A stretch of 64,000 nucleotides of DNA from Escherichia phage vB_EcoM-P3322. Positions 1-64,000 of the stretch are shown piece by piece. The notes under the pieces were generated by a model. That model was given only the letters and a program-made list of their open reading frames with translations, was not told where the DNA came from and made no database searches. The position numbers and the translations under genes are program-made. The stretch lies in sequence record PV191315.1. The stretch is one strand, 5' to 3'. Within the stretch, counting starts at the first letter, position 1. The number at the start of each line of letters is the position of its first letter.

Positions 1-744
1 ATTAACATGAAAGGAGAGTGTTTATCAAAAGCTGGGGAAGTGTACAACCTGCCACCTCATTGGAAAGGTATTCCAAACTTTATTAGTGAAGTTGTTGGTC
101 ATCCTCTTGATGGTGAAGTGTTTGCTGGGTTAGGTGTCCTTAGTCTACAACAAATTAACAGTGCCTGGAAGAAGCATAATGCAAATACACCTTTGCTGAA
201 CTATTACGTATACGATATTCCAGTTCCAGATCTACCGTTTGAAAAACGTGTTGATGTTCTTACTGCTCTTAAGGCAGTAGTGGAGGATTATGGTCTTGAT
301 GAGCTTATTTGTGTAGTTCATACAGAGTATATTGAAAACCAAGAACAGTTTGATGCTTTCTATGAAAAAGCTTTACTTGAGAAAGCTGAAGGTGTAGTAT
401 ATCGTAATGCTCACGGAGTTTACGAATTTGATAAACGTTCTTATGATGTTATTAAACGTAAGCCTCGTCATACGCTTGAAGTTAAAGTAATAAATTCAAA
501 AAGTGATAAAAATGGCGATGGAGTGTTGACAGGTGAGATGGAAAATGGTAAAGTAGTCGAATTCTTAATGCGTAAAGATGCTCATGAGACTATCAATTAT
601 CGTAAAGCAGAGAATGCTTCGACCTTGATTAATCAGTTCGTTGAAATAGAGTATGAAGAATTTTCAGATGAAGGTATTCCAACAAAACCTGTTGGTGTTC
701 GTATTCGAGAAATGATCCCAGGCACTTGGGAACCAGCAGAATAA
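1..744 (+). CDS. ATP-dependent DNA/RNA ligase, C-terminal part (5' end truncated by window edge)
   Basis: Frame open from nt 1; ligase nucleotidyltransferase motifs DGEV (III), EGVVYR (IV), KRK (V) by recall. Confidence 0.55.
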   Translation: MNMKGECLSKAGEVYNLPPHWKGIPNFISEVVGHPLDGEVFAGLGVLSLQQINSAWKKHNANTPLLNYYVYDIPVPDLPFEKRVDVLTALKAVVEDYGLDELICVVHTEYIENQEQFDAFYEKALLEKAEGVVYRNAHGVYEFDKRSYDVIKRKPRHTLEVKVINSKSDKNGDGVLTGEMENGKVVEFLMRKDAHETINYRKAENASTLINQFVEIEYEEFSDEGIPTKPVGVRIREMIPGTWEPAE

Positions 745-797
745 GGAGGAAAAATGTTCTTAGCTTATCATTGTGCAAAATACCTGGAGGCATTTTT

Positions 798-980
798 ATG
801 ATAATTTTAGCAACAATTCTTATGATGTTGATAGCAATTGCTATTGTAATTCTGGCATCTTTTCCGGCGGATAAATGGTATTTCAATATTCCACGTATGC
901 TTGTTTTCGGTTTCGCAGGAATTTACATGGGTGAGACTGTAGTAAATATTAGCAACTTTCTAGAAAGCTATTTTAAATAA
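798..980 (+). CDS. small hydrophobic membrane protein
   Basis: GGAGG RBS 8 nt upstream of ATG 798; hydrophobic core ILATILMMLIAIAIVILA. Confidence 0.4.
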   Translation: MIILATILMMLIAIAIVILASFPADKWYFNIPRMLVFGFAGIYMGETVVNISNFLESYFK

Positions 981-989
981 GGAGTTATA

Positions 990-1715
990 ATGATCGAGAA
1001 TTTTTTTAAAGATATTAAATTCGATACTGAATTTTTCAAAAATGCAGCAAAGCACGTGATTGATTGGAATGCCAAAGCACGCGGTGGTGAACAACCTGAA
1101 TTCACTCAAGAGCTATTTATGTCCCAAATCGGGTTCGTTCGTGAAGAGCTTAAAGAGTATGAAACAGCCGCGAAAGTAAACGATCATGTAGAACTCTTGG
1201 ATGCAGCAGCGGATATTTTTGTAGTATCCAGTTATCTGACTTACATGTTCTTTGGTGAAGAACATACGATGAATTTCTTGGACTATGCTGTAGGCGATGT
1301 TTTTACTCCAACTGTGTATACTGATTTTGATGCTTTGGAACAAACATTTACAGAGCCAGTTCAAATGGCACTAATGGCTGCTGGTATTATGCGTATGTCT
1401 CGTGACACTCTAATCCGTTCAAAATATCCAGAAAAGAAAGTTATTAAAGAGGTATTGAAAAGTAATGATTCCAAGTATCCAACTAAACAACAGTTGCTGA
1501 AAACTTGGAAAACTTCGGATATCGATTCAGCCATTGCACAAGAATGCGCTGCAATTGAAGAACGAAATGCCAATCGTCCAGAAGGGGCATACACTGGTGT
1601 TCATGCTGTTTATAATGAAAAACAGAAAGTGTATGTGTTCTTTGATGATAAAGGTAAGATCATGAAACCATCGACCTTTGTCAAACCTAATATTGCAGGT
1701 ATTATTAACAAGTAA
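990..1715 (+). CDS. putative MazG-like all-alpha NTP pyrophosphohydrolase
   Basis: RBS AAGGAG; acidic motif REELKEYE...ELLDAAADIFVV resembles MazG/dCTPase EExxE...D signature (recall only). Confidence 0.4.
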   Translation: MIENFFKDIKFDTEFFKNAAKHVIDWNAKARGGEQPEFTQELFMSQIGFVREELKEYETAAKVNDHVELLDAAADIFVVSSYLTYMFFGEEHTMNFLDYAVGDVFTPTVYTDFDALEQTFTEPVQMALMAAGIMRMSRDTLIRSKYPEKKVIKEVLKSNDSKYPTKQQLLKTWKTSDIDSAIAQECAAIEERNANRPEGAYTGVHAVYNEKQKVYVFFDDKGKIMKPSTFVKPNIAGIINK

Positions 1716-1722
1716 TGTTGTA

Positions 1723-1742
1723 AGCCGCCCTTTACGGGCGGT
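1723..1742 (+). terminator. GC stem-loop downstream of 990..1715 (weak T tract)
   Basis: gccgccc-ttta-cgggcgg inverted repeat right after stop. Confidence 0.3.
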
Positions 1743-1771
1743 AATGTGAGATGTATTAAATAGGAGGAAAC

Positions 1772-2650
1772 ATGTTTGTAAAATCTTTTAAATCCGCTCT
1801 GCCTATGGTTGTTGGTGACAATGCTTCTGTAGCATCCCTTAACAGCATTACAGATATTCCTCTGGAATTTGTAACAGCAGAAGGCTCCCAGTCACACACT
1901 ATTGGTCTTGTTCGTTTCGAAGATGACTCTAAATTTGTAAAAGAGTTCTCAGATCTTGAACTGCTTAATGTAGGTCAATCTGTGAAGAAGGTAGATAAAA
2001 AGAAAGTTAAACGTATTCTGAATGAACGTCTAGAAGAAATGCGTCAGGACATGGAGAGCGAAGGTAAAGAGTTTTATGTCGATAAAGAAGTAGTCAAAGC
2101 AATGAAGGAAGATATTGAATTTGCACTATTGCCTGAAACAGAACCTGAAGATTTCTTTAACTATGTTGTCTTGGATAAAACTACGAATCTTCTTTATGTT
2201 CTTAATGGAAGTAAAAAGGTCGCAGAAGAGATTACTTCTTTCCTCCGTTCAGTTCTGGGGACTTTCCCTTCGGTAGGTTTTAGTGTGCATGAAGAAGCTA
2301 TTGTAAAAGGTTTTGGTGAATTGCTGGAGAATCACGAAGCAGATCGTATTACTCTCGGAAATTATATCAAAATGGAGGATAGCGAGGGCGTTGTTGTTTG
2401 GAGTAAAGAATCCCTATACGAGTCTAAAGCTGTCGAACTAAAAGAAGATGGTAAAGATGTTGTTGCAATCGGTCTTGAATATGACGGTGTTGTAGATTTT
2501 GTAGTGGATAAAGAGTTTAAACTTTCTAAACTACGTTTTCCGAAATATTTTGCAGACGAAGAAGGTAGTATTGAAGCTTCAGTCCTTCTGTGCTTCAATG
2601 AGATTCGAGGTCTGATGGAAGATTTAACCAAAGCAACAATCCTTAAATAA
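1772..2650 (+). CDS. rdgC: RdgC-like recombination-associated protein
   Basis: Strong RBS AGGAGG; ~290 aa; several blocks align by eye with E. coli RdgC (LLPE..D.T..L..V, KLS.LRF). Confidence 0.5.
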   Translation: MFVKSFKSALPMVVGDNASVASLNSITDIPLEFVTAEGSQSHTIGLVRFEDDSKFVKEFSDLELLNVGQSVKKVDKKKVKRILNERLEEMRQDMESEGKEFYVDKEVVKAMKEDIEFALLPETEPEDFFNYVVLDKTTNLLYVLNGSKKVAEEITSFLRSVLGTFPSVGFSVHEEAIVKGFGELLENHEADRITLGNYIKMEDSEGVVVWSKESLYESKAVELKEDGKDVVAIGLEYDGVVDFVVDKEFKLSKLRFPKYFADEEGSIEASVLLCFNEIRGLMEDLTKATILK

Positions 2651-2654
2651 GTTC

Positions 2655-2683
2655 TTGACTTGCGGGATTAGTTATGATATCAT
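2655..2683 (+). promoter_or_regulatory. sigma70-like promoter
   Basis: TTGACT-17nt-TATCAT upstream of 2723 gene. Confidence 0.45.
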
Positions 2684-2712
2684 GCCTACCTACTTAATGA
2701 GGTAGGCTTTTT
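2684..2712 (+). terminator. leader hairpin with T-run (terminator for rdgC-like gene or leader structure)
   Basis: gcctacc-tacttaatga-ggtaggc followed by ttttt. Confidence 0.45.
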
Positions 2713-2722
2713 AGGAGGCGTT

Positions 2723-2932
2723 ATGAAAAAGATTCTGACAGTCGTTCTTTTAGCTTTTAGTTTCACAGTAGCAGCAGGTCAAATTACTTTAATCTTGTCT
2801 GATTCTGAAGTTAATGGCAACACAAAATATTGCTACTATTCTAACGCTAACCAAGATGAAGTTATAGCAATCCCGAAAAGTCGTCAATGTCCGTATACTA
2901 AAACATTCTCAACAGAGGATGACGATGAATAA
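2723..2932 (+). CDS. small secreted protein (signal peptide)
   Basis: RBS AGGAGG; N-terminus MKKILTVVLLAFSFTVAAG is signal-peptide-like. Confidence 0.6.
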   Translation: MKKILTVVLLAFSFTVAAGQITLILSDSEVNGNTKYCYYSNANQDEVIAIPKSRQCPYTKTFSTEDDDE

Positions 2933-3373
2933 TTAGGGGGAAATATTAGCGGTTATATTTTAATTAAACCTGAAGATCTTCATTTATATGTCAACGAAGA
3001 AACAATAGCTGCAATTGATTATGATCAGATCGCTTTCCAAGCAGCGTCTGCATTAGAGAAAAGAACAATCATTGCGAAGCACATACCTTCAGGTGCTCAA
3101 AAGGAATTCAAAAATAAGACAGAGTTTTGGGGTAAAAGCAAGACTAAAATTGGAGGTTGGCTAGGAGATACAAATGCAGAAAGAGCCTCCAAAAACAAAC
3201 GTCCCTTCACAAAGGAAGAGTTCGAAATCATTGATAAGCAATACCCGCCAGAAGATATCGGACACACCTTCCAAGCAGCTAAAACAAAAGTCTTAGGTAT
3301 TCTAAAACATCTACGTTTAGAAAAATATTGCGGAGTTATTGGCGTAGGAAAAACTTTCAGACACGCCTTCAAA

Positions 3374-4063
3374 ATGCCTGTAGAATATAAATCTGAACGA
3401 TTAGATATCAAACCACTTCAGCTTTCAGAAACCAAAGATTATCTTGTGGAGTTCCACAATGGTGATGTTGTTACTGTAATAGAGGCTGATGATGAGTTAG
3501 AGAAGTATGGTTTCCAAGGTTATAAAGATTATAAAAGGACGGGTAAATTTTCTTATATTGTAGTGTCTATAGATAAAGATAGTTTACATACTCCTAGTAT
3601 CCTTTTTAATTTCTACAAAGAGGATGGAGTATTTAAAAATCCAGATATAATTCTTATTGACGAGTCTATTGGCGACATATGGATCGTAGATAAAGGTAAA
3701 AAGAAAGAAGTTAAAGGTTGGGGAAGTTATTGGTTAGCCTATCAGATGCTAATGGGAGATAAAACAGATAGTATCCGACCTTATCAAGATTTTGATATTA
3801 AGTTTGGAGATATTACTTGTTTTAATCTTCTTTCAGCTTGTAAAACTCAAGCAGAGCTTTTCCAAACAGTTAAAGATACTTACTACTCGTGGTTCCCAGA
3901 TGGTGTTAATTTTACTTCTTGGGATGGAGAAGAAGTCCATATGACAACAGATGAATGGATAGAAACAATTTTCCAGTTGGTATACATGAAACGCTGGGAT
4001 AACGACGATACAACATTTGAGAGTATGCTTCAGTCATACATCTCACAACAGGAGGCAGAGTGA
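3374..4063 (+). CDS. hypothetical protein (possible nuclease); reading frame is open upstream to 2933 without ATG/GTG/TTG
   Basis: Track ORF from first ATG; same frame is stop-free for 147 codons upstream (see findings). Confidence 0.55.
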   Translation: MPVEYKSERLDIKPLQLSETKDYLVEFHNGDVVTVIEADDELEKYGFQGYKDYKRTGKFSYIVVSIDKDSLHTPSILFNFYKEDGVFKNPDIILIDESIGDIWIVDKGKKKEVKGWGSYWLAYQMLMGDKTDSIRPYQDFDIKFGDITCFNLLSACKTQAELFQTVKDTYYSWFPDGVNFTSWDGEEVHMTTDEWIETIFQLVYMKRWDNDDTTFESMLQSYISQQEAE

Positions 4064-5019
4064 GCAGATTAACAGAAGAGCAGAAAGCAGATATCCTTAG
4101 TATGAGTGCAGAGGGTATGTCTTCTCGCAATATTGCAGCAATTGTTTTAGGTAGTCCAACAAGAAAAAGCACAGTAAATGATTTCCTTGCACGTTTCGGT
4201 GCAAGTAAACAAGAGCCAGTTAAAAAGAAACAACCAGTTATTAAAATTATTGATGTTGAAACTGCACCAGAGATTGCATATACTTTCCGTCGATTCAAAG
4301 CCTTCATTTCTCCAGACCAGGTAATTCGTAGGGGTTATTTGTTATCTTACTCTTCTGCTGATTTGTATACAGGTGAAGTGGAAGGTAAGAACTTGTCTTC
4401 TTATCCTCTTTTTGATATTGATCATACAGATGATTGGGAGCTTTGCCAAGATCTTTGGAACCTTCTGAACGAGGCAGATGTAGTTGTGGCACACAACGGG
4501 TATAAGTTTGACCGTGCATACATTAACCAACGATTTGCATATCACGATATGGCTCCTCCTTCTAATTATGTAGTTGTTGATACATTGAAGGCAGCTAAGA
4601 AACAATTTGCACTTCCTTCCAACTCCCTTAAAGAAATGGGAGCATATTTCGAAACAGAAAGTGAAAAACTGGATAACGAGGGGTTCCCTTTATGGAAAGC
4701 ATGTTGTGAAGGTGATCGTGATGCTTTTGAACGTATGCAGATTTACAATGATGGTGATGTTGTTTCACTCCGTGATTTGTATATGAAAATCCTTCCGTGG
4801 ATTCCGCAGCATCCTAACTTATCCGCTTATTACCCAGATGAGAAGGTCCGTTGTTCTCGTTGTGGAAGTGATCATGTTCACGTTGTTACTGGTAAGCAAT
4901 ACCACACTGCGGTAAGTTCTTTCGATATCATTCGTTGTGAATCTTGTGGAGGTTTGTCACGTAGTAGAGCAAACACCAGATCCAAGGATAAACGAGCAGC
5001 AACTATCATTGGAATCTAA
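4060..5019 (+). CDS. DEDD-type 3'-5' exonuclease with N-terminal HTH-like region and C-terminal Zn-ribbon
   Basis: GTG start overlapping upstream stop; motifs IDVET, HNGYKFD, YNDGD; CSRCGS...CESCGG. Confidence 0.6.
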   Translation: MSRLTEEQKADILSMSAEGMSSRNIAAIVLGSPTRKSTVNDFLARFGASKQEPVKKKQPVIKIIDVETAPEIAYTFRRFKAFISPDQVIRRGYLLSYSSADLYTGEVEGKNLSSYPLFDIDHTDDWELCQDLWNLLNEADVVVAHNGYKFDRAYINQRFAYHDMAPPSNYVVVDTLKAAKKQFALPSNSLKEMGAYFETESEKLDNEGFPLWKACCEGDRDAFERMQIYNDGDVVSLRDLYMKILPWIPQHPNLSAYYPDEKVRCSRCGSDHVHVVTGKQYHTAVSSFDIIRCESCGGLSRSRANTRSKDKRAATIIGI

Positions 5020-5025
5020 TAATCA

Positions 5026-5049
5026 GGGAGCTTATTGCTCCCTTTTTTA
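5026..5049 (+). terminator. rho-independent terminator
   Basis: gggagc-ttatt-gctccc then TTTTTT. Confidence 0.7.
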
Positions 5050-5078
5050 TTGACAAAAATTTTATATTAGTGTATACT
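5050..5078 (+). promoter_or_regulatory. strong sigma70-like promoter
   Basis: TTGACA-17nt-TATACT. Confidence 0.7.
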
Positions 5079-5105
5079 CTGCTAACCACAATAAAAGGAG
5101 GAAAT

Positions 5106-5333
5106 ATGAGCATTACATTAACAGGTAACGAAATTTTCGAACTGTTTGAAATGTTAGGTTTGAACTATACCATCGAGAAAGACCCAGATTTACTTGATGT
5201 TGAAATAACAATTCAAGAAGATACAGCAATCTACAATGATGATGGTGATGTTATCTATCAAGGTAGGGTAGCTTATTATACAGACTACCCAGAAGAAGGC
5301 GCAGTAGGAATTCAGGAGGAAAATTATGTCTAA
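5106..5333 (+). CDS. hypothetical protein
   Basis: RBS AAGGAGG 6 nt before ATG 5106; acidic 75 aa. Confidence 0.6.
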   Translation: MSITLTGNEIFELFEMLGLNYTIEKDPDLLDVEITIQEDTAIYNDDGDVIYQGRVAYYTDYPEEGAVGIQEENYV

Positions 5334-5721
5334 TGCTTTTGATAATCAGGTTGACGGTGATCACTACACAAAAATGGCAATGCAACCTATTGAACTAGCT
5401 TATTTGGTTGGTGGCACACCTTGTTTTTGCAAATTGGCAAAATACGCAACACGTATTAAAGGTGAACGTCAGATTAACCTAGATAAAGCTATTCATTGTA
5501 TTGAACTAGAAAGAACCCTTATGCAAAATAACACGTATATGGTTCGTGAAAATTATCCATCTATGACAAATGCAGCTAAACATGATCAAACTATGCTTCT
5601 GATTGATTTCTTCACAAAAGATCCTTTAGTACGAGTAGCACTGAAACATATGTATAACTCTTCTTATGTAGATGCAATCGAAGCTATTAAACAACTTAAG
5701 GAACGTATTAGTGGCGAGTAA
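5326..5721 (+). CDS. hypothetical protein
   Basis: RBS AGGAGG; start overlaps upstream stop. Confidence 0.6.
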   Translation: MSNAFDNQVDGDHYTKMAMQPIELAYLVGGTPCFCKLAKYATRIKGERQINLDKAIHCIELERTLMQNNTYMVRENYPSMTNAAKHDQTMLLIDFFTKDPLVRVALKHMYNSSYVDAIEAIKQLKERISGE

Positions 5722-5817
5722 TACTAAACAATATGGAGCAGGAGAAGTTTATAAAATATTCAACCGAAAAGGTGATAAACTTTTACTAACTTTGACTATT
5801 CCAGAAACAATGTGCAA

Positions 5818-5846
5818 GGCGGGGTTAGACCGCCTTTTGTTTTTTA
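5818..5846 (+). terminator. rho-independent terminator
   Basis: ggcgg-ggttaga-ccgcc followed by ttttgtttttt. Confidence 0.65.
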
Positions 5847-5915
5847 AACACAATATCCCACCAGGGGAATATACAGCTAAAAAGGTGAGCAATATTGGCA
5901 GGTGAACCAAAAATA

Positions 5916-6470
5916 ATGTGGGGTGAAGGAACACCCTGGAAAACACAAGCTGAATTTTATACTTATCTTAGGGGATGTTTTAGAAAAGCATGGATGAGAC
6001 ACCCTAATAAAATTAAGGTTATCAATGCAAGGCGTTTTAAAGTTGATCGTGTAGATAAAGACGGCAATGTAATGATAGACAAGAAAACTGGAAAACCAAA
6101 ACAAGTTTGGAATTGTGAGTGCGAAATATGTGGACACAGAGGAGGAATGAAAGACTTCCAAGTGGATCATATTCACGCAGCAAAACAACTTCAATGTTTT
6201 GAGGATATTCCCCTTTTTGTTTTCCGTTTGATCTATGTGAAAGAAGAAGATTTGCGAATGGTTTGTAAATTGTGCAACTCTATTCTTGCTTATGCAGACA
6301 AGCAAGGCATATCTTTTGAAGAAGCAAAAGCTGAAAAAGAAGCGATAGCTTTGTGTAGAGCTAAGAAAGATAAAGCGTGGCTGAAGAAGCGTAAAATAGA
6401 ACCTGAAAGCACAGTAGCAAAACGCCGTAAACAAATAGTCAAAATCCTATTGCAGGAAATTGAAAGTTAG
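5916..6470 (+). CDS. HNH-family endonuclease
   Basis: C-x2-C...DHIH...C-x2-CN zinc/HNH pattern; ATG 5916 after AGGTGA (TTG 5895 alternative). Confidence 0.55.
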   Translation: MWGEGTPWKTQAEFYTYLRGCFRKAWMRHPNKIKVINARRFKVDRVDKDGNVMIDKKTGKPKQVWNCECEICGHRGGMKDFQVDHIHAAKQLQCFEDIPLFVFRLIYVKEEDLRMVCKLCNSILAYADKQGISFEEAKAEKEAIALCRAKKDKAWLKKRKIEPESTVAKRRKQIVKILLQEIES

Positions 6471-6506
6471 TATAAGATAACTATACTAAAAGAGAGAGGA
6501 GGTTTT

Positions 6507-7115
6507 ATGCAGATAGTATGTGATTGGGATTTAGTTGTGGCTCCATTAGATGTTGCTTGGTTAGAATGGTTGAATAAGATTAGTGGACTTGGTGTTAAGA
6601 TAGACACATTCACAAAAAATGCAGACTATGATCTTACCAACTACTTTCCTGGTTTCAGGGAGGAGTTCAATATAGATCCTTACGGATTTCTGGATAATCC
6701 TCATCTCTATGATACAATGGGTTTTGTTCCAGGTATGCCAGATTTCTTAAAGTATGTTTCAAGGAAAGGTAGCAATCTTTTGATCGCAAGTGTGACAAAA
6801 GGTGGTCACTTAAGTTCTAAACATAAACATGTTTTAAGAACGTTAGATACGATTGATTTTAGCAAAGGATCTGGTAACGGCTTTTTTGCTACGAAAGAAA
6901 AATACTTATTGCCTTGTGACATAGCAATAGATGACAGGGCTGATAACCTACTATATTTTCCAGATGAAGTGGTTAAAATATATTTTAATACGCCTTATAA
7001 AGATAACCATCTAGAAGAACTAAAGAAAAAACCAAATGTTGTGATCACAGGTTTAGAAGATCAGTGGCTAACATGTTTGGATGTTTTTAACACTTTGAAC
7101 AATTTTAAAAACTAA
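6507..7115 (+). CDS. putative HAD-type 5'(3')-deoxyribonucleotidase
   Basis: RBS GAGGAGG; N-terminal DWD and later IDDRADN motifs resemble NT5C/HAD (recall only). Confidence 0.4.
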   Translation: MQIVCDWDLVVAPLDVAWLEWLNKISGLGVKIDTFTKNADYDLTNYFPGFREEFNIDPYGFLDNPHLYDTMGFVPGMPDFLKYVSRKGSNLLIASVTKGGHLSSKHKHVLRTLDTIDFSKGSGNGFFATKEKYLLPCDIAIDDRADNLLYFPDEVVKIYFNTPYKDNHLEELKKKPNVVITGLEDQWLTCLDVFNTLNNFKN

Positions 7116-7124
7116 GGAGAAAAA

Positions 7125-8123
7125 ATGACAAAACAGATTTCGGCTAGTATTATTGCGCATTCCATCACTGAAGACGGAAAAGAGATTGTAACTTTTGAAC
7201 TAGAATATCCACGTATTATTCATTCAGAATTGATGACTCACCGCCTGTTCAGTCGTAATGCTGCTTCTAGCCGTGCTATACCTGTTAAAACACTGATTGA
7301 AATGGTGCGAAATCAACCTGCTCGTCCTTATCGTTTTGGGGCTAACCAACCTGGTATGCAGGATAAAGGTGTTGATCATGACGCTCTTATTGATGCAGGT
7401 TATACTGCTCAAGAGTGGTGGAATCTTGCCGCGCTTAGTGCAGCACGTTTTGCAGAAGAATTCTCTTTGGCAGGGTACCACAAACAAGTTGCAAACCGTC
7501 TTCTGGAACCTTTCCAACGAATTAAAACAGTTCTGACAGCAACAGAATATGAAAATTTCTGGTGGCTACGTGATGACAAAGAAGCCGATCCTACTATCGA
7601 AGCTTTGGCTAAAGAGATGCACAAAGAGTATGAAGAATCTACACCAGAAGTGCTGAAACCAGGGCAATGGCACACACCTTATGTAGACCATTTCTATGAT
7701 ACTATTGGCACAGAAGGTGACGATCATTTTGTTTTTGGTGGATACTACGTTCAAGATGAATCTGGAGAAGTCGTTGTGCTTACTTTGGAAGAAGCCAAAG
7801 CTATTTCAGCTTCGTGTTGTGCACAGGTTAGCTATCGTCGTTTAAATGCAACTAAAGATAAAGCTTTAGATATCTATGGTCGCTTGCTGACTGGGCGCAA
7901 GGTTCATGCTTCTCCGTTTGAACATCAAGCCACTCCAATGCAAGAAACATACGAACAATATGGAGAGAACTGTTTTGAAGATTTGTTTATCAATGCTCCT
8001 TGGGATTTTAACTCTTGGGAACCAGGTATTACCCATGTAGATCGTAATGGTAAGTTTTGGTCTGGCAATTTCAAAGGCTGGATTCAACATCGTCAACTTT
8101 TAACAAATCATACTAAATGGTGA
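7125..8123 (+). CDS. thyX: ThyX-like flavin-dependent thymidylate synthase (unusually long, 332 aa)
   Basis: RBS AAGGAG; HRLFSRNAASSR resembles ThyX RHR-x7-S motif. Confidence 0.55.
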   Translation: MTKQISASIIAHSITEDGKEIVTFELEYPRIIHSELMTHRLFSRNAASSRAIPVKTLIEMVRNQPARPYRFGANQPGMQDKGVDHDALIDAGYTAQEWWNLAALSAARFAEEFSLAGYHKQVANRLLEPFQRIKTVLTATEYENFWWLRDDKEADPTIEALAKEMHKEYEESTPEVLKPGQWHTPYVDHFYDTIGTEGDDHFVFGGYYVQDESGEVVVLTLEEAKAISASCCAQVSYRRLNATKDKALDIYGRLLTGRKVHASPFEHQATPMQETYEQYGENCFEDLFINAPWDFNSWEPGITHVDRNGKFWSGNFKGWIQHRQLLTNHTKW

Positions 8124-8139
8124 TCTGTTTAAATAGTTA

Positions 8140-8167
8140 TTGACTTTAGTATTAGTTTTAGTATAAT
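8140..8167 (+). promoter_or_regulatory. sigma70-like promoter
   Basis: TTGACT-16nt-TATAAT; leader hairpin gggagga/cctccc follows. Confidence 0.55.
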
Positions 8168-8221
8168 ATAGCACAATACTGGGAGGAGGTGAGTCCTCCC
8201 ATTCAAAATGAAGGAGAAAAT

Positions 8222-8632
8222 ATGTCATTAGTAAATACTACAACTTGGGCTACCGTAAGCATGTCTACTGTAATGTCTACCCCTATCTGGAAACTAGAAT
8301 CAAATAAACACAATGGCAATATCCCACACGAGAAACAAAATGCTGTTATTAGAGCGTCGCTTGTAATGCTGGGTATGGCTGAAGATTCACACTATTCTGT
8401 TGAGCGTAATGTGAATATCCGAAGCAATAACGATAAGCGAGTAGTGTTTGCAAATACAACGCTTTTCACTTTCCCTGTTTCACCTAATTGTGGTTTTAAA
8501 CGAATCTATCAAGAAAATGATATTTTTCATTTTGGTGATGAAGAATTTACAGGTTGGGGTGCGTCACATATTAAGATGGATGATTTCGGTAACTCTTATG
8601 ATCCTGCGAAAGCAGATGATACTAATCAATGA
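8222..8632 (+). CDS. hypothetical protein
   Basis: ATG 8222 after AAGGAG; track start 8189 lies inside the leader hairpin. Confidence 0.6.
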   Translation: MSLVNTTTWATVSMSTVMSTPIWKLESNKHNGNIPHEKQNAVIRASLVMLGMAEDSHYSVERNVNIRSNNDKRVVFANTTLFTFPVSPNCGFKRIYQENDIFHFGDEEFTGWGASHIKMDDFGNSYDPAKADDTNQ

Positions 8633-8640
8633 GAGGGACA

Positions 8641-8883
8641 ATGACTGATAATAAATATGAAGGCTGTGAAATCGAAGTCTATTTTGATGAAACTGTTGGT
8701 TGTAATGTAACTGTAATTCTAGACACTTCAAAACGTTTATCTCCTAAAAGACAAGAAGCAGACCGTCGAGCAAAAGCAAAAGGGTTTGATGACATAACTC
8801 ATTTTGAAGGTTTTCTATATGCTAATGGACTTTTTAATGAAATGAAGTTCGGTTATGATGTAGATGTTTTGAATATGCATTAA
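8641..8883 (+). CDS. hypothetical protein
   Basis: ATG 8641 after GAGAGGGA; 80 aa. Confidence 0.5.
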   Translation: MTDNKYEGCEIEVYFDETVGCNVTVILDTSKRLSPKRQEADRRAKAKGFDDITHFEGFLYANGLFNEMKFGYDVDVLNMH

Positions 8884-8899
8884 TAATAGGGAGGAGAAG

Positions 8900-11140
8900 T
8901 TGATTCGTTTTGTAACTAAATCTAACGGTAAGACAGAGGAGTTTAATCCAGAAAAACTTCGCAAGTGGTCTGAATTTGCAGCAGGTAAACTAAACTGGTC
9001 TGAAATTGAATTAGAAGCTGTGAAGCGGTGTTATGACGGTGTGTCTACACGTGATCTGCATAAAGCAATGATTGCAGCGTGTATTGACAAGAAAACACAA
9101 GCTTACAGTGATATGGCAGGAAGACTTCTTCTTGGTATGATTTACAAACAGGCTCATGGGGGATACCACAGTATCCCTTCACTGAATACCTTTTATCATG
9201 ATATGGTAGAACGTGGACATTGGGCTAAAATGGATTATACTGATGAAGAGATCAAAGAAATCGGTAAGATTGTAAAGCATAATAAAAATCTAACTTATGG
9301 TTATTCTGTTTTACGTCAGATGGTAGATAAATATCTTATTCGAGATGCAGTAAACGATGTGGTGCATGAGTCTCCACAGTTTCTTTTCATTGGTATCGCA
9401 ATGAAGGTTATGGAGATCCAACCAAAAGAACGCCGTATAGAAGATATTAAAAAACTTTATACTTATGTTAGCGATCTTAAGATTAATCTGCCATCGCCGT
9501 ATCTGACAACTCTACGAACTCCAATCAAAGGAAGTGCGTCTTGTTGTTTATTCCGTGCAGACGATACAGCAGAGTCTTTAGCCATTGCTAATTACTTAGC
9601 TCATGAGTATACGTTGAATAACGCAGGTATTGGTGTTAATCTTCAAACTCGTGCCACAGGTCAAGGTGTTAAGAATAATCGTATTATTCATGGTGGTCTT
9701 CTTCCGTATCTGAAATGGATGGAAGATAGTGTTGGAGCTTCGAAGCAAGCAAGCCGTGGAGGTAGTGCTACAGTTACCTTTACCATACTTGAACCAGATT
9801 TCGACGATCTGATTCGACTGAAGAATCCAACAACACCTATAGATAAACGAGTAGACAAACTGGATTATTCTATTGTTGTTAACCGTTCGTTCTTGCGTCG
9901 AGCAGCAAAAAACGAAGATTGGATGTTAGTTAGTTGTGACGATGCTCCTGAACTTTATGAAGCTTTGTATAAAAGTGAAGAAGAGTTTGATGCAGTTTAT
10001 GACAAAGTAAGCCGTCGTCGCATTAAGAAAAAATTTGTTAAGGCTCGTGATCTTCTGACAGAGATTATTGTTCAACGTGCAGAAACAGGACGTATTTACA
10101 TGTTCTTTGCTGACAACGTTAACAACCATACACCTTTCCTGGATACGGTGTATCAATCAAACCTGTGTCAAGAAATCTTCTTACCAACTAAAGCTTTCCA
10201 TAGTATGCCGGATCTCTTTACTGGTGAGAATACAGAAGATCAAGAATTGGCTTTATGCTTCTTATCTTCTATTGTTGCTGGTCGTGTATTACCTGAAGAA
10301 TATGAAGATGTTGCATACTACACTGTATTGACAATTGACAACGTTATTGAAACAATGGATTATCCATTTAAACATAACGAAATAACTGCTAAAGCACGTA
10401 GATCTATTGGTGTAGGTATTACAAACTTAGCGCATTATTTGGCAAGTAATTTTGTAAATTATTCAGATGCTTATGCTAAAAAATTAATGCATGAACTTGC
10501 AGAACGTCATTACTTTTGGTTGGCAAAAGCCTCTCTGCGTCTGGCTAAGGAAAAAGGTAATGCAGAATGGATCGATAAGACCAAATGGCCTCAAGGTTGG
10601 CTACCAATTGACACTTATGCTAAAACAGTAGATAGTATCGGTAATTTTGATCTTAAAATGGACTGGGAAGGCTTACGTGCTGAAATCATTGAACAAGGTG
10701 GTATCCGTAACAGTGTCTTGGCTGCTATTGCACCTAATGAGTCCAGCAGTTTGGTAAGTAATACGACTAACTCTCTGTACCCTGTTCGTGATACTATTAT
10801 GTATAAACAAAGTCAGAAAGGTAGCGTATTATTTATTGTTCCAGATTACGAAAAACTGAAAATGTTCTACCAATCCGCCTGGGATACTCCGGCTAAAGAC
10901 CTTGCAGAAATGTATGGTATCTTTACCAAGTTTACGGACCAAGGAATTTCTTGTGATTCTTGGTTAGATTATTCTAAATTGGTAGGGGGACGTTTATCAG
11001 TTAAAGAAGAGATGAAATTTATTTTGAACTTTGCTAGACTGGGTGGTAAGTCATTGTATTACCTTAATAGTAGAACAAAATCAGCAGATTCTTTAGCACA
11101 AGAAGATTCTGATGGTGGTTGTGAAGCTTGTAAGATGTGA
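8900..11140 (+). CDS. nrdA: ribonucleotide reductase class Ia large subunit
   Basis: 746 aa colinear with E. coli NrdA incl. C-terminal redox cysteines (CEACKM); TTG start after GGAGGAG. Confidence 0.95.
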   Translation: MIRFVTKSNGKTEEFNPEKLRKWSEFAAGKLNWSEIELEAVKRCYDGVSTRDLHKAMIAACIDKKTQAYSDMAGRLLLGMIYKQAHGGYHSIPSLNTFYHDMVERGHWAKMDYTDEEIKEIGKIVKHNKNLTYGYSVLRQMVDKYLIRDAVNDVVHESPQFLFIGIAMKVMEIQPKERRIEDIKKLYTYVSDLKINLPSPYLTTLRTPIKGSASCCLFRADDTAESLAIANYLAHEYTLNNAGIGVNLQTRATGQGVKNNRIIHGGLLPYLKWMEDSVGASKQASRGGSATVTFTILEPDFDDLIRLKNPTTPIDKRVDKLDYSIVVNRSFLRRAAKNEDWMLVSCDDAPELYEALYKSEEEFDAVYDKVSRRRIKKKFVKARDLLTEIIVQRAETGRIYMFFADNVNNHTPFLDTVYQSNLCQEIFLPTKAFHSMPDLFTGENTEDQELALCFLSSIVAGRVLPEEYEDVAYYTVLTIDNVIETMDYPFKHNEITAKARRSIGVGITNLAHYLASNFVNYSDAYAKKLMHELAERHYFWLAKASLRLAKEKGNAEWIDKTKWPQGWLPIDTYAKTVDSIGNFDLKMDWEGLRAEIIEQGGIRNSVLAAIAPNESSSLVSNTTNSLYPVRDTIMYKQSQKGSVLFIVPDYEKLKMFYQSAWDTPAKDLAEMYGIFTKFTDQGISCDSWLDYSKLVGGRLSVKEEMKFILNFARLGGKSLYYLNSRTKSADSLAQEDSDGGCEACKM

Positions 11141-11147
11141 TGAAACT

Positions 11148-11168
11148 AGGGGCTTCGGCCCCTTTTTA
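11148..11168 (+). terminator. rho-independent terminator
   Basis: aggggc-ttcg-gcccct then ttttt. Confidence 0.7.
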
Positions 11169-11184
11169 TTGAGGAGAATTTTAA

Positions 11185-12270
11185 ATGGCAGCAATTAATT
11201 TACACAATGAAGTTTACAAAACAGGAAAATATCCAGTATTTTTAGGGGAACAATTAGGGATTTTTGATTCTGTTAACGTAACTTATCCAGAGATGCACAA
11301 ACTCTACAAACTTCAAAAAGCACAAGATTGGGATGAGAATGAAGTCAATCTGGATCAGACACGTAAAGATTTCGTAGCTTGTTCTAAAAACAACTATGAT
11401 GTTATGATTAAAAACTTATCGTTCCAATGGGAAAATGATTCTCTTGCAAAATCAATCATCACTTTGTTCTCTCCATTCTTGAGTAACAATGAAGCCTGTG
11501 CTATGATGATGAAGCAGAGTGAAATGGAAGTTCTCCATGCGTTAACGTATTCTGAAATAATCCGTCAATGTACTCCAGATCCAATTGAAGTCATCAATCA
11601 GATTATGATTAATGATAAAATTTTCAATCGTATGGGTATCATTGCTGATATCATGGGTCAGTTGGAAGAAGCTGGTCATAAGTATGCTCTAGGATTGATT
11701 GAAGCTAACGATGAACTTCGATTGCTGATTCTTAAAGGGATGGTAGCCCTGATTGGATTAGAAGGTATTCAGTTTATATCTTCCTTCTCTGCTACTTTTG
11801 CTATGGCAGAACAACAACTGTTTGTTGGGGCTTGTAAACTGATCCAGAAAATTATGCTAGATGAAATCTTGCATGTTAAGATGGATTATGCTGTAATTGA
11901 TGCATTGATGCATGACCCAATTTGGCGTAAAATTTACGAAGACAATATTGAAGAGTTGACTTTGATCCTCGACACTGTTGTTGAACAAGAGGAACAGTGG
12001 TGTGACTACCTGTTTAGTGAAGGTCGTTTTATTGTAGGTCTTAACGCCGAATTGTCTAAACAGTGGGTTTATTTCAATGCTGCGCCTATTTATCGTCGAT
12101 TGAAAATGAAAGCCAAGTTTAAAGCACCTAAACATAGTCCTTTAGCTTGGATGGAAAAATGGTTGAATCCTGATTTGATTCAGTCAGCAGCCCAAGAGAT
12201 TCAGTTAACTAATTACAAATTGAATTCAGCTAACAAAGATCTCTCTGATGATGAGGAGCTTGACTTCTAA
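11185..12270 (+). CDS. nrdB: ribonucleotide reductase class Ia small subunit
   Basis: 361 aa; NrdB-like N-terminus (PVFLGEQ) and iron-ligand regions; RBS GAGGAG. Confidence 0.9.
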   Translation: MAAINLHNEVYKTGKYPVFLGEQLGIFDSVNVTYPEMHKLYKLQKAQDWDENEVNLDQTRKDFVACSKNNYDVMIKNLSFQWENDSLAKSIITLFSPFLSNNEACAMMMKQSEMEVLHALTYSEIIRQCTPDPIEVINQIMINDKIFNRMGIIADIMGQLEEAGHKYALGLIEANDELRLLILKGMVALIGLEGIQFISSFSATFAMAEQQLFVGACKLIQKIMLDEILHVKMDYAVIDALMHDPIWRKIYEDNIEELTLILDTVVEQEEQWCDYLFSEGRFIVGLNAELSKQWVYFNAAPIYRRLKMKAKFKAPKHSPLAWMEKWLNPDLIQSAAQEIQLTNYKLNSANKDLSDDEELDF

Positions 12271-12479
12271 TGATTTTGAGATGTGTTGGTATAATCGACA
12301 CATTCAAAGACGTTTTTGATAAAGGGGCTTCTTATGAAGCCTCCGAAATGAAGAATGGTTTTTGTGATGTATTCGGTAAACGCCTGAAGAAAAACGGCGA
12401 TCCTTGGCTAGGAGTTATGTCTTGTGGTCATATTATTGTAAATGGTGTTGCCAAGTTTGAAATAATTAAGGAGGAATAA
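12270..12479 (+). CDS. hypothetical protein
   Basis: ATG overlaps nrdB stop (TAATG). Confidence 0.5.
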   Translation: MILRCVGIIDTFKDVFDKGASYEASEMKNGFCDVFGKRLKKNGDPWLGVMSCGHIIVNGVAKFEIIKEE

Positions 12480-12625
12480 TGGCTGAAAAACTTATTTTTT
12501 GTCCTGTGTGCGGTGGGACTGGACAGATGGAAGTGGAAATTATGGTAACATTTCCTTGCCTGAATTGTCATGGTGAGGGACGAGTAGTAGTCTTTGAAAA
12601 AGAAGAGGTGGAAGATGGAGAATGA
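12479..12625 (+). CDS. small zinc-ribbon protein (DnaJ-type CxxCxGxG)
   Basis: 48-aa ORF below track threshold; RBS AAGGAGG; CPVCGGTG...CLNCHGEG. Confidence 0.45.
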   Translation: MAEKLIFCPVCGGTGQMEVEIMVTFPCLNCHGEGRVVVFEKEEVEDGE

Positions 12626-12779
12626 AAAAGAGTATGTCCGTATTCCACGAGAATTAACAGATCACATTGCAGAAGCAATAGCTTTCGAAGCTAGATGTTG
12701 TGGAGGCATTGCTTACGATATTTATGAAGCAATTATTAAAGCTGCTCAAGAAGAGGAGGAGATGAAAAATGGGTATTGA
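12615..12779 (+). CDS. hypothetical acidic protein
   Basis: ATG 12615 overlaps previous stop; start uncertain (track 12594). Confidence 0.4.
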   Translation: MENEKEYVRIPRELTDHIAEAIAFEARCCGGIAYDIYEAIIKAAQEEEEMKNGY

Positions 12780-13095
12780 TATCGAATGGCGTATGTTACA
12801 GGGTGCACCTTTTAATAAGTGGGAAGAGGCTGTAGGAGAAGATCCTAGAATTGAAGAAGAATTTGATGGAGATTTTAACTGGTTCTTACAAGAAGGTCTG
12901 GACTTAAGCCGCATCTCTCCTTTCTACGATGCGGATGAGTCTTATTGCATATATGGCCTTGATTTAGAAGGCGGAGAGGGAAGCATAGCTGTAGATCTTG
13001 AGCAATTGAATGAGAATGCAAAAGAAGCCTATGCAAAGCTACTTGAAAAATATAACATTAAAACGGAAACTATTATTTCTCAACATGTCTGGTAA
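12769..13095 (+). CDS. hypothetical protein
   Basis: RBS GAGGAG before ATG. Confidence 0.55.
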   Translation: MGIDIEWRMLQGAPFNKWEEAVGEDPRIEEEFDGDFNWFLQEGLDLSRISPFYDADESYCIYGLDLEGGEGSIAVDLEQLNENAKEAYAKLLEKYNIKTETIISQHVW

Positions 13096-13104
13096 GGAGA
13101 ACTG

Positions 13105-14097
13105 ATGCGCTATCTGGTAACAGGTGGTCTTGGTTTTATTGGGAGTGCCGTGGTGCGCTCTCTTTGTCAAGATCCTAATAACGAAGTTTTTGTCGTTGAT
13201 AAGATGGGCTATGCAGCAGATATTGAGAATGTAGGCGATATCACTCACGTTAAACTAAGCATGACAGATTTGGCAAACGAAACCCAGGTCAAAAGTTTAG
13301 TAGTAGAGTGCAATCCTGACTTCATCATTCACTTAGCGGCAGAAAGTCATGTGGATAATTCTATCAAGAATCCACGAGTTTTCATCGACTCCAATATTAT
13401 CGGTACATACAATTTATTGGAAGCTGCAAGGCTCCTCCCAAAAAATAAACTGAAGATGTTCGTACACGTCTCCACAGACGAAGTGTACGGCGATATGGCA
13501 GACTCTGGCGTTCCCTTTACCGAAGAGACAGCTTATGCCCCTTCAAGCCCGTACAGTGCGTCTAAAGCAGCATCTGACCATCTTGTGAAAGCTTGGCACC
13601 GCACCTACGATTTGCCTGTTGTGATAACCAACTGCTCCAATAACTTTGGGCCTTATCAACATCCAGAAAAGCTGATCCCAAAAATCATCACAAGTATCTT
13701 GACGAATAAAGAGATTCCGGTGTATGGTAAAGGCGACCAGGTGCGAGACTGGCTTTTTGTTGAGGATCATGCGCGAGCTATTCTTCAAGTGGCAACAGGT
13801 GGAGAACCAGGTCAAACGTATAATGTTGGAACACGTAATCCCAAAACCAATATGGAGATCATCTATATGGTTTGTGACTATATGGATACTGTACATCCAG
13901 AAGCAGTAACCTACCCTTCTTCCAACTTGATAACTTTTGTTGAAGATCGTAAAGGACATGACTTGCGTTATGAAATCAATCCTTCTAAGATAGAGTCTGA
14001 ACTGGGCTGGAGTGCAAACTCTACATTTGAACAAGATCTCTACTCAACGATTGAATGGTACTTAAACAACCCTCAATGGTGGAGTGAGAAAATTTAA
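13105..14097 (+). CDS. rfbB: dTDP-glucose 4,6-dehydratase
   Basis: [10 protein letters not shown] Rossmann motif, YSASK catalytic motif, RmlB-like length. Confidence 0.9.
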
Positions 14098-14105
14098 GGA
14101 GGGTT

Positions 14106-14984
14106 ATGAAAGGTATTATTTTGGCGGGAGGAAGTGGAACCCGCCTTCATCCGGTAACACGCAGTGTGAGCAAGCAATTGCTCCCTGTGTATGACAAACC
14201 CATGATCTACTACCCTTTATCGGTATTGATGTTGGCTGACATTAAGGATATTTTAATCATCACCACACCAGGTGATCAGGAAGACTTTCAGTATCTTCTC
14301 GGAGATGGGTCTATGTTTGGAATAAAACTCACTTACGCAATCCAATCCGAGCCACGAGGTCTTGCGGAAGCTTTCATCATAGGTAAAGATTTTATCGGAG
14401 AAGACTCTGTTGCTCTTATTTTAGGTGACAACCTATTCTTCGGACAAAGCTTTGGTAAACTACTGATTAACGCCAGTGAGATGGTAGATGTTTGGGGAGG
14501 AGCTTGTATTTTCGGGTATTTGGTGAAAGATCCTGAACGATTCGGTGTGGTTGAATTTGGGAGTAATCGTCAAGCTATTTCTATTGAAGAGAAACCTGAA
14601 AATCCTAAATCAGATTATGCTGTCACAGGTTTGTATTTCTATGATAACTCTGTTATTCAACGTGCATTAGAAGTAACCCCTTCCGCGCGTGGAGAACTGG
14701 AGATCACTGATATCAATCGCAGCTACCTAGAAGACAGGAAGTTACAAGTGGAAGTTCTCGGACGAGGATTTACTTGGCTTGACACAGGAACACACGCCAG
14801 TCTGATGGAAGCTGGTCAATTCGTGCAGACTATTGAGAACTGTCAAGGATTGAAGATTGCGTGCCTGGAAGAAATTGCTTTCAAAAAAGGGTGGATTTCT
14901 TTAGAGACTTTGGTGTATCATGGAAACTCACTGAAGAAAACAGAGTACGGGCAATACCTACTCAAATTAGCGGAGAGAAAATGA
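14106..14984 (+). CDS. rfbA: glucose-1-phosphate thymidylyltransferase
   Basis: [16 protein letters not shown]...[17 protein letters not shown] signature. Confidence 0.92.
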
Positions 14985-15547
14985 AAGTAGAAAAAACAAA
15001 AATTGAAGGTGCGGTAATTATCAAACCAGACGTTTATAAAGATGATCGTGGTTTCTTTCTAGAAACATATAATGAACAAAAATACGAAGATATTATTGGT
15101 AGACAAACTTTCGTTCAAGATAACATGTCTAAATCAAACTTCGGTGTTTTGCGAGGAATGCACTTTCAAACAAATAACCCGCAAGGTAAGCTAGTTCGTT
15201 GTGTAAGTGGGGAAGTATTGGATTTCGCTGTAGATTTACGTAAAGATAGTCCAACTTACGGTGCTTGGGACGGTGTTGTTCTTCGTGCACGACACCATAC
15301 GCAGTTTTGGCTTCCGCCTGGTTTGGCTCATGGTTTTATAGTTTTGAGTATGGATGCTATCTTTGAATACAAATGCACAACTCCATACGACCCTTCTAGT
15401 GAACAAAGTTTACGTTGGGATGATCCTGATATAGGGATCGATTGGGGCTTCGATATGATTTTTGACGAAGGTTTTAAACCTATTCTATCAACAAAAGATG
15501 CAATGGCTAAATCTTTTCAACAGTTACGTAGCGAGGGTGTATGCTAA
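14981..15547 (+). CDS. rfbC: dTDP-4-dehydrorhamnose 3,5-epimerase
   Basis: ATG overlaps rfbA stop (ATGA); RmlC-like DDRGFF and cupin motifs; track start 14861 is an upstream GTG. Confidence 0.88.
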
Positions 15548-16382
15548 CATATCTGGTATTGGGCGGTAATGGACAACTGGGACAAGCTTTACGTAAAGTG
15601 GCTCCTTCAAATGTATCTTTAATTTATCCTAAAGAACGTGTAGATATTACAAATTTTGAAGCTGTGCGAAACGCTATTATTGAAGATTATGTAGATGGTG
15701 TTATTAATTGCGCCGCTTATACGGCTGTAGATAAAGCAGAACATGATTTTGCTACTGCTTTGGCTGTTAATGCGTATGGACCTGCAAATATTGCGGCAGT
15801 GTGCAGCAAACTTAAAATTGATTTTGTGCATATTTCTACAGACTATATTTTTAATTATTCTCATCCTATTTTTGAAGATACTACACCTAACCCAATAAAC
15901 AATTATGGGTATACGAAAGAACTTGGTGAAAAATGGTGCGAGGAGTTAACCCAAATGCATATATTATTCGAACAGCCTCGGTATATAGCGAATTTGGAAA
16001 TAACTTTCTAAAAACCATGTTGTCTCGCTATAATGATGGACAACGTGATTTTATTATTGTTGCTGATCAGTTCTCTTGTCCAACATATGCTCCAGATTTA
16101 GCAGAAGCTATTTTTGAAGTATTAAAAACAGGTTGGTCAAGGTCTATTAAGACTTACCATTTTGCAGGAAGCCATCTTATTTCTTGGGCGGAGTTTGCGG
16201 AAAAGATCTTGACACAGATGCCAGAACCTGTTAAGATATCGGCGGTATCAGCTTCAACCTACAATGCTCCAGCAGCACGTCCGGTGAAGTCACAACTAGT
16301 AACCAGTCACTATCTTACAAAATCAGATTTAAATAAAGGTATTGAACAGTCTTTAGCAGTATTACTTAATAAGGAGAGGTAA
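15541..16382 (+). pseudogene. rfbD: dTDP-4-dehydrorhamnose reductase, interrupted by 1-nt frameshift in A5 run near 15928-15933
   Basis: N-terminal half (15541..16011) and C-terminal half (15933..16382) in different frames; together colinear with RmlD. Confidence 0.75.
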
Positions 16383-16642
16383 TGGAATTTGTAATTTTTG
16401 GTAAACCTAACTGTCAATTTTGTGAAATGTCAAAACAACTATTAACTATGCGCAATAAACAGTTTGAATATTTAAGTCTTGATCAAGACTATGATTTAGA
16501 ATCAATGACTAAAACAGTTGTTGATCTTACCGGAGTTCCTCCACGCACATTTCCACAAATTCTGTCCGAAGTGAACGGGGAGGTAACATACGTAGGCGGT
16601 TTTACCGAACTGCGTGATCTCATGGCTCAAATTGCGGAGTAA
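16382..16642 (+). CDS. nrdC: glutaredoxin (T4 NrdC-like)
   Basis: CQFC active site; C-terminal PQI...GGF..LR resembles T4 NrdC. Confidence 0.75.
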   Translation: MEFVIFGKPNCQFCEMSKQLLTMRNKQFEYLSLDQDYDLESMTKTVVDLTGVPPRTFPQILSEVNGEVTYVGGFTELRDLMAQIAE

Positions 16643-16647
16643 CAATT

Positions 16648-16797
16648 ATGAAAAGTAAACAGAAACGTAAGATCTTTTCTCGTGCTTTGGCAAATGAGCT
16701 GAAGTCCAACATAAAGAAAACGAAACCAAAACGTGAAACTTCTCCAGAACATCTGTTGTTTAACGAGTTGGATCACGGAGTAGGAGACGACGAATAG
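16648..16797 (+). CDS. small basic hypothetical protein
   Basis: 49-aa ORF below track threshold; fills gap between nrdC and lysozyme. Confidence 0.35.
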   Translation: MKSKQKRKIFSRALANELKSNIKKTKPKRETSPEHLLFNELDHGVGDDE

Positions 16798-16804
16798 GAA
16801 GTAA

Positions 16805-17305
16805 ATGGCTAAAGTAGTAGATGAGTTTGATATGCTACGAGTCGATGAAGGACTGAAGCTTACTGTTTATCAAGACCATCTTGGTTATTGGACAGTCGGC
16901 ATAGGACACCTTCTGACTAAAATAAAAGATAAAGCAAAGGCTATTCAAATCTTAGATAATCTTCTTGGTCGTAAGACTAATGGAGTTATCACAGAAAAAG
17001 AAGCCCGTCAAATCTTTGCTGACGATGTTGCAAAAGTGAAGAGAGACATAAAAAACAGTACTATCTTATCACCAATCTATGATAAGGTTAGTGATACTCG
17101 TAAATTGGGAATAATTAACATGGTTTTCCAGTTGGGGTTAAAAGGTGCTGAAGGGTTTCAAAATAGCTTGACTTTAATCAGCAATGCATATTATACTCAA
17201 GCAGGTAAAAACATGCGTAAAAGCCGATGGTATAGCCAGACGCCAAACCGTGCTGAACGAGTAATTAAAGTTCTGACTTCTGGAACTTTAGATGCTTACA
17301 ACTAA
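16805..17305 (+). CDS. e: T4-type lysozyme (endolysin)
   Basis: MLRVDEGLKLTVYQD..GYWTVGIGHLL and SRWYSQTPNRAERVI match T4 lysozyme. Confidence 0.92.
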   Translation: MAKVVDEFDMLRVDEGLKLTVYQDHLGYWTVGIGHLLTKIKDKAKAIQILDNLLGRKTNGVITEKEARQIFADDVAKVKRDIKNSTILSPIYDKVSDTRKLGIINMVFQLGLKGAEGFQNSLTLISNAYYTQAGKNMRKSRWYSQTPNRAERVIKVLTSGTLDAYN

Positions 17306-17309
17306 TAAA

Positions 17310-17330
17310 GGGGCTTCGGCCCCTTCTAAA
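17310..17330 (+). terminator. stem-loop terminator
   Basis: aggggc-ttcg-gcccct. Confidence 0.6.
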
Positions 17331-17342
17331 AGGAGTGCTACT

Positions 17343-18101
17343 ATGGGAAATAAAACCGCAGCTAAAACACAACGGCAGAAACTGGCTAATTCAGCAAAGA
17401 TTGAAAGCCGTTATGCAGCAAAAGCGGTAGGTAATGACGATTACCGTTTAGATGAATTTATGCCTGAAGGGGACCAAAATAAGATTGTTCAAAGCATGAT
17501 TTGGAATGATCTGACTGTTGTAAATGCTCCGGCAGGGACTGGTAAAACCTCTGTTGCTTTATGGAAAGCTTTGCAGATGCTTCGTTCAGGAGACTTCCGT
17601 AAACTACTTTTTATCAAGAACCCTACTGAAGTCGGAGATGACCAGATTGGTTTCTTGTCTGGGGATAAAACAGATAAACTAGCAGCACACTATGAATCTA
17701 CAAAACGTATTTTCCAGCAATTCATGACAGCCAACAAATTGGAAAACGATATTGGATCAGGTAAGATCGAATTGAATATTCCTAACTATTTGTTGGGGGC
17801 CACCCTGGATAATACTATCGTCATTATTGACGAAGCACAACTTATGTCAACAGAAACACTTAAACTTCTTATTGAACGTGCAGGTATTAATACGCATGTT
17901 ATTGTATTAGGCGATGTTCGCCAGACATATGCAATTAAAAAACGTAGTAATGGTCTGCATCAAATTTTGGAACTTTTATATCCAGAGAATGAAGAAGGTG
18001 TTCGTGAGCCAATTGTAGATTTTATTGGATATGTTGAACTGACAACGGACGATAATAAACGTGGACGTTTGTCTAAACTGATTACTGAAGTGTTTATTTA
18101 A
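17343..18101 (+). CDS. phoH: PhoH-like ATPase
   Basis: Walker A GTGKTS; PhoH-like length; ATG 17343 after AAAGGAG. Confidence 0.85.
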   Translation: MGNKTAAKTQRQKLANSAKIESRYAAKAVGNDDYRLDEFMPEGDQNKIVQSMIWNDLTVVNAPAGTGKTSVALWKALQMLRSGDFRKLLFIKNPTEVGDDQIGFLSGDKTDKLAAHYESTKRIFQQFMTANKLENDIGSGKIELNIPNYLLGATLDNTIVIIDEAQLMSTETLKLLIERAGINTHVIVLGDVRQTYAIKKRSNGLHQILELLYPENEEGVREPIVDFIGYVELTTDDNKRGRLSKLITEVFI

Positions 18102-18136
18102 TAATGTGGCAGGGAAGCCATTTATAAGGAGGATTG

Positions 18137-18637
18137 ATGGGTGTAGCAACAATAGCTATCGGAAGAAGCGGTATAGATGAGTGCTATCAAACGGGACTCG
18201 TAAAACCTAACGAATTTCGTCAAATTTGTGTAAACCATATTGAAAAAGAGATTGCTCTTACTTTAGAGAATATGACCCTCCGAGATAAACTGGAAATGTT
18301 TAAATGTTGGTGTCTAGGAGAAGATTGGCTTTTAAACCATTTTCAAGAACTTTCTGATAGTAAAGAAAGCTTGTTTGATTGTATAATAGGAATAGCTGGC
18401 TCCGATCCTAGCCTTCTGCACATAACAGAAGAAGAGGCGAAGTTACTGTTCTTAAGTAATTTGTTTAATAAGAAAGCACTGCTTGTTCGTGATTGCAGTG
18501 ATCTTCTTAATAACCCGCTCGCAACGTCTGATCAAATTTTTGTTGACAAAGAGACACTACGTGCGATAGAATACATCTGCAAATATGTGAATGGCGGGAA
18601 AGCGGTTCTTAAAACATTAACAGAGGAGGAAGAATAG
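18137..18637 (+). CDS. hypothetical protein
   Basis: RBS AAGGAGG. Confidence 0.6.
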   Translation: MGVATIAIGRSGIDECYQTGLVKPNEFRQICVNHIEKEIALTLENMTLRDKLEMFKCWCLGEDWLLNHFQELSDSKESLFDCIIGIAGSDPSLLHITEEEAKLLFLSNLFNKKALLVRDCSDLLNNPLATSDQIFVDKETLRAIEYICKYVNGGKAVLKTLTEEEE

Positions 18638-19329
18638 TGACGACAATTATTGCAACCAAAAATAAGATTTTGAGTGACGGTAAGGTAACTTTTGGTGGAC
18701 GTGTAGATTCTATTAATTTCAAAAAGGTTCGAAAAATTGGAGATTACCTTGTAGGTGGTGCTGGTCGTCTGACCTCCGTGCTTTCTTTCTTTCAATGGTT
18801 TGAACAAAATCTACAGTGCGAAGCAGCACGTGATGCTGTCCCTGGTTTGATGATTCACTCTGATCCAGACAAAGAAGATGAAGAATTTATTGCACTTGTT
18901 GTTCATCCAGATGGACGTATTTTCCTGCACGAAGGTAACAACCCAACACGTGCATATCCGATTGATGAAGAATATTATGCAGTAGGAAGTGGGTCAGACT
19001 TTGCTTTAGCTGCTCTTGACGCAGGGGCAACACCAGAACAAGCTATGGAAGTAGCTAAAAAGCGAGATGCTTTTTCTGGTGGTGAAACATTTATTGAAGA
19101 ACAAGACGAGATTATTGAATTAACAGACGATGATTTAGAAAACTTCTCCAAAGAAGAATTGATCAATCTTTTGAAATTCGGTAATCCCTACGGTGAAGAA
19201 GAACCTCGTAACGTGGCAGGTAACGAGGCGGATACTGAAGAAAAATCTGTTGCAGAAAACAACTTGACTTCTAAATCTGAAAATATTAATCTCGTAAATG
19301 TGGCGGATTTCGAAGGAACCGCTATTTAA
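18637..19329 (+). CDS. HslV/proteasome-beta-like Ntn peptidase with acidic C-terminal extension
   Basis: N-terminal MTTIIATKN (Thr1 nucleophile); GxGxxxS-like segments; GTG start after GAGGAGGA. Confidence 0.5.
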   Translation: MTTIIATKNKILSDGKVTFGGRVDSINFKKVRKIGDYLVGGAGRLTSVLSFFQWFEQNLQCEAARDAVPGLMIHSDPDKEDEEFIALVVHPDGRIFLHEGNNPTRAYPIDEEYYAVGSGSDFALAALDAGATPEQAMEVAKKRDAFSGGETFIEEQDEIIELTDDDLENFSKEELINLLKFGNPYGEEEPRNVAGNEADTEEKSVAENNLTSKSENINLVNVADFEGTAI

Positions 19330-19335
19330 CAAACT

Positions 19336-19355
19336 GCCCCTTCGGGGGCATTTCT
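19336..19355 (+). terminator. stem-loop terminator
   Basis: gcccc-ttcg-ggggc then atttctt. Confidence 0.6.
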
Positions 19356-19374
19356 TAAACATAGGAGATTAATA

Positions 19375-19809
19375 ATGTTACAAGTTCCTGCTAAGTTTGT
19401 TGAAGGCGCTATCCACTCTTACCGTCAAACATGTAAGAGGGCAAGAAACTGTTTAGATGGTCTGGTGGCAAAAACCTATACTGTTGAAAAGAAGAAACGT
19501 TGGTTTGGCAAAGATGTTTACGAAGTTAATATTTTTGGTGAACATAAACTAAACCACGATACTCCTGAAAACATGTTAGAAATATTTCTAAGAGATGACA
19601 AAATATCTCCTATGGATTACCAACTTTTAAAATTTTATGATTCTTCTTTGGCTATTGATAAGTTTGTTGAAGATATTCTATCTAGAAAAACAGATAAAAA
19701 CACTTATCCTCTAGAAGCTGATCAAATAGGATTATTAAACGAGATTTCATCCTTTAAAGAGTTGGATAATATTACAAAAGAGGAGATTTTAGATGGCATT
19801 AGATTATGA
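19375..19809 (+). CDS. hypothetical protein
   Basis: RBS AGGAG. Confidence 0.6.
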   Translation: MLQVPAKFVEGAIHSYRQTCKRARNCLDGLVAKTYTVEKKKRWFGKDVYEVNIFGEHKLNHDTPENMLEIFLRDDKISPMDYQLLKFYDSSLAIDKFVEDILSRKTDKNTYPLEADQIGLLNEISSFKELDNITKEEILDGIRL

Positions 19810-20302
19810 TCGCCCAACGAGCGATTATTATCCGACACCGCAAAAAGCAATCAATAGTTTGTTTAGTGTTATAGATTTCAAAAATCTAAAGGAAGAAGGT
19901 TGGGTTTTTGCAGAACCTTGCAGAGGTGAAGCTGAAGCGATTTATCGCCATTTTCCTGAAGGTTCAGAATATTGCGAACTTGAAGAAGGTAAAGATTATT
20001 TTAGTCATGAATGGGAAAATCGTCCCGACATTATAATCACAAATCCTCCATTTAAGTTAGCAATGGAGTTCTTGGAAAAGAGCTTAAAAGAGGCGGATGT
20101 TTGTATTTATCTTCTTCGGTTGGGCTTCTTGGAGTCAAAGAAACGACGAGAGTTCCATCAAAAGAATCCACCAACAAACCTTATAGTCCTTTCAGAACGG
20201 CCTTCGTTTGTTGCAGGTGGAACAGATAAGACAGCATACGCTTGGTATGTATACGACCCAAAGAATCGTTTGGGCCTCTCTCAACCATTTTATTTTGTTT
20301 AA
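19793..20302 (+). CDS. putative small DNA N6-adenine methyltransferase
   Basis: NPPF catalytic-type motif and upstream YYPTP motif. Confidence 0.45.
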   Translation: MALDYDRPTSDYYPTPQKAINSLFSVIDFKNLKEEGWVFAEPCRGEAEAIYRHFPEGSEYCELEEGKDYFSHEWENRPDIIITNPPFKLAMEFLEKSLKEADVCIYLLRLGFLESKKRREFHQKNPPTNLIVLSERPSFVAGGTDKTAYAWYVYDPKNRLGLSQPFYFV

Positions 20303-20314
20303 GGAGTGTGAACT

Positions 20315-20551
20315 ATGGGTAAACTAATTATGACAGTGGCTATTGATTTTGATGAAGTAGATGAAAGCCTCAACCTTTCACTTTCTACTGACGTAGATGG
20401 CGAAATGGATAATATTGAAGCAGCTACTGCTCTTTTCTTCAAAAAAGCCATTGAAGTTTATGCCGAACATGCTGCAAATCAGGCAGTAGATTACGGTGGT
20501 ATCGTGCGAGCTTTAGTTCACTCTACCGAGGGCAATGACTGGGAAGATTAA
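20315..20551 (+). CDS. hypothetical acidic protein
   Basis: RBS AAGGAG. Confidence 0.5.
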   Translation: MGKLIMTVAIDFDEVDESLNLSLSTDVDGEMDNIEAATALFFKKAIEVYAEHAANQAVDYGGIVRALVHSTEGNDWED

Positions 20552-20754
20552 TGGCTTACAATTATTACTGCATTTATGCACATGAAAAGAAAAAAGGTGA
20601 CACTGGGACTAACGTTTATGCGGAGTCCGAATCTCATGCAAAAGAGATTGGTGCTATCCTTTTATCACGCTGGACTGGAAATAATTACAGTGCAGAAGAT
20701 ATGTTTGCAGAAGTGGATTCTAGAATCCAAGAAGACAACATAACAACTACGTGA
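20551..20754 (+). CDS. hypothetical protein
   Basis: ATG overlaps upstream stop. Confidence 0.5.
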   Translation: MAYNYYCIYAHEKKKGDTGTNVYAESESHAKEIGAILLSRWTGNNYSAEDMFAEVDSRIQEDNITTT

Positions 20755-20763
20755 TATACTTAT

Positions 20764-20790
20764 ACTCCCTTTTCGGAGGGAGTATTTTAA
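20764..20790 (+). terminator. stem-loop terminator
   Basis: actccct-tttcgg-agggagt then attttaa. Confidence 0.6.
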
Positions 20791-20799
20791 GGAGGGATT

Positions 20800-20994
20800 A
20801 TGCAGAGCGGAGAAGAACTTTTAGAGAAACAATTCTCAACGCGTCAACAAGCTTTAAGTTATATGGTTTTTCTAAGCAATCTTGATGTGAATGAGATACT
20901 TTTACGGCGCGAAGGTAATTTCTGGAGCGTTAAATATCATGCAACAAGGTCTGTAATCTACCTGGAAGAGGCGGAATTCTCTTTGGTAGAATGA
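20800..20994 (+). CDS. hypothetical protein
   Basis: RBS AAGGAGGG. Confidence 0.5.
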   Translation: MQSGEELLEKQFSTRQQALSYMVFLSNLDVNEILLRREGNFWSVKYHATRSVIYLEEAEFSLVE

Positions 20995-21008
20995 TCCGAG
21001 GAGTAGTT

Positions 21009-21581
21009 ATGCGTTCAACTTTCACTGGCAAAATAAATGCTGGTTTGATTTTTACAGCAGTAAGCATTCTTAGCAAAAAGTTTAAAGTTGTTAACTTACC
21101 TGTGTGTGTCGATTTCGATCATGTTTTTGATCCTTCGAACCCCACTCGTTGCATAGTAAGGAGTAATGTTGAAAACCCAACAGAAAATCTTTTTTATGTA
21201 ACAAAACCATCTCAAAGCATACTTAACCAGGTTGAGGCGAAATTGATACCTAACGGTAAATATTACTCCTTTTTACCTTGTAAGTCGGTTGAAGTAGAGA
21301 ATAGCAATACTTTCGCTAATAACTTGTCTGTATTCGTTTTCTTTGTTTCACAGGAAGACGAAACAGATGAAATGGTAGCAACAGTGAGATCACTTTATGA
21401 CTCTTTAGGGGTTGTTTATAGTCAACAAGTGTGCGAAAATAATAAAGCCTGTGTAGATTTCATTATCAACGGTATTTGTGTTTGTAGAGTAGAATCTTTT
21501 TGGCTGCACGATACATATGTGACTGTAGCAGAGGTTATATCTGAACCAAGATTTAGTCATGCGGTTTCGTTAATAATTTGA
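21009..21581 (+). CDS. hypothetical protein
   Basis: ATG 21009 after GAGGAG. Confidence 0.55.
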   Translation: MRSTFTGKINAGLIFTAVSILSKKFKVVNLPVCVDFDHVFDPSNPTRCIVRSNVENPTENLFYVTKPSQSILNQVEAKLIPNGKYYSFLPCKSVEVENSNTFANNLSVFVFFVSQEDETDEMVATVRSLYDSLGVVYSQQVCENNKACVDFIINGICVCRVESFWLHDTYVTVAEVISEPRFSHAVSLII

Positions 21582-21591
21582 GGAGGAAGGA

Positions 21592-21921
21592 ATGGAAATT
21601 ACTACAGAACAAGCCCTTATCGACGAGGGTCGTAAAATCTTAGAAAAGTATTTAGGGGAGATTCATAAAACCCCTGGCTATTTGGGTTGGAGAATTGTTG
21701 AAGCTGTAGATTTCCTTCCTCGTAACAGTAAAAACGTCGAAATGCGATCTCTTTTCTTATTAGTAAAGGTGGATGGGGATACGCCTTTTAAAGATGCCGC
21801 AGAACATATTGAAAAAGTTGAAGAGAAAGCTTATGCAGAATTTGCCGATCTTGTTTTAGAACAAGAGATTGAAGGAAAGGTGAATATTTTTATTTTCTTA
21901 GATTTTGAGGAGGATAAGTGA
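21592..21921 (+). CDS. hypothetical protein
   Basis: RBS GAGGAGGAAGG. Confidence 0.55.
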   Translation: MEITTEQALIDEGRKILEKYLGEIHKTPGYLGWRIVEAVDFLPRNSKNVEMRSLFLLVKVDGDTPFKDAAEHIEKVEEKAYAEFADLVLEQEIEGKVNIFIFLDFEEDK

Positions 21922-22661
21922 TCATACACAGAGAAATTACTGTTAAAAGCGATCAAGATCTTTTTATAATTGGAGATCTACACGGTTGTTATAATTTGTA
22001 TGAAAAAGGAAAGGCAAAGTTAGGTATCCGAGATACAGATGTGGTTGTATCTCTAGGAGATCTTACTGACCGTGGAAAGCAAAACTTTCGTTGTGTTTTA
22101 GAATTTACTCGTAAACACAATCGCTACGCTATTCGTGGCAATCATGAAGACATGATGATTAAAGGTATGCTGGAAGGAGATCGTAGCTACTACGAGTGTT
22201 GGTATCAAAATGGAGGATATACGGTCTTTGAAGAATGTGGTGAAGAAGGAGCTACAGCCTTAGCAATGATGACAGAAGATTTACCTGTTGTTCTCATTGT
22301 TAACTACAGAGGCATGAAACTTGCGTTTATTCATGGTGGGTATCCATCTTCTTTGGAATATCTCCCTGTAACAGATATTCCAGAATACATTTCGAAGATG
22401 ACAAAAACACAGGAAAACCGTTTTGCTGAAGCACTTATGTGGGACAGAGATATGGTAGACTGTGCTAAAGAGGGAATGAAACTTCCTGTTGTGATGGGTG
22501 TGGATTATGTGTTTCATGGACACTCTTATGTAAAAACACCTATTATCAATGCGAATCGTGTTTATATGGATACTGGATCTGTGTTCAATAATAACTTAAC
22601 ATTTGCTTATTTCGATATGGACGGTGGTCTTCAATTTTATTCAACTCTTGAGGAGGATTAA
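21918..22661 (+). CDS. Ser/Thr protein phosphatase (calcineurin-like metallophosphoesterase)
   Basis: GDLHG, GDLTDRG, GNHE motifs. Confidence 0.8.
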   Translation: MIIHREITVKSDQDLFIIGDLHGCYNLYEKGKAKLGIRDTDVVVSLGDLTDRGKQNFRCVLEFTRKHNRYAIRGNHEDMMIKGMLEGDRSYYECWYQNGGYTVFEECGEEGATALAMMTEDLPVVLIVNYRGMKLAFIHGGYPSSLEYLPVTDIPEYISKMTKTQENRFAEALMWDRDMVDCAKEGMKLPVVMGVDYVFHGHSYVKTPIINANRVYMDTGSVFNNNLTFAYFDMDGGLQFYSTLEED

Positions 22662-22969
22662 TGTATAAGATTACAATTATTCAAAGTGTAGGTAATATCC
22701 GTAAAGAAGTTATCTTAGAAACAGAAGATGTTAATCTTGTTCGTGAGATTGTTCTTAAGGAAGATAACCTGCAAGCTGTAGAATCAGATGCACCGAATCT
22801 TATGGTGGATCAAGAATATTCTGAACTTCGTCGTATTTTTGAAGAGATTCAGAAGAAAGAAACACAACCTACCATAAAACCTTTTGGTCCTTATGATCCG
22901 AGCAATCCTAGCAGTCCTTGGATCATGAGAAATACGGAACCCTATACACCTTTTGAAATTACTTGTTGA
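22661..22969 (+). CDS. hypothetical protein
   Basis: RBS GAGGAGG; ATG overlaps stop. Confidence 0.55.
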   Translation: MYKITIIQSVGNIRKEVILETEDVNLVREIVLKEDNLQAVESDAPNLMVDQEYSELRRIFEEIQKKETQPTIKPFGPYDPSNPSSPWIMRNTEPYTPFEITC

Positions 22970-22976
22970 GGTGATT

Positions 22977-23558
22977 ATGGCAGAACTGTTCTATACGGGA
23001 GTTGGAAGTAGGGACATATCTGAAGAAGAGTGGGCTTTGATGGTAGGCATAGGGAAATGGCTTTCAAACCTTGGGTTTAAATTACGGTCTGGGAAGGCAG
23101 AGGGTAGTGATTCTGCTTTTGAAACAGGTGTCCAAGAGTCTGAAAATCCTACTAACAAGGAGATTTATGTTCCTTGGGAAAATTTCAAAGGTAATCAGAT
23201 TCCAGGTGATGTTATTGTTCTTGCAAAACCAGATACAATGAACTATGCTATCTCTGTGCAATGGATCAAAGATGTTCACCCAGCTTATGAAAAGCTTAAG
23301 CAGGGTGCTAGAAAATTGCACCAACGTAATGTGCATCAAGTGTTAGGCAGAGATTTGGAGAATCCTGCTCCATCATGTTTCTTGTTGGCTTGTGCTAATA
23401 CTGATAAATATGGAGATGCAAAAGGTGGAACAGCTACGGCTTGGAAGATAGCTAAAGCCAATAATGTTCCTTGTTTAAACATTCGTGGGAAAACAAAACA
23501 AGAGATTTACGATTTTCTACGACCTTTGGTAATGAGGGCGATAACAAGTGATTCCTAG
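22977..23558 (+). CDS. DprA/SLOG-like Rossmann-fold protein
   Basis: GVGSRDIS...G..L..LGFKLRSGKAEGSDSA resembles DprA/LOG core; ATG 22977 after GAGGTGA. Confidence 0.45.
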   Translation: MAELFYTGVGSRDISEEEWALMVGIGKWLSNLGFKLRSGKAEGSDSAFETGVQESENPTNKEIYVPWENFKGNQIPGDVIVLAKPDTMNYAISVQWIKDVHPAYEKLKQGARKLHQRNVHQVLGRDLENPAPSCFLLACANTDKYGDAKGGTATAWKIAKANNVPCLNIRGKTKQEIYDFLRPLVMRAITSDS

Positions 23559-24060
23559 ACGTAAACGTGGTGAACAAAGAACAAACTTGGCAGAAATCTT
23601 AGATTACAACATGGTTAATGATGTGACAAAAGAAATTCTGCCTGTTGTAGAAGATATTCTTCGTAGAGGGTTACGATTCTGCTCGGATCGGGTGCATTTC
23701 ATGTGGACACATAAAAGTGACTCCGCTTTGAATTTCTATCCTTTGGACTATACTCTGAACAATACAGAGATGAAAGATATCAACAAATATTTAATGGGAT
23801 ATAAAGATATAACCGAAACTGTTCTTGGAGAATTGGCAGAAATCTTGGCTAACGATATCCTTAGAAATATTAATAAGGCTCTTGACAGAAGCCCAGCAGG
23901 AGTAGTAATATCTTTTGCTGTGCCAGATATGGTTAAATATGAGTCTACAATACCTAATAAAGCTTATGCCTTTCTTCGGAGAGACGTTCGTGGAAATGTG
24001 TTGGAGATGGAGTCAAACTACAAGATTGAGGAGGTTTTATGGCAGAGTTCGGATCAGTAA
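23548..24060 (+). CDS. hypothetical protein
   Basis: Track ORF; start uncertain (ATG 23608 alternative). Confidence 0.5.
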   Translation: MIPRRKRGEQRTNLAEILDYNMVNDVTKEILPVVEDILRRGLRFCSDRVHFMWTHKSDSALNFYPLDYTLNNTEMKDINKYLMGYKDITETVLGELAEILANDILRNINKALDRSPAGVVISFAVPDMVKYESTIPNKAYAFLRRDVRGNVLEMESNYKIEEVLWQSSDQ

Positions 24061-24329
24061 CAAGTTTTGAAAGTAACTTCGTTACCGCTTGGGAAGCTTG
24101 GGATGAAATGGGTGTTGGGGAACTTTATTTTTACAATGTAACACTACGCCCAGAATATGCTTACCTGGTACCAGAAGGAACAGTTCAAATTGGCATGTAT
24201 TTGTCTTCTCAAGACGGTGTTGTTCAATTTGAGTTTTATTCTAACACAACGGACAACGAATTTACATACCGCGCATTTCATGTCAACATGTCTTTAGGAG
24301 AGGAGAAATTTTATGACGACCAAGTTTAA
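24039..24329 (+). CDS. hypothetical protein
   Basis: RBS GAGGAGG. Confidence 0.5.
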   Translation: MAEFGSVTSFESNFVTAWEAWDEMGVGELYFYNVTLRPEYAYLVPEGTVQIGMYLSSQDGVVQFEFYSNTTDNEFTYRAFHVNMSLGEEKFYDDQV

Positions 24330-24510
24330 AACAGTAGAAGAAGCCGTAAAAGCAGCTTATGAGGCTTTAGCGGAAGCAGAGCAGTTAGCAGACGAGACTG
24401 GTGAAGGTTTCAGTTTCTCCCCTGAATATGGGATGGGTGGTTATTATGATCCAGAAGATGAAAATGAGAATACTGGAACAAATTGGCATCCATCTTCTTT
24501 AAGTTGTTAA
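24313..24510 (+). CDS. small acidic protein, C-terminal W-x-SS-x-C motif family
   Basis: RBS GGAGAGGAG; C-terminus NWHPSSLSC. Confidence 0.5.
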   Translation: MTTKFKTVEEAVKAAYEALAEAEQLADETGEGFSFSPEYGMGGYYDPEDENENTGTNWHPSSLSC

Positions 24511-24521
24511 TAGGAGGTAAA

Positions 24522-24791
24522 GTGGGAATCGAAGATATCAAAGGTTATAAACCGCATACCGATGACAAAATTGGTAAAGTGAATGCTATTAAAGATGCTG
24601 AAGTTCGATTAGGATTAATCTTTGATGCTCTAATGTCTGAATTGTGGGCTGAACTGGATGATTGTGAAGATTTGGAAGAGTCTACCAATATATCCACCCG
24701 CCTTGACCAAATTTCAATAGCAAAGACTAAGTTGAAAGAAGCTTCTATGTGGGCCTGTCGTTCCGTTTTCCAACCAGAGGAGAAATACTAA
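24522..24791 (+). CDS. hypothetical protein
   Basis: GTG 24522 after TAGGAGG; track start 24483 lacks RBS. Confidence 0.45.
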   Translation: MGIEDIKGYKPHTDDKIGKVNAIKDAEVRLGLIFDALMSELWAELDDCEDLEESTNISTRLDQISIAKTKLKEASMWACRSVFQPEEKY

Positions 24792-25009
24792 TGAGTTATC
24801 GTAATGTTGAAGAATTAACTGAAAAAGCCCAAGCTATTATGGCTTTGGTGGACGAACTTACAAAAGAAGCTGAAGATGCTGGTTTTGGTCTTAGTTTAGA
24901 AGATGACGCAATCTGTTTTGAAGATTGGCAATCCTCTTCTTGTTATGGTGAAGGTGATGATGGTTTCGTTGTTAATTCTCAAGGCGTTTGGCACAGTAGT
25001 AGCTGTTAA
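24791..25009 (+). CDS. small acidic protein, C-terminal W-x-SS-x-C motif family
   Basis: RBS AGAGGAG; C-terminus GVWHSSSC. Confidence 0.5.
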   Translation: MSYRNVEELTEKAQAIMALVDELTKEAEDAGFGLSLEDDAICFEDWQSSSCYGEGDDGFVVNSQGVWHSSSC

Positions 25010-25018
25010 GGAGAGATT

Positions 25019-25291
25019 GTGGAGTCTGAAGGCGAACTGCTGATAAAAAAGAAAGTTAAAGAGATGGAACAAGCACAAAGAAAGTTTCGTAAGGAAATTG
25101 AAGAACTTTGTGAACAGTTTCAGGAACAAGCTTGGATAGGTGACTACGGTAACGGAGAAACTTATTACCCTACAGGAACGCCAGCCGCAGATCACTATAT
25201 TGATTTCATTTGTGAAGATTATGGTGTAGAGTTGGATGAAAATGGTTTAACCACAAGAGGTGTTTGGATCTCTTCTTCCTCAATGTGTTAG
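25019..25291 (+). CDS. small acidic protein, C-terminal W-x-SS-x-C motif family
   Basis: RBS AAGGAGAG; C-terminus GVWISSSSMC. Confidence 0.5.
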   Translation: MESEGELLIKKKVKEMEQAQRKFRKEIEELCEQFQEQAWIGDYGNGETYYPTGTPAADHYIDFICEDYGVELDENGLTTRGVWISSSSMC

Positions 25292-25299
25292 TAAATAAT

Positions 25300-25322
25300 A
25301 ACCCGCTTCGGCGGGTTTTTTA
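25300..25322 (+). terminator. rho-independent terminator
   Basis: aacccgc-ttcg-gcgggtt then tttttt. Confidence 0.7.
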
Positions 25323-25351
25323 TTGACAGGAATCTGGAAGCTTGATAAACT
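25323..25351 (+). promoter_or_regulatory. sigma70-like promoter
   Basis: TTGACA-17nt-TAAACT. Confidence 0.6.
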
Positions 25352-25381
25352 TAACCTATCAACCAATAGAGGAGAAATATT

Positions 25382-26323
25382 ATGGTGTTAATTGGTAGCC
25401 GTGCATTACAAATTCATGCTATGGACATGGGAAAAGACTTGTATCGCCCTTGTGTAGATTTAGATTACCTGTGTACAGAACAAGAGTGGGAAGAATTATC
25501 AAAAATGTTCTCTCAAGACGAGTTTGTTGAACTTGTAGAACGTAAAGGGAACAAAGGCCATGTCAAAATGATAGCTGGTGCACATTTGGAATACGATATT
25601 GCTTCTCAAGGAGATAGCACAGAAGCTTTGATTAGTTATTGTGAAGATTCTGATGATGTTCGTCGAACTTACGCTGGACATGTTGTTGCTCCTTTAGATG
25701 TGCTCTACCTTCTTAAAATGAGTCATCGTTTTAAAAAGGATAGTCCTCACTTCTTTAAAACTATGAAAGATATTCATTTCATGCGGTCACTGGGCGCAAA
25801 GATCCCAGAAAATCTTAAGAGTATTTATGAGTTGCGTGAGAAAGAAACATACACTTACTCTCATCCTAACTTAAACGTAAAAAGTAAAGAGTTCTTTAAA
25901 GGTGACGAGGTTCCGTATGTTTATGATCATGATTCTATCCATGAAGCAATCGCGTTAATGGATGCTCCAGCATATAAATCTTATATGAAAGATGGAAGTG
26001 AAGTTATGACCAGCAAAGAAAAGTTTTTTGCTCAACCAAAACATGTGCGCCTGTTAGGTGTTTATGAAGAAGCGTGTGTTTTGGCTTTGGAACGTTCACA
26101 AATTCCTTTCGGTGGAGAGATCGGAGGTCCAACCCCTAAGCAAAGTTTTATAATGGCTTTATCTAAAGTCTGCACATCCATCACTAGTGGTTGGTTTAGG
26201 GAATATGCTTGGGAAAACTTTTATGTTGTTATTAAGCTATATGAAAACATGGGCGAAAACGACTATGTTGAACGTTTTAAAGCTAATCAACATGTAGTAA
26301 AGCCTTTTGAAGGAGGTTATTAA
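25382..26323 (+). CDS. hypothetical protein (possible Pol-beta-type nucleotidyltransferase fold)
   Basis: RBS AGAGGAG; N-terminal IGSRA...DLD pattern, weak. Confidence 0.55.
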   Translation: MVLIGSRALQIHAMDMGKDLYRPCVDLDYLCTEQEWEELSKMFSQDEFVELVERKGNKGHVKMIAGAHLEYDIASQGDSTEALISYCEDSDDVRRTYAGHVVAPLDVLYLLKMSHRFKKDSPHFFKTMKDIHFMRSLGAKIPENLKSIYELREKETYTYSHPNLNVKSKEFFKGDEVPYVYDHDSIHEAIALMDAPAYKSYMKDGSEVMTSKEKFFAQPKHVRLLGVYEEACVLALERSQIPFGGEIGGPTPKQSFIMALSKVCTSITSGWFREYAWENFYVVIKLYENMGENDYVERFKANQHVVKPFEGGY

Positions 26324-26324
26324 T

Positions 26325-26720
26325 ATGTGTGGATATCTTTCAGAAAGTTATTTCAAAGTGACGCATGAGGATTTAGAAAAAGCACGATTGAAACTGACAG
26401 CTATTATTGAATACTCTAATACTGTTGAACACAGATTAAAGACTACTAAAGTATCTGTTCCTTGTTGGTTAGGTTTACGGCATAAAATAATGTCTCAACA
26501 TGACCATGTTGTTCGAGAGATGCATGGTTGGTGTTGGTTTCACGATGTGGCTCTGCATTTTGGTTATATTACAGAAGAAGAGCATAGATTCTGTGAACTA
26601 ACATATCGTATTCCAACCCTTCACGATTTAGATTTGTGGAAGAAAGCAAACGAGATTTTTCTTACAGAAAGTGATTGGCGTAAAGTTATGGCTTGTCTTG
26701 AATGGAGGGGTAATGAGTAA
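26325..26720 (+). CDS. hypothetical protein
   Basis: ATG 26325 after GAAGGAGG. Confidence 0.5.
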   Translation: MCGYLSESYFKVTHEDLEKARLKLTAIIEYSNTVEHRLKTTKVSVPCWLGLRHKIMSQHDHVVREMHGWCWFHDVALHFGYITEEEHRFCELTYRIPTLHDLDLWKKANEIFLTESDWRKVMACLEWRGNE

Positions 26721-27396
26721 AACAGTTTTGTCTATGTTTGACGGATCTGGGATCATGGTGTTACGTTATGCCGAAGCAGGTCACAAGTGTTTTTGTGTAA
26801 ACGCTGATGAAGGGGATCACGGTAAATACGAGGTTAGGATGGAGCACCCAAACATAACCTATGTGAATGCCTGGATAGATTCTACATTCAACCCTGAAGA
26901 TCATGGGATACCTAAACCCGATATTATTTTTGGATTTCCACCTTGCACTATGTTAGCAGGTAGTGGTAGCAAACACGAACGTAGCACAGAGGAATTAGAT
27001 GAAGCTTTAGCTAATATTCGTGTAGTGGAAGCTTTGGGTAACAAATATAATGTTCCTTGGATGATTGAAAACCCAGTAGGTAAACTTTCAACCTTATGGC
27101 GTAAACCCGATTTTTACTTTGATCCTTATGAGTATGGTGGGTATTTGTTTGAAGAGGAAGGAAGCTTTCATCCTAAAATGCCTACCCGTGATGGGTATAC
27201 AAAGAAAACTTGTATTTGGCACGGCAATGGTTTTGTTCAACCAGTGAAGAAACCAGTAGATCATATAGGCTGCTTCTGGGGTTGGAAAAGCTTAGGCGGA
27301 GCTAGTGCAAAAACAAAACAACTTAGATCCCTAACCGCACGTGGTTTTGCTCGTGCCGTGTTTTTGTCTAACAATCTTCTAGATAAGGAGAAATAA
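26713..27396 (+). CDS. C5-methyltransferase-like protein (short, PPCT in place of PCQ)
   Basis: FDGSG (motif I-like), FGFPPCT (motif IV-like), ENPVG (motif VI-like); ATG 26713 after GGAGGGG. Confidence 0.5.
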   Translation: MSKTVLSMFDGSGIMVLRYAEAGHKCFCVNADEGDHGKYEVRMEHPNITYVNAWIDSTFNPEDHGIPKPDIIFGFPPCTMLAGSGSKHERSTEELDEALANIRVVEALGNKYNVPWMIENPVGKLSTLWRKPDFYFDPYEYGGYLFEEEGSFHPKMPTRDGYTKKTCIWHGNGFVQPVKKPVDHIGCFWGWKSLGGASAKTKQLRSLTARGFARAVFLSNNLLDKEK

Positions 27397-28049
27397 TGTC
27401 AAATTCAAAACCAATAGTTGCTTATCAAGTAGATCGTAATGATGGTGAAGGAAGTGTTATTATTTTCAGTACACACGGTCTTGAGGCTCGTCGAAAAGGT
27501 GCATATCGTTTAGAATGTGAGTTTGAAGACTGCACAAGCCACCGTGTCAAACAATTCGATCAATATGCTGATAAAGGCTTCGTCCCTATCAAAGCCTTAC
27601 TGGAAGATGGTTGGTGGGTATATTCTGCTTTTGATTACTCAAGACTGGAGGAGTCAGCCTCGTGCGCCTCCGAGATCGAATATGATGATTACTATGACAC
27701 TCTCTACCTTCCAGAATGGCTTGTCTTTTCTCCTGATGAAAGAAGTGTCTGGAAAACGTGGGAAGAAATGGAGAGACATGCATATAGCATCAATGAAGCT
27801 TTAGATCGTAAAGCTTGGTTTATTGAGGCAGTAAAGGCGGCATACCCCCAATTCTCATTCTGTGATTTCACTGGTGGCCCAGGATACATTACACATACAG
27901 CCTCTTTTGAGTTCCCTGGTTCACGTTATAAGGGTAATGTTTATTGGGACTGGGATGAAAATAAACAACCTTCGGCTCAAGACTTCCGTTGCTATGTTTG
28001 TCAAGGCGATCAAGAAGCCCTTGACAAATACCTACAAAGTCTGGTATAG
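27396..28049 (+). CDS. hypothetical protein
   Basis: RBS AAGGAG; ATG overlaps stop. Confidence 0.55.
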   Translation: MSNSKPIVAYQVDRNDGEGSVIIFSTHGLEARRKGAYRLECEFEDCTSHRVKQFDQYADKGFVPIKALLEDGWWVYSAFDYSRLEESASCASEIEYDDYYDTLYLPEWLVFSPDERSVWKTWEEMERHAYSINEALDRKAWFIEAVKAAYPQFSFCDFTGGPGYITHTASFEFPGSRYKGNVYWDWDENKQPSAQDFRCYVCQGDQEALDKYLQSLV

Positions 28050-28065
28050 TGCCAGCATCTGAACA

Positions 28066-28096
28066 AAGCCTCCTGTTTCAGGGGGCTTTTCTTTTA
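28066..28096 (+). terminator. stem-loop terminator
   Basis: agcctcc-tgtttca-gggggct then ttttctttt. Confidence 0.6.
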
Positions 28097-28107
28097 TAGG
28101 AGGGAAT

Positions 28108-28593
28108 ATGTTTCAAGTAAATGTCAATGTGCATAATAGTTACTCTGATTGTGAAACGTGTGGCTATAATTCATCTAATGTTATTCGTATTAGTGGCGAT
28201 TTAGGAGAAGCTTCTTTTGGAGAAGAAGCAAGTTGCTTTAGTGGTATGGATGCAGAATGGAATGATATTGCACATTGGTTAGTGAGCAAACTAAAAGAAA
28301 AAGAGAAACCATTTCCTACTCTGCTTGATCGTTCTCTTGTGGAAGATGCAGGTAAAGCATATGCAGACTATGCGTATGCAGACGGGAAATATTTGGAAGA
28401 TGATAAGGCTAACCATTTGCTTTATGTTTACTATGAAGCTGAATCTGCCTACGATAATTATTACAGCATGTCTAACATCCTACGTCTGTTTGCAGAGTTT
28501 GATATTTATTTCGAAGTAGAATTTTCAGAAGATGATACTTACGAGTACAATTCTTATGATCCATTTGAGGAGGAAGAATGCCAAGACGAGTGA
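28108..28593 (+). CDS. hypothetical acidic protein
   Basis: RBS AGGAGGG. Confidence 0.55.
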   Translation: MFQVNVNVHNSYSDCETCGYNSSNVIRISGDLGEASFGEEASCFSGMDAEWNDIAHWLVSKLKEKEKPFPTLLDRSLVEDAGKAYADYAYADGKYLEDDKANHLLYVYYEAESAYDNYYSMSNILRLFAEFDIYFEVEFSEDDTYEYNSYDPFEEEECQDE

Positions 28594-29393
28594 TTTTTGT
28601 AAGCGGTGCAGGTTTAAGTGCAGACAGTGGGATTCGAACATTTAGAACAGACACAGATAGTGGTCGTGCTTTATGGGAAGAATATGATTTAGAAGAGGTC
28701 TGCGATATTGGAGCTTTCCAGGCAGGTTATCGTGTTAGAACATCTCCAGATCTTCCAGTGGTCGGTGGTGTAGACGAGAACGGTATGGATTTGTATGCCA
28801 AAACACACGAATTTTATAACAAAAGACGTGTTGAGCTTAAAGATGTACAACCTAATGCTGCACATATTCAAATAGCAAAGTGGTTTAAGGAATATCCTAA
28901 CCAAATAGTAAACTTGACAACAAACGTTGATGATCTACTAGAGCGAGCAGGTGTAGACAGAGATTCTGTTATTCACGTACACGGATATCTTCCTGAAGTA
29001 GTTTACCGTATGCATCCTGGAGATTACAAAACACTGGTAGATATTGGTTACAATAGTATAAACATAGATGATTATAACTGGGTGAAGCCTAATGTTGTAT
29101 TTTTTGGTGAGGCTGCACCTTTGTATGCAGATATGGCTCACTTGTTTGATACTTTGACCATGCAAGATTTGGTTGTTGTAGTGGGATGTTCAAACCAAGT
29201 TATCAATTTTAATTGGGAATTGTTCCCTGCACTTAGTATGGGTACAAAAATGATTGTTGTTAACCCAGGAATTAATTACGAAGAAACTCTTCTTTACGAA
29301 GATAGAGGAGTCTTTGTTTACCGAGAAAAAGCTGCAACAGCCTTCAGTAATGAAGGTTTCATTAAAATGGTCGAAGACCACTTAAACAAATAA
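28578..29393 (+). CDS. Sir2-family (sirtuin-like) NAD-binding protein
   Basis: GAGLSADSGIRTFR and TTNVDDLLERAG...HVHG resemble Sir2 motifs; RBS GAGGAGGAAG. Confidence 0.7.
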   Translation: MPRRVIFVSGAGLSADSGIRTFRTDTDSGRALWEEYDLEEVCDIGAFQAGYRVRTSPDLPVVGGVDENGMDLYAKTHEFYNKRRVELKDVQPNAAHIQIAKWFKEYPNQIVNLTTNVDDLLERAGVDRDSVIHVHGYLPEVVYRMHPGDYKTLVDIGYNSINIDDYNWVKPNVVFFGEAAPLYADMAHLFDTLTMQDLVVVVGCSNQVINFNWELFPALSMGTKMIVVNPGINYEETLLYEDRGVFVYREKAATAFSNEGFIKMVEDHLNK

Positions 29394-29401
29394 ACCACTC
29401 A

Positions 29402-29425
29402 AGGGGCTTCGGCCCCTTTCTTATT
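29402..29425 (+). terminator. rho-independent terminator
   Basis: aggggc-ttcg-gcccct then tttcttatt. Confidence 0.7.
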
Positions 29426-29436
29426 AGGAGAATAAA

Positions 29437-29709
29437 ATGACTGAAGAAATCCGTGATTACTACCTTGCACATTACGTTTACTACTTTGCTAATGCTACAC
29501 AAAAAGGGGAAGGTAATCTTTACTTGGCAACAGGACATGGAACAGGCGTTAGGAAATCAAATATTGATAATGCCTTGGCTCAAGTGGCTGCGGGGCTAGA
29601 AGATAAACTTCAAACACCTGTAGTTGTAGTGATGCAAAATATAAGTTACCTAGCAAGTTGTACTGAAACCGAATTTAACGCGTCTGAGACGCAATCTAAC
29701 GAAGAATAA
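29437..29709 (+). CDS. hypothetical protein
   Basis: RBS TAGGAG. Confidence 0.55.
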   Translation: MTEEIRDYYLAHYVYYFANATQKGEGNLYLATGHGTGVRKSNIDNALAQVAAGLEDKLQTPVVVVMQNISYLASCTETEFNASETQSNEE

Positions 29710-29712
29710 AAC

Positions 29713-29745
29713 AAAGGCACCCAAGTGGGTGCCTTTTCTATTTTA
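29713..29745 (+). terminator. rho-independent terminator at end of + strand block
   Basis: ggcaccc-aagt-gggtgcc then ttttctatttt. Confidence 0.65.
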
Positions 29746-29778
29746 GAGCGTCTCTGTTCGATTTAGGTGGGTTCTAGC

Positions 29779-30009
29779 TTACTTGTGTAGTGCTCTCTCG
29801 TATAACTCAATGATCAATTCATCCTCTACTGTAATACGCGCCATTTGATCCGTCTTAAGTATTGTTGGTTGGTAGTGGTGCATTTCACTATTGATACTGC
29901 AATCCCATTCGTCATAACCTAAATACTCTCCTACATGGACCTTAACCATAAAGGGAAACGGGTTATCTACCAAAAATGCCATACAACCTTCTTCGATTTT
30001 ATTTAACAC
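29779..30009 (-). CDS. hypothetical protein
   Basis: Track ORF; first gene of minus block. Confidence 0.45.
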   Translation of the reverse strand: MLNKIEEGCMAFLVDNPFPFMVKVHVGEYLGYDEWDCSINSEMHHYQPTILKTDQMARITVEDELIIELYERALHK

Positions 30010-30034
30010 ACGACCTCCTATTGCTACAGATATG

Positions 30035-30055
30035 AAAAAACCCGCCGAAGCGGGT
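30035..30055 (-). terminator. rho-independent terminator (minus strand)
   Basis: aaaaaa-cccgc-cgaa-gcggg on + strand = hairpin+T-run on minus. Confidence 0.65.
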
Positions 30056-30100
30056 TCTATTGCTACGATAGGATCACTATCCTATAGTATTGTTTCTGTG

Positions 30101-30382
30101 TCAAGCCTTAGCGTAGAAAAACTTCTCATATTCAGATTTTGTTACGATTGTGGGGCAACCTTTTGTTCCATCCTCGATAACAGGGGCTTCTACCATTCTG
30201 GTGTTGAATAAGCAATAAGTTCCACGCATGTAAATACCCAGTTTTGTTTCTACGATGTGCTCTTTACTTACGCTTGAAAACTTAATCTCACCATCGGAGT
30301 CTCTTATAGCAATAAGCGCATGTTCGGGCCAATCTTTTCCTTTTGCTCCTAAAGCATTATACAATTCTTGAACGAGTTCCAT
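30101..30382 (-). CDS. hypothetical protein
   Basis: RBS AAGGAGG. Confidence 0.6.
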   Translation of the reverse strand: MELVQELYNALGAKGKDWPEHALIAIRDSDGEIKFSSVSKEHIVETKLGIYMRGTYCLFNTRMVEAPVIEDGTKGCPTIVTKSEYEKFFYAKA

Positions 30383-30394
30383 ATGACCTCCTTA

Positions 30395-30568
30395 TTAAAT
30401 AACAAATTTTTCTTCTTCTGGCTTATCGTAATCTGGAGAATAAACATGTGCGGGATTAAAACCTTTAAAATTTCCGCGACCTTTACGTGGACAGTTGAAT
30501 GTGCGAGCTTGATGATCCCCAAAAGATTTCCCACAATGCATACATTTAAAATCAGTGCGTTTAGTCAT
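30395..30568 (-). CDS. small zinc-ribbon protein
   Basis: ATG 30568 after AAGGAG; CMHCGK...CPRKG. Confidence 0.5.
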   Translation of the reverse strand: MTKRTDFKCMHCGKSFGDHQARTFNCPRKGRGNFKGFNPAHVYSPDYDKPEEEKFVI

Positions 30569-30588
30569 GCCATATCTCCTTTTAAAAG

Positions 30589-30611
30589 GCTGCACCTATT
30601 GAAGATGCAGC
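30589..30611 (-). other. intergenic hairpin (terminator/attenuator-like)
   Basis: gctgca-N11-tgcagc inverted repeat. Confidence 0.35.
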
Positions 30612-30620
30612 TTTGATAGA

Positions 30621-30722
30621 TTATTTAGATGAGTCTAAAATGTCTTTTACTTTTGCCGTGATAACGTCTTGATATTTGTTAATAAGATAGCCTACAACTA
30701 CACCTACGATAAATGAAACCAT
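30621..30722 (-). CDS. small hydrophobic peptide (33 aa)
   Basis: Below track threshold; RBS GGAGAAATA; MVSFIVGVVVGYLINK. Confidence 0.3.
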   Translation of the reverse strand: MVSFIVGVVVGYLINKYQDVITAKVKDILDSSK

Positions 30723-30731
30723 TATTTCTCC

Positions 30732-31340
30732 TTATTTAAGTGGTGAGAGAACAATCTCTCGGTTTTTTAAGAACCAAAGCATGTCATCTTGATCATAGTC
30801 TGATCCCTCTGTAGTAGAATTTTTGATAGAATCAAAAAACCAACGAGGTATACCAAAACAACTTCCAGATGACTGTATGTCTTTCTGCGACATTTTAAAT
30901 GTGATTGGAAAATCACAATTATCAATCTCTCGGATATCTGCTGAAGATAAGATTGTAACTTCAACCAGTTCGTCGTTAGATGTAGTATCGTTGTCTTCCT
31001 GAATAATGTCAAATGCTTTTTGCACATCTTTTGCATCTAATGTTAAACCTGTGGCTTTCTGAAAAGCCGAAACAAAAATTAGAGCTTCTTCAGAGCAAGG
31101 GGCTTCCAGCAAATGAGCCATAATAGGTGACAAGCAAATGTTAAGATCTTTGTCATACCAACGAACAATCCACACAGGCGTTGCTCCGTTTTGTTTGTCA
31201 CGAGCCAAAATTGTAACGTGCTGACCTTCTTCTTGTATATGATACAAACCAGAAAAACCAGGACCTGTAGTAGATTTTTTGACACGCGCTACGTGTCCAA
31301 CTTCTAAAGGATCTTTACCATCCCAAATCTTCTCTTCCAT
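30732..31340 (-). CDS. hypothetical protein
   Basis: RBS TAGGAGG. Confidence 0.6.
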   Translation of the reverse strand: MEEKIWDGKDPLEVGHVARVKKSTTGPGFSGLYHIQEEGQHVTILARDKQNGATPVWIVRWYDKDLNICLSPIMAHLLEAPCSEEALIFVSAFQKATGLTLDAKDVQKAFDIIQEDNDTTSNDELVEVTILSSADIREIDNCDFPITFKMSQKDIQSSGSCFGIPRWFFDSIKNSTTEGSDYDQDDMLWFLKNREIVLSPLK

Positions 31341-31348
31341 ATAACCTC

Positions 31349-31612
31349 CTAAATAACATCTTTGAAATAGTGAATCACTTCAATATTATGGTACAAAGTA
31401 CTTCGCTCTTTTGTGTACTCTGTTTTAGTAACAAACACTTTTGCAATACCGTACTTATGCGCTGGTAGGTTTGGATTGGTTTGCATAATTTCTTTCACTA
31501 CACTTATAGTTTCGTGCTCGGATTCCCAATAAGTGAAGTAACCCTCACTATCAACGATTAAAGACTCGTTTTCAAGATCTACAAAACAGAAAAATATTGA
31601 CGGATGGCTCAT
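31349..31612 (-). CDS. hypothetical protein
   Basis: Track ORF; start overlaps upstream stop (ATGA). Confidence 0.55.
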   Translation of the reverse strand: MSHPSIFFCFVDLENESLIVDSEGYFTYWESEHETISVVKEIMQTNPNLPAHKYGIAKVFVTKTEYTKERSTLYHNIEVIHYFKDVI

Positions 31613-31776
31613 TCTTTTTCTTCAACCTTCCTCAAAGCTTTTTGATCGAATATAGCGTGTTGCAACTCCCCGTTTTCATCAAACCAAGTTACTTTACAAG
31701 ATTCACCATAACTTTCTATTACTGTCATTTGTTTGTTTGCACCTTTAAGACAAACCACATCACCTACTTGCATCAT
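31609..31776 (-). CDS. small DUF2158/YodC-like protein
   Basis: 55-aa ORF below track threshold; RBS AAGGAA; GDVVCLKG...MTV...C.WFDENGEL pattern. Confidence 0.5.
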   Translation of the reverse strand: MMQVGDVVCLKGANKQMTVIESYGESCKVTWFDENGELQHAIFDQKALRKVEEKE

Positions 31777-32222
31777 GATTGAGTTCCTTTTTGTTTTTCA
31801 ATAGCTGCACGAATTTCTGCTAAAGGCTCTGCTACCAGATCTTCAACTTCTTGGATTTGTTCATTCATTACGTCACGAACCATTTGAATCCGCTCTTCAA
31901 GGGAAACAGCAAGTTCATCTGCATAAGCCATATTAAGAACGTGGTAGAAATTTTCTTGTGCACTTAAAGCACCAGATAACAAATAATCCTGATCTTCCTC
32001 TGGTAAAAGCATGTGTTGCTCATATTCAGCAAAAGTGTTTTTGTTAATCTCAAGCAAAGCACCCATCATAACATCATACTGATAATCTTTATGACCAGGA
32101 TTGTTTAAAATAACATCTTCAAAGATATTAAGAAGAATCTTAGTAACAAAAGCATTGTTTTCGGCACCTTCCATCTGACGGATTACCGTGATTACTTCTT
32201 TTTCTTTAGTGTTTTGGCTCAT
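31773..32222 (-). CDS. hypothetical acidic protein
   Basis: RBS GAGGAG. Confidence 0.6.
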   Translation of the reverse strand: MSQNTKEKEVITVIRQMEGAENNAFVTKILLNIFEDVILNNPGHKDYQYDVMMGALLEINKNTFAEYEQHMLLPEEDQDYLLSGALSAQENFYHVLNMAYADELAVSLEERIQMVRDVMNEQIQEVEDLVAEPLAEIRAAIEKQKGTQS

Positions 32223-32412
32223 AGTGTTTCTCCTCTGATTCTATTTGGATATAACCTGTGGTTTTGCACGGGTTACACTCGTAAATTTGACCTACATCCG
32301 CCATAACATATCCTGCACCACCACAATAGGGACAAGGCATAGGAGGACAAGGTATGGACGTAGTGATTGTTACGACATTATCAATTTCCAACATTTTCGC
32401 CATTATTACCAT
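32206..32412 (-). CDS. small zinc-ribbon protein (CxxCxGxG)
   Basis: CPYCGGAG...CNPCKTTG. Confidence 0.45.
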   Translation of the reverse strand: MVIMAKMLEIDNVVTITTSIPCPPMPCPYCGGAGYVMADVGQIYECNPCKTTGYIQIESEEKHYEPKH

Positions 32413-32654
32413 TCCGCTATTAACGTCAAACCAAGTGCATCGTTAAAACGCTCAACATTTGAGTATAGGTATGGAGGGGTTATTTGCTCTAAAATTTGTG
32501 CTGCTTCCACTTGGTGTTCTATGTTTTGAGAAGTTCGGGCATAAACTAAGACACCCATTTTATTCAAAATAAAAACAGAATCAGACCCATCCAGCTTATC
32601 AACGGCTGCATACATTTTAGTCATATTTTCTCCTGGATTACCACTCAGCAACAA
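32406..32654 (-). CDS. hypothetical protein
   Basis: Track ORF, overlapping neighbours. Confidence 0.5.
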   Translation of the reverse strand: MLLSGNPGENMTKMYAAVDKLDGSDSVFILNKMGVLVYARTSQNIEHQVEAAQILEQITPPYLYSNVERFNDALGLTLIAEW

Positions 32655-32853
32655 GACTAGGATTCATAGCAAAAGCTTTGAAAGTTGTTATGTCATGACT
32701 AACATTAAAACTAACACCTTTTACTTTCTCTAGTATTTGAACTTTCGTCTCTCCGTCCCACGGCAGGATGATAACACCATCTGCTGTGATCAACCACCAA
32801 TGGTTCTCTCCATCTCGTGAATCTTTTGCTTTGTATAGAAAATTGGAACTCAT
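32638..32853 (-). CDS. hypothetical protein
   Basis: RBS GGAGGAAG. Confidence 0.55.
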   Translation of the reverse strand: MSSNFLYKAKDSRDGENHWWLITADGVIILPWDGETKVQILEKVKGVSFNVSHDITTFKAFAMNPSLVAEW

Positions 32854-32904
32854 TCTTCCTCCTGTTCGGTATTATTCACCTGTGAGACACAATGTAACAC
32901 AAGC

Positions 32905-32940
32905 TTTGTGAGTTTGTCAAGGATCTAATTACATTCTACA
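32905..32940 (-). promoter_or_regulatory. sigma70-like promoter (minus strand)
   Basis: rc: TTGACA-18nt-TACATT. Confidence 0.4.
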
Positions 32941-33213
32941 GAAGAAGAGGGTTAATAACTATAGGAATAGTCTTACTATAGGTGCAATACTAGTTAAGAG
33001 TTAGATTGATAGGTAAGATTTATCTTAAACGGATAATTGATAGGTGAGTCAGCATTGACTTTTTCAAAAAAATATGGTACCCTAAACATATGTTTACGAG
33101 CGATAGCGAGTAGTAGATTTCTATATAATAGTGTTTCATGTTACTCACGATAGTGAGGTATGAAACGTAAGTGAAGGTAGATAAACTATGATCATCTATC
33201 TACCATCTATTAA

Positions 33214-33423
33214 TCAGTATAGATCCAATGTTAGACTAACAGTTATCCAACAAACAATAACAGTCCATATAACAAGTAATGATCTACAAACTACATCCCA
33301 TTCAAATACATTGTATGTTAACCATTCTCCCATCACAACACAAGAACCTAACCAACATCCGACAATAACTATAATCCAATAAAAGAATCCTACAGTAGAG
33401 TATATAGCAAAAGCTTTTAACAT
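33214..33423 (-). CDS. small membrane protein
   Basis: RBS GGAGGA; two hydrophobic segments. Confidence 0.5.
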   Translation of the reverse strand: MLKAFAIYSTVGFFYWIIVIVGCWLGSCVVMGEWLTYNVFEWDVVCRSLLVIWTVIVCWITVSLTLDLY

Positions 33424-33836
33424 CTTTCCTCCAGAAGTTGTTCAACAGTTTGACGAGTATGATTGTCCCAGTAAACCTTAGTGAAGTCAAGAGTTCCTTG
33501 TTCGTTTCTCTTAGTTTCGAAGAAGTATCCGCCTTCTCTTTCTACTCTGTCTCTAATGTGCTCTATGAGGTGCTTTTTACAAGATGCTGATAAACAATAG
33601 TCATACTCCCCACGAAGCAATGCTATAGCTGCAAGTCTGTTATCACCAACTTGAGATATTGTCCAAGAAAGCATACTACCTTTTATACCTAAAGGTGTTT
33701 GTTTAATTGAATATCCACCATACCGACTGATAGAAATTATGGCAAGTGGTTCTCCTGTTAGAGATCTTCCTAATGCACCTTCTGTTGGACTTCCTTCAAC
33801 AATACGTTTGAAAAAAGCTTTGATCTTACCTAACAT
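33417..33836 (-). CDS. hypothetical protein
   Basis: RBS AGGGGGAC. Confidence 0.6.
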   Translation of the reverse strand: MLGKIKAFFKRIVEGSPTEGALGRSLTGEPLAIISISRYGGYSIKQTPLGIKGSMLSWTISQVGDNRLAAIALLRGEYDYCLSASCKKHLIEHIRDRVEREGGYFFETKRNEQGTLDFTKVYWDNHTRQTVEQLLEERC

Positions 33837-33853
33837 AAGTCCCCCTTAAAAAT

Positions 33854-33988
33854 TTACTTGTTTAAAGTATCTCTTACTTGTTCTGCTTGACGTTTAGTAA
33901 TAAAAGTCCCAACCGAAACGTTAAACTCATTGACTACAGAGAACGATCCATCACGGTTCTCACGAATATTAAACAATTTCTTACTCAT
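33854..33988 (-). CDS. small hypothetical protein (44 aa)
   Basis: Below track threshold; strong RBS GAAGGAGG. Confidence 0.4.
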   Translation of the reverse strand: MSKKLFNIRENRDGSFSVVNEFNVSVGTFITKRQAEQVRDTLNK

Positions 33989-34184
33989 TTCTACCTCCTT
34001 CAATGCTTTGTGCCGTACCATCCCAAGCCATTAGAATGTTTTCCAATAGTTCACGAGGCTCTTTAAACCAAACTTCCATTTCATCAAGAATCTCGTCCGT
34101 GTCGTAAGTATAACCTGGAACACCAAGTTCACATTTCTTAAGATAGCTTTCTAACCAGCGGTGATAATTCTTAACCCCATTCAT
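33981..34184 (-). CDS. hypothetical protein
   Basis: Track ORF. Confidence 0.45.
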   Translation of the reverse strand: MNGVKNYHRWLESYLKKCELGVPGYTYDTDEILDEMEVWFKEPRELLENILMAWDGTAQSIEGGRNE

Positions 34185-34557
34185 ACTGTGCTACCTTTTC
34201 TTTTACCCAATCTACACGATCTTTATCATAATGTTGAGTGCCAAGGAAAAGACCATTGTGGAAACTTTCCTCACCGAAAGGATAAATTGGATCTAAACCA
34301 TCTTCTTCAAACAACATTTTTAATCTGTTTGATGTAGATTTCTTAGTTTCTGAATTGTAGTTTGTGGTTATAAGCCAATCTTCCAAACAACGACACAAGC
34401 CTTGACGAGAATCCCAAGGAAAAACACAATCTCCGACAGGAGCTTGTTCCGCCCATTTCAACCAACCTTTAAAAAAGTTATACAATATGTAGTCTTCAGT
34501 GTAATACATTAGCGCCTCCTTTACATATACAATAACACCCCGCAGAACGGGGTGCAA
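34171..34557 (-). CDS. paralog family A member (divergent)
   Basis: Shares W..W......GLC.C....PF.....(V/I).WVKE.(V/I) pattern with 5 other ORFs. Confidence 0.55.
   Translation of the reverse strand: MHPVLRGVIVYVKEALMYYTEDYILYNFFKGWLKWAEQAPVGDCVFPWDSRQGLCRCLEDWLITTNYNSETKKSTSNRLKMLFEEDGLDPIYPFGEESFHNGLFLGTQHYDKDRVDWVKEKVAQYEWG
34536..34554 (-). other. intergenic hairpin
   Basis: caccccg-cagaa-cggggtg. Confidence 0.35.
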
Positions 34558-34560
34558 CTA

Positions 34561-35172
34561 TTATTTAATCTGTTTAAAAATTTCGTTTGGAACGGTACCG
34601 TTTAAAATACCTTCTACGATCTCTTGTGCAGATGTGTAAGAGAGTCCAAAAGAAGCTACGCCTAAAATTGCCTCCTTCAAAGGATCTGGCAGGGGTTCAA
34701 AATTACCTGCAACAAAGCCACCTGCACAAGCAGCGCCTTCATCATCCCAGAAAACAACTGCTACATCGTTACCATGCGAAGTTGTGCGATGTGCAATAAC
34801 TTCAACTTCGGTGCCTTCTTTAGGAATAGAATAAGAACTGTCCCAAGAATATCTTTCCAAATCAGGAACAAAGATAACCTTTACACCTACTGGCGGCAGT
34901 TCACAACGATAATACCAAGAATTTTTTTCGTTCATTGTTTTATTTTCCTCCACGTCTTCAAAAGTAACGATCCAATCGTAGCCGTAAGAAAACGGATATT
35001 TTAGATCTAAAGAATAAGTTTGACCCAGATCGTCCTCAACAAGAACCATCCTATCAAAGTTTGCGATGTTAGGATTATGTTTAATGACAGGATATGTTTC
35101 CCCTACAGTAAATTGTCCCAAATGGTAAAGTTCATCTCTCCAAGTAATTTGGATATGAGTGCATTGAATCAT
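34561..35172 (-). CDS. hypothetical protein
   Basis: Track ORF, 203 aa. Confidence 0.6.
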   Translation of the reverse strand: MIQCTHIQITWRDELYHLGQFTVGETYPVIKHNPNIANFDRMVLVEDDLGQTYSLDLKYPFSYGYDWIVTFEDVEENKTMNEKNSWYYRCELPPVGVKVIFVPDLERYSWDSSYSIPKEGTEVEVIAHRTTSHGNDVAVVFWDDEGAACAGGFVAGNFEPLPDPLKEAILGVASFGLSYTSAQEIVEGILNGTVPNEIFKQIK

Positions 35173-35176
35173 AAAA

Positions 35177-35449
35177 TCACCCCCAAGAAATATTTATATA
35201 TCTTACAATGTTTGCACTGTCTAAAGCCATGTTTGCACCACACCCACGCTCGCGCCAGTAACTAACAATACCTTCACAGATACTCTCTTGTATCTTCTTA
35301 TCACTTGGCATTTCTAGTATAAGACTTGGGTTGTGGATGTTTATGTTATAATATCCTTCCTCTGCGGCTTGAGCTACCAATTTACTTACTTTTTCAAAGT
35401 ACGGGGAATTAGTGGCATCTGCCATTGTTTTTAAGGTTTGTCTATCCAT
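35177..35449 (-). CDS. hypothetical protein
   Basis: Track ORF. Confidence 0.55.
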   Translation of the reverse strand: MDRQTLKTMADATNSPYFEKVSKLVAQAAEEGYYNINIHNPSLILEMPSDKKIQESICEGIVSYWRERGCGANMALDSANIVRYINISWG

Positions 35450-35814
35450 TATTCTGCCTCATCATAGAAGAAATCCAACTCTTGTTCCAGTTGTTTAACT
35501 CGATCCTTAACCCACTGTACACGTTTTTCATTAAACATGCAACGTTTTTCCTTACACTCTTGCTCAAAAGATTTTGCTGTGTTAAATGGGAAAGTTGTAT
35601 CTAAGCCAGCGTTTTCAAAACTGGCTAATTGCATACCATAAACAGAATATGCTAAAGAATGCTCGGCCCGAAATTCATCACTTATATACATACGTAGACC
35701 TCGGCATAAGCCAACATCAGCGTAACCACTTTCTCTTGGAAAGAGCCGGAGGTGTTCTAACCAATTATTATAGAAATCTAAAAGAATCCTCTTACACTTC
35801 AAATCGATTGTCAT
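35449..35814 (-). CDS. paralog family A member
   Basis: ATG 35814 after GAAGGAG; LLDFYNNWLEH...GLCRGL...PFN...RVQWVKDRV. Confidence 0.6.
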   Translation of the reverse strand: MTIDLKCKRILLDFYNNWLEHLRLFPRESGYADVGLCRGLRMYISDEFRAEHSLAYSVYGMQLASFENAGLDTTFPFNTAKSFEQECKEKRCMFNEKRVQWVKDRVKQLEQELDFFYDEAE

Positions 35815-36214
35815 AAAAAGTTTCTCCTTCATCAAACAAGTTGGCAAGATTGTTCACGGCAATCTGGGTGGAAAGAAGACAACTGTTTGCAGACACATAA
35901 GCACGAGCTATTTTGTAAACATAGACTTTCGTATTACAATTATCTAGGATCGGAAGACTTTCGTCGATAGCATCTATAACACTAAACATCACATCTAAAA
36001 CTTTAATGGTGAGTGTTGTATTTGTATCTTCGTAACCTTTTTCAATCCGACCTGAATAGAAAGCATAGTCCTCAACAGTTCGTCGTTTAAACTGGCGCAT
36101 AAAATCGGAACCATCTGTAGCAGAATTGAACAAATTTTCAAAAAATACGTCCCATCCGGCAAAAAGGGCTGACAGCATGATTAAGTGATCTACAGATTCA
36201 TTTTCTTGTTTCAT
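35792..36214 (-). CDS. hypothetical protein
   Basis: RBS AGGAGAGG. Confidence 0.55.
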   Translation of the reverse strand: MKQENESVDHLIMLSALFAGWDVFFENLFNSATDGSDFMRQFKRRTVEDYAFYSGRIEKGYEDTNTTLTIKVLDVMFSVIDAIDESLPILDNCNTKVYVYKIARAYVSANSCLLSTQIAVNNLANLFDEGETFYDNRFEV

Positions 36215-36222
36215 ATCCTCTC

Positions 36223-36894
36223 CTATTTAATGTTCAGTCTGGCACACAAACGAGAAACAGTTTTAGCATCCCATTTACCACCACGTGCTGTTGCTATTTT
36301 CTTACTATTGAATTTTTCAGCAATAGTTTTGTAAGGGGTATTTAAATCTCTAAGGATCTCCAAGCGTTCACGGAATGTCTCTGCAAAAGCGTCTGCTTTA
36401 ACAGAATTGTATTCCATTTTTCCTTTTCTACGTGCAGCGGCAGTTTTAGGATTAGCACTGCCTAATAAAACACCTTTACTTTTTGCTACAGCAAGACCCT
36501 TTTTAATACGATCAGCAATACCTCTAACTTCTTGTTCAGCCAGAACAGACAGAAGCTGTATAACCATTTTATCTGCGTCTGGCATAATGGCTATCTTAAC
36601 ATCGATCATTTCTAGAAGAGTTGCTACGGAGGCGTTGTTACGACCCAAGCGGTCAACTTTAGCTACCAATAAAGTTGCTCCGGTAGCTTTACACATTTCA
36701 ACCGCTTTAACCAGTTCCTTACGTTGCTTCCAATCGCCCTTACCCGAATAGTATTCAGAAAATTGACCAATAACTTCCGCATCAGGCACAGAGTCTAAGA
36801 AGTAACGGATATCATTCTCTTGGCTCTCCATACCATATTGTGCCTCACCTTTTTTCTGTTTAGAAAGACGACTGTAAACAACAAACTTTTTCAT
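36223..36894 (-). CDS. serine recombinase (resolvase/invertase family)
   Basis: YSRLS (catalytic Ser region), VAKVDRLGRN, C-terminal HTH-like TARGGKW..TVSRL; ATG 36894 after AGGAGTGG. Confidence 0.75.
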   Translation of the reverse strand: MKKFVVYSRLSKQKKGEAQYGMESQENDIRYFLDSVPDAEVIGQFSEYYSGKGDWKQRKELVKAVEMCKATGATLLVAKVDRLGRNNASVATLLEMIDVKIAIMPDADKMVIQLLSVLAEQEVRGIADRIKKGLAVAKSKGVLLGSANPKTAAARRKGKMEYNSVKADAFAETFRERLEILRDLNTPYKTIAEKFNSKKIATARGGKWDAKTVSRLCARLNIK

Positions 36895-36914
36895 AACCAC
36901 TCCTAAACTATTGC

Positions 36915-36945
36915 TGTATTCTCACTTTACAAAACGAATAAACAC
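36915..36945 (-). promoter_or_regulatory. sigma70-like promoter for recombinase
   Basis: rc: TTGACA-17nt-TAAAGT. Confidence 0.45.
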
Positions 36946-36964
36946 TTGTCAAGGTATTTATTAT

Positions 36965-37177
36965 TTACAGCCATTCTACTCTTAAGCAGTATTCCTCGAC
37001 ATGTTGTTTACGCTTGTTTTTGTCTATGTAAGTGTATTCAACAAATGTCCCAAGATAGTCCTTGTCTACATTGTGTGGGCTATTGATTGGACATTTAGTA
37101 CGACAAACCCGTTGCCACTGACGAAGAATTACGGCTTTGTTTTTAGGATCAAAGGGATGAGGGTAATGTACCTTCAT
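36965..37177 (-). CDS. hypothetical protein
   Basis: RBS AGGAGG. Confidence 0.55.
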   Translation of the reverse strand: MKVHYPHPFDPKNKAVILRQWQRVCRTKCPINSPHNVDKDYLGTFVEYTYIDKNKRKQHVEEYCLRVEWL

Positions 37178-37501
37178 TCACGCCTCCTGTTTTAGTCGAA
37201 AAATATTTTGAATAACTAGAGATGTATAGTTATCACCTAGTCCCATAAGTTCTACTTCCAAGTTTCGAATATCCTCCACCGTAGGAGGATATGTTGGTAA
37301 AAATGCTTGAGCATTACCAGATCCAACTTCATTGCTGTAAGCAGTTGTAAAATTGTAAGATACAAAACATGAAACACCTTTTTGTCGGTACCCGATTAAT
37401 CGACGAATACACCAGATAAGAGCCAAACCTATGAGAACACCTCCTAAACCAGCTAACAAGAAGGATAAGTTCATAATAGCTTCGTTAACAACTGCTTCCA
37501 T
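37178..37501 (-). CDS. membrane protein
   Basis: RBS AAGGAG; TM segment LSFLLAGLGGVLIGLALIW. Confidence 0.6.
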   Translation of the reverse strand: MEAVVNEAIMNLSFLLAGLGGVLIGLALIWCIRRLIGYRQKGVSCFVSYNFTTAYSNEVGSGNAQAFLPTYPPTVEDIRNLEVELMGLGDNYTSLVIQNIFRLKQEA

Positions 37502-37511
37502 TCTTTTCTCC

Positions 37512-37811
37512 TTAGTTATGTAAACCCAAATGTGCTACAACTTCTCTACGATAAGACAACTGCATAGCGATTTTATAGCCAGGATGAAAACCATTTACAT
37601 CAATGTCATCAAACCAAATCTCAAACGAACCGTGCTTAAGAGTCATTAAGTTGATATACCATTCGATAATATAATGATCGTCAGCAATACCTTCGATGTA
37701 AAATTCTCGGCAACAGTGAGATAGGTCTTCACTCGTTTCACGTTTCCAGTCTTTGATAGCACCCTTCTCTTTGGCTTTATTCAGAATCTGGATCAGGTCT
37801 TCAACTTGCAT
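37512..37811 (-). CDS. hypothetical protein
   Basis: RBS AAGGAGAG. Confidence 0.6.
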   Translation of the reverse strand: MQVEDLIQILNKAKEKGAIKDWKRETSEDLSHCCREFYIEGIADDHYIIEWYINLMTLKHGSFEIWFDDIDVNGFHPGYKIAMQLSYRREVVAHLGLHN

Positions 37812-37864
37812 TTTCTCTCCTTTTGTGGTTAATCTTTATATTTTAAATATTGCACCGTTTTCTG

Positions 37865-38278
37865 TCAAATAGCCTCTTTCTCTAAAACAACTCTTTGGAT
37901 CACAACATCTTCAATGTTTGCCAAACAATGACCCAAAGTCAATCCCGCCTTGAAAGGTGCTTGTAGCTTGGATTCGGCTTCTACGCGAACAGAATGTTCC
38001 GCTCCGCACATGGTGTAATCTACACGGTAAACGTTTAAACCTAAGAACATAGATTCTTCTTCTTCACAACAAGGATTGAGTTCAGCCCAGTCCCAAGCAT
38101 CTCCTTCTAAAGCAAATGGAGTGTTGTAATTGAAGAAAGTGCAGCGCGGATATTCCCCGTTGAAAGAATCTTTCAGCAGAATATATTTCTTACCGTTTGC
38201 ATGGAAGAGTTCTCCTTTGATAACCTTACCTACAAGGATATCACTGTTAGTGGAACGGGTGCAAATAAACTTTTTCAT
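37865..38278 (-). CDS. hypothetical protein
   Basis: RBS AGAGGAG. Confidence 0.6.
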   Translation of the reverse strand: MKKFICTRSTNSDILVGKVIKGELFHANGKKYILLKDSFNGEYPRCTFFNYNTPFALEGDAWDWAELNPCCEEEESMFLGLNVYRVDYTMCGAEHSVRVEAESKLQAPFKAGLTLGHCLANIEDVVIQRVVLEKEAI

Positions 38279-38332
38279 GATTTTCTCCTCTTTGTTTCGA
38301 TGAGATGATTATGACAAAGACAGATCCTTCTG

Positions 38333-38659
38333 TCAACTATTTATTTCTTCTGCTACACGTTCTTTTACCCAGTTCACACGATCCACATTCAAATGACAAC
38401 GGCTTTTTTCCGCTTCTAAGGTGTACTTTCCAAAATTACTGTTGAAAGGCAACACCATAACCAAATCTTTGTGGTAGAACTGCTCATGCATTTCATCCAG
38501 TACGGGTTCGTATCGTTCGCTTTCACCCATATCGTAAAAATCATAGAGGTTCGAGCACAAACCTGTGCAACGGGTGAACGGTTCGCCTTCAGGAGCACCA
38601 GCTTCCAACCATGCCAAATACGTGCGGTAAAATGTTAATAGTTCTTCGCTCATTTCCAC
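38333..38659 (-). CDS. paralog family A member
   Basis: RBS GAAGGAG; FYRTYLAWLEAGAPEG...GLCSNL...PFN...HLNVDRVNWVKERV. Confidence 0.65.
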   Translation of the reverse strand: MEMSEELLTFYRTYLAWLEAGAPEGEPFTRCTGLCSNLYDFYDMGESERYEPVLDEMHEQFYHKDLVMVLPFNSNFGKYTLEAEKSRCHLNVDRVNWVKERVAEEINS

Positions 38660-38868
38660 TCTCCTTCATGATAGTAAACCTCAAAAGAATAGTAAGTGAA
38701 CATGCTCATTGTAACACCTGCCATTTCTGGATCAACGGAAGTGTTGTTATACATGTCAACTACTGCCTGACCCGCTGCTTTGGCATGTGCTGCCGAATCA
38801 CAAGCACAAACATCTTTCTCCCACGGAAACTTGCCATCATACTTAAGACGCACAATCCACATGATCAT
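38650..38868 (-). CDS. hypothetical protein
   Basis: Track ORF, translationally coupled. Confidence 0.5.
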   Translation of the reverse strand: MIMWIVRLKYDGKFPWEKDVCACDSAAHAKAAGQAVVDMYNNTSVDPEMAGVTMSMFTYYSFEVYYHEGEWK

Positions 38869-39092
38869 TCTTCCATCTCAAACCATTCAGGGAACACTTT
38901 GCGGAAGACCCGCGTGTTTTCTAAGAGAAATTCCAACTCTTTTTCCAAATCTGCGTTCCAACCGTTTATTTTAACACGGATTGCCAATGCACTTGCACGG
39001 CGACTCAATTCTTGACAGATTGGATCACGCAGAACTATTGAGTCATAAAACTGACAAACAGCCTCAAGTTCATACCAGTTATAATCCGACAT
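38865..39092 (-). CDS. hypothetical protein
   Basis: Track ORF, ATGA-type overlap. Confidence 0.5.
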   Translation of the reverse strand: MSDYNWYELEAVCQFYDSIVLRDPICQELSRRASALAIRVKINGWNADLEKELEFLLENTRVFRKVFPEWFEMEE

Positions 39093-39418
39093 TATTCATC
39101 CTCCTCTGCAATACGATCTCTTACCCAATTAATCCTGTCCACATTCAGGTGACATACCTCTGCATCTGATTCTAAGACATATGCATCGTAGTTCTCATTG
39201 AAGGGTAATTCTTGACTCAACCCTTTGTGGTAAAACTGTGCGTGCATTTCATCTGCCAAGGTTGTTATAAGGGGATTGTAGCCATCCGCGTGCACATAGT
39301 CGAATAAGTTGGCACACAAACCGCAATCCCGCCGAAAAGGTTTACCATCAGGAGCACCAACATCAATCCATGCTAGATAAATTTTATAAAACTCCATCAA
39401 CCTTGCGCTTGTTTTCAT
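39092..39418 (-). CDS. paralog family A member
   Basis: FYKIYLAWIDVGAPDG...GLCANL...PFN...HLNVDRINWVRDRI. Confidence 0.65.
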   Translation of the reverse strand: MKTSARLMEFYKIYLAWIDVGAPDGKPFRRDCGLCANLFDYVHADGYNPLITTLADEMHAQFYHKGLSQELPFNENYDAYVLESDAEVCHLNVDRINWVRDRIAEEDE

Positions 39419-39656
39419 TTAGCCACCTCGTTAGTTTTTCTTGCTCTTTGTTTGCGCGTTCTAAGCTTCTGAACTTTAAACAGAGGGAACGAGAATCCCT
39501 ACCCATGCACAAGCTTTCATCTAAGCTGTGCTCCCCAACCAACCAAAGAGAGTATGTTTGAACATCTAACCCATAGTTTCTGTCTTTCCATAATCTCACC
39601 CCAAGAACATCAAAAGGCGCTTCCGCGACTAAAGAAAGAAACCGATCTTTATTCAT
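39384..39656 (-). CDS. hypothetical protein
   Basis: RBS AAGGTGG. Confidence 0.45.
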   Translation of the reverse strand: MNKDRFLSLVAEAPFDVLGVRLWKDRNYGLDVQTYSLWLVGEHSLDESLCMGRDSRSLCLKFRSLERANKEQEKLTRWLNENKRKVDGVL

Positions 39657-39714
39657 ATTACACCACCTTGCTCACGTTGATAATGTACACCATACATAAA
39701 ATAAATGTCAAGGC

Positions 39715-39912
39715 TTATCGACACAGATGGTTGTAACGATCTGCTTTATCCTCTGCTTCAGCAAAGTCAGCAATCAAGGAAGTTTTGAGTTCTTCCAACT
39801 CTTTCACCCAAGAGTCGTAATCGTTCTGTGTTTCTCCAATAGTTTGGAGAAAACAATCGTCGTAGCCAATAGACATGGCTAACTCGATAATACGTTCCAG
39901 TTTTTCTTCCAT
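39715..39912 (-). CDS. hypothetical protein
   Basis: ATG 39912 after AAGGAGAG. Confidence 0.5.
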   Translation of the reverse strand: MEEKLERIIELAMSIGYDDCFLQTIGETQNDYDSWVKELEELKTSLIADFAEAEDKADRYNHLCR

Positions 39913-40274
39913 CACTTCTCTCCTTCTACACACTTCTGTTTAACATAGAAGTAAGCACCACGAGCAAGATACAAATCATGTTCAATATCGCTCACAGGAA
40001 AACCATCTGGATTTTTAAAGCCATCTTCTACAGCCAAAATGAGAGATCGTAAACTGATAGCTAACAACTCCATTTGATCTTGTAGTTTTCTATTTTCTGC
40101 GTAAAGGTTTTTGCATTTTTGTTCTGCATTTTTCCATTGTTCTAGTGCATGATCATAGCGGTGCATAAGAATAGCTTTTTCTTGTTCACGCTTAAAAGTT
40201 TCTTCACAAATGAAACCCGTGCCTAAACCAGTTTCTTCATCTTTAACAAATACTTCAACAAAATCTTTAGACAT
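39912..40274 (-). CDS. hypothetical protein (coiled-coil-like)
   Basis: ATG 40274 after AGGAGAT; track start 40394 overlaps next gene. Confidence 0.5.
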   Translation of the reverse strand: MSKDFVEVFVKDEETGLGTGFICEETFKREQEKAILMHRYDHALEQWKNAEQKCKNLYAENRKLQDQMELLAISLRSLILAVEDGFKNPDGFPVSDIEHDLYLARGAYFYVKQKCVEGEK

Positions 40275-40275
40275 A

Positions 40276-40539
40276 TTATCTCCTATTTGCTTTTGGATAC
40301 TCCCAACCCTCTGGGAGATCTTCTTTACACATCCACTCAAAAGGCCAGCGACAATAACTGTGCCACTTTCCATCGAGATACAAGCAATCTTCATCTACTG
40401 GTCCACAAGGGTTGATAACTACAACACACCCTTTCGCTCGCCAATATTGAACTATTTCAGGGTAAAAACAAGAAACGTCGGTCCACTCCCAAATACGCTC
40501 ATCATTCAAACGGTATGCTGCTGGCAATGTTTCTTCCAT
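40276..40539 (-). CDS. hypothetical Cys/Trp-rich protein
   Basis: RBS AGAGG. Confidence 0.5.
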   Translation of the reverse strand: MEETLPAAYRLNDERIWEWTDVSCFYPEIVQYWRAKGCVVVINPCGPVDEDCLYLDGKWHSYCRWPFEWMCKEDLPEGWEYPKANRR

Positions 40540-40543
40540 ATTA

Positions 40544-40990
40544 TTAAACCTCTGTCAAAGAGAAACGCCAATCCTTACTACTACCTACACCAAGGAAGAT
40601 ATAGTTTCCGGTACTAACGGAATATCTCCAAGCGGGAATCCAATCAGGAATCTCTGGCTTATGGCTGTAGCCATAACGCTCGCCACTCGAATCTGTTGCA
40701 ATATAATTAACAAATTCAGGAACCTCTAAAGTTTCACCTTGATACTCTACACGCTTGAAGCCATCTTCCACTTCTTTCTCACCTTCTACCAGACAAGCAA
40801 GAAGTTTGATGTGAGGGCAAGTGAAATCTTGTCCTGGATAACGTGAACGGATATCGGTTAACAATGCGATCACAGCATCCGATAACTCTTTATAATCCTC
40901 ATATCTTACAAATGTGCCTTCTGTCGGATCATCAGGACACAAACGCCAAGCATCGTTGCAGTTTACAGCATAATGTCGCACTTTAGTCAT
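40544..40990 (-). CDS. hypothetical protein
   Basis: RBS AGGGGG. Confidence 0.6.
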   Translation of the reverse strand: MTKVRHYAVNCNDAWRLCPDDPTEGTFVRYEDYKELSDAVIALLTDIRSRYPGQDFTCPHIKLLACLVEGEKEVEDGFKRVEYQGETLEVPEFVNYIATDSSGERYGYSHKPEIPDWIPAWRYSVSTGNYIFLGVGSSKDWRFSLTEV

Positions 40991-41000
40991 AAATACCCCC

Positions 41001-41399
41001 TTATCGTTGCGTACAATCAGCTTCTAGAGTAAGAACATTCGTTATTGTTTTATCATTTTTTAGAAATGCAAACCAAGCTAAAGTGTCTCGATACTCTGTG
41101 CGCATCATCACAACTTCAGTAGTGCCAATAAACTGTTGTGAACCATACATAGCACTACCATCTTTACTTTTTTCTCCTGTGTATTGCAGAATGCCACTCA
41201 TCAAAGCACCACCTGAATTTTTAAGGATAAAGGAGTTATCTTTATTAATGACAACAGAAGCCATTTTCTTAGGACCAGAAATCACTTCACCTTTCAGATT
41301 TTTAACAACCACATCTGACACACACTCATAAACTTGAGACGCATTTGCTGTTCCGAGTGATGCAATGAGTAACAATAAACCTACGATGATCTTTTTCAT
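41001..41399 (-). CDS. secreted/lipoprotein-like protein (signal peptide)
   Basis: RBS AGAGGAGAG; MKKIIVGLLLLIASLGTANA. Confidence 0.6.
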   Translation of the reverse strand: MKKIIVGLLLLIASLGTANASQVYECVSDVVVKNLKGEVISGPKKMASVVINKDNSFILKNSGGALMSGILQYTGEKSKDGSAMYGSQQFIGTTEVVMMRTEYRDTLAWFAFLKNDKTITNVLTLEADCTQR

Positions 41400-41494
41400 A
41401 TAAACTCTCCTCTTTATTTACCCGACGCGCCCCTGTTGGGCGGAAAGGGTTGTACGCAAAATTTTTAGCTCCAATCGTCGGGTGTCCCGACTCC

Positions 41495-41701
41495 TTACGC
41501 TTTTAATGTTTTAACAGAATGACAAGCTTTGCAAACCATAACCGGAACAAGTTCGTCTCCACTGTCCGCATAAATCACTGTTTTCTTCATTCTGCTACCA
41601 CATGAACAATACTCTGTATGATCCGCTGGAATATTAAATATTCCGTAATCACTTTCATACTGTTTCTTACATATGGACACTGCTTTTGTAAAACGAGACA
41701 T
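41495..41701 (-). CDS. small zinc-ribbon protein
   Basis: RBS GGAGTAGG; CSCGS...CKACHS. Confidence 0.5.
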   Translation of the reverse strand: MSRFTKAVSICKKQYESDYGIFNIPADHTEYCSCGSRMKKTVIYADSGDELVPVMVCKACHSVKTLKA

Positions 41702-41703
41702 AC

Positions 41704-41925
41704 CTACTCCGCAAGAACATTCACTTCGTCAGAGAAAAATACGTAATCACAACCTTCCCAAACATCTTCTTCAAACCACTCCCATCCCTCAACTTTGGAC
41801 ATTTCTTCTATCGTAACAAAGAATGTTGTCATATCATCGCTAACAAGATGCGCTTCAACAACAAAAGGAATCTGAACATTCTCAAAACCAACATAACCCA
41901 ATACATCACAAACTCTAATTTTCAT
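41704..41925 (-). CDS. paralog family B member
   Basis: RBS AAAGGAG; shares W.W...........DYVFF motif with 45957..46187. Confidence 0.55.
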   Translation of the reverse strand: MKIRVCDVLGYVGFENVQIPFVVEAHLVSDDMTTFFVTIEEMSKVEGWEWFEEDVWEGCDYVFFSDEVNVLAE

Positions 41926-41926
41926 A

Positions 41927-42115
41927 TTATGCTCCTTTGTAGATTATGTTGGTGCGTTCACACTCTGCCACCAGCAAGCGATTAGCAATGTTGTCCATAG
42001 GAACATCAATCTCTACGCTCCAGGCATTGATATACACTTCTTCAATCTTTGCTCCAAGCATTTGTGCGATCAGAGCAACAGCCCCAGCATATTCAAGTTT
42101 AATCTCAATTACCAT
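41927..42115 (-). CDS. hypothetical protein
   Basis: ATG 42115 after GAGGTG. Confidence 0.5.
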   Translation of the reverse strand: MVIEIKLEYAGAVALIAQMLGAKIEEVYINAWSVEIDVPMDNIANRLLVAECERTNIIYKGA

Positions 42116-42129
42116 TTTGCACCTCAAGG

Positions 42130-42330
42130 TTATTTATCTTGCTTGTATCTTACAAGGCGATCACACTCCAGGTCAAGAAATTTCTCCGCATTTCGTTCGT
42201 GTTTGAGCACAATACATTGTTCTTTCCAGTCTGTAGCTCTTTGCTGCGCTGCTCCTGGGTCAAAATCCCAAAGCCATGCCGCGAAAAGAACAACCATAAC
42301 AATTACTAAGAAACTAAACACTATTGGCAT
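42130..42330 (-). CDS. small membrane protein
   Basis: ATG 42330 after AGGAGGA; TM segment IVFSFLVIVMVVLFAAWLW. Confidence 0.5.
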   Translation of the reverse strand: MPIVFSFLVIVMVVLFAAWLWDFDPGAAQQRATDWKEQCIVLKHERNAEKFLDLECDRLVRYKQDK

Positions 42331-42635
42331 TGCACATCCTCCTGTGTAGCATGGTCTTTTACCCATTTTATACGGGCAGCATTCAAATGCAATAGCCCGT
42401 TTCTTTGTGCAAAATCATATTTAAACCAGTCTCCGTCATCAAACGGGTATTCTTCAGACAATCCTGCCTCACGGAATTGCATTTGCATTTCATAATTTAG
42501 ATCATCATAACCTCCAGTCCAAAGGTAGAGGCAACTACATAATCCTTTATCATGCCAGAAAGGATTATTATCTGGAGCACCAGCTAATAGCCAATTATGA
42601 TATGCCTGATAAAATTCTTTAAGTTCCTCTGACAT
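42321..42635 (-). CDS. paralog family A member
   Basis: RBS AGGAGG; FYQAYHNWLLAGAPDN...GLCSCL...PF...HLNAARIKWVKDH. Confidence 0.65.
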   Translation of the reverse strand: MSEELKEFYQAYHNWLLAGAPDNNPFWHDKGLCSCLYLWTGGYDDLNYEMQMQFREAGLSEEYPFDDGDWFKYDFAQRNGLLHLNAARIKWVKDHATQEDVQCQ

Positions 42636-42812
42636 TTAACCTCCTGTATATAGTGTTGAAAGATACACAGCAAAAGCATTCTCGGCTGTTTTCACCTCCT
42701 CTTCAAGATCTTCACGCTCTGCTGGCGTTAATGCATTCCGCACAGCAGCGTCTGCTTCTCGGATTTTTCTTACTAAACGTGAAACATCTTTCAGTTGTTG
42801 AAAAGTAGCCAT
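42636..42812 (-). CDS. small hypothetical protein (58 aa)
   Basis: Below track threshold; RBS AACAGGAGAAAG. Confidence 0.4.
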   Translation of the reverse strand: MATFQQLKDVSRLVRKIREADAAVRNALTPAEREDLEEEVKTAENAFAVYLSTLYTGG

Positions 42813-42827
42813 AGTCTTTCTCCTGTT

Positions 42828-43187
42828 TTAGTGAGTGTCGCGCCATTCGGCAATCTCTTCGGCTAAACGATCACAAGAATCGAAAGCCACTTTACCTTCG
42901 CCAGGGTAGTTCCAGAAGACACCCCGTGAATCTGTAATGTTTATATGATACTTGTCCCACATCTCTTTTGCAAGTGGTCGATCAACATATCCTTCAAAAT
43001 ATACTTCAGTTTCTGCTGAATATGGAGTGTAATCGCTGGCAGCAAAAGCGTTCTGGAAGATCACCATCACATTACGTGTTGTGCTTGGATGCATCAATTG
43101 GTGAAATTTTAACAATCTTCCGTTGATCCTAACAACATCTCCTTCAAACAAGGAGATATCTTTTACTTTACGAAATTCTCCGCTCAT
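42828..43187 (-). CDS. hypothetical protein
   Basis: RBS AAGGGGG. Confidence 0.6.
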   Translation of the reverse strand: MSGEFRKVKDISLFEGDVVRINGRLLKFHQLMHPSTTRNVMVIFQNAFAASDYTPYSAETEVYFEGYVDRPLAKEMWDKYHINITDSRGVFWNYPGEGKVAFDSCDRLAEEIAEWRDTH

Positions 43188-43196
43188 TTTACCCCC

Positions 43197-43388
43197 TTAA
43201 TACACATCTCCTACAAACCAGATTTCTGGATCGCCATACTGATCCTTCTCGTAAGATTTATAGACACTACAGCAATATTTCAAAACACCATCGACAAGGA
43301 TTGTTGATCTTTCTTCTGGAATCTCTGTGATTTCACCTTTGCGGGTTTCGAAGATGGTATCACCCTTTTCAATCAGTCTGATTTTCAT
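43197..43388 (-). CDS. hypothetical protein
   Basis: Track ORF. Confidence 0.5.
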   Translation of the reverse strand: MKIRLIEKGDTIFETRKGEITEIPEERSTILVDGVLKYCCSVYKSYEKDQYGDPEIWFVGDVY

Positions 43389-43587
43389 ATCGTACTTCCT
43401 TCAATGCGAGTAATGCATTTACCAGATTATCAACACCTTGATCATCCAGTGCGATAACATCGAAGTTAAACCCTGTGTCAGTTGGGACTTTACGTTTTAT
43501 GGTGTAATAGTCCCCTTCATGACGTTCAACATACACGTATGGGTAACTGCTGTTCGGATCATGTTTCACGCGAATAGATGTTTTCAT
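43369..43587 (-). CDS. hypothetical protein
   Basis: RBS AAGAGGAG. Confidence 0.55.
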   Translation of the reverse strand: MKTSIRVKHDPNSSYPYVYVERHEGDYYTIKRKVPTDTGFNFDVIALDDQGVDNLVNALLALKEVRYENQTD

Positions 43588-43602
43588 GTTTTGTTCTCCT
43601 CT

Positions 43603-43839
43603 TTAGTCAAACCAGTTGTATTCAGAAGGGTAACGAGCGTAGTTTGGCTTATACCCCAGCCTTTTCATCTTGACAGACATACGAGTGAAGCCAAAAGTTG
43701 TTTTGCCCTTAGACATAAACTTCTTCCCACTCTTCATTGGCTTCTTAGGGTCTTTGATCGTCTGGTGTAACGCTCGCGCAAGCCACAAAGTGTATGCGCT
43801 CGGCACTTGATTAACTTTCATCTTGTTACCTTTCATCAT
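43603..43839 (-). CDS. small basic protein
   Basis: ATG 43839 after GAGGT; Lys/Arg-rich. Confidence 0.5.
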   Translation of the reverse strand: MMKGNKMKVNQVPSAYTLWLARALHQTIKDPKKPMKSGKKFMSKGKTTFGFTRMSVKMKRLGYKPNYARYPSEYNWFD

Positions 43840-44135
43840 TTTACCTCGGACCAATCAATAGTGATCCACTCGTATGCCCCGTTCAGATCCATTTCTTTAT
43901 AAACAATAAGCCCACGCTCACGAAGAATTGCTACTGCTTCATCCATCCACTTCACCTGATTGTAGATCTGCTCTGGGTGGGTGGGAGAATTATTCAGACC
44001 AAAATCGGATGGCGTGAAATTTCTTGAAGAGTTTCCCGCTCGGGCTTCAGCAAAACATGTCTCGATCACTTCTTCAACAGGGAAATTGAAGGAAGCTTCT
44101 TTTGCAATACGGCGTAACTGTTCGGTCAGATTCAT
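43836..44135 (-). CDS. hypothetical protein
   Basis: RBS AAAGGAG. Confidence 0.6.
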   Translation of the reverse strand: MNLTEQLRRIAKEASFNFPVEEVIETCFAEARAGNSSRNFTPSDFGLNNSPTHPEQIYNQVKWMDEAVAILRERGLIVYKEMDLNGAYEWITIDWSEVK

Positions 44136-44162
44136 CTTATTCTCCTTTCGTTGTGCGAAACA

Positions 44163-44600
44163 TTATAACAGATCTAATGCTTTCAACTCTTCTTTCAATG
44201 ATTCAGGCAGGTCACATTCAATGTCAATCAGAGATAACAAGTGACCAACAATGCCTTCCAGATGTTGATACTCACTATAACTTATAAATTCAGAATTGTA
44301 AACAGAAACATCCTTAGTTTCTTTCACAACTTCCCCCGCAGACACGCACATAAAAAAGTTACGCTCTCCGCGAGCTAACAATATCTCCCAACTCCTGAAC
44401 GGATACTGTCCAGCTTCAATAATATCTCCACTGTCCAGTAAAGTCAATGAGCAAACAGACCCTGATTCACTAACATCTTCGACGCGGAAACAAGACCCTT
44501 CAATCAAAGCTGCCATTTTGAAATTTTCATCAGAGATCATAGAGAAAGCTTCACATGCAGCTTTACTTTTGAAACAATAAACAGCATTAACTTTAAACAT
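44163..44600 (-). CDS. hypothetical protein
   Basis: RBS AAAGGGGAA. Confidence 0.6.
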   Translation of the reverse strand: MFKVNAVYCFKSKAACEAFSMISDENFKMAALIEGSCFRVEDVSESGSVCSLTLLDSGDIIEAGQYPFRSWEILLARGERNFFMCVSAGEVVKETKDVSVYNSEFISYSEYQHLEGIVGHLLSLIDIECDLPESLKEELKALDLL

Positions 44601-44612
44601 AACATTCCCCTT

Positions 44613-45068
44613 TTAAACAAAAGATACGCCGATGGTAGCAACAACCAAACGTTTATAAACTTCAACCTCTTCTGTAGGATTAGCCATTTTATGCTCTGCT
44701 GCTTCTTTCAAAGCTTCTTCATAACTTTCAAATCCAGAAATACAGGTGTCATCAGTCATTACAACATACCACTCTTCTTTTGTTGTATCAACAGGTTCTT
44801 CTTGGGGTTTTCCACGACCACCGCGAATACCACCGTCAACAAAATAATCTATATGAGCAGAATTGATTATGTAACGATCCCCATCACTAGCAGTGATAAT
44901 ACCGTCTCTCCCTATCACAACAATTGACAAGATATTACCATTTGCATCAGTGCTCAACACCTCGAAAAAATTCTCTCCAATGATAGCAGCAATACTGTTA
45001 TCAAAGGTAGAATATAGTCGCATATAATCCTCATCCTGGAAACGGTAGACATGACCTTCTTTAAACAT
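44613..45068 (-). CDS. hypothetical protein
   Basis: ATG 45068 after GAAGGAG. Confidence 0.55.
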   Translation of the reverse strand: MFKEGHVYRFQDEDYMRLYSTFDNSIAAIIGENFFEVLSTDANGNILSIVVIGRDGIITASDGDRYIINSAHIDYFVDGGIRGGRGKPQEEPVDTTKEEWYVVMTDDTCISGFESYEEALKEAAEHKMANPTEEVEVYKRLVVATIGVSFV

Positions 45069-45161
45069 TGTATGCTCCTTCTTGTTCAAGAGTAAAAGGA
45101 ATGATCTCACCATAGCTGTATTGCATGGCATCCACTTCTGCTTCTGCACGTTGTGCTAGTT

Positions 45162-45254
45162 CTAATGTTGCACAGATCTTGTAAGGGACAGTGCTGCATT
45201 GGCTCCAGCCTGGGTATTCTTTGTTACTAAATATACAGTAGTTCCTTTATTCAT
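45162..45254 (-). CDS. small hypothetical peptide (30 aa)
   Basis: Strong RBS AGAGGAGAAAG; below track threshold. Confidence 0.25.
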   Translation of the reverse strand: MNKGTTVYLVTKNTQAGANAALSLTRSVQH

Positions 45255-45708
45255 AACTTTCTCCTCTTAGTTCATCATACCATTTCAAAGCGTCTTTTGG
45301 AAGCATACCAAAATCTTCTTTTAGTTCTTTTTCAATCTCTTCTTGCATTTCCATCAGCGTTTTCAGTTGACGGACTTTTTTGTGCATAGCCACATTCCTT
45401 TCATTAAGGTTTGTCACTACATTATTTGCACGACTTGGTGGAAATGACAAAGGTTTCACGGGAAGATAATCTTCGATATTATCTAGTGCGTTACGAAAAT
45501 TATGATCCAAGAAACGTACATCTACACGATTGTAATCGGCAGCTACAACAGTGAACACTTTAAACGGCACATTGGATAAAGTATGTTGCACATAGACAGT
45601 ACCCATATTGCCTTCAATTTTACTATTAACTTCCAGCAAACCTGTATGAGCACTAACATAATCGTGAACACATTGCACATAAGCTGCCAGTATAGTGAAT
45701 TGTCTCAT
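45247..45708 (-). CDS. hypothetical protein
   Basis: RBS GGGGAGG. Confidence 0.6.
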   Translation of the reverse strand: MRQFTILAAYVQCVHDYVSAHTGLLEVNSKIEGNMGTVYVQHTLSNVPFKVFTVVAADYNRVDVRFLDHNFRNALDNIEDYLPVKPLSFPPSRANNVVTNLNERNVAMHKKVRQLKTLMEMQEEIEKELKEDFGMLPKDALKWYDELRGESYE

Positions 45709-45953
45709 TTTCTACCTCCCCATAATGCTAACATTTTATTGAAAATGGAAACGCGTCGTGCGCGAGATGCCATATCATAATTCATTCTTTCCGTCTCTGC
45801 AAGAAATTGATCTACTGTAATCAACGCTTTTGTCTTCTCTTTCAGAGTTTGCATATTCATCCATTCACATTCAGAATACCAATTATCGAAATACAAACTA
45901 TCAAGAAGATCCATTGCTGCTTCGTTCTGCTGTGGTGTGATCATTGCACACAA
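45705..45953 (-). CDS. hypothetical protein
   Basis: Track ORF; start likely internal ATG. Confidence 0.5.
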   Translation of the reverse strand: MCAMITPQQNEAAMDLLDSLYFDNWYSECEWMNMQTLKEKTKALITVDQFLAETERMNYDMASRARRVSIFNKMLALWGGRK

Positions 45954-45956
45954 CCT

Positions 45957-46187
45957 TTAATAGACAATTTCATATTCGTGAGGAAAGAAAACATAATCTT
46001 CCCCTTCTCGTGCATCTATCTCGTCCCAAAACCATTCCTGCACTTCCATCATCTTCGAGAATCGCACATGAGCAAGCCCACTGTATTCCACCGTAGCTTC
46101 CAGCACAAGTGGAAATTTTGCATGTGCCAATCCTTTATAACCACCATCATTCTCAATACGAATTTTCATGCGTTTCATATTATGCAT
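45957..46187 (-). CDS. paralog family B member
   Basis: Shares W.W........DYVFF motif with 41704..41925. Confidence 0.55.
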   Translation of the reverse strand: MHNMKRMKIRIENDGGYKGLAHAKFPLVLEATVEYSGLAHVRFSKMMEVQEWFWDEIDAREGEDYVFFPHEYEIVY

Positions 46188-46389
46188 CCTTCAGACCCTT
46201 AATGAAATAACGACCAACCGGATTCCCTCGGAAGTATTCGTTAATGAAATCGATAACACACGTTTCACTACCTGTCACAACGGACGGTGCGAAGTTTCGG
46301 AACTGCACGAGTACACGACTTGCGTTAGCAAGGGTGTGCACACGATCAGTGTTAGCTAAATACAAGGATACAGTTTTCAAATTCTTCAT
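46180..46389 (-). CDS. hypothetical protein
   Basis: RBS GAGGAG. Confidence 0.55.
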   Translation of the reverse strand: MKNLKTVSLYLANTDRVHTLANASRVLVQFRNFAPSVVTGSETCVIDFINEYFRGNPVGRYFIKGLKDA

Positions 46390-46438
46390 TTCATCTCCTC
46401 ATTGGCTATCTGTTATGTCATCCATTATACAAACATCT

Positions 46439-46813
46439 TTATTCAAAGCAAACATTATTTGCATCTTCAATTCTGTCTTTCACCCATTGAAGACGTAACG
46501 TGTTGGTATGACACGCCAAGTTTATACACTCTGAAAGGTAATCCATGCAATCTGCATTGAACGGAAGATTGTAGTCCAGCCCTGCACATGTAAACTGTTT
46601 CCTCATTTCGTATTTCAAACTATCCAACAAACGATCACGCCATCTTTTATCTTCTTCTCTGGTTGTCTCACCAACAAAATCATCTACATAATCTACCAGA
46701 CAACCACATAAGCCACTCGTTGTGCGATTCATTGCAGGATAGTTGGCAATCCATGCTTTATAGAAGCGAAGCAATGTTGCACTACTCAACGGAATATTTT
46801 TACTCTCTTGCAT
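46439..46813 (-). CDS. paralog family A member (N-terminally extended)
   Basis: RBS GAGAGGAG; FYKAWIANYPA...GLCGCL...PFN...RLQWVKDRI. Confidence 0.6.
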   Translation of the reverse strand: MQESKNIPLSSATLLRFYKAWIANYPAMNRTTSGLCGCLVDYVDDFVGETTREEDKRWRDRLLDSLKYEMRKQFTCAGLDYNLPFNADCMDYLSECINLACHTNTLRLQWVKDRIEDANNVCFE

Positions 46814-48434
46814 GACAATCTCCTCTCATCGTTAGCCATCTTTCATGGCAATCATCAATCACCAACATCATACGATCAATCTCAGGGAATTACAATCGAA
46901 TTATCATAGGGGATTCCTATCAATTATCCCATATATACCGATTATTTTTGACACCCCACTCTTGTATAAAAAGTAACCCAAAATATCTACGGGGAGAGAT
47001 TATTTCGGGACACCCTGTTTCATGGCAATCATGGCAAGAATATCTAATAGAATCAATATCATATGGCAAAAATCATGACGCATACGTAAGAAGTGCTTAA
47101 CGCGAATTTTCGGGCCGTCAGGTCCACGCAGCGACAATTCCCAAATATCATGAGAATGAGAATAATTATCATTCGTATTCAATGACTTATGCAAGGCTCA
47201 TGCCAACATAGCGACAAGGTGGGCCACTTGATTATAAATCACACAAACACTTATTTATCAATAGGTTGGCAACTTCATCATATGACGGAACATTGTCAAC
47301 TGATCCCGCTCATGACAAGCAGACTATTATTTATATGAGAATGATTATTATTTAAACGTTTATTAACATAAAAATTAAAATAAATCAAGAATTTTCTGAT
47401 TTTATTTACGTTTAAGAGAAGATGCTCAACATCCTACCGGATCGCCGTTGGCAATCCTCGGATATTTACGCCCCCATGATTAAGGTTTATCTCTTTTCTT
47501 AGTGCTCAACATTCCCGCCCGTGGCGGTAACATTTCGCCCCCAAAATTATTGCTTTTTATTCTATTATGTGCATAGTGTGCAATGTATCGGAATGATGAT
47601 AATCATCCTCCCATTGCCCCCATAATTATTGCCATGCTAATGATTTCATCTTGTAATTACCACAATGATTATTGTTATTGCGCTAATGTTATGATCTTGG
47701 TAATTACATATAATGCTAATAATAAGCCAGCGCAATAAGTGTAAGCGTCATTACGCTTGCAATTATTGCAAGCTACGCAGTAACAAGAAATAACCATCAC
47801 CGATGGTTATGATTGTTGGGGTGTAGTTGGCTTATTATTAGCTCGCTATGTGTCCGGCATAGCGTGCTAATGATGATCCTGGGAATGATTCGTTTTGTAA
47901 TGATTTCATTCAGTCACTATTATGGCAATAGTTATTATTTTAATGGTTTCGTTTGTTATTGTTCGTTAGTTGGTTGTTTTGTCGTGTTATCGTTATCTTG
48001 CTTAGTATTCATCATGGTTTGATTGTTTGTCGTTATCAATCATCTTGCTATTATTCCTTTGATTATGATTAGTTTGCTTATTGTTTTAGGTTGTTGGTTA
48101 GTTAGTTGTTGCGAACTATTATCAACATTATAGTTATGCACTTATATTGCATAGATAAACATGGATAGATGATAATGGTTATCATTGAACTAGAAAAGAG
48201 GTAAAAGGGTGTTTTTGATGGTTTGTTGTTGGTTGTTGATCGATTTTAACCGCTATAAATGGCTCTCTAACAGCCTGTTACCCTGGGAGGTATGGTTATT
48301 CGTTTAATGGTTGATTAGCTCGATACCGCGATTTATTCAATTTTGTTCTGTGTCGGTTTTTCATAGGCGAAAGCTATCAACATTGTTCGGGCAAAAAGAA
48401 AGGGCGCTTGGTGCGCCCCTTGTTTTGTTGTCGC
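46814..48434. other. 1.6-kb ORF-poor region with iterons, palindromes and a GT-skewed tract; candidate origin/packaging/regulatory region
   Basis: No convincing ORF; direct repeats gctaatg..atcttg.taattac; perfect palindrome gcttgcaattattgcaagc; GT-rich low-complexity 47930-48130. Confidence 0.5.
48398..48429 (-). terminator. bidirectional hairpin terminator (copy 1 of AAGGGCGC-N5-GCGCCCTT)
   Basis: aaagggcgc-ttggt-gcgcccctt flanked by T/A runs. Confidence 0.6.
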
Positions 48435-48854
48435 TTATAACGCTTCATAGATTGAGTAGATCCGGTTTGCCAGATCATTACGAAAGCGGAATTTTTCATC
48501 ACGTTTGATCATCAGATCCTTAAAACCGCATTCTTTCAGTGCTTCATTAACTTTATGGCGGCAAACGTTCATATTATCCTGCGCGTCACCAATAAACTTA
48601 TTGCTGTGATGCATTGCTTTGATCTCTTCCTCTAATACCAGGGCAACTACACGGATCGGATCAAGCTGATATGCGGTAACATCCATGCGGCATTGTAGAC
48701 GGCTTTTAACATCGTTTACCGGATATACTGCAACCTCTTCCCCGTCAACGTTCACAATAACCAATTTACCATCGATTTCGAAGCCTTTGGCGGCGCTACC
48801 GTGACAAAAAGCGTTATCGAAGGAGTAAGCTGGATTATTTGATTTAATGTTCAT
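48435..48854 (-). CDS. hypothetical protein
   Basis: ATG 48854 after AAAGGATAA; track start 48938 lacks RBS. Confidence 0.55.
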   Translation of the reverse strand: MNIKSNNPAYSFDNAFCHGSAAKGFEIDGKLVIVNVDGEEVAVYPVNDVKSRLQCRMDVTAYQLDPIRVVALVLEEEIKAMHHSNKFIGDAQDNMNVCRHKVNEALKECGFKDLMIKRDEKFRFRNDLANRIYSIYEAL

Positions 48855-48894
48855 AGTGTTATCCTTTGTTTCGTTGTTTGCTGCCAGTGAATTA

Positions 48895-48923
48895 AATATA
48901 ATATAACGCCGATCCCCTGTCAA
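48895..48923 (-). promoter_or_regulatory. sigma70-like promoter embedded in palindrome
   Basis: rc: TTGACA-17nt-TATATT; -35 flanked by atcccct/aggggat inverted repeat. Confidence 0.5.
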
Positions 48924-48959
48924 TAGGGGATAGCGCATTATTTACATTTCTTTACGTTA

Positions 48960-48980
48960 AAGGGCGCTTAGTGCGCCCTT
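48960..48980 (-). terminator. hairpin terminator (copy 2 of AAGGGCGC-N5-GCGCCCTT)
   Basis: aagggcgc-ttagt-gcgccctt. Confidence 0.55.
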
Positions 48981-48988
48981 GTATAATC

Positions 48989-49357
48989 TTACTTTGTGCT
49001 GTTGTAAACGTTATCGCGTTCAACCATCACGGCAAGGCGGATCAGTTGATCAGTTGTATCGCGTAAATTGTCGGGCCATGTTTTACTGTTCCAGCTATCC
49101 AGGTTTGATTGTATATAGGTTTCAATGGCTTGATCCATATTATCAAACAAGTTTTCCTCCAGGCTCTCGGCTGTTTCACACTGGAAAGCATTAGCGACAC
49201 TATTAATCAATAAGCAAGCCAGTAAATCAGCATTACGCCAATTTTTACGGATAGTTTCATCTGTCAAATAACCAACGAGATTAACCTTTGCGCCAGTGGT
49301 TGACGTTGCGATCACTTCTTGTGCTTTTTCAAGTGCTTTAATTGCTGATTTGCTCAT
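48989..49357 (-). CDS. hypothetical protein
   Basis: RBS AAAGAGGAAAAG. Confidence 0.6.
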   Translation of the reverse strand: MSKSAIKALEKAQEVIATSTTGAKVNLVGYLTDETIRKNWRNADLLACLLINSVANAFQCETAESLEENLFDNMDQAIETYIQSNLDSWNSKTWPDNLRDTTDQLIRLAVMVERDNVYNSTK

Positions 49358-49369
49358 CTTCTTTTCCTC

Positions 49370-49425
49370 TTTGTGGGCTTGCTGTATTGCTCGCCCTACG
49401 CAATAACTATAAGTTAACAGGAGAA
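49370..49425 (-). promoter_or_regulatory. PeSL-like unit (degenerate)
   Basis: gcccTACGcaataa core; weak stem gggc/gccc. Confidence 0.35.
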
Positions 49426-49435
49426 ATAAAGCAAG

Positions 49436-49669
49436 CTATTTTTTATAAAATTTTTCTGCTGTGATATTCTTCCCAGTAGGCTTAACCACTTGCAAGATCT
49501 TATCATGTGCCGAACGTCCAAAAGAGTAAGATCCGTACACGGTAAACCAATAATCCCCGTTCGGTTGAACGGTTACGGCGGCGTACGGTGTACCTCTTTC
49601 ATTATCCCCGATGAAGTGAGAAACATTACCGTTAACATTTGGTTTAGTGCTTTTAATTTGTTCGATCAT
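49436..49669 (-). CDS. hypothetical protein
   Basis: Track ORF preceded by PeSL-like unit. Confidence 0.6.
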   Translation of the reverse strand: MIEQIKSTKPNVNGNVSHFIGDNERGTPYAAVTVQPNGDYWFTVYGSYSFGRSAHDKILQVVKPTGKNITAEKFYKK

Positions 49670-49685
49670 GATATGACTCCTAAAT

Positions 49686-49748
49686 CAGGCGGGAAACATT
49701 CCCGCCCTACGTGATAAATGATAATGTAAGCGTGATCCGGTGTCAATA
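49686..49748 (-). promoter_or_regulatory. PeSL-like unit
   Basis: hairpin ggcgggaaacattcccgcc; rc TTGACA-17-TATCAT. Confidence 0.65.
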
Positions 49749-49887
49749 GGTAGGATTGTAAAGATTTGATAGTTTATCTCTTTGATGTTTTGTTGTTTGA
49801 TAGATGTTAGCTATCAATATATAGCGGGGTCGTCCGGTGATTATCTTCCCCTGCTCCCAGGTGCCGCCCGTTCAATAAGTATAACAA

Positions 49888-49913
49888 AAAACAGGACAAA
49901 AACAAGCCCTGTT
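49888..49913 (-). terminator. hairpin terminator (minus strand)
   Basis: aaacagg-acaaaaacaagc-cctgttt with T-run on minus. Confidence 0.45.
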
Positions 49914-49921
49914 TATTTATC

Positions 49922-50056
49922 TTAAAACCAGTTGCCAACCGTTTCCAATAGGTCACTGACTACCAGGACAACATTAATCAGCACATATTCAACCAGGAAG
50001 GGAATAAGCGCCAGCGTTGCTACTACGATCCCCATTGTGATGATTACCTTTCTCAT
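49922..50056 (-). CDS. small membrane peptide (44 aa)
   Basis: Below track threshold; ATG 2 nt after upstream stop; hydrophobic. Confidence 0.35.
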   Translation of the reverse strand: MRKVIITMGIVVATLALIPFLVEYVLINVVLVVSDLLETVGNWF

Positions 50057-50058
50057 GG

Positions 50059-50343
50059 TTAGCGGCTTACGTAAGCTTTACCGTTTACGGTCATCGGTAT
50101 GGCCTCAAGGTCTGGATCTTCCTTAAGGTCGCGTGCAAGCTCACCGCAGCGGATACCCTCGAATCCGTGGTATTCTGTCGCGCCGTCCTGGAAAGTTTTA
50201 GCGGCAAGGCATAGGCGATAATTAACACCGATCCGGTTTACCGCGTTGATATCGGTTAACGTGATGGATTCAGGCAAATCATTAGCCATTACAGGCGCGT
50301 TAATACCAACAACCAGGGCAACTACTGCGATCATCTTTTTCAT
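50059..50343 (-). CDS. small secreted protein (signal peptide)
   Basis: MKKMIAVVALVVGINAPVMA; PeSL-like hairpin upstream. Confidence 0.6.
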   Translation of the reverse strand: MKKMIAVVALVVGINAPVMANDLPESITLTDINAVNRIGVNYRLCLAAKTFQDGATEYHGFEGIRCGELARDLKEDPDLEAIPMTVNGKAYVSR

Positions 50344-50369
50344 GTGTCTATCCTCTTCCTATTGCGTTT

Positions 50370-50392
50370 AATGGGGGCGTTACCGCCCTGCT
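50370..50392 (-). promoter_or_regulatory. PeSL-like hairpin
   Basis: gggggcg-ttac-cgccc. Confidence 0.5.
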
Positions 50393-50398
50393 TATGGT

Positions 50399-50635
50399 TT
50401 ATTGATTGATGTTATAATGAAAATTATTTTCTTCAATAGCTTTTAAAATAAAAGCCGTGATCGCTTTCGTGTCTACTTGTTCGAACGTATCAGAATAGCA
50501 CCAATAATAATCATCCCCTACTTTCGGCGGGTAAACCTGGACAAGGAGATCGCCACCTGGTTGATCTATAAGCTCAACATGCAAGCCGGATGATTCAGCG
50601 GTTTTAACGGCGGTTAATACTGTTGCAATACTCAT
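50399..50635 (-). CDS. hypothetical protein
   Basis: Track ORF; hairpin upstream. Confidence 0.6.
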   Translation of the reverse strand: MSIATVLTAVKTAESSGLHVELIDQPGGDLLVQVYPPKVGDDYYWCYSDTFEQVDTKAITAFILKAIEENNFHYNINQ

Positions 50636-50652
50636 AATCTTTTCCTTTCTGA

Positions 50653-50672
50653 TGTGGGGCGTTGCCGCCCCT
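50653..50672 (-). promoter_or_regulatory. PeSL-like hairpin
   Basis: ggggcg-ttgc-cgcccc. Confidence 0.5.
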
Positions 50673-50679
50673 TTGTTGA

Positions 50680-50979
50680 TTAGATCGCTGTTTCCAGTAG
50701 TTCGGCTAACGTCTTACCGCCTGATAGTTGGTCTAACGTTTGCTCTTCTGGCAAGAAATTAGCTGATATTAATCCGACTTGATTTCCTTTGTGCCAATTA
50801 GCTTGACGGATGATTCCATCCTTTAAAGATTTTACCGCCATTGTGCAACCGTCGCCAAATGATTCATTTTTATGATCCATCACTTCATAAGCGCCCAGCT
50901 TGCTACTGTTAGGCACCATTAACGCGAATACATCACCAACAACCAGTTTTTCTACGGTAATAATAGCGATAGTTTCCAT
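50680..50979 (-). CDS. hypothetical protein
   Basis: RBS AGGAAAG; PeSL upstream. Confidence 0.6.
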   Translation of the reverse strand: METIAIITVEKLVVGDVFALMVPNSSKLGAYEVMDHKNESFGDGCTMAVKSLKDGIIRQANWHKGNQVGLISANFLPEEQTLDQLSGGKTLAELLETAI

Positions 50980-50985
50980 TTTACT

Positions 50986-51046
50986 TTCCTCATTATCGGC
51001 GGCACCATTGCCGCCCTACGTGGTAAATATTAGCACACTGGCGATC
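50986..51046 (-). promoter_or_regulatory. PeSL-like unit
   Basis: hairpin ggcggcaccattgccgcc; rc TTGACA at 51039-51044. Confidence 0.65.
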
Positions 51047-51060
51047 TGTGTCAATACTTT

Positions 51061-51447
51061 TTATTCAATATAAATCAAATTATCTTCACCAATGTAAGCC
51101 GACACGTTCGGCATAAACTTAGCTGCATTGGTTAGGCGGTTGGCTGTGTTAGTGGTGTATATTTCAGGGCGATCCCAAAAGCCTACGCCGTGACCGTTAC
51201 GGGTAAAATGTAAATCATTCCCGATCTGGTTGGCTGTTGCGCCGTCGCTCATTGCCTCAGAGATAGCGGCAAGATTAGCATTAATAAAGGCTGTTACATC
51301 CTGGGCGATCCGTTGATCTGCGCTAGGAGAAAAATCATAATCGTCTAAGTTATCAATAAAATTACCTTCATGATCCCTTGCTGATTCAGCAAAAATAAAG
51401 GCTTCTTTATAGCCGTTGATGATTTCAATAATGATTTCTGTTTTCAT
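51061..51447 (-). CDS. hypothetical protein (conserved HFTRNGHGVGFWDR motif)
   Basis: Track ORF, 128 aa. Confidence 0.6.
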   Translation of the reverse strand: MKTEIIIEIINGYKEAFIFAESARDHEGNFIDNLDDYDFSPSADQRIAQDVTAFINANLAAISEAMSDGATANQIGNDLHFTRNGHGVGFWDRPEIYTTNTANRLTNAAKFMPNVSAYIGEDNLIYIE

Positions 51448-51668
51448 GCTGTACGCTCGACAATAATAATAGTTTGCGGGATCTCGTTTTCTACTACTAA
51501 CAAGGCTTTTTTCTGTGTGATAGATATTTTAACACGTTGTAAAGTAGCGGTAAAATCTTTCATTTCATTATGCGCGGATTTAGTACAATGCCAGATCTCA
51601 GGCTTACCAACTTGTAAGCCGCGTAAAAATTCCGTTTTGCCTGTTTTGTTCGTGATCATTTGTTTCAC
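51444..51668 (-). CDS. hypothetical protein
   Basis: Track ORF, overlaps neighbours. Confidence 0.55.
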   Translation of the reverse strand: MKQMITNKTGKTEFLRGLQVGKPEIWHCTKSAHNEMKDFTATLQRVKISITQKKALLVVENEIPQTIIIVERTA

Positions 51669-51669
51669 C

Positions 51670-51774
51670 TTAACCGATACCGTGGGAAGATAGGATCATA
51701 TTAGCCATAGTTGCAACTACTCCAACCGATAACGCCAGGCCAACCACTGCAACCGTGAAAATTTTCTCTAACAT
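51670..51774 (-). CDS. small single-TM peptide (34 aa)
   Basis: ATG 51774 after GAGGGTAG, downstream of PeSL; track start 51873 reads through the hairpin. Confidence 0.45.
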   Translation of the reverse strand: MLEKIFTVAVVGLALSVGVVATMANMILSSHGIG

Positions 51775-51790
51775 GATTCTACCCTCATTA

Positions 51791-51856
51791 ATGGGCGTTG
51801 CACCATTGCCCCGCCCTACGTAATACACTTTACTAGATAACAAATTATTGTCAAGC
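51791..51856 (-). promoter_or_regulatory. PeSL-like unit
   Basis: hairpin gggcgttgcaccattgccccgccc; rc TTGACA at 51849-51854. Confidence 0.6.
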
Positions 51857-51857
51857 T

Positions 51858-51995
51858 TTATTTTACTTCCCAAACGGAAAATTCGCTGCCTGTTGGGATC
51901 ATTTTTTTAATCTTGTTTGCTGCCGCTACCAGGTCAACGGCTTGTACTGTAATAATATAACCAATTGTCGAGGCTGTTGCGTTGAAAGTTTTCAT
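51858..51995 (-). CDS. small hypothetical protein (45 aa)
   Basis: Below track threshold; RBS AAAGGG; perfect palindrome upstream. Confidence 0.35.
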   Translation of the reverse strand: MKTFNATASTIGYIITVQAVDLVAAANKIKKMIPTGSEFSVWEVK

Positions 51996-52012
51996 TATAT
52001 TGCCCTTTAATA

Positions 52013-52034
52013 CAGGCGGGATTAATCCCGCCTT
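52013..52034 (-). promoter_or_regulatory. perfect palindromic hairpin
   Basis: ggcgggattaatcccgcc. Confidence 0.5.
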
Positions 52035-52039
52035 TTTGA

Positions 52040-52210
52040 TTACTCTTCATTATCGCCGTTATAGTATTCAATGCCGTTTTCATCGGTTACGGTGATGTTA
52101 ACGCCACCGATAGCAACACGATCACGGGCAAACGTCATAGCTTCATTTAAATCTTCAGACCAAAAAATATTGTGACCTTTGCGCGATACATAAAACATAG
52201 TCGGGATCAT
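52040..52210 (-). CDS. hypothetical protein
   Basis: ATG 52210 after AGAAGAGAAA; track N-terminus reads through PeSL. Confidence 0.5.
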   Translation of the reverse strand: MIPTMFYVSRKGHNIFWSEDLNEAMTFARDRVAIGGVNITVTDENGIEYYNGDNEE

Positions 52211-52230
52211 GATTTGTTTCTCTTCTGTTA

Positions 52231-52296
52231 TGAGCGGTGGACCATTCCGCCGCCCTATGTGGTAAACTTTACTACGTTGTTTGCCTGCTGTCAAAC
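52231..52296 (-). promoter_or_regulatory. PeSL-like unit
   Basis: hairpin agcggtggaccattccgccgccc; rc TTGACA at 52289-52294. Confidence 0.6.
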
Positions 52297-52580
52297 TATT
52301 TTTTAATGTTTTGCCCTACAAAATCGATCACTTCCTTAAGCTGTCTCTCTGTCATGATCGTACCTGGTAACTCTTCTTTAATTTCTTCCGGTAAATAGAT
52401 ATTACCGCGCCAGGTTAACAAACAACCGTTTTGATCTTCGCAGATAGAATAAGAAAACATCCACTCGCAATCATTTTCAAGCTCCCAAAAACACAAAAAG
52501 TCTTCTTTCCCTAAGTTTTCAACGGTTAAACATAATCCGCGACGTGCTGCATAATTAGTTAGGCTTTTTGTGATTTTCAT
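52296..52580 (-). CDS. hypothetical protein
   Basis: ATG 52580 after AGAAGAGAGAAA. Confidence 0.55.
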   Translation of the reverse strand: MKITKSLTNYAARRGLCLTVENLGKEDFLCFWELENDCEWMFSYSICEDQNGCLLTWRGNIYLPEEIKEELPGTIMTERQLKEVIDFVGQNIKK

Positions 52581-52598
52581 GATTTTTCTCTCTTCTTG

Positions 52599-52659
52599 TG
52601 AGCGGCACCATTGCCGCCCTACAAGATACATATTACCAGATTAAGCGGACTTGTCAAAC
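52599..52659 (-). promoter_or_regulatory. PeSL-like unit
   Basis: hairpin agcggcaccattgccgccc; rc TTGACA-17-TAATAT. Confidence 0.65.
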
Positions 52660-52769
52660 TATTTTTTCTTTTTCTTTGCTTTCAATCGTCTAAGGTTACG
52701 GCTGGACTTATTGCGCAAGGCGCTTAGATCGTCGTACCCTTTCCATGCTTGCATATCTTTCGGATTCAT
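52659..52769 (-). CDS. small basic peptide (36 aa)
   Basis: Below track threshold; RBS AAGGGGATAAC; Lys-rich C-terminus. Confidence 0.35.
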   Translation of the reverse strand: MNPKDMQAWKGYDDLSALRNKSSRNLRRLKAKKKKK

Positions 52770-52778
52770 GTTATCCCC

Positions 52779-52940
52779 TTACTTGTTAGCCGGATCATAT
52801 ACCAGGACCGCGCCGCTTGCTTTCACGCTTTCCGCTTCATAGTTGCGCAGATCGTTTTCTGTAAGATTGAGCGCGATCACTTCCTCGATCTCAACGCCAG
52901 CGGCAAGGGCGATCTCTTTGATAATATCTGTTGTTTTCAT
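52779..52940 (-). CDS. hypothetical protein
   Basis: ATG 52940 after AAGGTG. Confidence 0.5.
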   Translation of the reverse strand: MKTTDIIKEIALAAGVEIEEVIALNLTENDLRNYEAESVKASGAVLVYDPANK

Positions 52941-52950
52941 GGTGTGCACC

Positions 52951-53070
52951 TTATAAGATGATTGATAAGATAGTGACAACGAAAGCGATTATACTGATGG
53001 CAAATGTCATCTTTTTACCTTCGGATACTGCCGGATTTTCTACCGTGTATTCTACTGTGTACTTGCTCAT
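52951..53070 (-). CDS. small single-TM peptide (39 aa)
   Basis: Below track threshold; RBS GAGAGGATTA; FAISIIAFVVTILSIIL. Confidence 0.4.
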   Translation of the reverse strand: MSKYTVEYTVENPAVSEGKKMTFAISIIAFVVTILSIIL

Positions 53071-53091
53071 CGTGTAATCCTCTCGTTTGCT

Positions 53092-53152
53092 TTGGGAACT
53101 ATTCCCGCCGCCCTATGAATTAAATATACACTATCTCAAAATGATTGCAAGC
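53092..53152 (-). promoter_or_regulatory. PeSL-like unit
   Basis: hairpin gggaactattcccgccgccc; rc TTGCAA -35. Confidence 0.55.
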
Positions 53153-53168
53153 CTTTTTCTAAATTATT

Positions 53169-53453
53169 TTATTCAGTAAACAAACCATCATTTACAACGG
53201 CGGCGATGATCTCCCGTGCCATTGATTCAGGGAAAGGGGCGCTATAGTCCTGGCTTGTCTCATCGGTATCGGTGATCCAATGATAAGCTAACGAGTAAAA
53301 GCCTTTACTAACTGTTTTCAGTGAGATGATGATCACTCGGTCAAGCTTATTGGTGAATGTTGCCGTTAATGTGTTACCCTCCTGCGTCATGTTGGACAAG
53401 TAAGCGAGATCATTAATCAGGGAAAACATTAGCACGGTGTTAGCTTTACTCAT
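53169..53453 (-). CDS. hypothetical protein
   Basis: ATG 53453 after GAGGATG. Confidence 0.55.
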   Translation of the reverse strand: MSKANTVLMFSLINDLAYLSNMTQEGNTLTATFTNKLDRVIIISLKTVSKGFYSLAYHWITDTDETSQDYSAPFPESMAREIIAAVVNDGLFTE

Positions 53454-53468
53454 GATTGCATCCTCAAA

Positions 53469-53529
53469 GGGGCGCGGCACCATTGCCGCCCTACACGATA
53501 ACTATAACACAATGTAAAACAGGGTCAAC
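53469..53529 (-). promoter_or_regulatory. PeSL-like unit
   Basis: hairpin gcgcggcaccattgccgccc; rc TTGACC -35. Confidence 0.6.
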
Positions 53530-53731
53530 CTTTATTTTTCCACGGTGTCAGCTTGTTAATCATTGGTGATAAATAGCGTTTACCAACGTAAAACAGTACG
53601 CCAACTGATGCAACGGCGGCGACCTCATGCATAGCCGACGGGAAACGGGTATCATAATAAGATCCAATAATAGCAATAGCGGCAACGGCTGCAACGTCGA
53701 TAATGATTTTCTCTTGTTTTGCGGTGATCAT
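53525..53731 (-). CDS. small two-TM membrane protein
   Basis: RBS AAAAAGG; hydrophobic segments. Confidence 0.55.
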   Translation of the reverse strand: MITAKQEKIIIDVAAVAAIAIIGSYYDTRFPSAMHEVAAVASVGVLFYVGKRYLSPMINKLTPWKNKG

Positions 53732-53750
53732 AGTATTTACCTTTTTGTAT

Positions 53751-53811
53751 GGTGGGGAACTATTCCCCGCCTGATGTAATACAGTTTAACAGGTCCGGTT
53801 ATGGTGTCAAC
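53751..53811 (-). promoter_or_regulatory. PeSL-like unit
   Basis: hairpin ggggaactattccccgcc; rc TTGACA at 53804-53809. Confidence 0.6.
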
Positions 53812-53816
53812 CACTT

Positions 53817-54002
53817 TTAAAGATATTTTATGCTAATGACGTTTTCAGGTTTTACCTTGTTATAATGTGCATCAACATAGATCAAACCATCGTCAGAAAA
53901 GCCCAGGATCACGCCCTGCGCGATAAAACCGTACTCGTCACGGTAACGCACGGCTATTTTTAATGTTGCGTTGTAGGCTGTTTTAAGCTCGTTTAAAGTC
54001 AT
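53817..54002 (-). CDS. hypothetical protein
   Basis: RBS AGAGGATAA. Confidence 0.55.
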   Translation of the reverse strand: MTLNELKTAYNATLKIAVRYRDEYGFIAQGVILGFSDDGLIYVDAHYNKVKPENVISIKYL

Positions 54003-54029
54003 TTTTGTTTATCCTCTACATGTAAAAAG

Positions 54030-54051
54030 AAAGGGCGCTTGATGCGCCCTT
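54030..54051 (-). terminator. hairpin terminator (copy 3 of AAGGGCGC-N5-GCGCCCTT)
   Basis: aaagggcgc-ttgat-gcgccctt. Confidence 0.55.
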
Positions 54052-54057
54052 GTTATG

Positions 54058-54204
54058 TTAATCCTCTAAATCCATCCAATTATATTTGTCACTCTTCCCG
54101 CGCTTTGTTTTATTACGCTTGTCACCTTTGCGGATCACTTCCTCGTTCCAGGCCTTGCGGATCTTGGAAGATTGAATTTTTTCTGCGCGATTAGATGTAT
54201 TCAT
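54058..54204 (-). CDS. small basic protein (48 aa)
   Basis: Below track threshold; RBS AAGAGGAAAC. Confidence 0.4.
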   Translation of the reverse strand: MNTSNRAEKIQSSKIRKAWNEEVIRKGDKRNKTKRGKSDKYNWMDLED

Positions 54205-54220
54205 TTTGTTTCCTCTTTAT

Positions 54221-54279
54221 ATGAGCGGCACCATTGCCGCTATATTGTTAATTTAAACTGTTTTGTAAAATTGTCAAGG
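54221..54279 (-). promoter_or_regulatory. PeSL-like unit
   Basis: hairpin gagcggcaccattgccgct; rc TTGACA at 54272-54277. Confidence 0.6.
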
Positions 54280-54283
54280 TTTA

Positions 54284-54637
54284 TCATTCATAAGAGCAAG
54301 CAAGGATCACGCCTGCAATATAAAGCCAATAATTTTCCCTTTCTCGTTGGATTTTATCATCGCTGCTATTCTCTTTAATGTATCCCCAGGATGTTAACAA
54401 GCGATCAATTTCCCAATATTCGAAAGCTATATTAATATCTGATGGCAAACCTTGTAACCATGATGCAAGTGCTTTAACAATACTATAATTAAAACGTGAT
54501 TGATTATCAGGGTACCAGTACTCGGAATTAAAACGGCGCATCAATTCCGCGATCTTCTCTTTTTCGGTTGTAATACCGTAATCATTAAAATCGATAGCGG
54601 CAAGGATGTACTCTTTAATTGCATTTTGTGCTTTCAT
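54284..54637 (-). CDS. hypothetical protein
   Basis: RBS AAGAGAGAAAG. Confidence 0.6.
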   Translation of the reverse strand: MKAQNAIKEYILAAIDFNDYGITTEKEKIAELMRRFNSEYWYPDNQSRFNYSIVKALASWLQGLPSDINIAFEYWEIDRLLTSWGYIKENSSDDKIQRERENYWLYIAGVILACSYE

Positions 54638-54652
54638 GGTCTTTCTCTCTTT

Positions 54653-54714
54653 TTAGCGGGAACTATTCCCGCCCTACGTGTAACAGTTTACTGAAAATTA
54701 AATCCGTGTCAAGC
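54653..54714 (-). promoter_or_regulatory. PeSL-like unit
   Basis: hairpin agcgggaactattcccgcc; rc TTGACA at 54707-54712. Confidence 0.65.
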
Positions 54715-54715
54715 T

Positions 54716-54937
54716 TTATTTTGTTACTACCATTTGGTACCCTGTTTCAATGTTAGTAAATACTGTTATCCCGTCCTGGCGTTCACTCATTAGCATACAA
54801 GGCGCTAACATCCTTTCTACTGCCTTGCACTCATTGTAAACGGCGGTTATGTCTCCTGCGGCCTTGTCTTCTGTGGTGAATGTATCGTTTATGTAAACTT
54901 GACTAGCGACAACGGCGACAATAGCGAAAGTGATCAT
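54716..54937 (-). CDS. small secreted protein (signal-peptide-like)
   Basis: RBS AAAGAGAAA; MITFAIVAVVASQVY. Confidence 0.55.
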   Translation of the reverse strand: MITFAIVAVVASQVYINDTFTTEDKAAGDITAVYNECKAVERMLAPCMLMSERQDGITVFTNIETGYQMVVTK

Positions 54938-55010
54938 GATATTTTTCTCTTTATGTGTTTCTATTAGTTGATATTACAGCAATTCGCAGATTATTTTTTA
55001 GCAATTCGTG

Positions 55011-55229
55011 CTATTTACTCATAACAGTATCGAAAACAAATTTTTCTTTGTTGTCAAAGCTCACGTATCCGATTCTACCACGCAAGCCGCAAGTAGTGCC
55101 GTATTCGTAACCGTCAAGACCTTTAACCTTCCAATCCACGCCCATTAAAACCGCATTATATTTCTGACCAACTACAAACGCGCCACCAGTTGATTCAATG
55201 CAAACAACTTTAATTTTACGGATTGCCAT
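55011..55229 (-). CDS. hypothetical protein
   Basis: RBS AGAAAGAGAGAAAG. Confidence 0.55.
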   Translation of the reverse strand: MAIRKIKVVCIESTGGAFVVGQKYNAVLMGVDWKVKGLDGYEYGTTCGLRGRIGYVSFDNKEKFVFDTVMSK

Positions 55230-55267
55230 TTTCTTTCTCTCTTTCTGGTGATTGGTTTCTCTTCTCT

Positions 55268-55310
55268 ATAGCGCCCATTGTAAGGCGCTATAACGAAAAG
55301 TCAACGATTA
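55268..55310 (-). promoter_or_regulatory. variant promoter/hairpin unit
   Basis: hairpin tatagcgcc-cattgtaa-ggcgctata; rc TTGACT -35. Confidence 0.45.
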
Positions 55311-55475
55311 TTTTTTAAGGCTTAAAGTACCTAACTTGTCAGCATGACGCAGACCAGGGAATATCCATTTGCCTGACTCATCTTTCACCGGGGCTTTAAG
55401 CGTAGCGCCCAGGTTGGCGGCGTTAACTTTACGTGCAACGTTGCGAGCGGCTTCACGGGTAGCGAAAGTGATCAT
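55308..55475 (-). CDS. small hypothetical protein (55 aa)
   Basis: Below track threshold; RBS GAGGAAAACACC. Confidence 0.4.
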   Translation of the reverse strand: MITFATREAARNVARKVNAANLGATLKAPVKDESGKWIFPGLRHADKLGTLSLKK

Positions 55476-55497
55476 GGTGTTTTCCTCTTCTCTTTGT

Positions 55498-55563
55498 TAG
55501 GCGGTGGACCATTCCGCCGCCTTGATGTAATACAGTTTACTTTATTTTATTAAGATTGCAAGC
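55498..55563 (-). promoter_or_regulatory. PeSL-like unit
   Basis: hairpin ggcggtggaccattccgccgcc; rc TTGCAA -35. Confidence 0.6.
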
Positions 55564-55567
55564 GGTT

Positions 55568-55783
55568 TTATGAAATAATTGTCAAAGTAAAATCATAAGA
55601 CTGATTTAATTTATATTGTACTTTATTGCCGTAGTAGTCACCTTTACGTAAAGATCCGCGAATACCTATCACATCCTTTACATCTTTAAGATTTTTTACG
55701 CCTGTAATGTCTTTATTGAAATACTCGTCATCTGAAAATAAAACTTGACTTGCATTTTTTAACAGTGTACGGATATTAGCCAT
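55568..55783 (-). CDS. hypothetical protein
   Basis: RBS AGAAGAGAGATTA. Confidence 0.55.
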   Translation of the reverse strand: MANIRTLLKNASQVLFSDDEYFNKDITGVKNLKDVKDVIGIRGSLRKGDYYGNKVQYKLNQSYDFTLTIIS

Positions 55784-55805
55784 CGTGATAATCTCTCTTC
55801 TGTTG

Positions 55806-55866
55806 TGAGCGGCACTATTGCCGCCCTACGTAATACAGTTTACTCTTTTTCTTTCCGGTGTCAACA
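55806..55866 (-). promoter_or_regulatory. PeSL-like unit
   Basis: hairpin gagcggcactattgccgccc; rc TTGACA-16-TAAACT. Confidence 0.65.
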
Positions 55867-55873
55867 ATCTTTT

Positions 55874-56101
55874 TCAGATTAATTCATCCAGGCATAACAG
55901 GCGATCAACGTTGAGATCGGTTAGGCTGATGGTTGGCACCTGGTAGGATTCGATGTACTCGACGCTTGCATATTCCCCAAAATTAGCAACAGCCCACTTA
56001 TTCAAGATCTCACATACATCATTAATCTTTTTGTTTGTTACAACTGCAATGACCTGGGAAGTGCCAACGGTGCCGGATACGCGAACAATATTGATAGCCA
56101 T
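55874..56101 (-). CDS. hypothetical protein
   Basis: RBS AGAGAGATTAAAG. Confidence 0.55.
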   Translation of the reverse strand: MAINIVRVSGTVGTSQVIAVVTNKKINDVCEILNKWAVANFGEYASVEYIESYQVPTISLTDLNVDRLLCLDELI

Positions 56102-56120
56102 AATCTTTAATCTCTCTGTT

Positions 56121-56184
56121 TTGGCGGGAAACCACTTCCCGCCCTATGTGATACATCTTACACTAATTTTAAACGTTGTCAACT
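56121..56184 (-). promoter_or_regulatory. PeSL-like unit
   Basis: hairpin ggcgggaaaccacttcccgccc; rc TTGACA at 56177-56182. Confidence 0.65.
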
Positions 56185-56191
56185 GTTTTTA

Positions 56192-56431
56192 TTACATTCC
56201 AACCATCGCGGCACGGATCGCAGTAGTGCTATATTTGAAACCGTCTGGCGTTTTATCTTGTCCAGTTTGTTCCAGAAAAAGCATCATATCCCGCGCCGCA
56301 TCATTACGATTAGCATTAGCGTTAATAAAATCTTGGGCCAACCGGTATAACGATTCATCGTTATTAATCCAAAGGCTTACATTCCAATGAGTTTTGTTTT
56401 TGTGACCGTTGTACATTTTAGATTTAGCCAT
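56192..56431 (-). CDS. hypothetical protein
   Basis: RBS AAAGAGAGAAAA. Confidence 0.55.
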   Translation of the reverse strand: MAKSKMYNGHKNKTHWNVSLWINNDESLYRLAQDFINANANRNDAARDMMLFLEQTGQDKTPDGFKYSTTAIRAAMVGM

Positions 56432-56452
56432 GATTTTTCTCTCTTTTTCAGT

Positions 56453-56516
56453 GAGGCGGGAAGTGTTCCCGCTCTCTATGTAATACAGTTTACTCTTTTT
56501 ATTCGTGCTGTCAATG
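56453..56516 (-). promoter_or_regulatory. PeSL-like unit
   Basis: hairpin gaggcgggaagtgttcccgctctc; rc TTGACA at 56509-56514. Confidence 0.6.
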
Positions 56517-56520
56517 CTTT

Positions 56521-56886
56521 TTATAAATCTTTTTTACGTTTTACATCGCTCGCATGACTGTATACAGTGATCCCATTGTCACGGCAAAAACGGGAAAGAT
56601 ACGCGCCGCGTGAAAACTCTTTACCTTCCATATTAATAACCTTGCTAAATTCTTCTAGGGCAACGGTATCAAAATGATCCCCATAGCCATATTGAAACGG
56701 AACGTTAACTACTTCGATCAGTTTACCGCCGATCTCAACATCAACCATCAAAGAGAAATAAGTATTACCATAAGACTTTTGAAACCAGCGACGGGCGCTA
56801 ATATGTACCGCTTCAATGCTGGATAGTTCAATTTTAGCAGTGTTAGCCAGGGTAGCATAAGCAGAAACATTGATATTTTTAGCCAT
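56521..56886 (-). CDS. hypothetical protein
   Basis: RBS AAGAGATTAAAG. Confidence 0.6.
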   Translation of the reverse strand: MAKNINVSAYATLANTAKIELSSIEAVHISARRWFQKSYGNTYFSLMVDVEIGGKLIEVVNVPFQYGYGDHFDTVALEEFSKVINMEGKEFSRGAYLSRFCRDNGITVYSHASDVKRKKDL

Positions 56887-56909
56887 AGTCTTTAATCTCT
56901 TTTGATTAG

Positions 56910-56964
56910 TTAGGAGTATTCCCGATAAAAGTTATTATGCTTATACTATCACTCATTGTCAATA
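56910..56964 (-). promoter_or_regulatory. PeSL-like unit (degenerate hairpin)
   Basis: rc TTGACA at 56957-56962; truncated ggagtattcccg. Confidence 0.4.
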
Positions 56965-56981
56965 GTATAAGACTAAAACTT

Positions 56982-57161
56982 TTAACGATAATCGTTATAG
57001 GCTTTATTGACCTGGCGAATGTAACATTCGAAAGCAAGATCAATGTATTCGTATTCACGCACATAATCACCATAGGTCACTACATACATTTTTAAAGTTT
57101 CCTCATAAGCCAGGAGGATCGAATCTAAACCTATAATCTCAGTTTTTGCAATGATAGCCAT
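56982..57161 (-). CDS. small hypothetical protein (59 aa)
   Basis: Below track threshold; RBS AAAGG. Confidence 0.4.
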   Translation of the reverse strand: MAIIAKTEIIGLDSILLAYEETLKMYVVTYGDYVREYEYIDLAFECYIRQVNKAYNDYR

Positions 57162-57179
57162 GATGTTAACCTTTTATTG

Positions 57180-57240
57180 TTGGCGGCACCATTGCCGCCC
57201 TACGTGATAAACTATACCAGAATTTTAAACAGTGTCAACC
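57180..57240 (-). promoter_or_regulatory. PeSL-like unit
   Basis: hairpin ggcggcaccattgccgcc; rc TTGACA at 57233-57238. Confidence 0.65.
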
Positions 57241-57244
57241 GTTT

Positions 57245-57607
57245 TTATTCGTAAATTTTACCGCTTTCGGCCCATACCATAACGCGGCGCATACTATCCC
57301 AAGTGTTTTGATCCAAGTTTAAGCCGTGCAACTCTTCGGTACTTCCCAGACCAGGTACCGCTTTGTTGTAAGTTGCATATAAGCGCCCTTGATACTCATA
57401 CGCCAGAGTAAGATCCGTTTGAATCATCTTTTTAAGCATAGCATTAAGCATCATATTAGCGGCATGTTGATCACGTTTTAGCGGTAACATATCAATAAGG
57501 GCGCGATAAGCTGAAACATGAATATCAACCGTTTCACGTGGTAAATTTTTCATATCATCACGGAAAGATACCAGATTAAACATGATAGTATTGATTTGCT
57601 TGCTCAT
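57245..57607 (-). CDS. hypothetical protein
   Basis: RBS AAAGGGTAA. Confidence 0.6.
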   Translation of the reverse strand: MSKQINTIMFNLVSFRDDMKNLPRETVDIHVSAYRALIDMLPLKRDQHAANMMLNAMLKKMIQTDLTLAYEYQGRLYATYNKAVPGLGSTEELHGLNLDQNTWDSMRRVMVWAESGKIYE

Positions 57608-57626
57608 TGTGTTACCCTTTTTTGTT

Positions 57627-57691
57627 TTGGCGGGGAAGTATTCCGCCGCCCTATGTGATACATCTTACCAGATTAAAAAACGTTGTCAAGA
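57627..57691 (-). promoter_or_regulatory. PeSL-like unit
   Basis: hairpin ggcggggaagtattccgccgccc; rc TTGACA at 57684-57689. Confidence 0.65.
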
Positions 57692-57698
57692 ATATTTT

Positions 57699-57794
57699 TT
57701 AGAAAATAATAACCGCTACTACAACCCAAAATGGAACGGCTAGAATGATAGCGTTAATCGTTCCAACCGTCAAGCTATTTTCTTTATTAATCAT
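57699..57794 (-). CDS. small single-TM peptide (31 aa)
   Basis: Below track threshold; RBS AAGAGGCTTACA; AIILAVPFWVVVAVIIF. Confidence 0.4.
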   Translation of the reverse strand: MINKENSLTVGTINAIILAVPFWVVVAVIIF

Positions 57795-57820
57795 TGTAAG
57801 CCTCTTGCATAATTTCACTA

Positions 57821-57883
57821 TTAGCGGCACCATTGCCGCCCTACGTGGTAAATATTATGCCAGTGGCGGCGATATGTCAAAGA
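57821..57883 (-). promoter_or_regulatory. PeSL-like unit
   Basis: hairpin agcggcaccattgccgcc; rc TTGACA at 57876-57881. Confidence 0.65.
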
Positions 57884-58434
57884 CTATTTTCAAAGTTTTC
57901 TAGTGCGATCCTTTTTTCTTCCTCTGTTGGCTGATAATCAGGAAAAGCATCAACACACAACAACGGCGGGATCTCTTCGTACTCTTCCTCTTCCGTTGTC
58001 TCCTCGTCTTCCTCCTGGGCTATGGCTGCAATTTTGGCTAATTTTCTTTCAGCTTGAATCAATTTACCATCAAGTACGTTTTTTGCCATGTTGTAAGCGG
58101 TCCAGGTGATGCGCTTACTTTCCAATGCTTCATCAAGCGCCGCTATCTTGCTGGGGTATTCATCCAGGACACGAAAAGCCGGATCAATTTTGTACAAAGG
58201 ATTATCTTTCGCGCCGTCGCTCGCATCTTCCGCACTGGATAAATCAGCGTTACCATTTGCCAGCCAGCCAGGGCGCACATAACGCGCTTTTACGTTGCCG
58301 TTACTACGTGCTAATCTGTTACCTATTTGCTCACCGCTATATCCCGTGGATTCATCGATAAGATGATCGGGAATGATGCGCGGATCATCTGCTTCATGTT
58401 TTACCCAAGACTGGATCACATATTCGCGGCCCAT
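57877..58434 (-). CDS. hypothetical protein with acidic C-terminal tail
   Basis: ATG 58434 after AAGGTGG. Confidence 0.6.
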   Translation of the reverse strand: MGREYVIQSWVKHEADDPRIIPDHLIDESTGYSGEQIGNRLARSNGNVKARYVRPGWLANGNADLSSAEDASDGAKDNPLYKIDPAFRVLDEYPSKIAALDEALESKRITWTAYNMAKNVLDGKLIQAERKLAKIAAIAQEEDEETTEEEEYEEIPPLLCVDAFPDYQPTEEEKRIALENFENSL

Positions 58435-58435
58435 A

Positions 58436-58693
58436 TTAACCACCTTTTTTCAACAATTGGCATACTTTAAAAAGACTTGCTGAATCCTTGCAAGGGTAGA
58501 AAGATGTACGATAATCACGTACGCCAACCTTGCGGATCTCGATGTTTTCGCATGTTGTTTGATCAAAGATATTTATTTCATCACGCCCCCTTATATAAAC
58601 ATAGTGGGGATGTATTAACGCATATTTTGCTAATCTGTAAAAAGCGTTATCTTTGAACGCGATCACGTGACCTTTTAATTTGATGTAAAACAT
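58436..58693 (-). CDS. hypothetical protein
   Basis: RBS AAGGTGG. Confidence 0.55.
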   Translation of the reverse strand: MFYIKLKGHVIAFKDNAFYRLAKYALIHPHYVYIRGRDEINIFDQTTCENIEIRKVGVRDYRTSFYPCKDSASLFKVCQLLKKGG

Positions 58694-58707
58694 TCTACCA
58701 CCTTACA

Positions 58708-58767
58708 AATAGCGGGAACTATTCCCGCTTTATGTAACATATTAACAAATTATTCGTTAATGTCAAG
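58708..58767 (-). promoter_or_regulatory. PeSL-like unit
   Basis: hairpin agcgggaactattcccgct; rc TTGACA at 58760-58765. Confidence 0.65.
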
Positions 58768-58769
58768 CC

Positions 58770-59042
58770 TTAAAGCAAAAACGCTACATCTTGCGCTTTT
58801 AGTGTAGTATCAACCATTTTCGGGCTTTTATAATCAACAAAGCGCGCGGTTTTTTCAATAGCGAAACCGAGATAATCTTGCTTGTTGAAATTACATTCTT
58901 TCTTAAATGTTTCCCGTGCAATGGCAATCGCTGCGTCCAGGGATAAACGCCCGTCAATATTGATATTAGCGAAAGATCCGCCACCGCTCATAGGTTTACC
59001 AGTGGTGCCAGCTACGATCATTGTTGCGCTATATGATGCCAT
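58770..59042 (-). CDS. hypothetical protein
   Basis: RBS AGAAGAGAGATTA. Confidence 0.6.
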   Translation of the reverse strand: MASYSATMIVAGTTGKPMSGGGSFANINIDGRLSLDAAIAIARETFKKECNFNKQDYLGFAIEKTARFVDYKSPKMVDTTLKAQDVAFLL

Positions 59043-59064
59043 GATGATAATCTCTCTTCTGTTA

Positions 59065-59128
59065 CGAGCGGGAAACCACTTCCCGCCCTATGTGATACAT
59101 CTTATCAGGTTGTTGTTTGTTGTCAATA
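59065..59128 (-). promoter_or_regulatory. PeSL-like unit
   Basis: hairpin agcgggaaaccacttcccgccc; rc TTGACA at 59121-59126. Confidence 0.65.
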
Positions 59129-59132
59129 CTTT

Positions 59133-59330
59133 TTATTCTATCCCTGCAATTTGATTAACGCGCTTGCATTTTGTAGCGTGCTGGTCTTCTGTAATGACTC
59201 CCATTTCTAACAGGGAATCAATGAAAGATAAAACCGTTTCATGATCATCCTGGGGATGACTGAACTCAGTAAAACCGTTTACTATTACGTTGATTTGTCC
59301 AGCTTTCGCCACAATATGCAATGTTGCCAT
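59133..59330 (-). CDS. hypothetical protein
   Basis: RBS TGGAG; long GC-rich leader upstream. Confidence 0.55.
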   Translation of the reverse strand: MATLHIVAKAGQINVIVNGFTEFSHPQDDHETVLSFIDSLLEMGVITEDQHATKCKRVNQIAGIE

Positions 59331-59603
59331 GATCTTAACTCCAGGTGATGAATGATGTTTTTTGTTGGTGGACGGTGGATTATGGAGATCCTCACCTTTG
59401 CCCGTCCTGCATTGCGCCCTCCTGTTGTTTATTGTCGTTGTGCCGCGCCCCCCTCGACAAGATGAATACTACGCTACCAGGCGAGGAACGTCAACCACTT
59501 TTTCAATCTTTTTTATTTTCTTTTTGCTTGCTATATATAAAGGAAAGGGCTATCATCTTTCTACCGCGCCAACCAGGGCGCACAACAAAGAAAGGGCGAC
59601 ACC

Positions 59604-59870
59604 ATGACAAATACTACATTACACCTTATGCACTCATTGGGCTGGCAAGGCGGCACGGTGCACCAGGTAGCAAGCGCAACGGGCTTAAAGGTTGAAACAG
59701 TTCTCAACCTGGGCGATCATAAGGTGGAAGAGATAGACCATTTTGATCCGTTCGCTGATGGTTATTTATGGGCTTGCAGTGGCGGCGGGGAAAGCAAGAT
59801 CCCACCAGGGGCGCGGGGCGATATGCATTTTTGGTTAGGTGTCCTTTCCTGGCAAGAAAACAAAAAATAA
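59604..59870 (+). CDS. hypothetical protein (isolated + strand ORF in GC-rich island)
   Basis: Track ORF with non-repetitive sequence; weak RBS. Confidence 0.3.
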   Translation: MTNTTLHLMHSLGWQGGTVHQVASATGLKVETVLNLGDHKVEEIDHFDPFADGYLWACSGGGESKIPPGARGDMHFWLGVLSWQENKK

Positions 59871-59872
59871 TC

Positions 59873-59901
59873 TTGACAAGCCCAGGGATCGGGCTTATAC
59901 T
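59873..59901 (+). promoter_or_regulatory. strong sigma70-like promoter with palindromic spacer, no downstream ORF
   Basis: TTGACA-17nt-TATACT; spacer agccc-agggatc-gggct. Confidence 0.55.
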
Positions 59902-59907
59902 GTTTTA

Positions 59908-60010
59908 CATACAGAAGAGGAAGCGCCACCCCACGGCGTAAAGGCGGGGCTAACATACCAGGGCGCTGGTTGGAAGGTTGATCGCCGGTAGGCTGGGCGC
60001 TATATATTTG
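59908..60010 (+). ncRNA. candidate small structured RNA
   Basis: GC-rich transcript from consensus promoter; no credible ORF; boundaries approximate. Confidence 0.25.
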
Positions 60011-60119
60011 TAAAGAAATGTAAAGATAAAATAATCGCTTGCTTTCCTGGCTGGATCTGTTATTCTTATTACATGGCGAGGGGACACGGGAGCGCGAGAC
60101 AAACACCGCCCCTGCGCGT

Positions 60120-60500
60120 CATTCTCTAAATGAGAATGATTATCATTTACCTTATCAAATAAGAATCAATCTCATTTATAAACCTAAATGCGAATCATTA
60201 TCATTTGCATTTCCATATGAGAACTCTTCTCATTCCCATCTGCATAAATTTTTGTAAACTTTAAATTTTGCTTTTGTACTTTCATTTTTGTAAAAGCAAA
60301 AAAACTTTAAATACTGTGGGCGCGCAAAATTTTTAAAATTTTCCTTGACTTTTGAGTTTTGTTTTGTATCTAACATTTTAAGATAATTTTCCTAAACTTT
60401 AAATTTTGGTTTTCAACTTTCACTTTTGTAAATTCTTAAAAAGTTTAAATAATTTGAGGAATTTTTGAGATAACAAGTAGGGGTAATTTGAGATAACCTT
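60120..60500. repeat. AT-rich iteron cluster
   Basis: Direct repeats aaactttaaattttgNttttNNactttcaNttttgtaaa x2; aatgattatcattt x2; tttgagataac x2. Confidence 0.5.
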
Positions 60501-60593
60501 TAATCTTATTGGCAGACCTTCAGGAACCCACCTAGATCGAATCCTAATGATGCAAACTGAAAAAGATAAGTGTTTGTATAGGACAAAATAATA

Positions 60594-60626
60594 GGCTCTC
60601 TACAGTGTTGTAGGAGCCTTATTTCT
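60594..60626 (-). terminator. bidirectional hairpin terminator downstream of NADAR gene
   Basis: ggctc-t-ctaca-gtgt-tgtag-gagcc flanked by T-rich runs on both strands. Confidence 0.55.
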
Positions 60627-60674
60627 GTGCTACAAAGTGACACCTTTGTTCTAAAAATGAAAAAAGTTAAAATA

Positions 60675-61217
60675 TCACAAATATCGTCTTTGCGGTATTT
60701 TGTCTGGGAAAAGTATTTCGATCAGTTTGTTATGATATTTGCCTAAAAGATTCTGCCCTTTCCAGGTGGCAGGGTTTAGCACCCCTGGTTCATACATCCC
60801 CATTCCAATTCCGTAAACCTTATCGTAGGGGCTTGCTTCAACAAACGTTTTGTATTGGTAAAGGTGTAAGTCTGCATACAAATCTGGATTCTGTACATAT
60901 TTCAAGCATAAACCTCGCATAACAATACGCTCACGGTTCTCTTCCCATACGTTGTTATCAAAATCCGACACTGCCCTACCCATACGTTTGTAATAAGCTT
61001 GGATCTTCTCATCTTTCCGTATCAAACTATGAGTCAGAATAGCCTGTGCAGTGTTGTGGTCATTAAAAAGCAAAGCTTTACGCCACATCATGTATTGTTC
61101 GACACAATTAAATGTCTGATTGTAACCTGGTTCGGTTTCTGTAAAGGGTGCAATATACCAATTACTAAAAACATCTTTATGTGAAAAGAAGAATACATAT
61201 TCGTCAGTTATTCTCAT
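60675..61217 (-). CDS. NADAR-domain (YbiA-like) protein
   Basis: 180 aa; N-terminal FFFSH..FSNWY and central NCVEQYMMWRKALLF resemble the NADAR/DUF1768 signature (recall only). Confidence 0.6.
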   Translation of the reverse strand: MRITDEYVFFFSHKDVFSNWYIAPFTETEPGYNQTFNCVEQYMMWRKALLFNDHNTAQAILTHSLIRKDEKIQAYYKRMGRAVSDFDNNVWEENRERIVMRGLCLKYVQNPDLYADLHLYQYKTFVEASPYDKVYGIGMGMYEPGVLNPATWKGQNLLGKYHNKLIEILFPDKIPQRRYL

Positions 61218-61393
61218 TTTTTCATACCTTCTAAGACTTTAGCTTGCCCGTCTTGAAAAGCTTTCATCAGAACTATCTTAAGATTGACTTCCAAGCGTTC
61301 TTCATCCTCTTTATAACAATCCAACACTGCTTTAAGTTCATCATAGTGGTTCAGAATAGGTTTAAAGATTTCATGATCTGCTAAACGTGCCAT
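61214..61393 (-). CDS. hypothetical protein
   Basis: ATG 61393 after AAAGGAGAAAC; track start 61429 overlaps next gene. Confidence 0.5.
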   Translation of the reverse strand: MARLADHEIFKPILNHYDELKAVLDCYKEDEERLEVNLKIVLMKAFQDGQAKVLEGMKK

Positions 61394-61406
61394 AGTTTCT
61401 CCTTTG

Positions 61407-61772
61407 TTAATCCATCCACCAGTAGCCATAAACTGCGTCTGCGTCGATTAGTTTGTGTTTGTTGTTCCGCATGTAGTCTAAGATAAGTAGGCGTTTATTG
61501 TATCTGGAGAGATTATGACCCTCTTTTCCGCCATAGTCAAAATATTTTGCAAGATCTTTGCACTCAAACAAAATTAGTTCGGGAGTTTCTTCACACTGGT
61601 CTGTCTGGTACACTTGACGAATGATCATGTATACATCGTCGTCTTCCGCTAAATGCTCTACTGGTCCACATCCAGCAGGAACAAATTCATAGTCCCATCT
61701 GATCAGATGTTTCTCTACTGCTTCAAAGAAGTCCATTCTTTCGTTGCGCATAATTTGAACGTCAACTAACAT
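61407..61772 (-). CDS. hypothetical protein
   Basis: RBS CAGGAGGAAAC. Confidence 0.6.
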   Translation of the reverse strand: MLVDVQIMRNERMDFFEAVEKHLIRWDYEFVPAGCGPVEHLAEDDDVYMIIRQVYQTDQCEETPELILFECKDLAKYFDYGGKEGHNLSRYNKRLLILDYMRNNKHKLIDADAVYGYWWMD

Positions 61773-62755
61773 GTTTCCTCCTGTAATGTTCCACCATAAA
61801 GTTTATAAATGTTTTGTATTGAGGCCATGCAAGATAACTCTACTGTTTCTGTGTAGCCATCTGGCATAGAATATTTGCTCACTGCTTCCGTGTGAAGGAC
61901 ACGCTTACAACGCTTTTCTGCATCTTTGCATTGCTTCACAGTAGGGAAGTGCCACACTTGGCTCTGTTTCATAGTAAACACATTATGACTATTTTGTTCT
62001 TTGATACGGCGATCACTACTATTGGCAATACCAAACTTCAAAGCACAGAGAAGATTTTGTTCATCGTAGATATAGTTGATGTATGCCTGTTGTTGTGTAT
62101 GCCCTTTACACTTCGGACAACCACGCCCCTTATGTAATAAGTGGTCAGCATTCCCTATTTGCTCCCCGTGATCCTTACATCCATATTTAAACTCTCCTGT
62201 TGAGGAAGGTTTACTAATCCACTCTATCCAGATATATCCTTTACTTTCTAAACCTTTTCTCACCTTGTAAGTGATCTGATCTTTTGTATAACGGTAAACT
62301 CTAGTACAACGACAAGGGATAATCCCTTTTTTAAGATCGTTCCCTGCAATGTAAAATTTACCATCACACACTCCTGCTTGTACGTATTCATCATGAGAAC
62401 AAACAGGACATTCAACCATCCAGAGAATATGACTCCCTTTACGTTTGCCTGTATTGGTGAAAATGGTACCAGGTTTAAACTTTCCTGTGTTAATGAAATC
62501 TTTTATGTGCTGATCGTCTGTCTTACCTCCTTTCCCAAATCCTTTCCCAATTGCACAGACAGGACAACCAGCACGACCAGTTTTAAAGTTTTTAAATGTT
62601 GTAGTGTTCCATTCATGAGCATACTGACAACGATTGATCATTTTCGTGTGTTGTCCTGTAAACGGCTCAACAATTCCAATAATCTCAATCCCTTTAGCAG
62701 CAGCAATAGGTTGACACTCTTCAATATATTGTTCAATACTCTTCTTTACTGGCAT
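61766..62755 (-). CDS. multi-zinc-ribbon protein with C-terminal T5orf172/GIY-YIG-like domain (possible homing-endonuclease-like)
   Basis: Repeated CPVC/CPKC motifs; C-terminal YINYIYDEQNLLCALKFGIANSSDRRIKEQ; ATG 62755 after AGGGAGA. Confidence 0.5.
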   Translation of the reverse strand: MPVKKSIEQYIEECQPIAAAKGIEIIGIVEPFTGQHTKMINRCQYAHEWNTTTFKNFKTGRAGCPVCAIGKGFGKGGKTDDQHIKDFINTGKFKPGTIFTNTGKRKGSHILWMVECPVCSHDEYVQAGVCDGKFYIAGNDLKKGIIPCRCTRVYRYTKDQITYKVRKGLESKGYIWIEWISKPSSTGEFKYGCKDHGEQIGNADHLLHKGRGCPKCKGHTQQQAYINYIYDEQNLLCALKFGIANSSDRRIKEQNSHNVFTMKQSQVWHFPTVKQCKDAEKRCKRVLHTEAVSKYSMPDGYTETVELSCMASIQNIYKLYGGTLQEETC

Positions 62756-62796
62756 ATCTAACAATTATCTCCCTGTTAAACTGAAATCAATATAAC

Positions 62797-62815
62797 AAAA
62801 CCCGCCGAAGCGGGT
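62797..62815 (-). terminator. rho-independent terminator (minus strand)
   Basis: aaaa-cccgc-cgaa-gcggg on + strand. Confidence 0.65.
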
Positions 62816-62833
62816 TTAGCTATTTGTGCTGTA

Positions 62834-63973
62834 TCAGAATACGCTACCCAGGGTAGTGGAACGTTGTGTTACAGGCTCCAGCACCACTCGCAGAGTGTTT
62901 CCTGGTGTAGTGCTCATAACCAGAATCTTACCACCTTCAATCAGATCACAAGTTAGACCATCAGCCGTTGCACATAGATCAATATGTGGATCACCATCTT
63001 CATCCAGGATAACATAACTGTTGGTTTCCATTGCTTCCACTTCATCATCTTTCAAACTTTGTAGATAGATGTTCAGGGAACAAGCACCCGACAAAAACTT
63101 AGTAGGGGTGAAGTCGTGCCAGTTATTGATCCAATTCACCTTCAGCGTTTTGCCATTAGCTACGATAGAAGCCACATTCCATTTAGCATCGTTGCCTAAA
63201 GAAATACCCATCATTTCAAGACATTCTTTAAAAGTCATTTTTGGATAGAAATTCAATTCTTCTACAATACCTTGAATAACATCGAAAGACAACTCTGTGC
63301 TAACATCCCATAAACGTTGGAAGTTATCTACGTGTTTTTTATTTACCAAGTTCTTATCCAAGTAATCTAACATAGTTTCACTAGACAGTTTATCGTAATT
63401 GAAACTGTAATAGATACGACTAGGACGGTTTACAAAATATTCCGAGATATAACCACTATTTTTAGTTAGGATGTAAAGTTTATTCCCACTTCCTGTTCCA
63501 TCCAACAAGGTCAACAGTGCTTCCTGATCTTCTTTCTTAGCGTACACTTTATCAAATTCGTCAAATAAAACAACAGCACGATCTGTAATTTTACTCATAA
63601 ATTCTAAGAAGCCAGCATCTGTGTAAGGCTGTGTAACCAAAATGGTTGGAATACCTAAACCTTCTGTGGACATTAGGGACATGCTAATTAGTTTAGCTAA
63701 CATCGTCTTACCACTGCCTTTTGTGCCTGTCAGTAACACCCCAGTATTTTTACCTTCTTTACTACGACGAGCAAATGTTTTAATAACATGTGCGGCGCGG
63801 TCTTTAGTTTCCCCATAAAGAGTGTTCGGAAGAGAGAAACTTTCGCCACGCACTAAAGAGTAGTTACCGTGCGGATCGCAGTTGACAACCCAAACTCCAG
63901 CAGGAAGTTTATTAGCTTCAACACCATATTCCTTATTTACAACAGCCACATCTCCAAAAATAGTGTATTTCAT
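62834..63973 (-). CDS. AAA+/P-loop ATPase (possibly clamp-loader/RFC-like)
   Basis: Walker A GTKGSGKT, Walker B VVLFDEFD; motif order resembles T4 gp44 (recall only); RBS AAAGGAGAAAC. Confidence 0.6.
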   Translation of the reverse strand: MKYTIFGDVAVVNKEYGVEANKLPAGVWVVNCDPHGNYSLVRGESFSLPNTLYGETKDRAAHVIKTFARRSKEGKNTGVLLTGTKGSGKTMLAKLISMSLMSTEGLGIPTILVTQPYTDAGFLEFMSKITDRAVVLFDEFDKVYAKKEDQEALLTLLDGTGSGNKLYILTKNSGYISEYFVNRPSRIYYSFNYDKLSSETMLDYLDKNLVNKKHVDNFQRLWDVSTELSFDVIQGIVEELNFYPKMTFKECLEMMGISLGNDAKWNVASIVANGKTLKVNWINNWHDFTPTKFLSGACSLNIYLQSLKDDEVEAMETNSYVILDEDGDPHIDLCATADGLTCDLIEGGKILVMSTTPGNTLRVVLEPVTQRSTTLGSVF

Positions 63974-64000
63974 TAGAACGTTTCTCCTTTTAAAATAATT

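Follow-up and report, generated by a model that had tools for sequence, protein, structure and literature searches.

The closest described systems to the recombinase gene analyzed here, which lies within a 64,000-nt stretch of the genome of Escherichia phage vB_EcoM-P3322 (sequence record PV191315.1; hereafter, the window), are the small serine recombinases Tn3/gamma-delta resolvase, Sin, RK2 ParA, and pSM19035 beta. The window protein shares with these enzymes the Y-x-R-x-S and D-R-L-x-R motifs, helix E, and a small size. Like resolvase and multimer-resolution systems, it also has its own promoter, to which members of its family add an upstream palindrome with a 2-bp center. The usual role of a recombinase on small plasmids is multimer resolution, and the presence of homologs of the window protein on small plasmids extends the likeness to plasmid multimer-resolution recombinases. 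It nonetheless departs from the resolvases in several respects. Its C-terminus comprises about 75 aa and is large-integrase-like, whereas theirs is an HTH_7 domain of about 40 aa; the spacer upstream of the gene, at 64 bp, leaves no room for a three-subsite res; and its replicon is a lytic phage with terminal repeats.

The members of the Din family (Mu Gin, P1 Cin, Salmonella Hin, and e14 Pin) are likewise phage-borne small serine recombinases, but the window gene has neither flanking inverted repeats nor an invertible segment, does not lie beside tail-fiber genes, and encodes another DNA-binding domain. The large serine integrases Bxb1, phiC31, TP901-1, and SPbeta SprA match the window protein in the catalytic domain, and the start of their Recombinase domain aligns to about residues 202-216; several homologs of the window protein carry a precomputed PF07508 match. 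In contrast to these integrases, which exceed 450 aa, the window protein has 223 aa and lacks a complete Recombinase domain, zinc ribbon, and coiled coil, and no prophage state of its phage was found in 5,426 complete E. coli genomes. The Cre/loxP system of P1 uses one recombinase and one site per genome, and it acts between copies of terminally redundant or multimeric phage DNA. It is a functional analog only, since Cre is a tyrosine recombinase, P1 is temperate, and no lox-like site was found here. In IS607-type serine transposases, an N-terminal MerR-like HTH precedes a C-terminal catalytic domain, so that the domain order of the window protein is reversed. In addition, uncharacterized "recombinase family proteins" of ~215-245 aa from phage contigs and small plasmids share its two-domain architecture over their full length at 33-40% identity; many of them have an AACGnnCGTT-type site upstream, whereas the DNA-binding domain of the window protein differs. 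GenBank records label the gene a DNA invertase, resolvase, or serine recombinase. The enzyme is thus of a known kind; what is notable is its retention in strictly lytic phages, together with the pattern of a frozen core and a variable binding domain.

Recombinase gene and its phage

The original prediction described a 223-aa ORF containing YSRLS and VAKVDRLGRN, as well as an HTH-like segment near the C-terminus. These features were located as follows:

36223..36894, minus strand: serine recombinase coding sequence, 223 aa, with ATG at 36894 and stop codon TAG at 36223-36225
36900..36904, minus strand: Shine-Dalgarno sequence AGGAG, 5 nt before the ATG
36862..36876, minus strand: catalytic motif YSRLS, residues 7-11, with Y7, R9, and S11 invariant in 43 homologs
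36637..36666, minus strand: core motif VAKVDRLGRN, residues 77-86, with D81, R82, and R85 invariant
36226..36459, minus strand: C-terminal DNA-binding domain, residues 146-223, four helices, hypervariable between lineages

An ORF opened by an upstream GTG spans 36223..36900 on the minus strand (225 aa). However, the ATG at 36894 is the likely start, rather than the GTG at 36900 two codons further up, because it is preceded by the AGGAG sequence. Eight residues (Y7, R9, S11, Q25, R58, D81, R82, and R85) are invariant in the 43-sequence family alignment, among them S11, the predicted nucleophile. The Pfam Resolvase family (PF00239) matches residues 5-142 with E=5e-18 and PHROG 125 ("DNA invertase") matches the protein with E=3e-32, both far beyond chance. 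The gene is a real, intact serine recombinase with a complete catalytic set, and the encoded enzyme is predicted to be active in site-specific strand exchange.

The AlphaFold model (pLDDT 88.6) consists of a resolvase-type catalytic domain, a long helix E (residues 109-139), and four C-terminal helices, so that the HTH-like segment corresponds to a short helical DNA-binding domain. Structure searches with this model returned Sin, gamma-delta and Tn3 resolvase, TP901-1, Bxb1, and SPbeta integrase, among which the large integrases align furthest into the C-terminus. More specifically, positions 20-202 of the family profile align to Bxb1 and positions 46-216 to SPbeta integrase; the best sequence match of the catalytic domain among solved structures is Gin (E=1e-17). 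Pfam gave no HTH_7 match in the 78-aa C-terminus and a weak match to PF07508 ("Recombinase") at residues 187-216 (E=0.003, below the curated cut-off). The ~75-aa DNA-binding module is more like the beginning of the large-serine-integrase Recombinase domain than like HTH_7. With 223 aa and no zinc-ribbon or coiled-coil domain, the protein belongs to the small rather than the large serine recombinases.

The 5-kb stretch around the gene is 97-99.5% identical to about 70 GenBank Phapecoctavirus phages, and the window belongs to Phapecoctavirus (Stephanstirmvirinae), a lytic E. coli myovirus of ~150 kb. Examples of its relatives are phAPEC8, ESCO13, and iGC_PHA_EC001. Published abstracts and PMC10282059 describe phages of the recombinase-bearing group as lytic. 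Terminal repeats are reported for the subfamily Stephanstirmvirinae (PMC12695924), and direct terminal repeats of 328 bp and 342 bp are documented for Schickermooser (PMC6563267) and BME3 (PMC12210895), respectively. In the window, we located the following:

47098..47432, no strand: direct terminal repeat of ~330 bp, present as a single collapsed copy, at the left physical genome end

Since the Schickermooser repeat maps to 47426..47098, the window spans the junction of both genome ends. The small genes on the minus strand between about 46.8 kb and about 30 kb make up the left early arm, and the recombinase begins ~10.5 kb inward of the left genome end. The gene had been said to have no tail-fiber neighbors and no visible prophage context, which is correct for this lytic Phapecoctavirus. 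Its neighbors have no Pfam, PHROG-function, or PADLOC assignment, and neither the recombinase nor its nine flanking proteins match any defense family. No neighbor family that could represent a partner gene is common to more than 12 of 80 loci; DUF7202 adjoins the recombinase in the Phapecoctavirus and phiWec lineages only.

Promoter and candidate target sites

The recombinase had been credited with a promoter of its own, and the analysis bears this out:

36924..36952, minus strand: sigma-70-type promoter TTGACA-17-TAAAGT, with the -35 at 36947-36952 and the -10 at 36924-36929

Promoter-like matches are only in slight excess in the region (24 found vs 18.3 expected from shuffles). The hexamers, however, are kept in phiWec181-like, Justusliebigvirus, Klebsiella-type, and Shewanella relatives while spacers and flanks have diverged, which supports the view that the promoter is real. 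The version in Justusliebigvirus and Klebsiella-type phages combines TTGACw with an extended -10, TGCATACT, and sigma-70-like hexamers can be read by eye upstream of the ICP1 homolog and another Vibrio homolog. The upstream spacer measures 64 bp. Given that no terminator lies between the upstream gene and the recombinase promoter, and that the downstream gene begins 8 nt past the recombinase stop, this is an internal promoter in a polycistronic early array, not that of an isolated unit. The -35 falls just beyond position 36945, where the originally predicted feature ended.

A search for flanking repeats, as suggested along with the original prediction, returned no credible inverted or direct pair in the window, and no convincing pair emerged when the remaining 85.5 kb of a 99.3%-identical relative were added to the 64 kb. 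The repeat matches that we saw were terminator hairpins, a family of promoter-hairpin repeats, paralogous genes, Fur-box-like motifs, and pairs at chance level. In the promoter region, two weak candidate binding sites were noted:

36937..36962, no strand: candidate site 1, a 26-bp imperfect dyad AATAAATACCTT-GA-CAAGTGTTTATT over the -35
36917..36940, no strand: candidate site 2, TATTC-N14-GAATA, flanking the -10

Candidate site 1 pairs at 9 of 12 arm positions, a score reached by 5.5% of random 91-nt stretches, and the phage genome holds no second copy of it with up to 7 mismatches allowed. The phiWec181, Shewanella, and L033 promoters also have its left arm, an A/T-rich element that precedes the -35; we rejected the dyad as an operator because its right arm is not conserved in phiWec181. 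At the place aligned to candidate site 2, phiWec181 has GCTTC-N14-GAAGC, a co-variation that may be a weak hint of a genuine site; by our estimate, 5-bp arms of this kind arise about once per region by chance. The geometries of the dyads are inconsistent with respect to the type of DNA-binding domain (six site-B-type loci with five distinct upstream sequences). Upstream of the Justusliebigvirus and Klebsiella-type genes, the promoter hexamers alone are conserved, and no promoter-adjacent palindrome is present. The AACGnnCGTT motif is absent near the window recombinase. We also considered a crossover site within the terminal repeat, where the conserved dyads proved unsuitable, being Fur-box-like, with an odd 7-1-7 symmetry, and present in five copies. 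SNP partitions across 11 genomes revealed mosaicism so pervasive that no hotspot could stand out, with no special breakpoint at the promoter.

Upstream sites are better defined elsewhere in the family. Of 80 IMG/VR loci, 22 have AACGnnCGTT (1 mismatch allowed) in the 120 nt preceding the gene, where about 2.6 would be expected, and upstream dyads of the 12-2-12 form in which 9 or more of the 12 arm positions pair were detected in 25.6% of loci, compared with 7.6% of control windows. In every locus tested, the upstream site is single-copy. Shewanella phage 1/4, for instance, carries a 32-bp dyad over the -10 that is unique in its complete 133.8-kb genome. Full-length homologs also reside on 124 plasmids, some of them non-mobilizable and only 5.8-6.4 kb in size; a complete 5.8-kb non-mobilizable Klebsiella plasmid has a unique 34-bp dyad (16-bp arms, 13/16 complementary, 2-bp center) 33 bp upstream of its homolog. 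One gene with an adjacent 2-bp-centered palindrome is the layout of multimer-resolution and cyclization systems, and also that of int-attP.

Conservation, relocation, and evolution of the DNA-binding domain

With the aim of assessing selection, we compared four Phapecoctavirus genomes whose DNA differs by 1-3%. The codon differences in the recombinase were 36 synonymous and 0 non-synonymous, whereas 9 of 11 neighboring genes had non-synonymous changes. The recombinase is the most constrained of the twelve genes in its 5-kb block and is under very strong selection. It had been assigned to an accessory block of small genes, a label that does not suit the block's most conserved gene.

By tblastn, the protein was found in 167 phage records, 62 of them at ≥99% identity; among the matches listed at that level, most are 100% identical. 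About 71 records are of the Phapecoctavirus type. In Justusliebigvirus, a 57%-identical orthologue occurs in 56/56 records, including phi92 gp053, with the locus covered fully and in a single piece. The gene appears to be fixed in both genera, and no presence/absence polymorphism was seen within either (about 71 and 56 records). Further homologs occur in virulent phages, namely in Klebsiella phages (52-55% identity), in Shewanella and Vibrio phages of ~130-150 kb (35-38%), and in the ICP1 isolates listed (30%). A homolog was found in only some Vibrio records, and in the ICP1 isolate examined it sits within a gene block without legacy numbering. Schickermooser was considered as a natural knockout and dropped, since the indel-riddled stretch also breaks the upstream gene and looks like poor sequence.

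The position of the gene differs between lineages, as illustrated by a locus that is empty in the window:

20755..20799, plus strand: empty "site A", a 45-bp spacer with a terminator-like hairpin, filled in sister lineages

In BME3 and a Klebsiella-type contig, a promoter and ORF lie between homologs of the window genes at 20551-20754 and 20800-20994; in Phapecoctavirus and phiWec-like phages, the recombinase is found in the left arm instead. The gene order in Shewanella phage 1/4 (lysozyme, PhoH ... ligase ... recombinase, hypothetical, DprA-like) matches that of Justusliebigvirus, and the recombinase stands among DNA-metabolism genes in both. Because of this match, the 20.7-kb position is probably ancestral, and the position in the window probably reflects a later relocation of the promoter and ORF alone. 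Ongoing mobility is argued against by the position being fixed within each genus, and a comparison of filled with empty sites revealed no flanking repeats or footprints. Within this phage group, the recombinase is an old module of one gene that has passed down mostly by vertical inheritance.

Structural variation around the gene was likewise absent from the records. In both Phapecoctavirus and Justusliebigvirus, the region around the recombinase aligns as one place on one strand, and for the 24.5-kb tail-fiber region, the same is true of each Phapecoctavirus record listed. Among public assemblies, 884 blocks contain the identical protein, none of which is located on a contig longer than 1 Mb; the ten contexts displayed all belong to phages, with the same three neighbors upstream and the same four downstream. 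Neither the gene nor its promoter region has a match in the 5,426 complete E. coli genomes. These data bear on two of the roles that had been put forward. An inversion of a nearby segment gains nothing from records that are all one-stranded, from ten contexts with a single arrangement, and from the lack of a credible inverted-repeat pair. As for mobilization of the surrounding cassette, the flanking genes do not travel along, and only the promoter and ORF differ between the sister genera. Both roles are without support, and integration is contradicted for this phage.

The two domains of the protein have evolved very differently. Compared with phiWec181, the catalytic domain is 95% identical (dN 0.039, dS 1.46), whereas residues 146-223 are 37% identical (dN 0.69, dS 1.0); constraint on the recombinase is strongest in the catalytic domain, with dN/dS of about 0.03. 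Among the close homologs examined (74-81% identity overall), there are two C-terminal types, one in the window recombinase, P0002, and P0003, and the other in phiWec181, Tr1, and P0006. Within Phapecoctavirus proper, the whole protein is invariant. Given the frozen catalytic domain and the divergent C-terminus, it seems that each lineage has its own DNA-binding specificity, which arose by replacement or rapid change, with catalysis rigidly kept.

Possible roles of the recombinase

We tentatively favor a single-site system, comparable by analogy to a resolvase or Cre, that may act between genome copies and on its own promoter; we consider this reading possible rather than probable. Host RNA polymerase would transcribe the gene from its sigma-70 promoter within the early left arm, and the protein would recognize, as a dimer, a single palindrome in the phage genome whose sequence is specific to the lineage. 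Judging from the relatives, this palindrome would be situated in the gene's own promoter region (36917-36962), so that the bound recombinase would also act as a repressor of its own promoter. The enzyme would bring together two genome units, each with a copy of the site, and use Ser11 to exchange strands at the central dinucleotide. These units might be tandem neighbors in a replicative concatemer, parts of a multimeric circle, or the genomes of co-infecting phages, and the exchange would release or re-sort unit-length genomes. Target site, substrates, and advantage for the phage are all inferred.

The single-site model is supported by the intact, strongly selected, and fixed gene, the family layout, the plasmid relatives, the DNA-metabolism neighborhood in relatives, and the absence of repeat pairs, of which a system with one site per genome would need none. 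It is weakened by the failure to find a clear site in this phage, by the lack of an obvious need for concatemer resolution, and by the fast-changing DNA-binding domain. Terminal-repeat phages package from concatemers, as in T7-like packaging, and resolving these is therefore not obviously useful. A classical small resolvase depends on supercoiled substrates and on accessory sites that take up about 120 bp, so that the 64-bp spacer counts against this model, as do the lack of a promoter-adjacent palindrome in the Justusliebigvirus and Klebsiella-type lineage and the lack of a special breakpoint at the promoter. In addition, a fast-changing DNA-binding domain is awkward for a cis site that would have to change with it, and is a better fit to an arms race. 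Of the three roles originally predicted, concatemer resolution is still the best supported, by analogy with the single-site relatives, although the cognate site in this phage is a candidate only. The sole published remark that we found, given without a reference, is that the gene keeps concatemers as single genomes (PMC10282059); the literature searched contained nothing on phi92 gp053 or the ICP1 homologs.

An alternative that we regard as unlikely is that the enzyme acts early in trans to rearrange, excise, or inactivate a site in foreign DNA, be it that of the host chromosome, a resident prophage or satellite, a defense island, or a rival phage. The contrast between a frozen core and a hypervariable DNA-binding domain would suit changing targets or an arms race, and the early, host-takeover-type left arm, the host-type promoter, and the lack of a pair of sites in the phage genome fit such action. 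So do the detection of the homolog in only some Vibrio records and the 30%-identical ICP1 homolog in its block without legacy numbers. Small serine recombinases are linked genetically to bacterial defense islands (PMC13552941), and abstracts indicate that host Pin-type recombinases affect phage adsorption. Nevertheless, the promoter region is unmatched in the 5,426 complete E. coli genomes and so does not point to a site in the host; in two genera, the gene shows fixation and not a patchy distribution; its relatives lie in a DNA-metabolism neighborhood, with their site adjoining their own gene; and the recombinase and its nine flanking proteins have no defense-family match. It is considerably less probable that sequence-specific DNA binding is by now the protein's main function, as an autorepressor or a regulator of early genes, with recombination rare or vestigial. 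Tn3/gamma-delta resolvase, which represses its own promoter, provides a precedent, the family palindromes lie over or near the gene's own promoter, and the Shewanella dyad overlaps the -10. However, the catalytic residues are invariant in 43 homologs, and the very low dN/dS of the catalytic domain, the most constrained part of the protein, would be unexpected if only DNA binding mattered.

We give similarly little credence to a selfish, self-mobilizing single-gene element that, like homing endonuclease genes, brings the phage no benefit. That the promoter and ORF occupy different positions in the sister lineages, with boundaries that enclose precisely this one gene (site A is filled in BME3 and empty in the window), would suit such an element, as would the lack of a partner gene and the unnumbered block that carries the homolog in the ICP1 isolate examined. 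Yet a single relocation suffices to explain the distribution, about 71 and 56 records show no presence/absence polymorphism, the order of genes in common with Shewanella phage 1/4 speaks for a long vertical descent, and no flanking repeats or footprints were seen. To our knowledge, moreover, conservative recombination cannot copy a gene into an empty allele as homing does. A Gin/Hin-type invertase that flips a phage segment, such as a tail-fiber or promoter switch, is very improbable. It would agree with the "DNA invertase" annotation in several GenBank records and PHROG 125, with Gin being the best sequence match of the catalytic domain among solved structures, and with distant homologs in Pseudomonas and another prophage that adjoin tail genes; those two bacterial contexts, however, yielded no clear repeats. 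In the window and the rest of the close relative's genome, inverted-repeat pairs were only chance pairs or terminators, the gene is not near tail-fiber genes, the tail-fiber region is one-stranded in every listed Phapecoctavirus record, the ten exact-protein contexts are of one arrangement, and the C-terminal domain is not of the HTH_7 type. Least probable of all, and hardly to be expected, is an integrase through which the phage could persist unnoticed, as a lysogen or in an integrated carrier state, in the manner of the small serine integrase of Ralstonia phage phiRSM. A gene beside a single site is an int-attP layout too, and small serine recombinases can integrate phages (PMC3816273). Against this stand the absence of a gene match in the complete E. 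coli genomes, the 884 exact-protein blocks of which none is on a contig above 1 Mb, the ten contexts shown, all phage, and the lytic character of the recombinase-bearing phages, as described in abstracts and in PMC10282059.

A broader proposition is that the recombinase has been retained for a very long time in strictly virulent terminal-repeat myoviruses (phi92/phAPEC8-type phages and marine relatives), and contributes to lytic growth, either as an enzyme that processes genomes by cyclizing them or freeing single units from concatemers, or as an early weapon that rearranges host or rival DNA; the enzyme would be retargeted by a swapped or fast-evolving DNA-binding domain with the core frozen. 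Taken as a whole, we consider this possible but doubtful.

Phage recombinases are usually read as markers of lysogeny, tail-fiber switching, or transposons, and phage therapy pipelines flag them as a safety concern. The present recombinase is fixed in two genera of lytic coliphages that are therapeutic candidates. Since it is fixed and under selection, and no integrated copy occurs in the 5,426 complete E. coli genomes, the gene should not be taken as a sign of temperance. Its substrate, if found, would reveal either that terminal-repeat phages depend on a recombinase at some step of replication or that there is a new way of manipulating hosts or rivals. Compact recombinases with a short single site could also supply new orthogonal tools, and the naturally modular DNA-binding domain hints at retargetability. 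Relatives with the same two-domain architecture of ~215-245 aa number at least 542 among the IMG/VR candidates checked.

Gene content around the recombinase

The recombinase gene lies among members of a family of paralogous early proteins of ~105-130 aa, which are found on both sides of it:

34171-34509, paralogous early protein
35449-35814, paralogous early protein
38333-38653, paralogous early protein
39092-39418, paralogous early protein
42321-42635, paralogous early protein

Three of these paralogues were scanned and matched phrog_2510, and the membership of the other two was inferred from common DNA repeats. The direct repeats D8, D13, and D19 are accounted for by this gene family.

The gene content of the left arm is plastic around a stable core. 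A Logan contig (ERR12949680, L098, locus 5664-8561) represents a natural variant that apparently is without most left-arm genes, the apparent gap extending from the terminal region as far as the block directly upstream of the recombinase; the recombinase gene is still present, as are its immediate neighbors. In the Phapecoctavirus relative Schickermooser (MK373788.1, L003:11100-11560), a stretch of ~450 bp carries many deletions of 1-7 nt between clean flanks, and these break the DUF7202 gene (i.e., the gene upstream of the recombinase) as well as the N-terminal half of the recombinase itself. Poor sequence quality probably accounts for this stretch, and a natural pseudogene is the less likely reading.

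In GenBank record MT496970.1, the recombinase is labeled "methionine ABC transporter ATP-binding protein", and in MN850648.1 the label of the 70-aa DUF7202 gene is "putative ABC transporter ATP-binding protein". MW175890.1 and NC_052660.1 list the same product names where they match, and these two records are probably annotated likewise. In addition, "Campylobacter phage" (B15, A145, A150, and C3) and "Acinetobacter phage" are names borne by several records that are ordinary Stephanstirmvirinae genomes.

Inverted repeats upstream of distant recombinase homologues

Inverted repeats between promoter and start codon were found for three distant homologues:

L006:5935-6000, ICP1 2017_DRC_48
L112:6915-6990, Vibrio phage 277E43-1
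L033:4110-4150, a further distant homologue

In all three, the upstream inverted repeat pairs with the Shine-Dalgarno sequence (e.g., CCTCTG...CAGAGGA, CCCCTGA...TCAGGGG, and CCTCC...GGAGG), a sequence arrangement that suggests a 5'-UTR hairpin controlling translation. A 32-bp dyad also lies upstream of the recombinase homologue in Shewanella phages 1/40 (L017:5955-5990) and 1/4 (L018:5955-5990). Its 8-bp outer arms and flanks are identical in the two phages, whereas the central 16 bp are exactly inverted, which could be due to template switching at a quasi-palindrome or could be a trace of recombinase activity.

Genome ends and right-arm repeats

The direct terminal repeat is contained in the window as a single collapsed copy, and the window therefore runs across the point where the right and left physical ends of the genome meet. 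Five AT-rich dyads resemble Fur boxes, two of them within this repeat:

47098-47432, direct terminal repeat (~330 bp)
47155-47179, Fur-box-like dyad
47331-47355, Fur-box-like dyad
48164-48190, Fur-box-like dyad
60126-60150, Fur-box-like dyad
60187-60211, Fur-box-like dyad
49690-59138, minus strand, repeated element of ~75 nt (at least 15 copies)

Compared by eye with the E. coli Fur-box 7-1-7 consensus TGATAATnATTATCA, the five dyads agree at 13-14 of 15 positions. Both terminal-repeat dyads are kept in the corresponding repeat of BME3 (Justusliebigvirus), the remainder of which is only ~69% alike. The dyads at the genome ends could serve iron/Fur control or could be a binding site for a phage protein. 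Comparison with Schickermooser revealed that ~70 bp (47433-47502) are missing from that phage.

Small right-arm genes are preceded by the ~75-nt elements. The promoter in these elements is sigma-70-like (TTGACA-16-TATAGT), and behind it, where the transcript starts, comes a GC-rich hairpin, GGCGGCAATGGTGCCGCC. Similar repeats, termed "promoter early stem-loop", occur in other large phages.

Follow-up and report, generated by a model that had tools for sequence, protein, structure and literature searches.

The two small open reading frames at 41704..41925 and 45957..46187 of the window (the whole 64,000-nucleotide stretch of Escherichia phage vB_EcoM-P3322, PV191315.1, that was analysed) are, judged from their sequences, functional paralogs that separated long ago within a single family of small proteins. 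They are referred to here as copy A and copy B, and their genes, with those of their relatives, as barrel genes after the predicted fold. The window derives from a Phapecoctavirus-type E. coli myovirus with ~97% identity to Mt1B1_P17. The two copies and the genes upstream of them are as follows:

41704..41925, minus strand: copy A, 73 aa, a stand-alone acidic protein with a predicted small beta-barrel fold, member of phrog_15322
41927..42127, minus strand: phrog_26355 gene (g41927), 66 aa, directly upstream of copy A
42321..42635, minus strand: family A paralog, about two to three genes upstream of copy A
45957..46187, minus strand: copy B, a 76-aa ORF in the first reading, member of phrog_15322
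46180..46389, minus strand: phrog_6496 gene (g46180), 69 aa, between a family A gene and copy B
46439..46813, minus strand: family A paralog, separated from copy B by one gene and the first gene past an ORF-poor stretch

Homology and coding status of the pair

An earlier note had proposed the two ORFs as paralogs about 4 kb apart on the strength of a shared W.W...DYVFF motif, and both are indeed present, with EGWEWF followed by DYVFF in copy A, QEWFWD followed by DYVFF in copy B, and a start-to-start distance of 4.26 kb. Their paralogy is borne out by pairwise BLASTP, which aligned 71 aa with 37% identity and 54% positives (E = 3e-13), a similarity that is significant along the whole length and extends beyond the short motif. 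Both copies also match the phrog_15322 profile end to end: residues 1-73 of copy A cover profile positions 1-73 (E = 3.3e-44), and residues 7-76 of copy B cover positions 1-72 (E = 2.1e-41). They match the phrog_13367 profile more weakly (E = 4e-7 and 4e-9, respectively). When the 1065 six-frame ORFs of the window, each of at least 30 aa, were searched with phmmer, the only match of each copy was its partner (E = 2e-10 to 7e-10) and the next match had E > 1. All-against-all BLASTP of the window ORFs again returned the two as an isolated pair, and neither search found a third copy among all six-frame ORFs of the window.

Both copies are judged to be real genes because of their Shine-Dalgarno sequences, tight operon packing and dN/dS values of 0.12-0.16. 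The start of copy A is preceded by AAGGAG at a distance of 7 nt and forms a TAAtATG junction with the upstream gene. Purifying selection is indicated by a dN/dS of 0.12-0.16 for copy A, calculated against orthologues with 73% identity, and of 0.14-0.16 for copy B; the orthologues in the comparison of both copies show 71-74% identity. The true start of copy B is probably at 46178, giving a protein that opens with MKRMKIRI and has 73 aa (222 nt), as in copy A, because the ATG there lies in the same type of TAAtATG junction with the upstream stop codon and because a 73-aa relative with 66% identity to copy B (P0008) opens with MKSMKIRI.

An acidic family with a predicted small-barrel fold

The family comprises phrog_15322 and the related phrog_13367, neither of which carries a functional annotation, and its distant members match the same two profiles. 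A profile search of 1.84 billion representatives identified 48 family clusters at E < 1e-3; two large proteins that it also returned (P0040 and P0041) are spurious, being partial matches in Ig-repeat proteins. The domain of ~70 residues is predicted with high confidence to be a single five-strand beta barrel of loosely SH3-like topology. The AlphaFold2 model of copy A reached a pLDDT of 95.5 when the input included diverse homologues from the profile search, compared with 52.8 from just five close sequences, and such homologues were thus needed for a confident model. In this model, residues 43-59 form an ordered 17-residue loop with a G-aromatic-x-aromatic...D...G pattern.

In copy A numbering, the family core consists of Y11, F19, P20, V37, Y61, F63 and E67, of which Y11, P20, V37, Y61, F63 and E67 are kept by both copies, and copy A has I at residue 19. 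The DYVFF..E stretch contains three nearly invariant residues of the family (Y61, F63 and E67). By contrast, the W.W part of the proposed motif, although present in both copies, does not characterise the family: the copy A orthologues of PsgM04F and phiWec188 read CEI in its place, and its two positions, 48 and 50, hold an aromatic residue in only ~70% of members. The family is uniformly acidic, with a median net charge of -6.5 (range, -15 to -1), and residues E24, D54 and E67 are acidic in 84-100% of members; the net charge is -14 for copy A, with its 73 residues, and -5 for copy B. Three architectures occur, namely a lone domain, tandem domains within one ORF, and a fusion to a C-terminal helical module that ends in KMIEEGV.

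Sequence searches of Pfam, PADLOC and the PDB gave no match for the pair, the alignment of 44 family members or the fused relatives. In Pfam, neither copy A nor copy B had a match at E ≤ 10, SH3-clan and KOW profiles included, and the sole related match among the 44 members was SH3_KIN17_C in one of them (E = 0.17). PADLOC returned nothing at E ≤ 1 for copy A, copy B or the neighbouring family A genes, and family A likewise has no PDB or Pfam relative. No source provided a characterised homologue or a named protein for the family, and literature on PHROG families, Phapecoctavirus paralogs and SH3-like anti-defence proteins contained nothing specific to it.

Mobility and copy-number turnover

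The barrel gene occurs in large virulent myoviruses, in phages of 40-50 kb and in one lambdoid prophage, always amid small non-structural genes. In three loci of other phages (L006, L007 and L008), it is the only ORF shared with the entire window and adjoins replication or recombination genes and small ORFs. In another (L017) it adjoins a primase gene, and a Providencia lambdoid prophage carries a distant member (P0071) with recombination genes on one side and int on the other. On this comparison of gene orders, the barrel gene moves from phage to phage by itself, as a unit of one gene.

The interleaving with family A (phrog_2510) that the earlier note described was confirmed, since the window holds six copies of that family, at about 34174, 35452, 38336, 39095, 42324 and 46442, one of which lies upstream within a few genes of each barrel gene. 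The corresponding synteny is seen in five of five Stephanstirmvirinae loci and in none of 21 other loci, and the association is thus confined to Stephanstirmvirinae. Within that group, the Phapecoctavirus-type relatives examined (Mt1B1_P17, SF1-1, phiWec188 and PsgM04F) have the phrog_26355 gene together with copy A. The 18 consensus promoter-hairpin cassettes of the adjoining 49-59 kb block have no counterpart in the block that contains copies A and B.

The number of barrel genes per genome varies from one to three among close relatives. Some Phapecoctavirus records contain copy A only, and Justusliebigvirus muut contains only a B-type gene, with 52-53% identity, beside a family A gene with 96% identity, a combination that points to mosaic replacement at the B locus. 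Overall, B-type alleles of close relatives share 51-71% identity beside a 96% identical neighbour gene. Shigella phage SF1-1 has three copies, namely copy A and two tandem B-type genes that are 53% identical to each other, one of which is closest to the muut type (61%); this divergence and the closeness to muut fit recombination better than in-place copying. Furthermore, unrelated viral contigs carry two to four family members each, and some proteins contain two domains in a single ORF. These observations show that the copy number of the barrel gene changes easily, and in this looser sense of recurrent copy-number change the repeated duplication proposed in the earlier note is supported; recent copying within the block is not.

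It could be supposed that a recent segmental or tandem duplication copied the pair and its family A genes as one module that then drifted. Several features would accord with such an event: each barrel copy lies downstream of a family A gene, within about one to three genes; the flanking family A genes are 30% identical, near the divergence of the A/B pair itself; both copies share the TAAtATG junction; and SF1-1 provides an example of B-type copies arising, or being brought together, in tandem at the B locus. However, copies A and B are only ~53% identical in nucleotide sequence and the intervening and downstream genes are unrelated. The genes directly upstream and downstream of A showed no similarity to those of B at E ≤ 100, nor did g46180 resemble the gene upstream of copy A, and these dissimilar flanks rule against en-bloc duplication of A and B with their neighbours. 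Moreover, each copy is nearer to proteins from metagenomes or other phages (copy A, 56% to P0005 and 47% to P0007; copy B, 66% to P0008 and 50% to P0010) than to its partner (37%), the two grouped in a small clade in one of 200 bootstrap replicates, copy A is missing from Justusliebigvirus, and the tandem genes of SF1-1 are as divergent as described above. A recent local duplication is therefore quite unlikely. By contrast, ancient paralogy, single-gene mobility and copy-number turnover very probably account for the evolutionary history of the pair, which is a rather unremarkable case of a rapidly evolving accessory gene of phages.

Possible functions and comparison with known systems

As far as can be inferred, the barrel protein most likely serves as an accessory factor that binds a protein of the host or of a defence system. 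Judging from gene position, it would probably be expressed before the late genes and may bind a host protein stoichiometrically, either a takeover target or a component of anti-phage defence, by way of the loop face of the predicted barrel, with its conserved aromatic and acidic residues. Copies A and B would then not be redundant but would have come to differ in the target or allele that they recognise, and in the KMIEEGV fusions the barrel may serve as the recognition part and the helices as the oligomerisation or effector part. This mechanistic part is a reasoned guess that we regard as doubtful, while the explanation as a whole, with its evolutionary and mechanistic parts combined, stays tentative at somewhat short of an even chance. 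It is also tempting to speculate, with still more reserve, that this is a widespread acidic SH3-like phage domain absent from Pfam whose members inhibit host immunity or a core host machine, that its expansions (two copies here, three in SF1-1, tandem arrays or domains elsewhere) reflect an arms race over target variants, and that the KMIEEGV fusions represent a second functional state.

The acidity and rapid turnover of the barrel gene are compatible with many other roles. Nucleic-acid mimics such as Ocr, ArdA, Arn and Gp5.9 block restriction, recombination or defence nucleases, and as a special case of the explanation above, the acidic barrel might imitate DNA or RNA in the same way; the charge of copy A, the acidity of the whole family and the accessory, fast-evolving nature of the gene would all suit such a mimic, which we nevertheless consider very unlikely. 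That the barrel is a nucleic-acid-binding regulator of the KOW, Sm or OapB type, tuning transcription, translation or RNA stability, seems highly improbable. A further proposal is that it assists a protein encoded by the phage itself, such as family A or the product of an adjacent small gene, as a partner or adaptor; the two copies would then be cognate modules of a two-component function internal to the phage. In its favour, the orders family A - g46180 - copy B and family A - (g42130) - g41927 - copy A are kept in the Phapecoctavirus-type relatives examined, and the covalent joining of the barrel to a helical module in other phages implies that it works with another polypeptide segment. On the other hand, family A is missing from all 21 loci outside Stephanstirmvirinae, the three loci mentioned above share no further ORF with the window, and the window has six family A genes compared with just two barrel genes. 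Nor does the helical module occur as a separate gene of the window (best E = 0.3-2); g45705, which resembles it by eye in a DLL..SL..YSEC stretch, gave no scoring match. An adaptor role is thus unlikely, and binding of a host or defence protein is preferred.

Deposited records of more than 100 phage genomes already list the products of barrel genes as hypothetical proteins, and PHROGs groups them into families; the pair itself is accordingly not new. What is added here is a definition of the family with its acidity and architectures, a confident fold model, and an evolutionary pattern in which the barrel gene behaves as a unit of one gene, mobile and variable in copy number, across unrelated phages. 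Factors for host takeover or anti-defence typically show such a profile, which makes the family a reasonable and cheap candidate for experiments in coliphages of the therapeutic type (phAPEC8-like and phi92-like). Discovery of a target would give a function to a family absent from Pfam; otherwise, it will be one among many small phage ORFs.

Among known systems, phrog_15322/phrog_13367 is the same family as copies A and B, with no difference. The copy A orthologue in SF1-1 (PQ571307) is labelled ea8.5, and lambda Ea8.5 is likewise a small accessory protein; the distant member in the Providencia prophage lies approximately where lambda carries its ea genes. However, Ea8.5 homologues are helical, zinc-binding proteins, whereas the barrel model is all-beta. 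The identity with Ea8.5 was rejected, as the family profile found no solved Ea8.5-type chain in the PDB and fold searches returned none. Other labels in the SF1-1 record are implausible for proteins of such size. The closest known systems also include SH3-like small barrels, such as SH3 domains, the KOW domains of OapB and Spt5, the retroviral integrase C-terminal domain and PsaE. The N-terminal domain of T4 MotB, an early phage protein, is a predicted KOW/SH3-like domain (PMC7827196), and MotB resembles the present family in having a predicted small SH3-like barrel and in coming from a region of non-essential small genes in a large virulent coliphage. Unlike the acidic and single-domain barrel family, MotB binds DNA, has two domains, of which the C-terminal one is an OB fold, and works with H-NS; the two are likened by predicted fold and setting rather than by homology.

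Two divergent members of an acidic, predicted barrel family

Two small ORFs, described in the earlier note as a paralogous pair sharing a short W.W...DYVFF motif, lie about 4 kb apart in the window:

41704-41925, minus strand: copy A, 73 aa
45957-46187, minus strand: copy B, 76 aa (73 aa from the probable start at 46178)

Both are present as described and the pairing holds, since 71 residues align at 37% identity (BLASTP, copy A against copy B, E = 3e-13). This alignment spans the whole protein, both copies match the full phrog_15322 profile, and in phmmer searches of the window's full set of 1065 six-frame ORFs they find just each other (E about 1e-10; next match E > 1), an isolation seen again in an all-against-all BLASTP of the window. 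Thus, the similarity between A and B is that of the whole protein and not of the motif alone. Ribosome-binding sites and tight operon packing are found at both copies; at copy A, AAGGAG lies 7 nt before the start, and the gene adjoins its upstream neighbour at a TAAtATG junction. Copy B contains three in-frame ATGs, the second of which, at 46178, would give a TAAtATG junction like that of copy A and the same gene length of 222 nt. A relative 66% identical to copy B (P0008) starts MKSMKIRI, in agreement with 46178, which, judged from sequence, is the likelier start. Compared with their orthologues in PsgM04F and phiWec188 (71-74% identity), both copies show a dN/dS of 0.12-0.16, with dS near saturation. 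Copies A and B are therefore real genes under selection.

The genes are already catalogued in PHROG as uncharacterised and occur in more than 100 deposited genomes. A word-indexed search returned close relatives only; searching 1.84 billion representatives with a profile gave 48 clusters at E < 1e-3, among which P0040 and P0041 were rejected as spurious matches to repeats. No Pfam domain, PADLOC match, PDB sequence relative or protein name from any source was found among the members. The domain comprises ~70 residues (consensus MKIKLLNDGGYxGLxxVxFPVxVEA...V......G-aromatic-x-aromatic...D...G..YxF...EVEVve) and stands alone in most members; P0029, P0037 and P0019 carry two domains per ORF, and in a third architecture, exemplified by the related Klebsiella phage KP2025, the domain is followed by a linker and a ~50-residue helical module ending KMIEEGV (phrog_26590). 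Net charge is negative in all 44 domains (median -6.5, median pI 4.5; copy A -14, copy B -5), and acidic residues occupy the conserved polar positions (E24, D54, E67, E69). Y61, F63 and E67 are nearly invariant, and ~70% of members have aromatic residues at positions 48 and 50. Copy A orthologues that are 73% identical read CEI in place of W.W, so that W.W is not a family signature.

AlphaFold2 gave a pLDDT of 52.8 with 5 close sequences as input, and a pLDDT of 95.5 (pTM 0.82) with an alignment of 44 sequences. The latter model places strands at 2-5, 21-28, 34-38, 60-64 and 68-72, a short helix at 39-42, and a loop at 43-59 that lacks regular secondary structure yet is confidently placed and holds the W.W segment. 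The predicted fold is a small barrel, loosely SH3-like, that carries a long insert and lacks any close relative of solved structure.

Origin of the two copies

Copies A and B are ~53% identical in nucleotide sequence, and their upstream neighbours (g41927 and g46180) and downstream neighbours (g41495 and g45705) are unrelated. Copy A, 37% identical to copy B, is more similar to P0005 (56%), P0007 (47%) and P0009 (44%), and copy B is likewise closer to P0008 (66%), P0010 (50%) and P0011 (49%) than to copy A. A clade of at most eight taxa holding both was recovered in 1 of 200 neighbour-joining bootstraps, in a tree whose deep nodes are weak because it rests on 70 sites. Together these results speak against a recent local duplication; the pair, which lies in an accessory region prone to recombination, reflects either ancient paralogy or two independent acquisitions.

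Of the repeated duplication proposed earlier, what stands is a change of copy number among relatives. Several Phapecoctavirus records contain A without B. Justusliebigvirus muut has a B-type gene alone, 52-53% identical, next to a family A gene (phrog_2510) that is 96% identical. Shigella phage SF1-1 has three copies, namely copy A and a tandem B-type pair; the tandem genes share 53% identity, match B at 60% and 51%, respectively, and the second is closest to the muut type (61%). Among metagenomic relatives, P0006 is a copy B allele with its last 8 residues frameshifted, and P0024 fuses, in frame, a B-type N-terminal half with a C-terminal portion of phrog_3710 type; the 178-aa ORF of the window at 44613-45149 also appears to be a phrog_3710 member. 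This fusion points to deletion or recombination in the block, a deletion of ~1 kb being implied in that genome.

The SF1-1 record (PQ571307.1, L002) bears implausible product names on several small ORFs of the block ("RNA ligase" on 132 aa, "putative capsid protein" on 64 aa, "putative ABC transporter ATP-binding protein" on 70 aa), and its naming of the copy A orthologue as "protein ea8.5" was tested and found unsupported.

Family A comprises six paralogs in the window (34174-46825, minus strand, ~105-125 aa, 27-54% identity) with invariant positions that include a G-L-C motif, P-F and R..WV, and has no Pfam or PDB relative. Its copy number varies among relatives, with three in tandem before copy B in PsgM04F. 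The orders family A - g46180 - B and family A - (g42130) - g41927 - A are kept in the Phapecoctavirus-type relatives examined. Family A accompanies barrel genes at 5/5 Stephanstirmvirinae loci but at 0/21 other loci; the interleaving reported previously is thus lineage-specific, with no sign of a general functional pairing.

Genomic setting and occurrence in other phages

More than 40 Phapecoctavirus-type genomes of the Stephanstirmvirinae, e.g., Escherichia phages Mt1B1_P17, ESCO5 and phAPEC8_ev052, are 96-98% identical across a 6-kb stretch around A and B, in which every gene is annotated as hypothetical protein. The plus-strand arm of the window (1-30 kb) carries nucleotide metabolism and replication genes, namely those for the two ribonucleotide reductase subunits and for a DNA polymerase exonuclease subunit. 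The minus-strand arm (30 to ~62 kb), where both copies are located, consists nearly throughout of small ORFs; the serine recombinase is its only ORF of at least 220 aa between 30 and 61.7 kb.

36223-36900, minus strand: serine recombinase or DNA invertase, 225 aa (phrog_125), mid small-gene arm
41001-41399, minus strand: 132-aa protein with a signal-peptide-like hydrophobic N-terminal segment, downstream of copy A; PHROG family of unknown function
41495-41701, minus strand: 68-aa protein with two Cys pairs (CSC...CKAC), zinc-ribbon-like by eye, downstream of copy A; PHROG family of unknown function

Immediately upstream of the copy B operon lies an ORF-poor stretch of ~1.5 kb (46900-48430), bordered by a strong terminator-like hairpin (48421-48399, minus strand) and containing no Rfam family or tRNA; phage muut has a similar gap with an annotated repeat region. 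A 20-nt box, ATGATTGCCATGAAAsAkGG, occurs twice on the minus strand (46855-46836 and 47032-47013), the latter copy overlapping a promoter-like site. Further along, 49391-59138 contains 18 intergenic cassettes of ~75 nt (0.44 expected by chance) among minus-strand genes, each with a near-consensus sigma-70 promoter on the coding (minus) strand (TTGACA, 16-17 nt, TATAGT-like) and, directly 3' of it, the GC hairpin GGCGGCA-ATGG-TGCCGCC. None occurs in the 30-49 kb block that includes A and B. We take these cassettes to resemble the promoter-early-stem-loop cassettes of T4-type phages. The plus-strand "paralog ORFs" that all-against-all BLASTP gave at 50891, 55947 and 58876 and at 56111, 57522 and 59037 are the cassette repeat translated.

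Outside the subfamily, the barrel gene directly follows a divergent HTH regulator and precedes PD-(D/E)XK, HNH, ssDNA-binding and DNA polymerase A genes on a 43-kb contig, lies between Rad52/SSB recombination genes and int in a Providencia lambdoid prophage, and is a tandem-domain ORF amid small genes on an 8-kb contig. These three loci have no other ORF in common with the whole window. The gene is also present on sixteen more viral contigs, and on several of these (L017, L019, L026) 2-4 members are adjacent; L017 is similar to Pectobacterium phage PEAT2 and to 48-49 kb Klebsiella phages, and in L017 the barrel genes come after the primase.

Possible role of the barrel protein

It is firmly established that the protein is a small, stable and uniformly acidic predicted barrel, with a conserved aromatic and acidic loop, and that its gene sits among non-structural small genes, can be dispensed with, varies in copy number, changes fast between alleles yet under purifying selection, and moves singly among phages of Enterobacterales and related hosts, with no phage partner conserved beside it. 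Judged from position, copies A and B would probably be expressed before late genes. The mechanism that fits best, which we put forward tentatively and consider possible rather than probable, is that the protein would bind a host protein stoichiometrically, in takeover or counter-defence, and that paralogs A and B may have diverged in specificity. An adaptor acting within the phage is a weaker explanation than such host-protein binding, since the gene has no conserved neighbour outside the subfamily. Also weaker is a nucleic-acid-binding role like that of KOW domains, which conflicts with the charge of the protein, as is mimicry of DNA, which would be a special case of host-protein binding.

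Follow-up and report, generated by a model that had tools for sequence, protein, structure and literature searches.

The longest ORF-free gap in the 64-kb stretch of DNA analysed here (the window) very probably serves as the control region at the genome ends, or concatemer junction, of a myovirus that resembles phAPEC8 and carries short direct terminal repeats. Phapecoctavirus (phAPEC8-like) genomes match the window at 95-98% identity and keep the gap. The gap (46814-48434, 1621 nt) has no ORF of at least 70 aa in any frame, against 800 nt for the second-longest such stretch in the window, and the original prediction of an ORF-poor region of 1.6 kb was borne out. Judged from the sequence, the two ends of the virion DNA would be joined and collapsed here, at positions transferred from relatives with 94-98% identity. 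A packaging site had been suggested first, alongside a replication origin, a protein-binding hub and a long non-coding transcript, and the packaging site is supported by the mapping of both the virion ends and a terminal repeat (from relatives) inside the gap, and by a cut-site unit that is also common to a mobile island.

In the sense of the window - strand, which is the virion orientation of the direct terminal repeat (DTR), the packaged DNA would start at ~47426 and run through the left repeat copy (DTR-L) to 47098, followed by a 284-nt leader and the left-end genes. The right end would consist of the right-end operon, its terminator at ~48400, about 1 kb of non-coding DNA (48434-47427) and the right repeat copy (DTR-R) ending at 47098. 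The two repeats would collapse to one copy in replicating or assembled DNA, leaving the 1.6-kb gap. The features of the region are collected in Table 1.

Table 1 Features of the gap, in window coordinates; a dot marks features given without a strand
Feature	Position	Strand	Description
Leader	46814-47097	-	Between terminal repeat and first left-end gene (ATG 46813)
Cut-site unit	47079-47154	+	Last 19 leader nt, GTGCT/TAACGCG, first 57 repeat nt
Cut word A	47094-47101	+	TGCT/TAAC; cut 47097/47098; predicted right virion terminus
Direct terminal repeat (DTR)	47098-47426	.	329 bp; single copy in collapsed assembly
Overlapping Fur-box cluster in repeat	47145-47176	.	Predicted; dyad TGAGAAT-a-ATTATCA
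IHF core consensus match	47256-47268	+	WATCAANNNNTTR (TATCAATAGGTTG); the gap's only match
AT-rich patch	47325-47385	.	90% A+T; most AT-rich 60-mer of the 64-kb window, in the repeat
Fur box in AT-rich patch	47337-47355	.	Predicted; 14/19
Cut word B	47423-47430	+	TGCT/CAAC; cut 47426/47427; predicted left virion terminus
Variable tandem-unit segment	47427-47634	+	Per unit: cut word, short GC-rich hairpin, CGCCCCC end
Iteron-like copies	47635-47708	+	Two TGCTAATG...TAATTAC copies, 27-28 nt
Three-way-junction fold	47713-47875	+	160-nt covarying element, 61 pairs
Fold, outer stem	47715-47729 with 47828-47842	+	
Fold, arm I, Pb	47732-47738 with 47763-47769	+	
Fold, arm I, Pa	47740-47748 with 47753-47761	+	
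Fold, arm II, P4	47772-47778 with 47821-47827	+	
Fold, arm II, middle helix	47781-47786 with 47813-47818	+	
Fold, arm II, P2	47790-47798 with 47802-47810	+	
Fold, 3' hairpin, P3	47844-47851 with 47857-47864	+	
G+T-rich tract	47912-48130	+	72-73.5% G+T; C+A-rich on gene-sense strand
Promoter-like site with flanking Fur boxes	48111-48189	+	Predicted
Fur box 1	48111-48129		Predicted; degenerate in this phage
Inverted repeat between boxes	48135-48140, 48148-48153		TATGCA, TGCATA
-35 and -10 elements	48147-48152, 48171-48176	+	TTGCAT, 18-nt spacer, GATAAT inside box 2 (48165-48189)
Predicted + strand transcription unit	48183-48432	+	~245 nt, Fur-flanked promoter to hairpin
Edge element	48315-48423	+	Conserved across subfamilies
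GC-rich hairpin terminator	48399-48430	-	Ends right-end operon; readable on + too

Virion ends, terminal repeat and cut-site unit

Identical sequence at both virion ends was found in the relatives Schickermooser, phi92 and BME3. In the Schickermooser record the first 329 nt equal the last 329 nt with 100% identity, and both ends map to the one DTR interval of the window, which amounts to one repeat copy per junction; the repeat was published as 328 bp (PMC6563267). The 343-bp repeat of phi92 is annotated by its authors as DTR-L and DTR-R, with a matching layout, and a 342-bp DTR was found in BME3 by PhageTerm (PMC12210895). None of the 20-mers of the DTR recurs elsewhere in the 64-kb window.

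The ends of Schickermooser (Korf 2019), phi92 and BME3 (1 nt off) map to cut word A and their left ends to cut word B, so that three independent determinations agree within 1 nt at both edges, as expected of fixed ends. Both edges lie in a conserved word, GCT/YAAC (the slash marks the cut), which reads GCT/TAACGCG and GCT/CAACA in each of these three phages. Beyond them, breaks fall at 47099-47107 in five further records and at cut word A in those of Mt1B1_P17, BI-EHEC and WPEC4, and homology among phapecoctaviruses breaks at 47432/47433. Cut word A is invariant in the Stephanstirmvirinae lineages that were checked, phiWec188 excepted, and the spacing from cut word A to B is 329-344 nt in seven lineages. 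In relatives that lack end annotation, the cut word also allows the termini to be predicted; Klebsiella phages deposited as circular, for instance, would have 344-bp repeats. Of only five TGCTYAAC occurrences in the 64 kb, three lie in the gap. Because a second cut word stands at 47503, the left terminus is ambiguous and could be 47506 rather than 47426.

This second cut word belongs to a repeat pair named in the original prediction (tgctcaacat...cgccccc), which is present as tandem units at 47423-47476 and 47503-47543, with TGCTCAAC again at 47503-47510. Related phages carry one to three copies of the cut-word unit. The segment is shorter in phAPEC8 (78 nt) and ESCO13 (69 nt), and extra GCTCAACA units are found in muut, KP2025 and KP13-26. 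The additional units may serve as auxiliary terminase sites or as alternative cut sites. The ~27-nt repeats described as tandem exist as two copies (47635-47661 and 47681-47708; ~79% identical, one indel) but are not strictly tandem, because their starts lie 46 nt apart, and Tandem Repeats Finder made no call for them. They are conserved among close relatives only and form a mutual 11-nt inverted repeat, TGTAATTACCA / TGGTAATTACA. The TGCTAAT box is also found at 47714 and 47865 (+) and at 47842-47836 (-).

On the other side of the repeat, the Schickermooser and phi92 records show DTR-L, then a leader of 285-355 nt, then genes on the + strand of the record. The leader of the present phage contains short repeats (CATGGCAATCAT) at 46844 and 47021, a 24-nt tandem repeat at 46884-46928 and two sigma-70-like sites on the - strand, which we infer to be promoters: TTGCCA-18-AATAAT (10/12) from 47028 to 46999 and TTGTAA-17-TATGAT from 46895 to 46867.

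The locus is thus homologous to that of phi92, Schickermooser and BME3, with a repeat of 329-343 bp, ends at the same aligned positions and the same order: gp248 homolog, terminator, ~1 kb of non-coding DNA, DTR, leader, first gene. Short DTRs in these phages are already published, and short terminal repeats are routinely reported for therapeutically popular coliphages, for which the surrounding DNA is mostly unannotated. For these three phages, literature and records give the existence and length of the repeat only; the cut words, cut-word units, fold, Fur boxes and island match are neither annotated nor mentioned. The cut-word units, the fold, the Fur boxes, the Fur-flanked promoter-like site and the island-shared unit appear to be undescribed.

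From sequence and comparison, we propose that the 76-nt cut-site unit is the terminase recognition and cleavage signal. Terminase would recognise this unit at cut word A and cut GCT/YAAC on both sides of the repeat, which would then be duplicated in the manner of T7. As in T7 and T3, the ends are fixed, each junction holds a single copy of a short repeat that must be duplicated, and inverted repeats stand just inside the right end. In the passage of PMC4281155 that cites Chung & Hinkle 1990, a hairpin DNA intermediate of T7 is taken as support for primase-initiated duplication. The likeness is one of architecture, between a 150-kb myovirus here and a 40-kb podovirus. In this phage one word brackets both repeat edges, predicted host Fur boxes lie within the repeat and next to it, and the structured element is a three-way junction of 160 nt whose wobble pairs are strand-specific.

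The lambda cos site, which consists of the cosN cleavage site and the cosB terminase-binding repeats with an IHF site, offers a second parallel. The two share in outline a cleavage site, adjacent short repeats and, in the first-packaged end, a host-factor site that is predicted for the present phage, with an IHF-consensus match lying within its repeat. However, the ends of the present phage are direct repeats rather than cohesive, the IHF site is recognised by conservation and terminase binding is putative.

Among 5426 complete E. coli genomes, 233 contain ~12-kb tRNA-linked islands in which the 76-nt unit was also found, at 81-89% identity. It is the only DNA common to the phage and the islands, and the match stops exactly where the phage Fur box starts. 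The islands encode an integrase and a replication initiator, together with tape-measure-like and Dit-like tail proteins and a DNA invertase. Satellites are known to copy the packaging site of their helper, as P4 does with cos. In carrying a helper-like cut-site unit, an integrase, a replication initiator and a neighbouring tRNA gene, the islands resemble P4 and PICIs; they differ in their tail-protein and invertase genes, and no named satellite family matched. They are therefore candidate satellites that could instead be prophage remnants, and they could share the unit for another reason, as it adjoins the DNA invertase gene. The unit flags a candidate satellite family possibly exploiting these phages, which bears on phage-therapy safety and gene transfer.

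A covarying fold and a promoter-like site beside the repeat

Three perfect palindromes had been noted in the gap. All are exact (47755-47773, 9+1+9; 47790-47810, 9+3+9; 47844-47864, 7+7+7) and are parts of one larger covarying fold. Its helices were recovered independently by RNAalifold, and the same minimum-energy architecture was obtained for 20 of 20 lineage copies. Across the pairs of the fold, 95.8% of 1281 cells were paired and 18 of the 61 pairs were changed on both sides. The covariation score was 0.260, against at most 0.078 in slid controls, and none of 500 shuffles reached this value. A covariance model found one copy per genome, on the + strand; at the same place, Avunavirus and FBKp34 carry unrelated hairpin clusters with an inconsistent strand preference.

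The fold energy was -76.8 kcal/mol for the + strand (z = -11.1) and -60.9 for the - strand, which makes the + strand, as RNA, 16 kcal/mol more stable than its complement. Wobble pairs (~10% of pairs) are all G:U on the + strand; six pairs are mostly G:U across sequences, and A:C is absent from properly aligned rows. This G:U pattern identifies the + strand as the only one that folds; single-stranded DNA and RNA would be equally expected to show it. The covariation and the G:U-rich pairing of the + strand speak for a functional single-stranded molecule, whether RNA or DNA. It would be formed beside DTR-R, either as RNA or as the strand of DNA that a repeat end displaces on invading the junction, and would help to prime or process the ends, which makes the fold a candidate cis-acting element in end replication or packaging. 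ColE1 RNA II, the T4 R-loop origins, G4-type ssi elements and phi29 pRNA are single strands of 100-550 nt that act in priming or packaging, the pRNA being encoded beside a genome end. The fold resembles them in having several helices, but shows no sequence or Rfam similarity to them and may be RNA or DNA.

The promoter-like site lies further right, directed toward the bidirectional terminator at which it points. The layout of box, promoter and box was found in every lineage, including FBKp34, Av-05 and 24-2-1, with the predicted Fur boxes 58-60 nt apart. Across lineages, TTGCAT, CTGCAT or GTGAAT is followed after 18 nt by GATAAT, AAGAAT, GAGATT or GAGAAT, and by geometry a Fur box overlaps the predicted promoter at 48147-48189 in all of them. 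We infer promoter activity at 48147-48189, from which a short iron-repressed + strand RNA may be made. Justusliebigvirus, Klebsiella phages and Avunavirus carry the edge element of the predicted unit at 76-83% identity, with an invariant core, CGATACCGCGATTTATTCA, at 48321-48339 and TCATAG-N7-CTATCA at 48361-48379. The terminator hairpin, annotated as such in phAPEC8 and Schickermooser, follows the last right-end gene (48435-48938, -), a homolog of phi92 gp248. Its - strand tail, TTTCTTTTT, is invariant.

A plausible but tentative alternative is that the region holds one or more genes for trans-acting non-coding RNAs. The fold would then be a structured RNA, for example with a packaging, regulatory or anti-defence role, and the Fur-flanked promoter-to-terminator unit would be an iron-repressed small RNA analogous to RyhB. 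The 18 compensatory pairs and the G:U pairs on one strand are typical of structured RNAs, and the greater stability of the + strand points the same way. The -35 and -10 elements at exactly 18 nt, with a Fur box over the -10, are conserved across subfamilies; the unstructured 19-nt core precedes a GC hairpin, as in small RNAs composed of a seed and a terminator; and the box-promoter-box layout is repeated at 60126-60208, aimed into another ORF-less stretch. However, Rfam 15 gave no match in the whole window at gathering thresholds, and a permissive scan of the gap returned chance-level hits only. No conserved promoter was found 5' of 47713 and no terminator 3' of 47875. The edge element showed no covariation beyond the terminator hairpin and no Rfam match, and the T tail that follows the 48402-48418 hairpin on the + strand lacks conservation, being poor in Justusliebigvirus, which weakens the RNA readings. 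As the fold always stands beside the terminal repeat, a role in cis explains its position better.

Possible, though rather doubtful, is a replication origin in the 1-kb block beside the repeat, which would be compatible with the packaging role. Initiation could proceed through an R-loop or primer RNA, as in ColE1 RNA II or T4 ori(uvsY) and ori(34), or through a + strand priming or helicase-loading signal, displaced by an invading repeat 3' end in recombination-dependent replication. The strand-specific folding of the + strand agrees with the second route, since by inferred geometry this is the strand displaced when the left-end 3' terminus invades. The most AT-rich 60-mer of the window, a candidate easily melted site, lies within the repeat, a conserved IHF-consensus site is present, and a GTT-dense tract directly follows the fold (10 GTT per 100 nt against 2.1 elsewhere). 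GTT is the recognition triplet of T4 primase. Furthermore, skew jumps across the gap with an origin-like polarity, the + strand becoming richer in G and T rightward (GC skew from -0.182 to -0.086, AT skew from -0.030 to -0.095) with gene orientation unchanged. The boundary between AT-rich and GC-richer DNA claimed in the original prediction is real as a shift in strand skew and weak as a GC step (0.390 to the left, 0.404 to the right). Both the physical ends and a switch of gene module lie at the position of the skew shift, and either could explain it. No DnaA box (TTWTNCACA) was found in the gap, and the only two iteron-like copies are not conserved between genera, so neither the DnaA boxes nor the array of at least three conserved iterons of a bacterial DnaA/iteron origin is present, although an AT-rich patch does lie at 47325-47385. 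Neither plasmid and chromosomal origins nor ssi elements showed similarity to the region.

Predicted Fur operators and an IHF-consensus site

The genome-end reading extends to host factors. Sites were scored against the 19-bp Fur consensus GATAATGATAATCATTATC, a 7-1-7 dyad (TGATAATnATTATCA), with a cut-off of at least 14/19 matches. The gap contained seven such sites against 0.31 expected, an enrichment of ~20-fold that none of 300 dinucleotide shuffles equalled; the best site scored 16/19, and relatives reached 17/19. Each genome carries 5-10 strong sites in the gap, with a minimum of two others at 60.1 kb, and 13 phages from five lineages share both the enrichment and the positions. Recurrent phage words found de novo were the Fur motif, and with a phage-derived matrix the fepB-entC, fepD-entS and fepA-fes promoters were the top four hits in a 26-kb E. 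coli locus. In sequence specificity the phage boxes match authentic Fur operators, and Fur binding is predicted; an identical pattern would be expected if a phage protein recognised this dyad. The AT-rich repeats are putative host Fur boxes, and the suggestion of a protein-binding hub was upheld at sequence level by these clustered, conserved boxes and one conserved IHF-consensus match.

In the repeat, overlapping sites start at 47152 (16/19) and 47158 (14/19), a 6-nt offset, and in all Stephanstirmvirinae lineages the cluster is equally far from cut word A; Klebsiella phages carry it as TGCGAAT-c-ATTCTCA. The box in the AT-rich patch has a Justusliebigvirus equivalent, GATAATGATTATCATTTGC, of 17/19. 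No conserved sigma-70 promoter was found beside the boxes of the repeat. The IHF match is conserved in four lineages amid poorly conserved DNA. The evidence for IHF is weak because the consensus WATCAANNNNTTR (A/T-rich 5' flank) is not enriched across the window (8 matches against 7.6 expected).

The boxes resemble those of E. coli Fur promoters (fepA-fes, fepB-entC, fepD-entS, iucA, ryhB) in the 19-bp 7-1-7 dyad, the overlap in 6-nt phase and the position of a box over the -10, and the phasing within the cluster is that described in PMC2189734. They differ in that the phage is virulent, several boxes lie inside the repeat without an evident promoter, and box pairs at a fixed spacing of 58-60 nt flank a short inverted repeat. 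Our literature search found no report of Fur boxes in strictly lytic phage genomes.

From sequence and comparison, host Fur, possibly with IHF, would bind the sites in the repeat and the promoter-like site 240 nt from the terminator, tying the region to the iron state of the cell. Quite unlikely is a pure sponge, in which the clustered boxes titrate host Fur and derepress iron uptake for the benefit of the phage. Multicopy Fur boxes do titrate Fur, which is the basis of the FURTA assay; the number of strong sites, some at 16-17/19, and the boxes inside the repeat without an obvious promoter would fit. However, two clusters have a conserved promoter geometry, which speaks for ordinary operator function, and the sites keep their places with respect to the cut word, a constraint that a pure sponge would not require.

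The predicted Fur operators are conserved across two subfamilies. If Fur binds, this would be an uncommon example of host iron status being read, or its sensor titrated, by a strictly lytic phage, with relevance to how phages behave during infection and in the iron-limited gut. Taken further, strictly virulent enterobacterial myoviruses as a group (Stephanstirmvirinae and Avunavirus) would wire Fur into their genome-end region, with Fur-Fe(II) on operators in the terminal repeat and at the promoter of a small + strand RNA; the 160-nt three-way-junction RNA or single-stranded DNA would be required in cis for end duplication or packaging; and a family of ~12-kb islands in E. coli would parasitise the same terminase signal and so be satellites of a virulent phage. 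That all of this holds together is unlikely.

Coding potential and composition of the gap

It is very improbable that the gap is decayed coding DNA or chance low-complexity sequence with a spacing role only: some records annotate small hypothetical ORFs in it (seven in ETEC-TG, six in WPEC4), but its seven largest small ORFs gave no match to PHROG families, a 32-aa ORF (48209-48307) is broken in the close relatives Schickermooser and phiWec181, the gap and its internal order are retained in two subfamilies, and compensatory changes, conserved positions of protein sites and mapped termini speak for function. Almost all of the ~140 related phage records leave the gap without annotation.

The G+T-rich tract has the strongest such bias in the window, with the maximum in 200-nt windows starting at 47912-47930, against a background of 50.5% (sd 4.6) in the 64 kb and 63.5% in the next best. 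The original description of almost only G and T was overstated, because A makes up 18% and C 10% of the tract, alongside 53% T and 19% G. Its sequence showed no conservation between genera. A weaker G+T bias (0.58-0.69) is present in the gaps of other lineages.

The ORF-free gap and the virion DNA ends

The gap (window 46814-48434) was originally predicted to be poor in ORFs, and indeed its 1621 nt contain no ORF of at least 70 aa in any frame, the longest such stretch in the 64-kb window; the runner-up at the same threshold in all frames (window 53484-54283) spans 800 nt. Seven small ORFs of the gap had no match in PHROG, and a 32-aa hydrophobic ORF with a plausible RBS (48209-48307) was rejected because stop codons interrupt it in Schickermooser and phiWec181. 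No credible Rfam hit emerged, whether the whole window was searched at gathering thresholds or the gap and 59-60.8 kb were scanned permissively, and ARAGORN detected neither tRNA nor tmRNA.

Against phAPEC8-like phages (Phapecoctavirus, Stephanstirmvirinae), the region shows 95-98% identity; nearly all of them keep the gap and leave it unannotated. The genes flanking it are all on the - strand, and the operon on its right is closed by a hairpin terminator. An extra 345-nt gene (a phAPEC8 gp245 homolog) lies between a 369-nt gene and the gap in phAPEC8, ECO340P1, ESCO13 and Schickermooser; it is missing at window 46813/46814, so that the gap here directly adjoins the 124-aa ORF 46439-46813. Over the region, vB_EcoM-P3322 shares 94-97% identity with records named as Campylobacter, Acinetobacter, Pseudomonas and 'Dompiswa' phages, which suggests wrong hosts or coliphage contaminants in those studies.

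Several linear relatives have records that start or stop within the gap at one identical base. The Schickermooser record opens and closes with the same 329 nt, and both copies map to window 47098-47426; the terminal repeat of this phage has been given as 328 bp (PMC6563267). Phage phi92, with the same surrounding gene order, has annotated left and right terminal repeats of 343 bp, and the BME3 repeat is 342 bp by PhageTerm (PMC12210895). Direct terminal repeats end Stephanstirmvirinae genomes, according to a 2025 paper (PMC12695924). Because of these record breaks, and because the repeats of Schickermooser, phi92 and BME3 map there, we read the gap as the collapsed junction of the virion DNA ends. 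The virion orientation is the window - strand. In the BME3 record (PP239276.1), the first 788 nt are repeated near the record end, the 342-bp repeat occurs again in the last 342 nt and the feature annotated 'DTR-L' is 73 nt away from the record end; such an odd arrangement is probably an artefact of record re-ordering.

The repeats and composition of the gap had also been singled out in the original prediction. The three palindromes are all exact and the 'tgctcaacat...cgccccc' pair was found in the gap. The '27-nt tandem repeats' do exist as two copies, about 79% identical, although their starts are 46 nt apart. The tract said to be almost only G and T is the window-wide maximum, with 72-73.5% G+T in 200-nt windows starting at 47912-47930 (about 5 sd over the window mean of 50.5%), but it still contains 18% A and 10% C. 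GTT is enriched five-fold in it; the sequence of the tract is not conserved, and a weaker G+T bias reappears in other lineages. The proposed boundary between AT-rich and GC-richer DNA is slight in terms of flanking GC content (0.390 vs 0.404), although GC skew and AT skew both change at the gap while gene orientation does not. The most AT-rich 60-mer of the window (47325-47385) lies within the repeat. Elsewhere, cumulative GC skew peaks at window about 29400-30700, where gene orientation turns from + to -, marking a divergence or convergence point of two large gene blocks.

Features of the gap and of related sequences (window numbering unless stated; a slash in a cut word marks the repeat edge)
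Feature	Position	Description
Leader	46814-47097	part of gap
Direct terminal repeat	47098-47426	part of gap
Non-coding DNA, about 1 kb	47427-48434	in virion, just inside right-hand repeat
Window cut word A	47094-47101	TGCT/TAAC
Window cut word B	47423-47430	TGCT/CAAC
phi92 cut words		ggtGCT/TAACgcg and gtagGCT/CAACaaa
Schickermooser cut words		agtGCT/TAACgcg and cttGCT/CAACatt
BME3 cut words		same, within 1 nt
Conserved Fur-like cluster	about 50-80 nt from cut word A	
Conserved Fur-like second site	most AT-rich part of repeat	
Conserved Fur-like pair	near terminator side	58-60 nt apart
Fold, + strand	47713-47875	outer stem closes three-way junction; 3' hairpin P3 comes after
Fold, Arm I		Pb and Pa; sometimes a lineage-specific extra tip hairpin
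Fold, Arm II		P4, middle helix and P2
Conserved block	48111-48189	Fur box 1, inverted repeat TATGCA-N6/7-TGCATA, Fur box 2, in this order
Promoter-like site, + strand	-10 inside box 2	-35-like TTGCAT exactly 18 nt upstream of -10-like GAnAAT
Inverted-repeat cluster, phage 24-2-1 (L014)	1960-2200 (own numbering)	unrelated to fold; 16-27-nt arms
Inverted-repeat cluster, phage Av-05 (L013)	1930-2205 (own numbering)	unrelated to fold; 16-27-nt arms
Inverted-repeat cluster, phage FBKp34 (L017)	1755-1945 (own numbering)	unrelated to fold; 16-27-nt arms
Example island (L043)	NZ_CP024257.1 4518204-4530673	
Example island (L042)	NZ_CP025892.1 about 88000-93300	

Cut words and a matching unit in E. coli islands

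Wherever the ends of a phage have been determined, one and the same word spans the two repeat edges, and TGCTYAAC occurs only five times in 64 kb. The pair GCT/TAACGCG and GCT/CAACA, spaced by 329-344 nt, is present in seven lineages, including Klebsiella phages deposited as circular, whose ends are thereby predictable. In three of the latter (PP357458, PP919962 and OP617743) the distance from one word to the other is exactly 344 nt, which predicts fixed ends with 344-bp direct terminal repeats. Beyond the second cut word stand one to three tandem units, each beginning with GCTCAACA. The window has two, so the left end would be at 47426 or 47506. Homology among close relatives ends exactly at these tandem units.

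The cut-site unit was also matched in 233 of 5426 complete E. coli genomes, over 56-76 nt. This match corresponds to window 47079-47154, which takes in 19 nt at the end of the leader, then the cut word, then the initial 57 nt of the repeat; the match ends right where the phage Fur box starts. The matching islands are about 12 kb long, adjoin tRNA-Leu or tRNA-Thr and encode a tyrosine integrase, a lambda O-like replication initiator, a DNA invertase, tape-measure-like and Dit-like tail proteins and a weak capsid-like protein. The 76-nt cut-site copy adjoins the DNA invertase gene, and the island also has about 1.7 kb of unannotated DNA. No DNA other than the cut-site unit is common to islands and phage; the fold and the Fur cluster are both absent from the islands. 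We infer that the island is a mobile element, satellite-like or a prophage remnant, bearing the same terminase signal, and since a mobile island carries it, the unit may be a discrete functional site. The island is a candidate phapecoctavirus satellite, or else a prophage remnant.

Fur-type operators and a promoter-like site

Many of the AT-rich 'repeats' of the gap resemble the E. coli Fur operator. At a threshold of at least 14 of 19 matches, the gap has 7 Fur-operator-like sites compared with 13 in the remaining 62 kb; none of 300 shuffles reached 7. The enrichment recurs at the equivalent gap in 13 phages, drawn from five lineages, the best site matching 17/19. Overlapping phage sites are offset by 6 nt, as they are in E. 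coli Fur clusters (PMC2189734). So as to avoid circularity, recurrent words were then derived de novo from the phage gaps; a ranking by observed/expected was discarded because single-copy homologous blocks dominated it, and was replaced by within-gap recurrence. The top words were ATGATAAT/ATTATCAT, TTATCATT, ATGAGAAT and GAATGATT, and in a matrix built from their contexts the unseeded half regenerated the dyad. When this matrix was run on 26 kb of E. coli K-12, the top four hits were fepB-entC (twice), fepD-entS and fepA-fes, all three promoter regions that Fur regulates in that locus, together about 2.8% of the 26 kb. Given these top hits, the phage motif is, at the sequence level, a Fur box. 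Literature searches turned up no virulent phage with described Fur boxes.

The Fur-like motif bears no relation to the promoter motifs annotated in phAPEC8, which consist of TTGACA-N17-TAATAT and a GC hairpin after it. Two ordinary promoters of this TTGACA-N17-TAATAT form lie at phAPEC8 8543-8599 and 9958-10010 (roughly window 50.7 and 52.1 kb), each followed by the conserved hairpin-forming motif GTAGGGCGGCAATGGTGCCGC; the latter, annotated as a PHIRE 'promoter' in phAPEC8, looks like a 5' stem-loop common to early transcripts.

The block at 48111-48189 is kept in every lineage, including Avunavirus and FBKp34. From its promoter-like site, a + strand RNA of about 245 nt is predicted, which would stop at the 48402-48418 hairpin. 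Within this predicted RNA, the element 48315-48423 is 76-83% identical across subfamilies; as a structured RNA it was rejected, RNAalifold finding the terminator hairpin only (covariation term -0.1). The + strand T tail beyond the hairpin is poor in some lineages. A + strand unit running from the Fur-flanked promoter-like site to the hairpin is no more than plausible, because the element lacks covariation and the T tail is poor in those lineages. A single IHF-consensus match (47256-47268) is conserved in four lineages; as the consensus is not enriched overall, we keep it as a weak, conservation-based lead.

A covarying + strand fold and a possible mechanism

Aligning 47620-47930 with other lineages revealed inverted repeats preserved by compensatory changes, two of them enclosed by a 15-nt long-range pairing. 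Copies from IMG/VR and metagenomes were added, giving 20 distinct fold sequences, and RNAalifold predicted the helices independently. In the first model, 98.4% of cells were paired, 12 pairs were changed on both sides and covariation was 0.222 (slid controls at most 0.064; 0/500 shuffles reached 0.222). Single-sequence folding gave the same architecture in all 20 copies, with the three exact palindromes belonging to one fold. Palindrome 1 was rejected as a simple hairpin: forcing it costs 2.7-12 kcal/mol and its 'loop' covaries with an upstream segment. For these two reasons the hairpin was replaced by Arm I; it may be an alternative conformation. Realignment of the copies to the three-way-junction model (61 pairs, 1281 cells) left 95.8% of cells paired and 18 of the 61 pairs changed on both sides, with a covariation of 0.260 against at most 0.078 in slid controls and no shuffle of 500 reaching 0.260.

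Read on the + strand, every non-Watson-Crick pair is G:U, with six pairs being so in most sequences, and properly aligned rows contain no A:C pairs. Folding energy is -76.8 kcal/mol on the + strand (z = -11.1) and -60.9 on the - strand. Since the wobbles are all G:U on the + strand and this strand is the more stable, a single-stranded + strand species is modelled as the one that folds, antisense to every neighbouring gene. This species may be RNA or single-stranded DNA, the G:U content favouring RNA. Two promoter candidates were rejected: the TATAAT upstream of the fold (47709-47714) lacks conservation and would yield a transcript whose first base falls within the outer stem, and in TTAACA-18-AAGAAT (47363-47392) the -10-like block is conserved but the -35 is not. 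A role in cis is favoured because a conserved promoter/terminator is missing and the fold has a fixed position beside the repeat. The fold occurs once per genome, had no similarity match in plasmids and is absent from the E. coli ent locus and islands. Avunavirus and FBKp34 also lack its sequence and have, at the equivalent place, their own clusters of long perfect inverted repeats, followed in 24-2-1, Av-05 and FBKp34 by a G+T-rich stretch and then the Fur-box pair. The strand preference of these clusters is inconsistent, and for this reason we do not generalise that of the fold.

Comparison among the phages shows that the genome ends in the region are fixed, that a conserved word stands at either edge of a short repeat and that the Fur-type operators are conserved. 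Mechanistically, the terminase would recognise the unit at word A and cut at both words, and duplication of the repeat would follow the T7-type route, for which a hairpin intermediate of T7 DNA has been reported (PMC4281155). The + strand fold might act in this duplication or in priming, and Fur, perhaps with IHF, would shape or regulate the complex; when iron is plentiful, Fur would repress the short + strand RNA. The rival explanations are mutually compatible: trans-acting RNAs, a Fur sponge, or a replication origin, of which a DnaA-type one was rejected as the gap has no DnaA boxes. The terminal repeat of Stephanstirmvirinae is already known. Neither the annotations nor the accessible papers mention the cut word at the repeat edges, its repeated units, the fold with its covariation, the conserved Fur boxes or the match in the islands. 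We class the region as a short-DTR terminal region with new parts that are well supported, though their functions are putative.

A second ORF-poor stretch, window 59331-60674, gave nothing in Rfam, and relatives annotate only doubtful small ORFs there. It has two very good Fur boxes (60126-60156 and 60184-60208), 58 nt apart, which read GCAAATGATAATGATTCGCATTTAG and GTAAATGATAATCATTCTCATTTAG on the - strand. They flank a - strand promoter-like site, TTGATT-18/19-GATAAT, directed into about 780 nt of ORF-less DNA; the ORF-less 59331-60106 is the most GC-rich part of the window. Upstream lie three 'aaaatttaaagttt' repeats.
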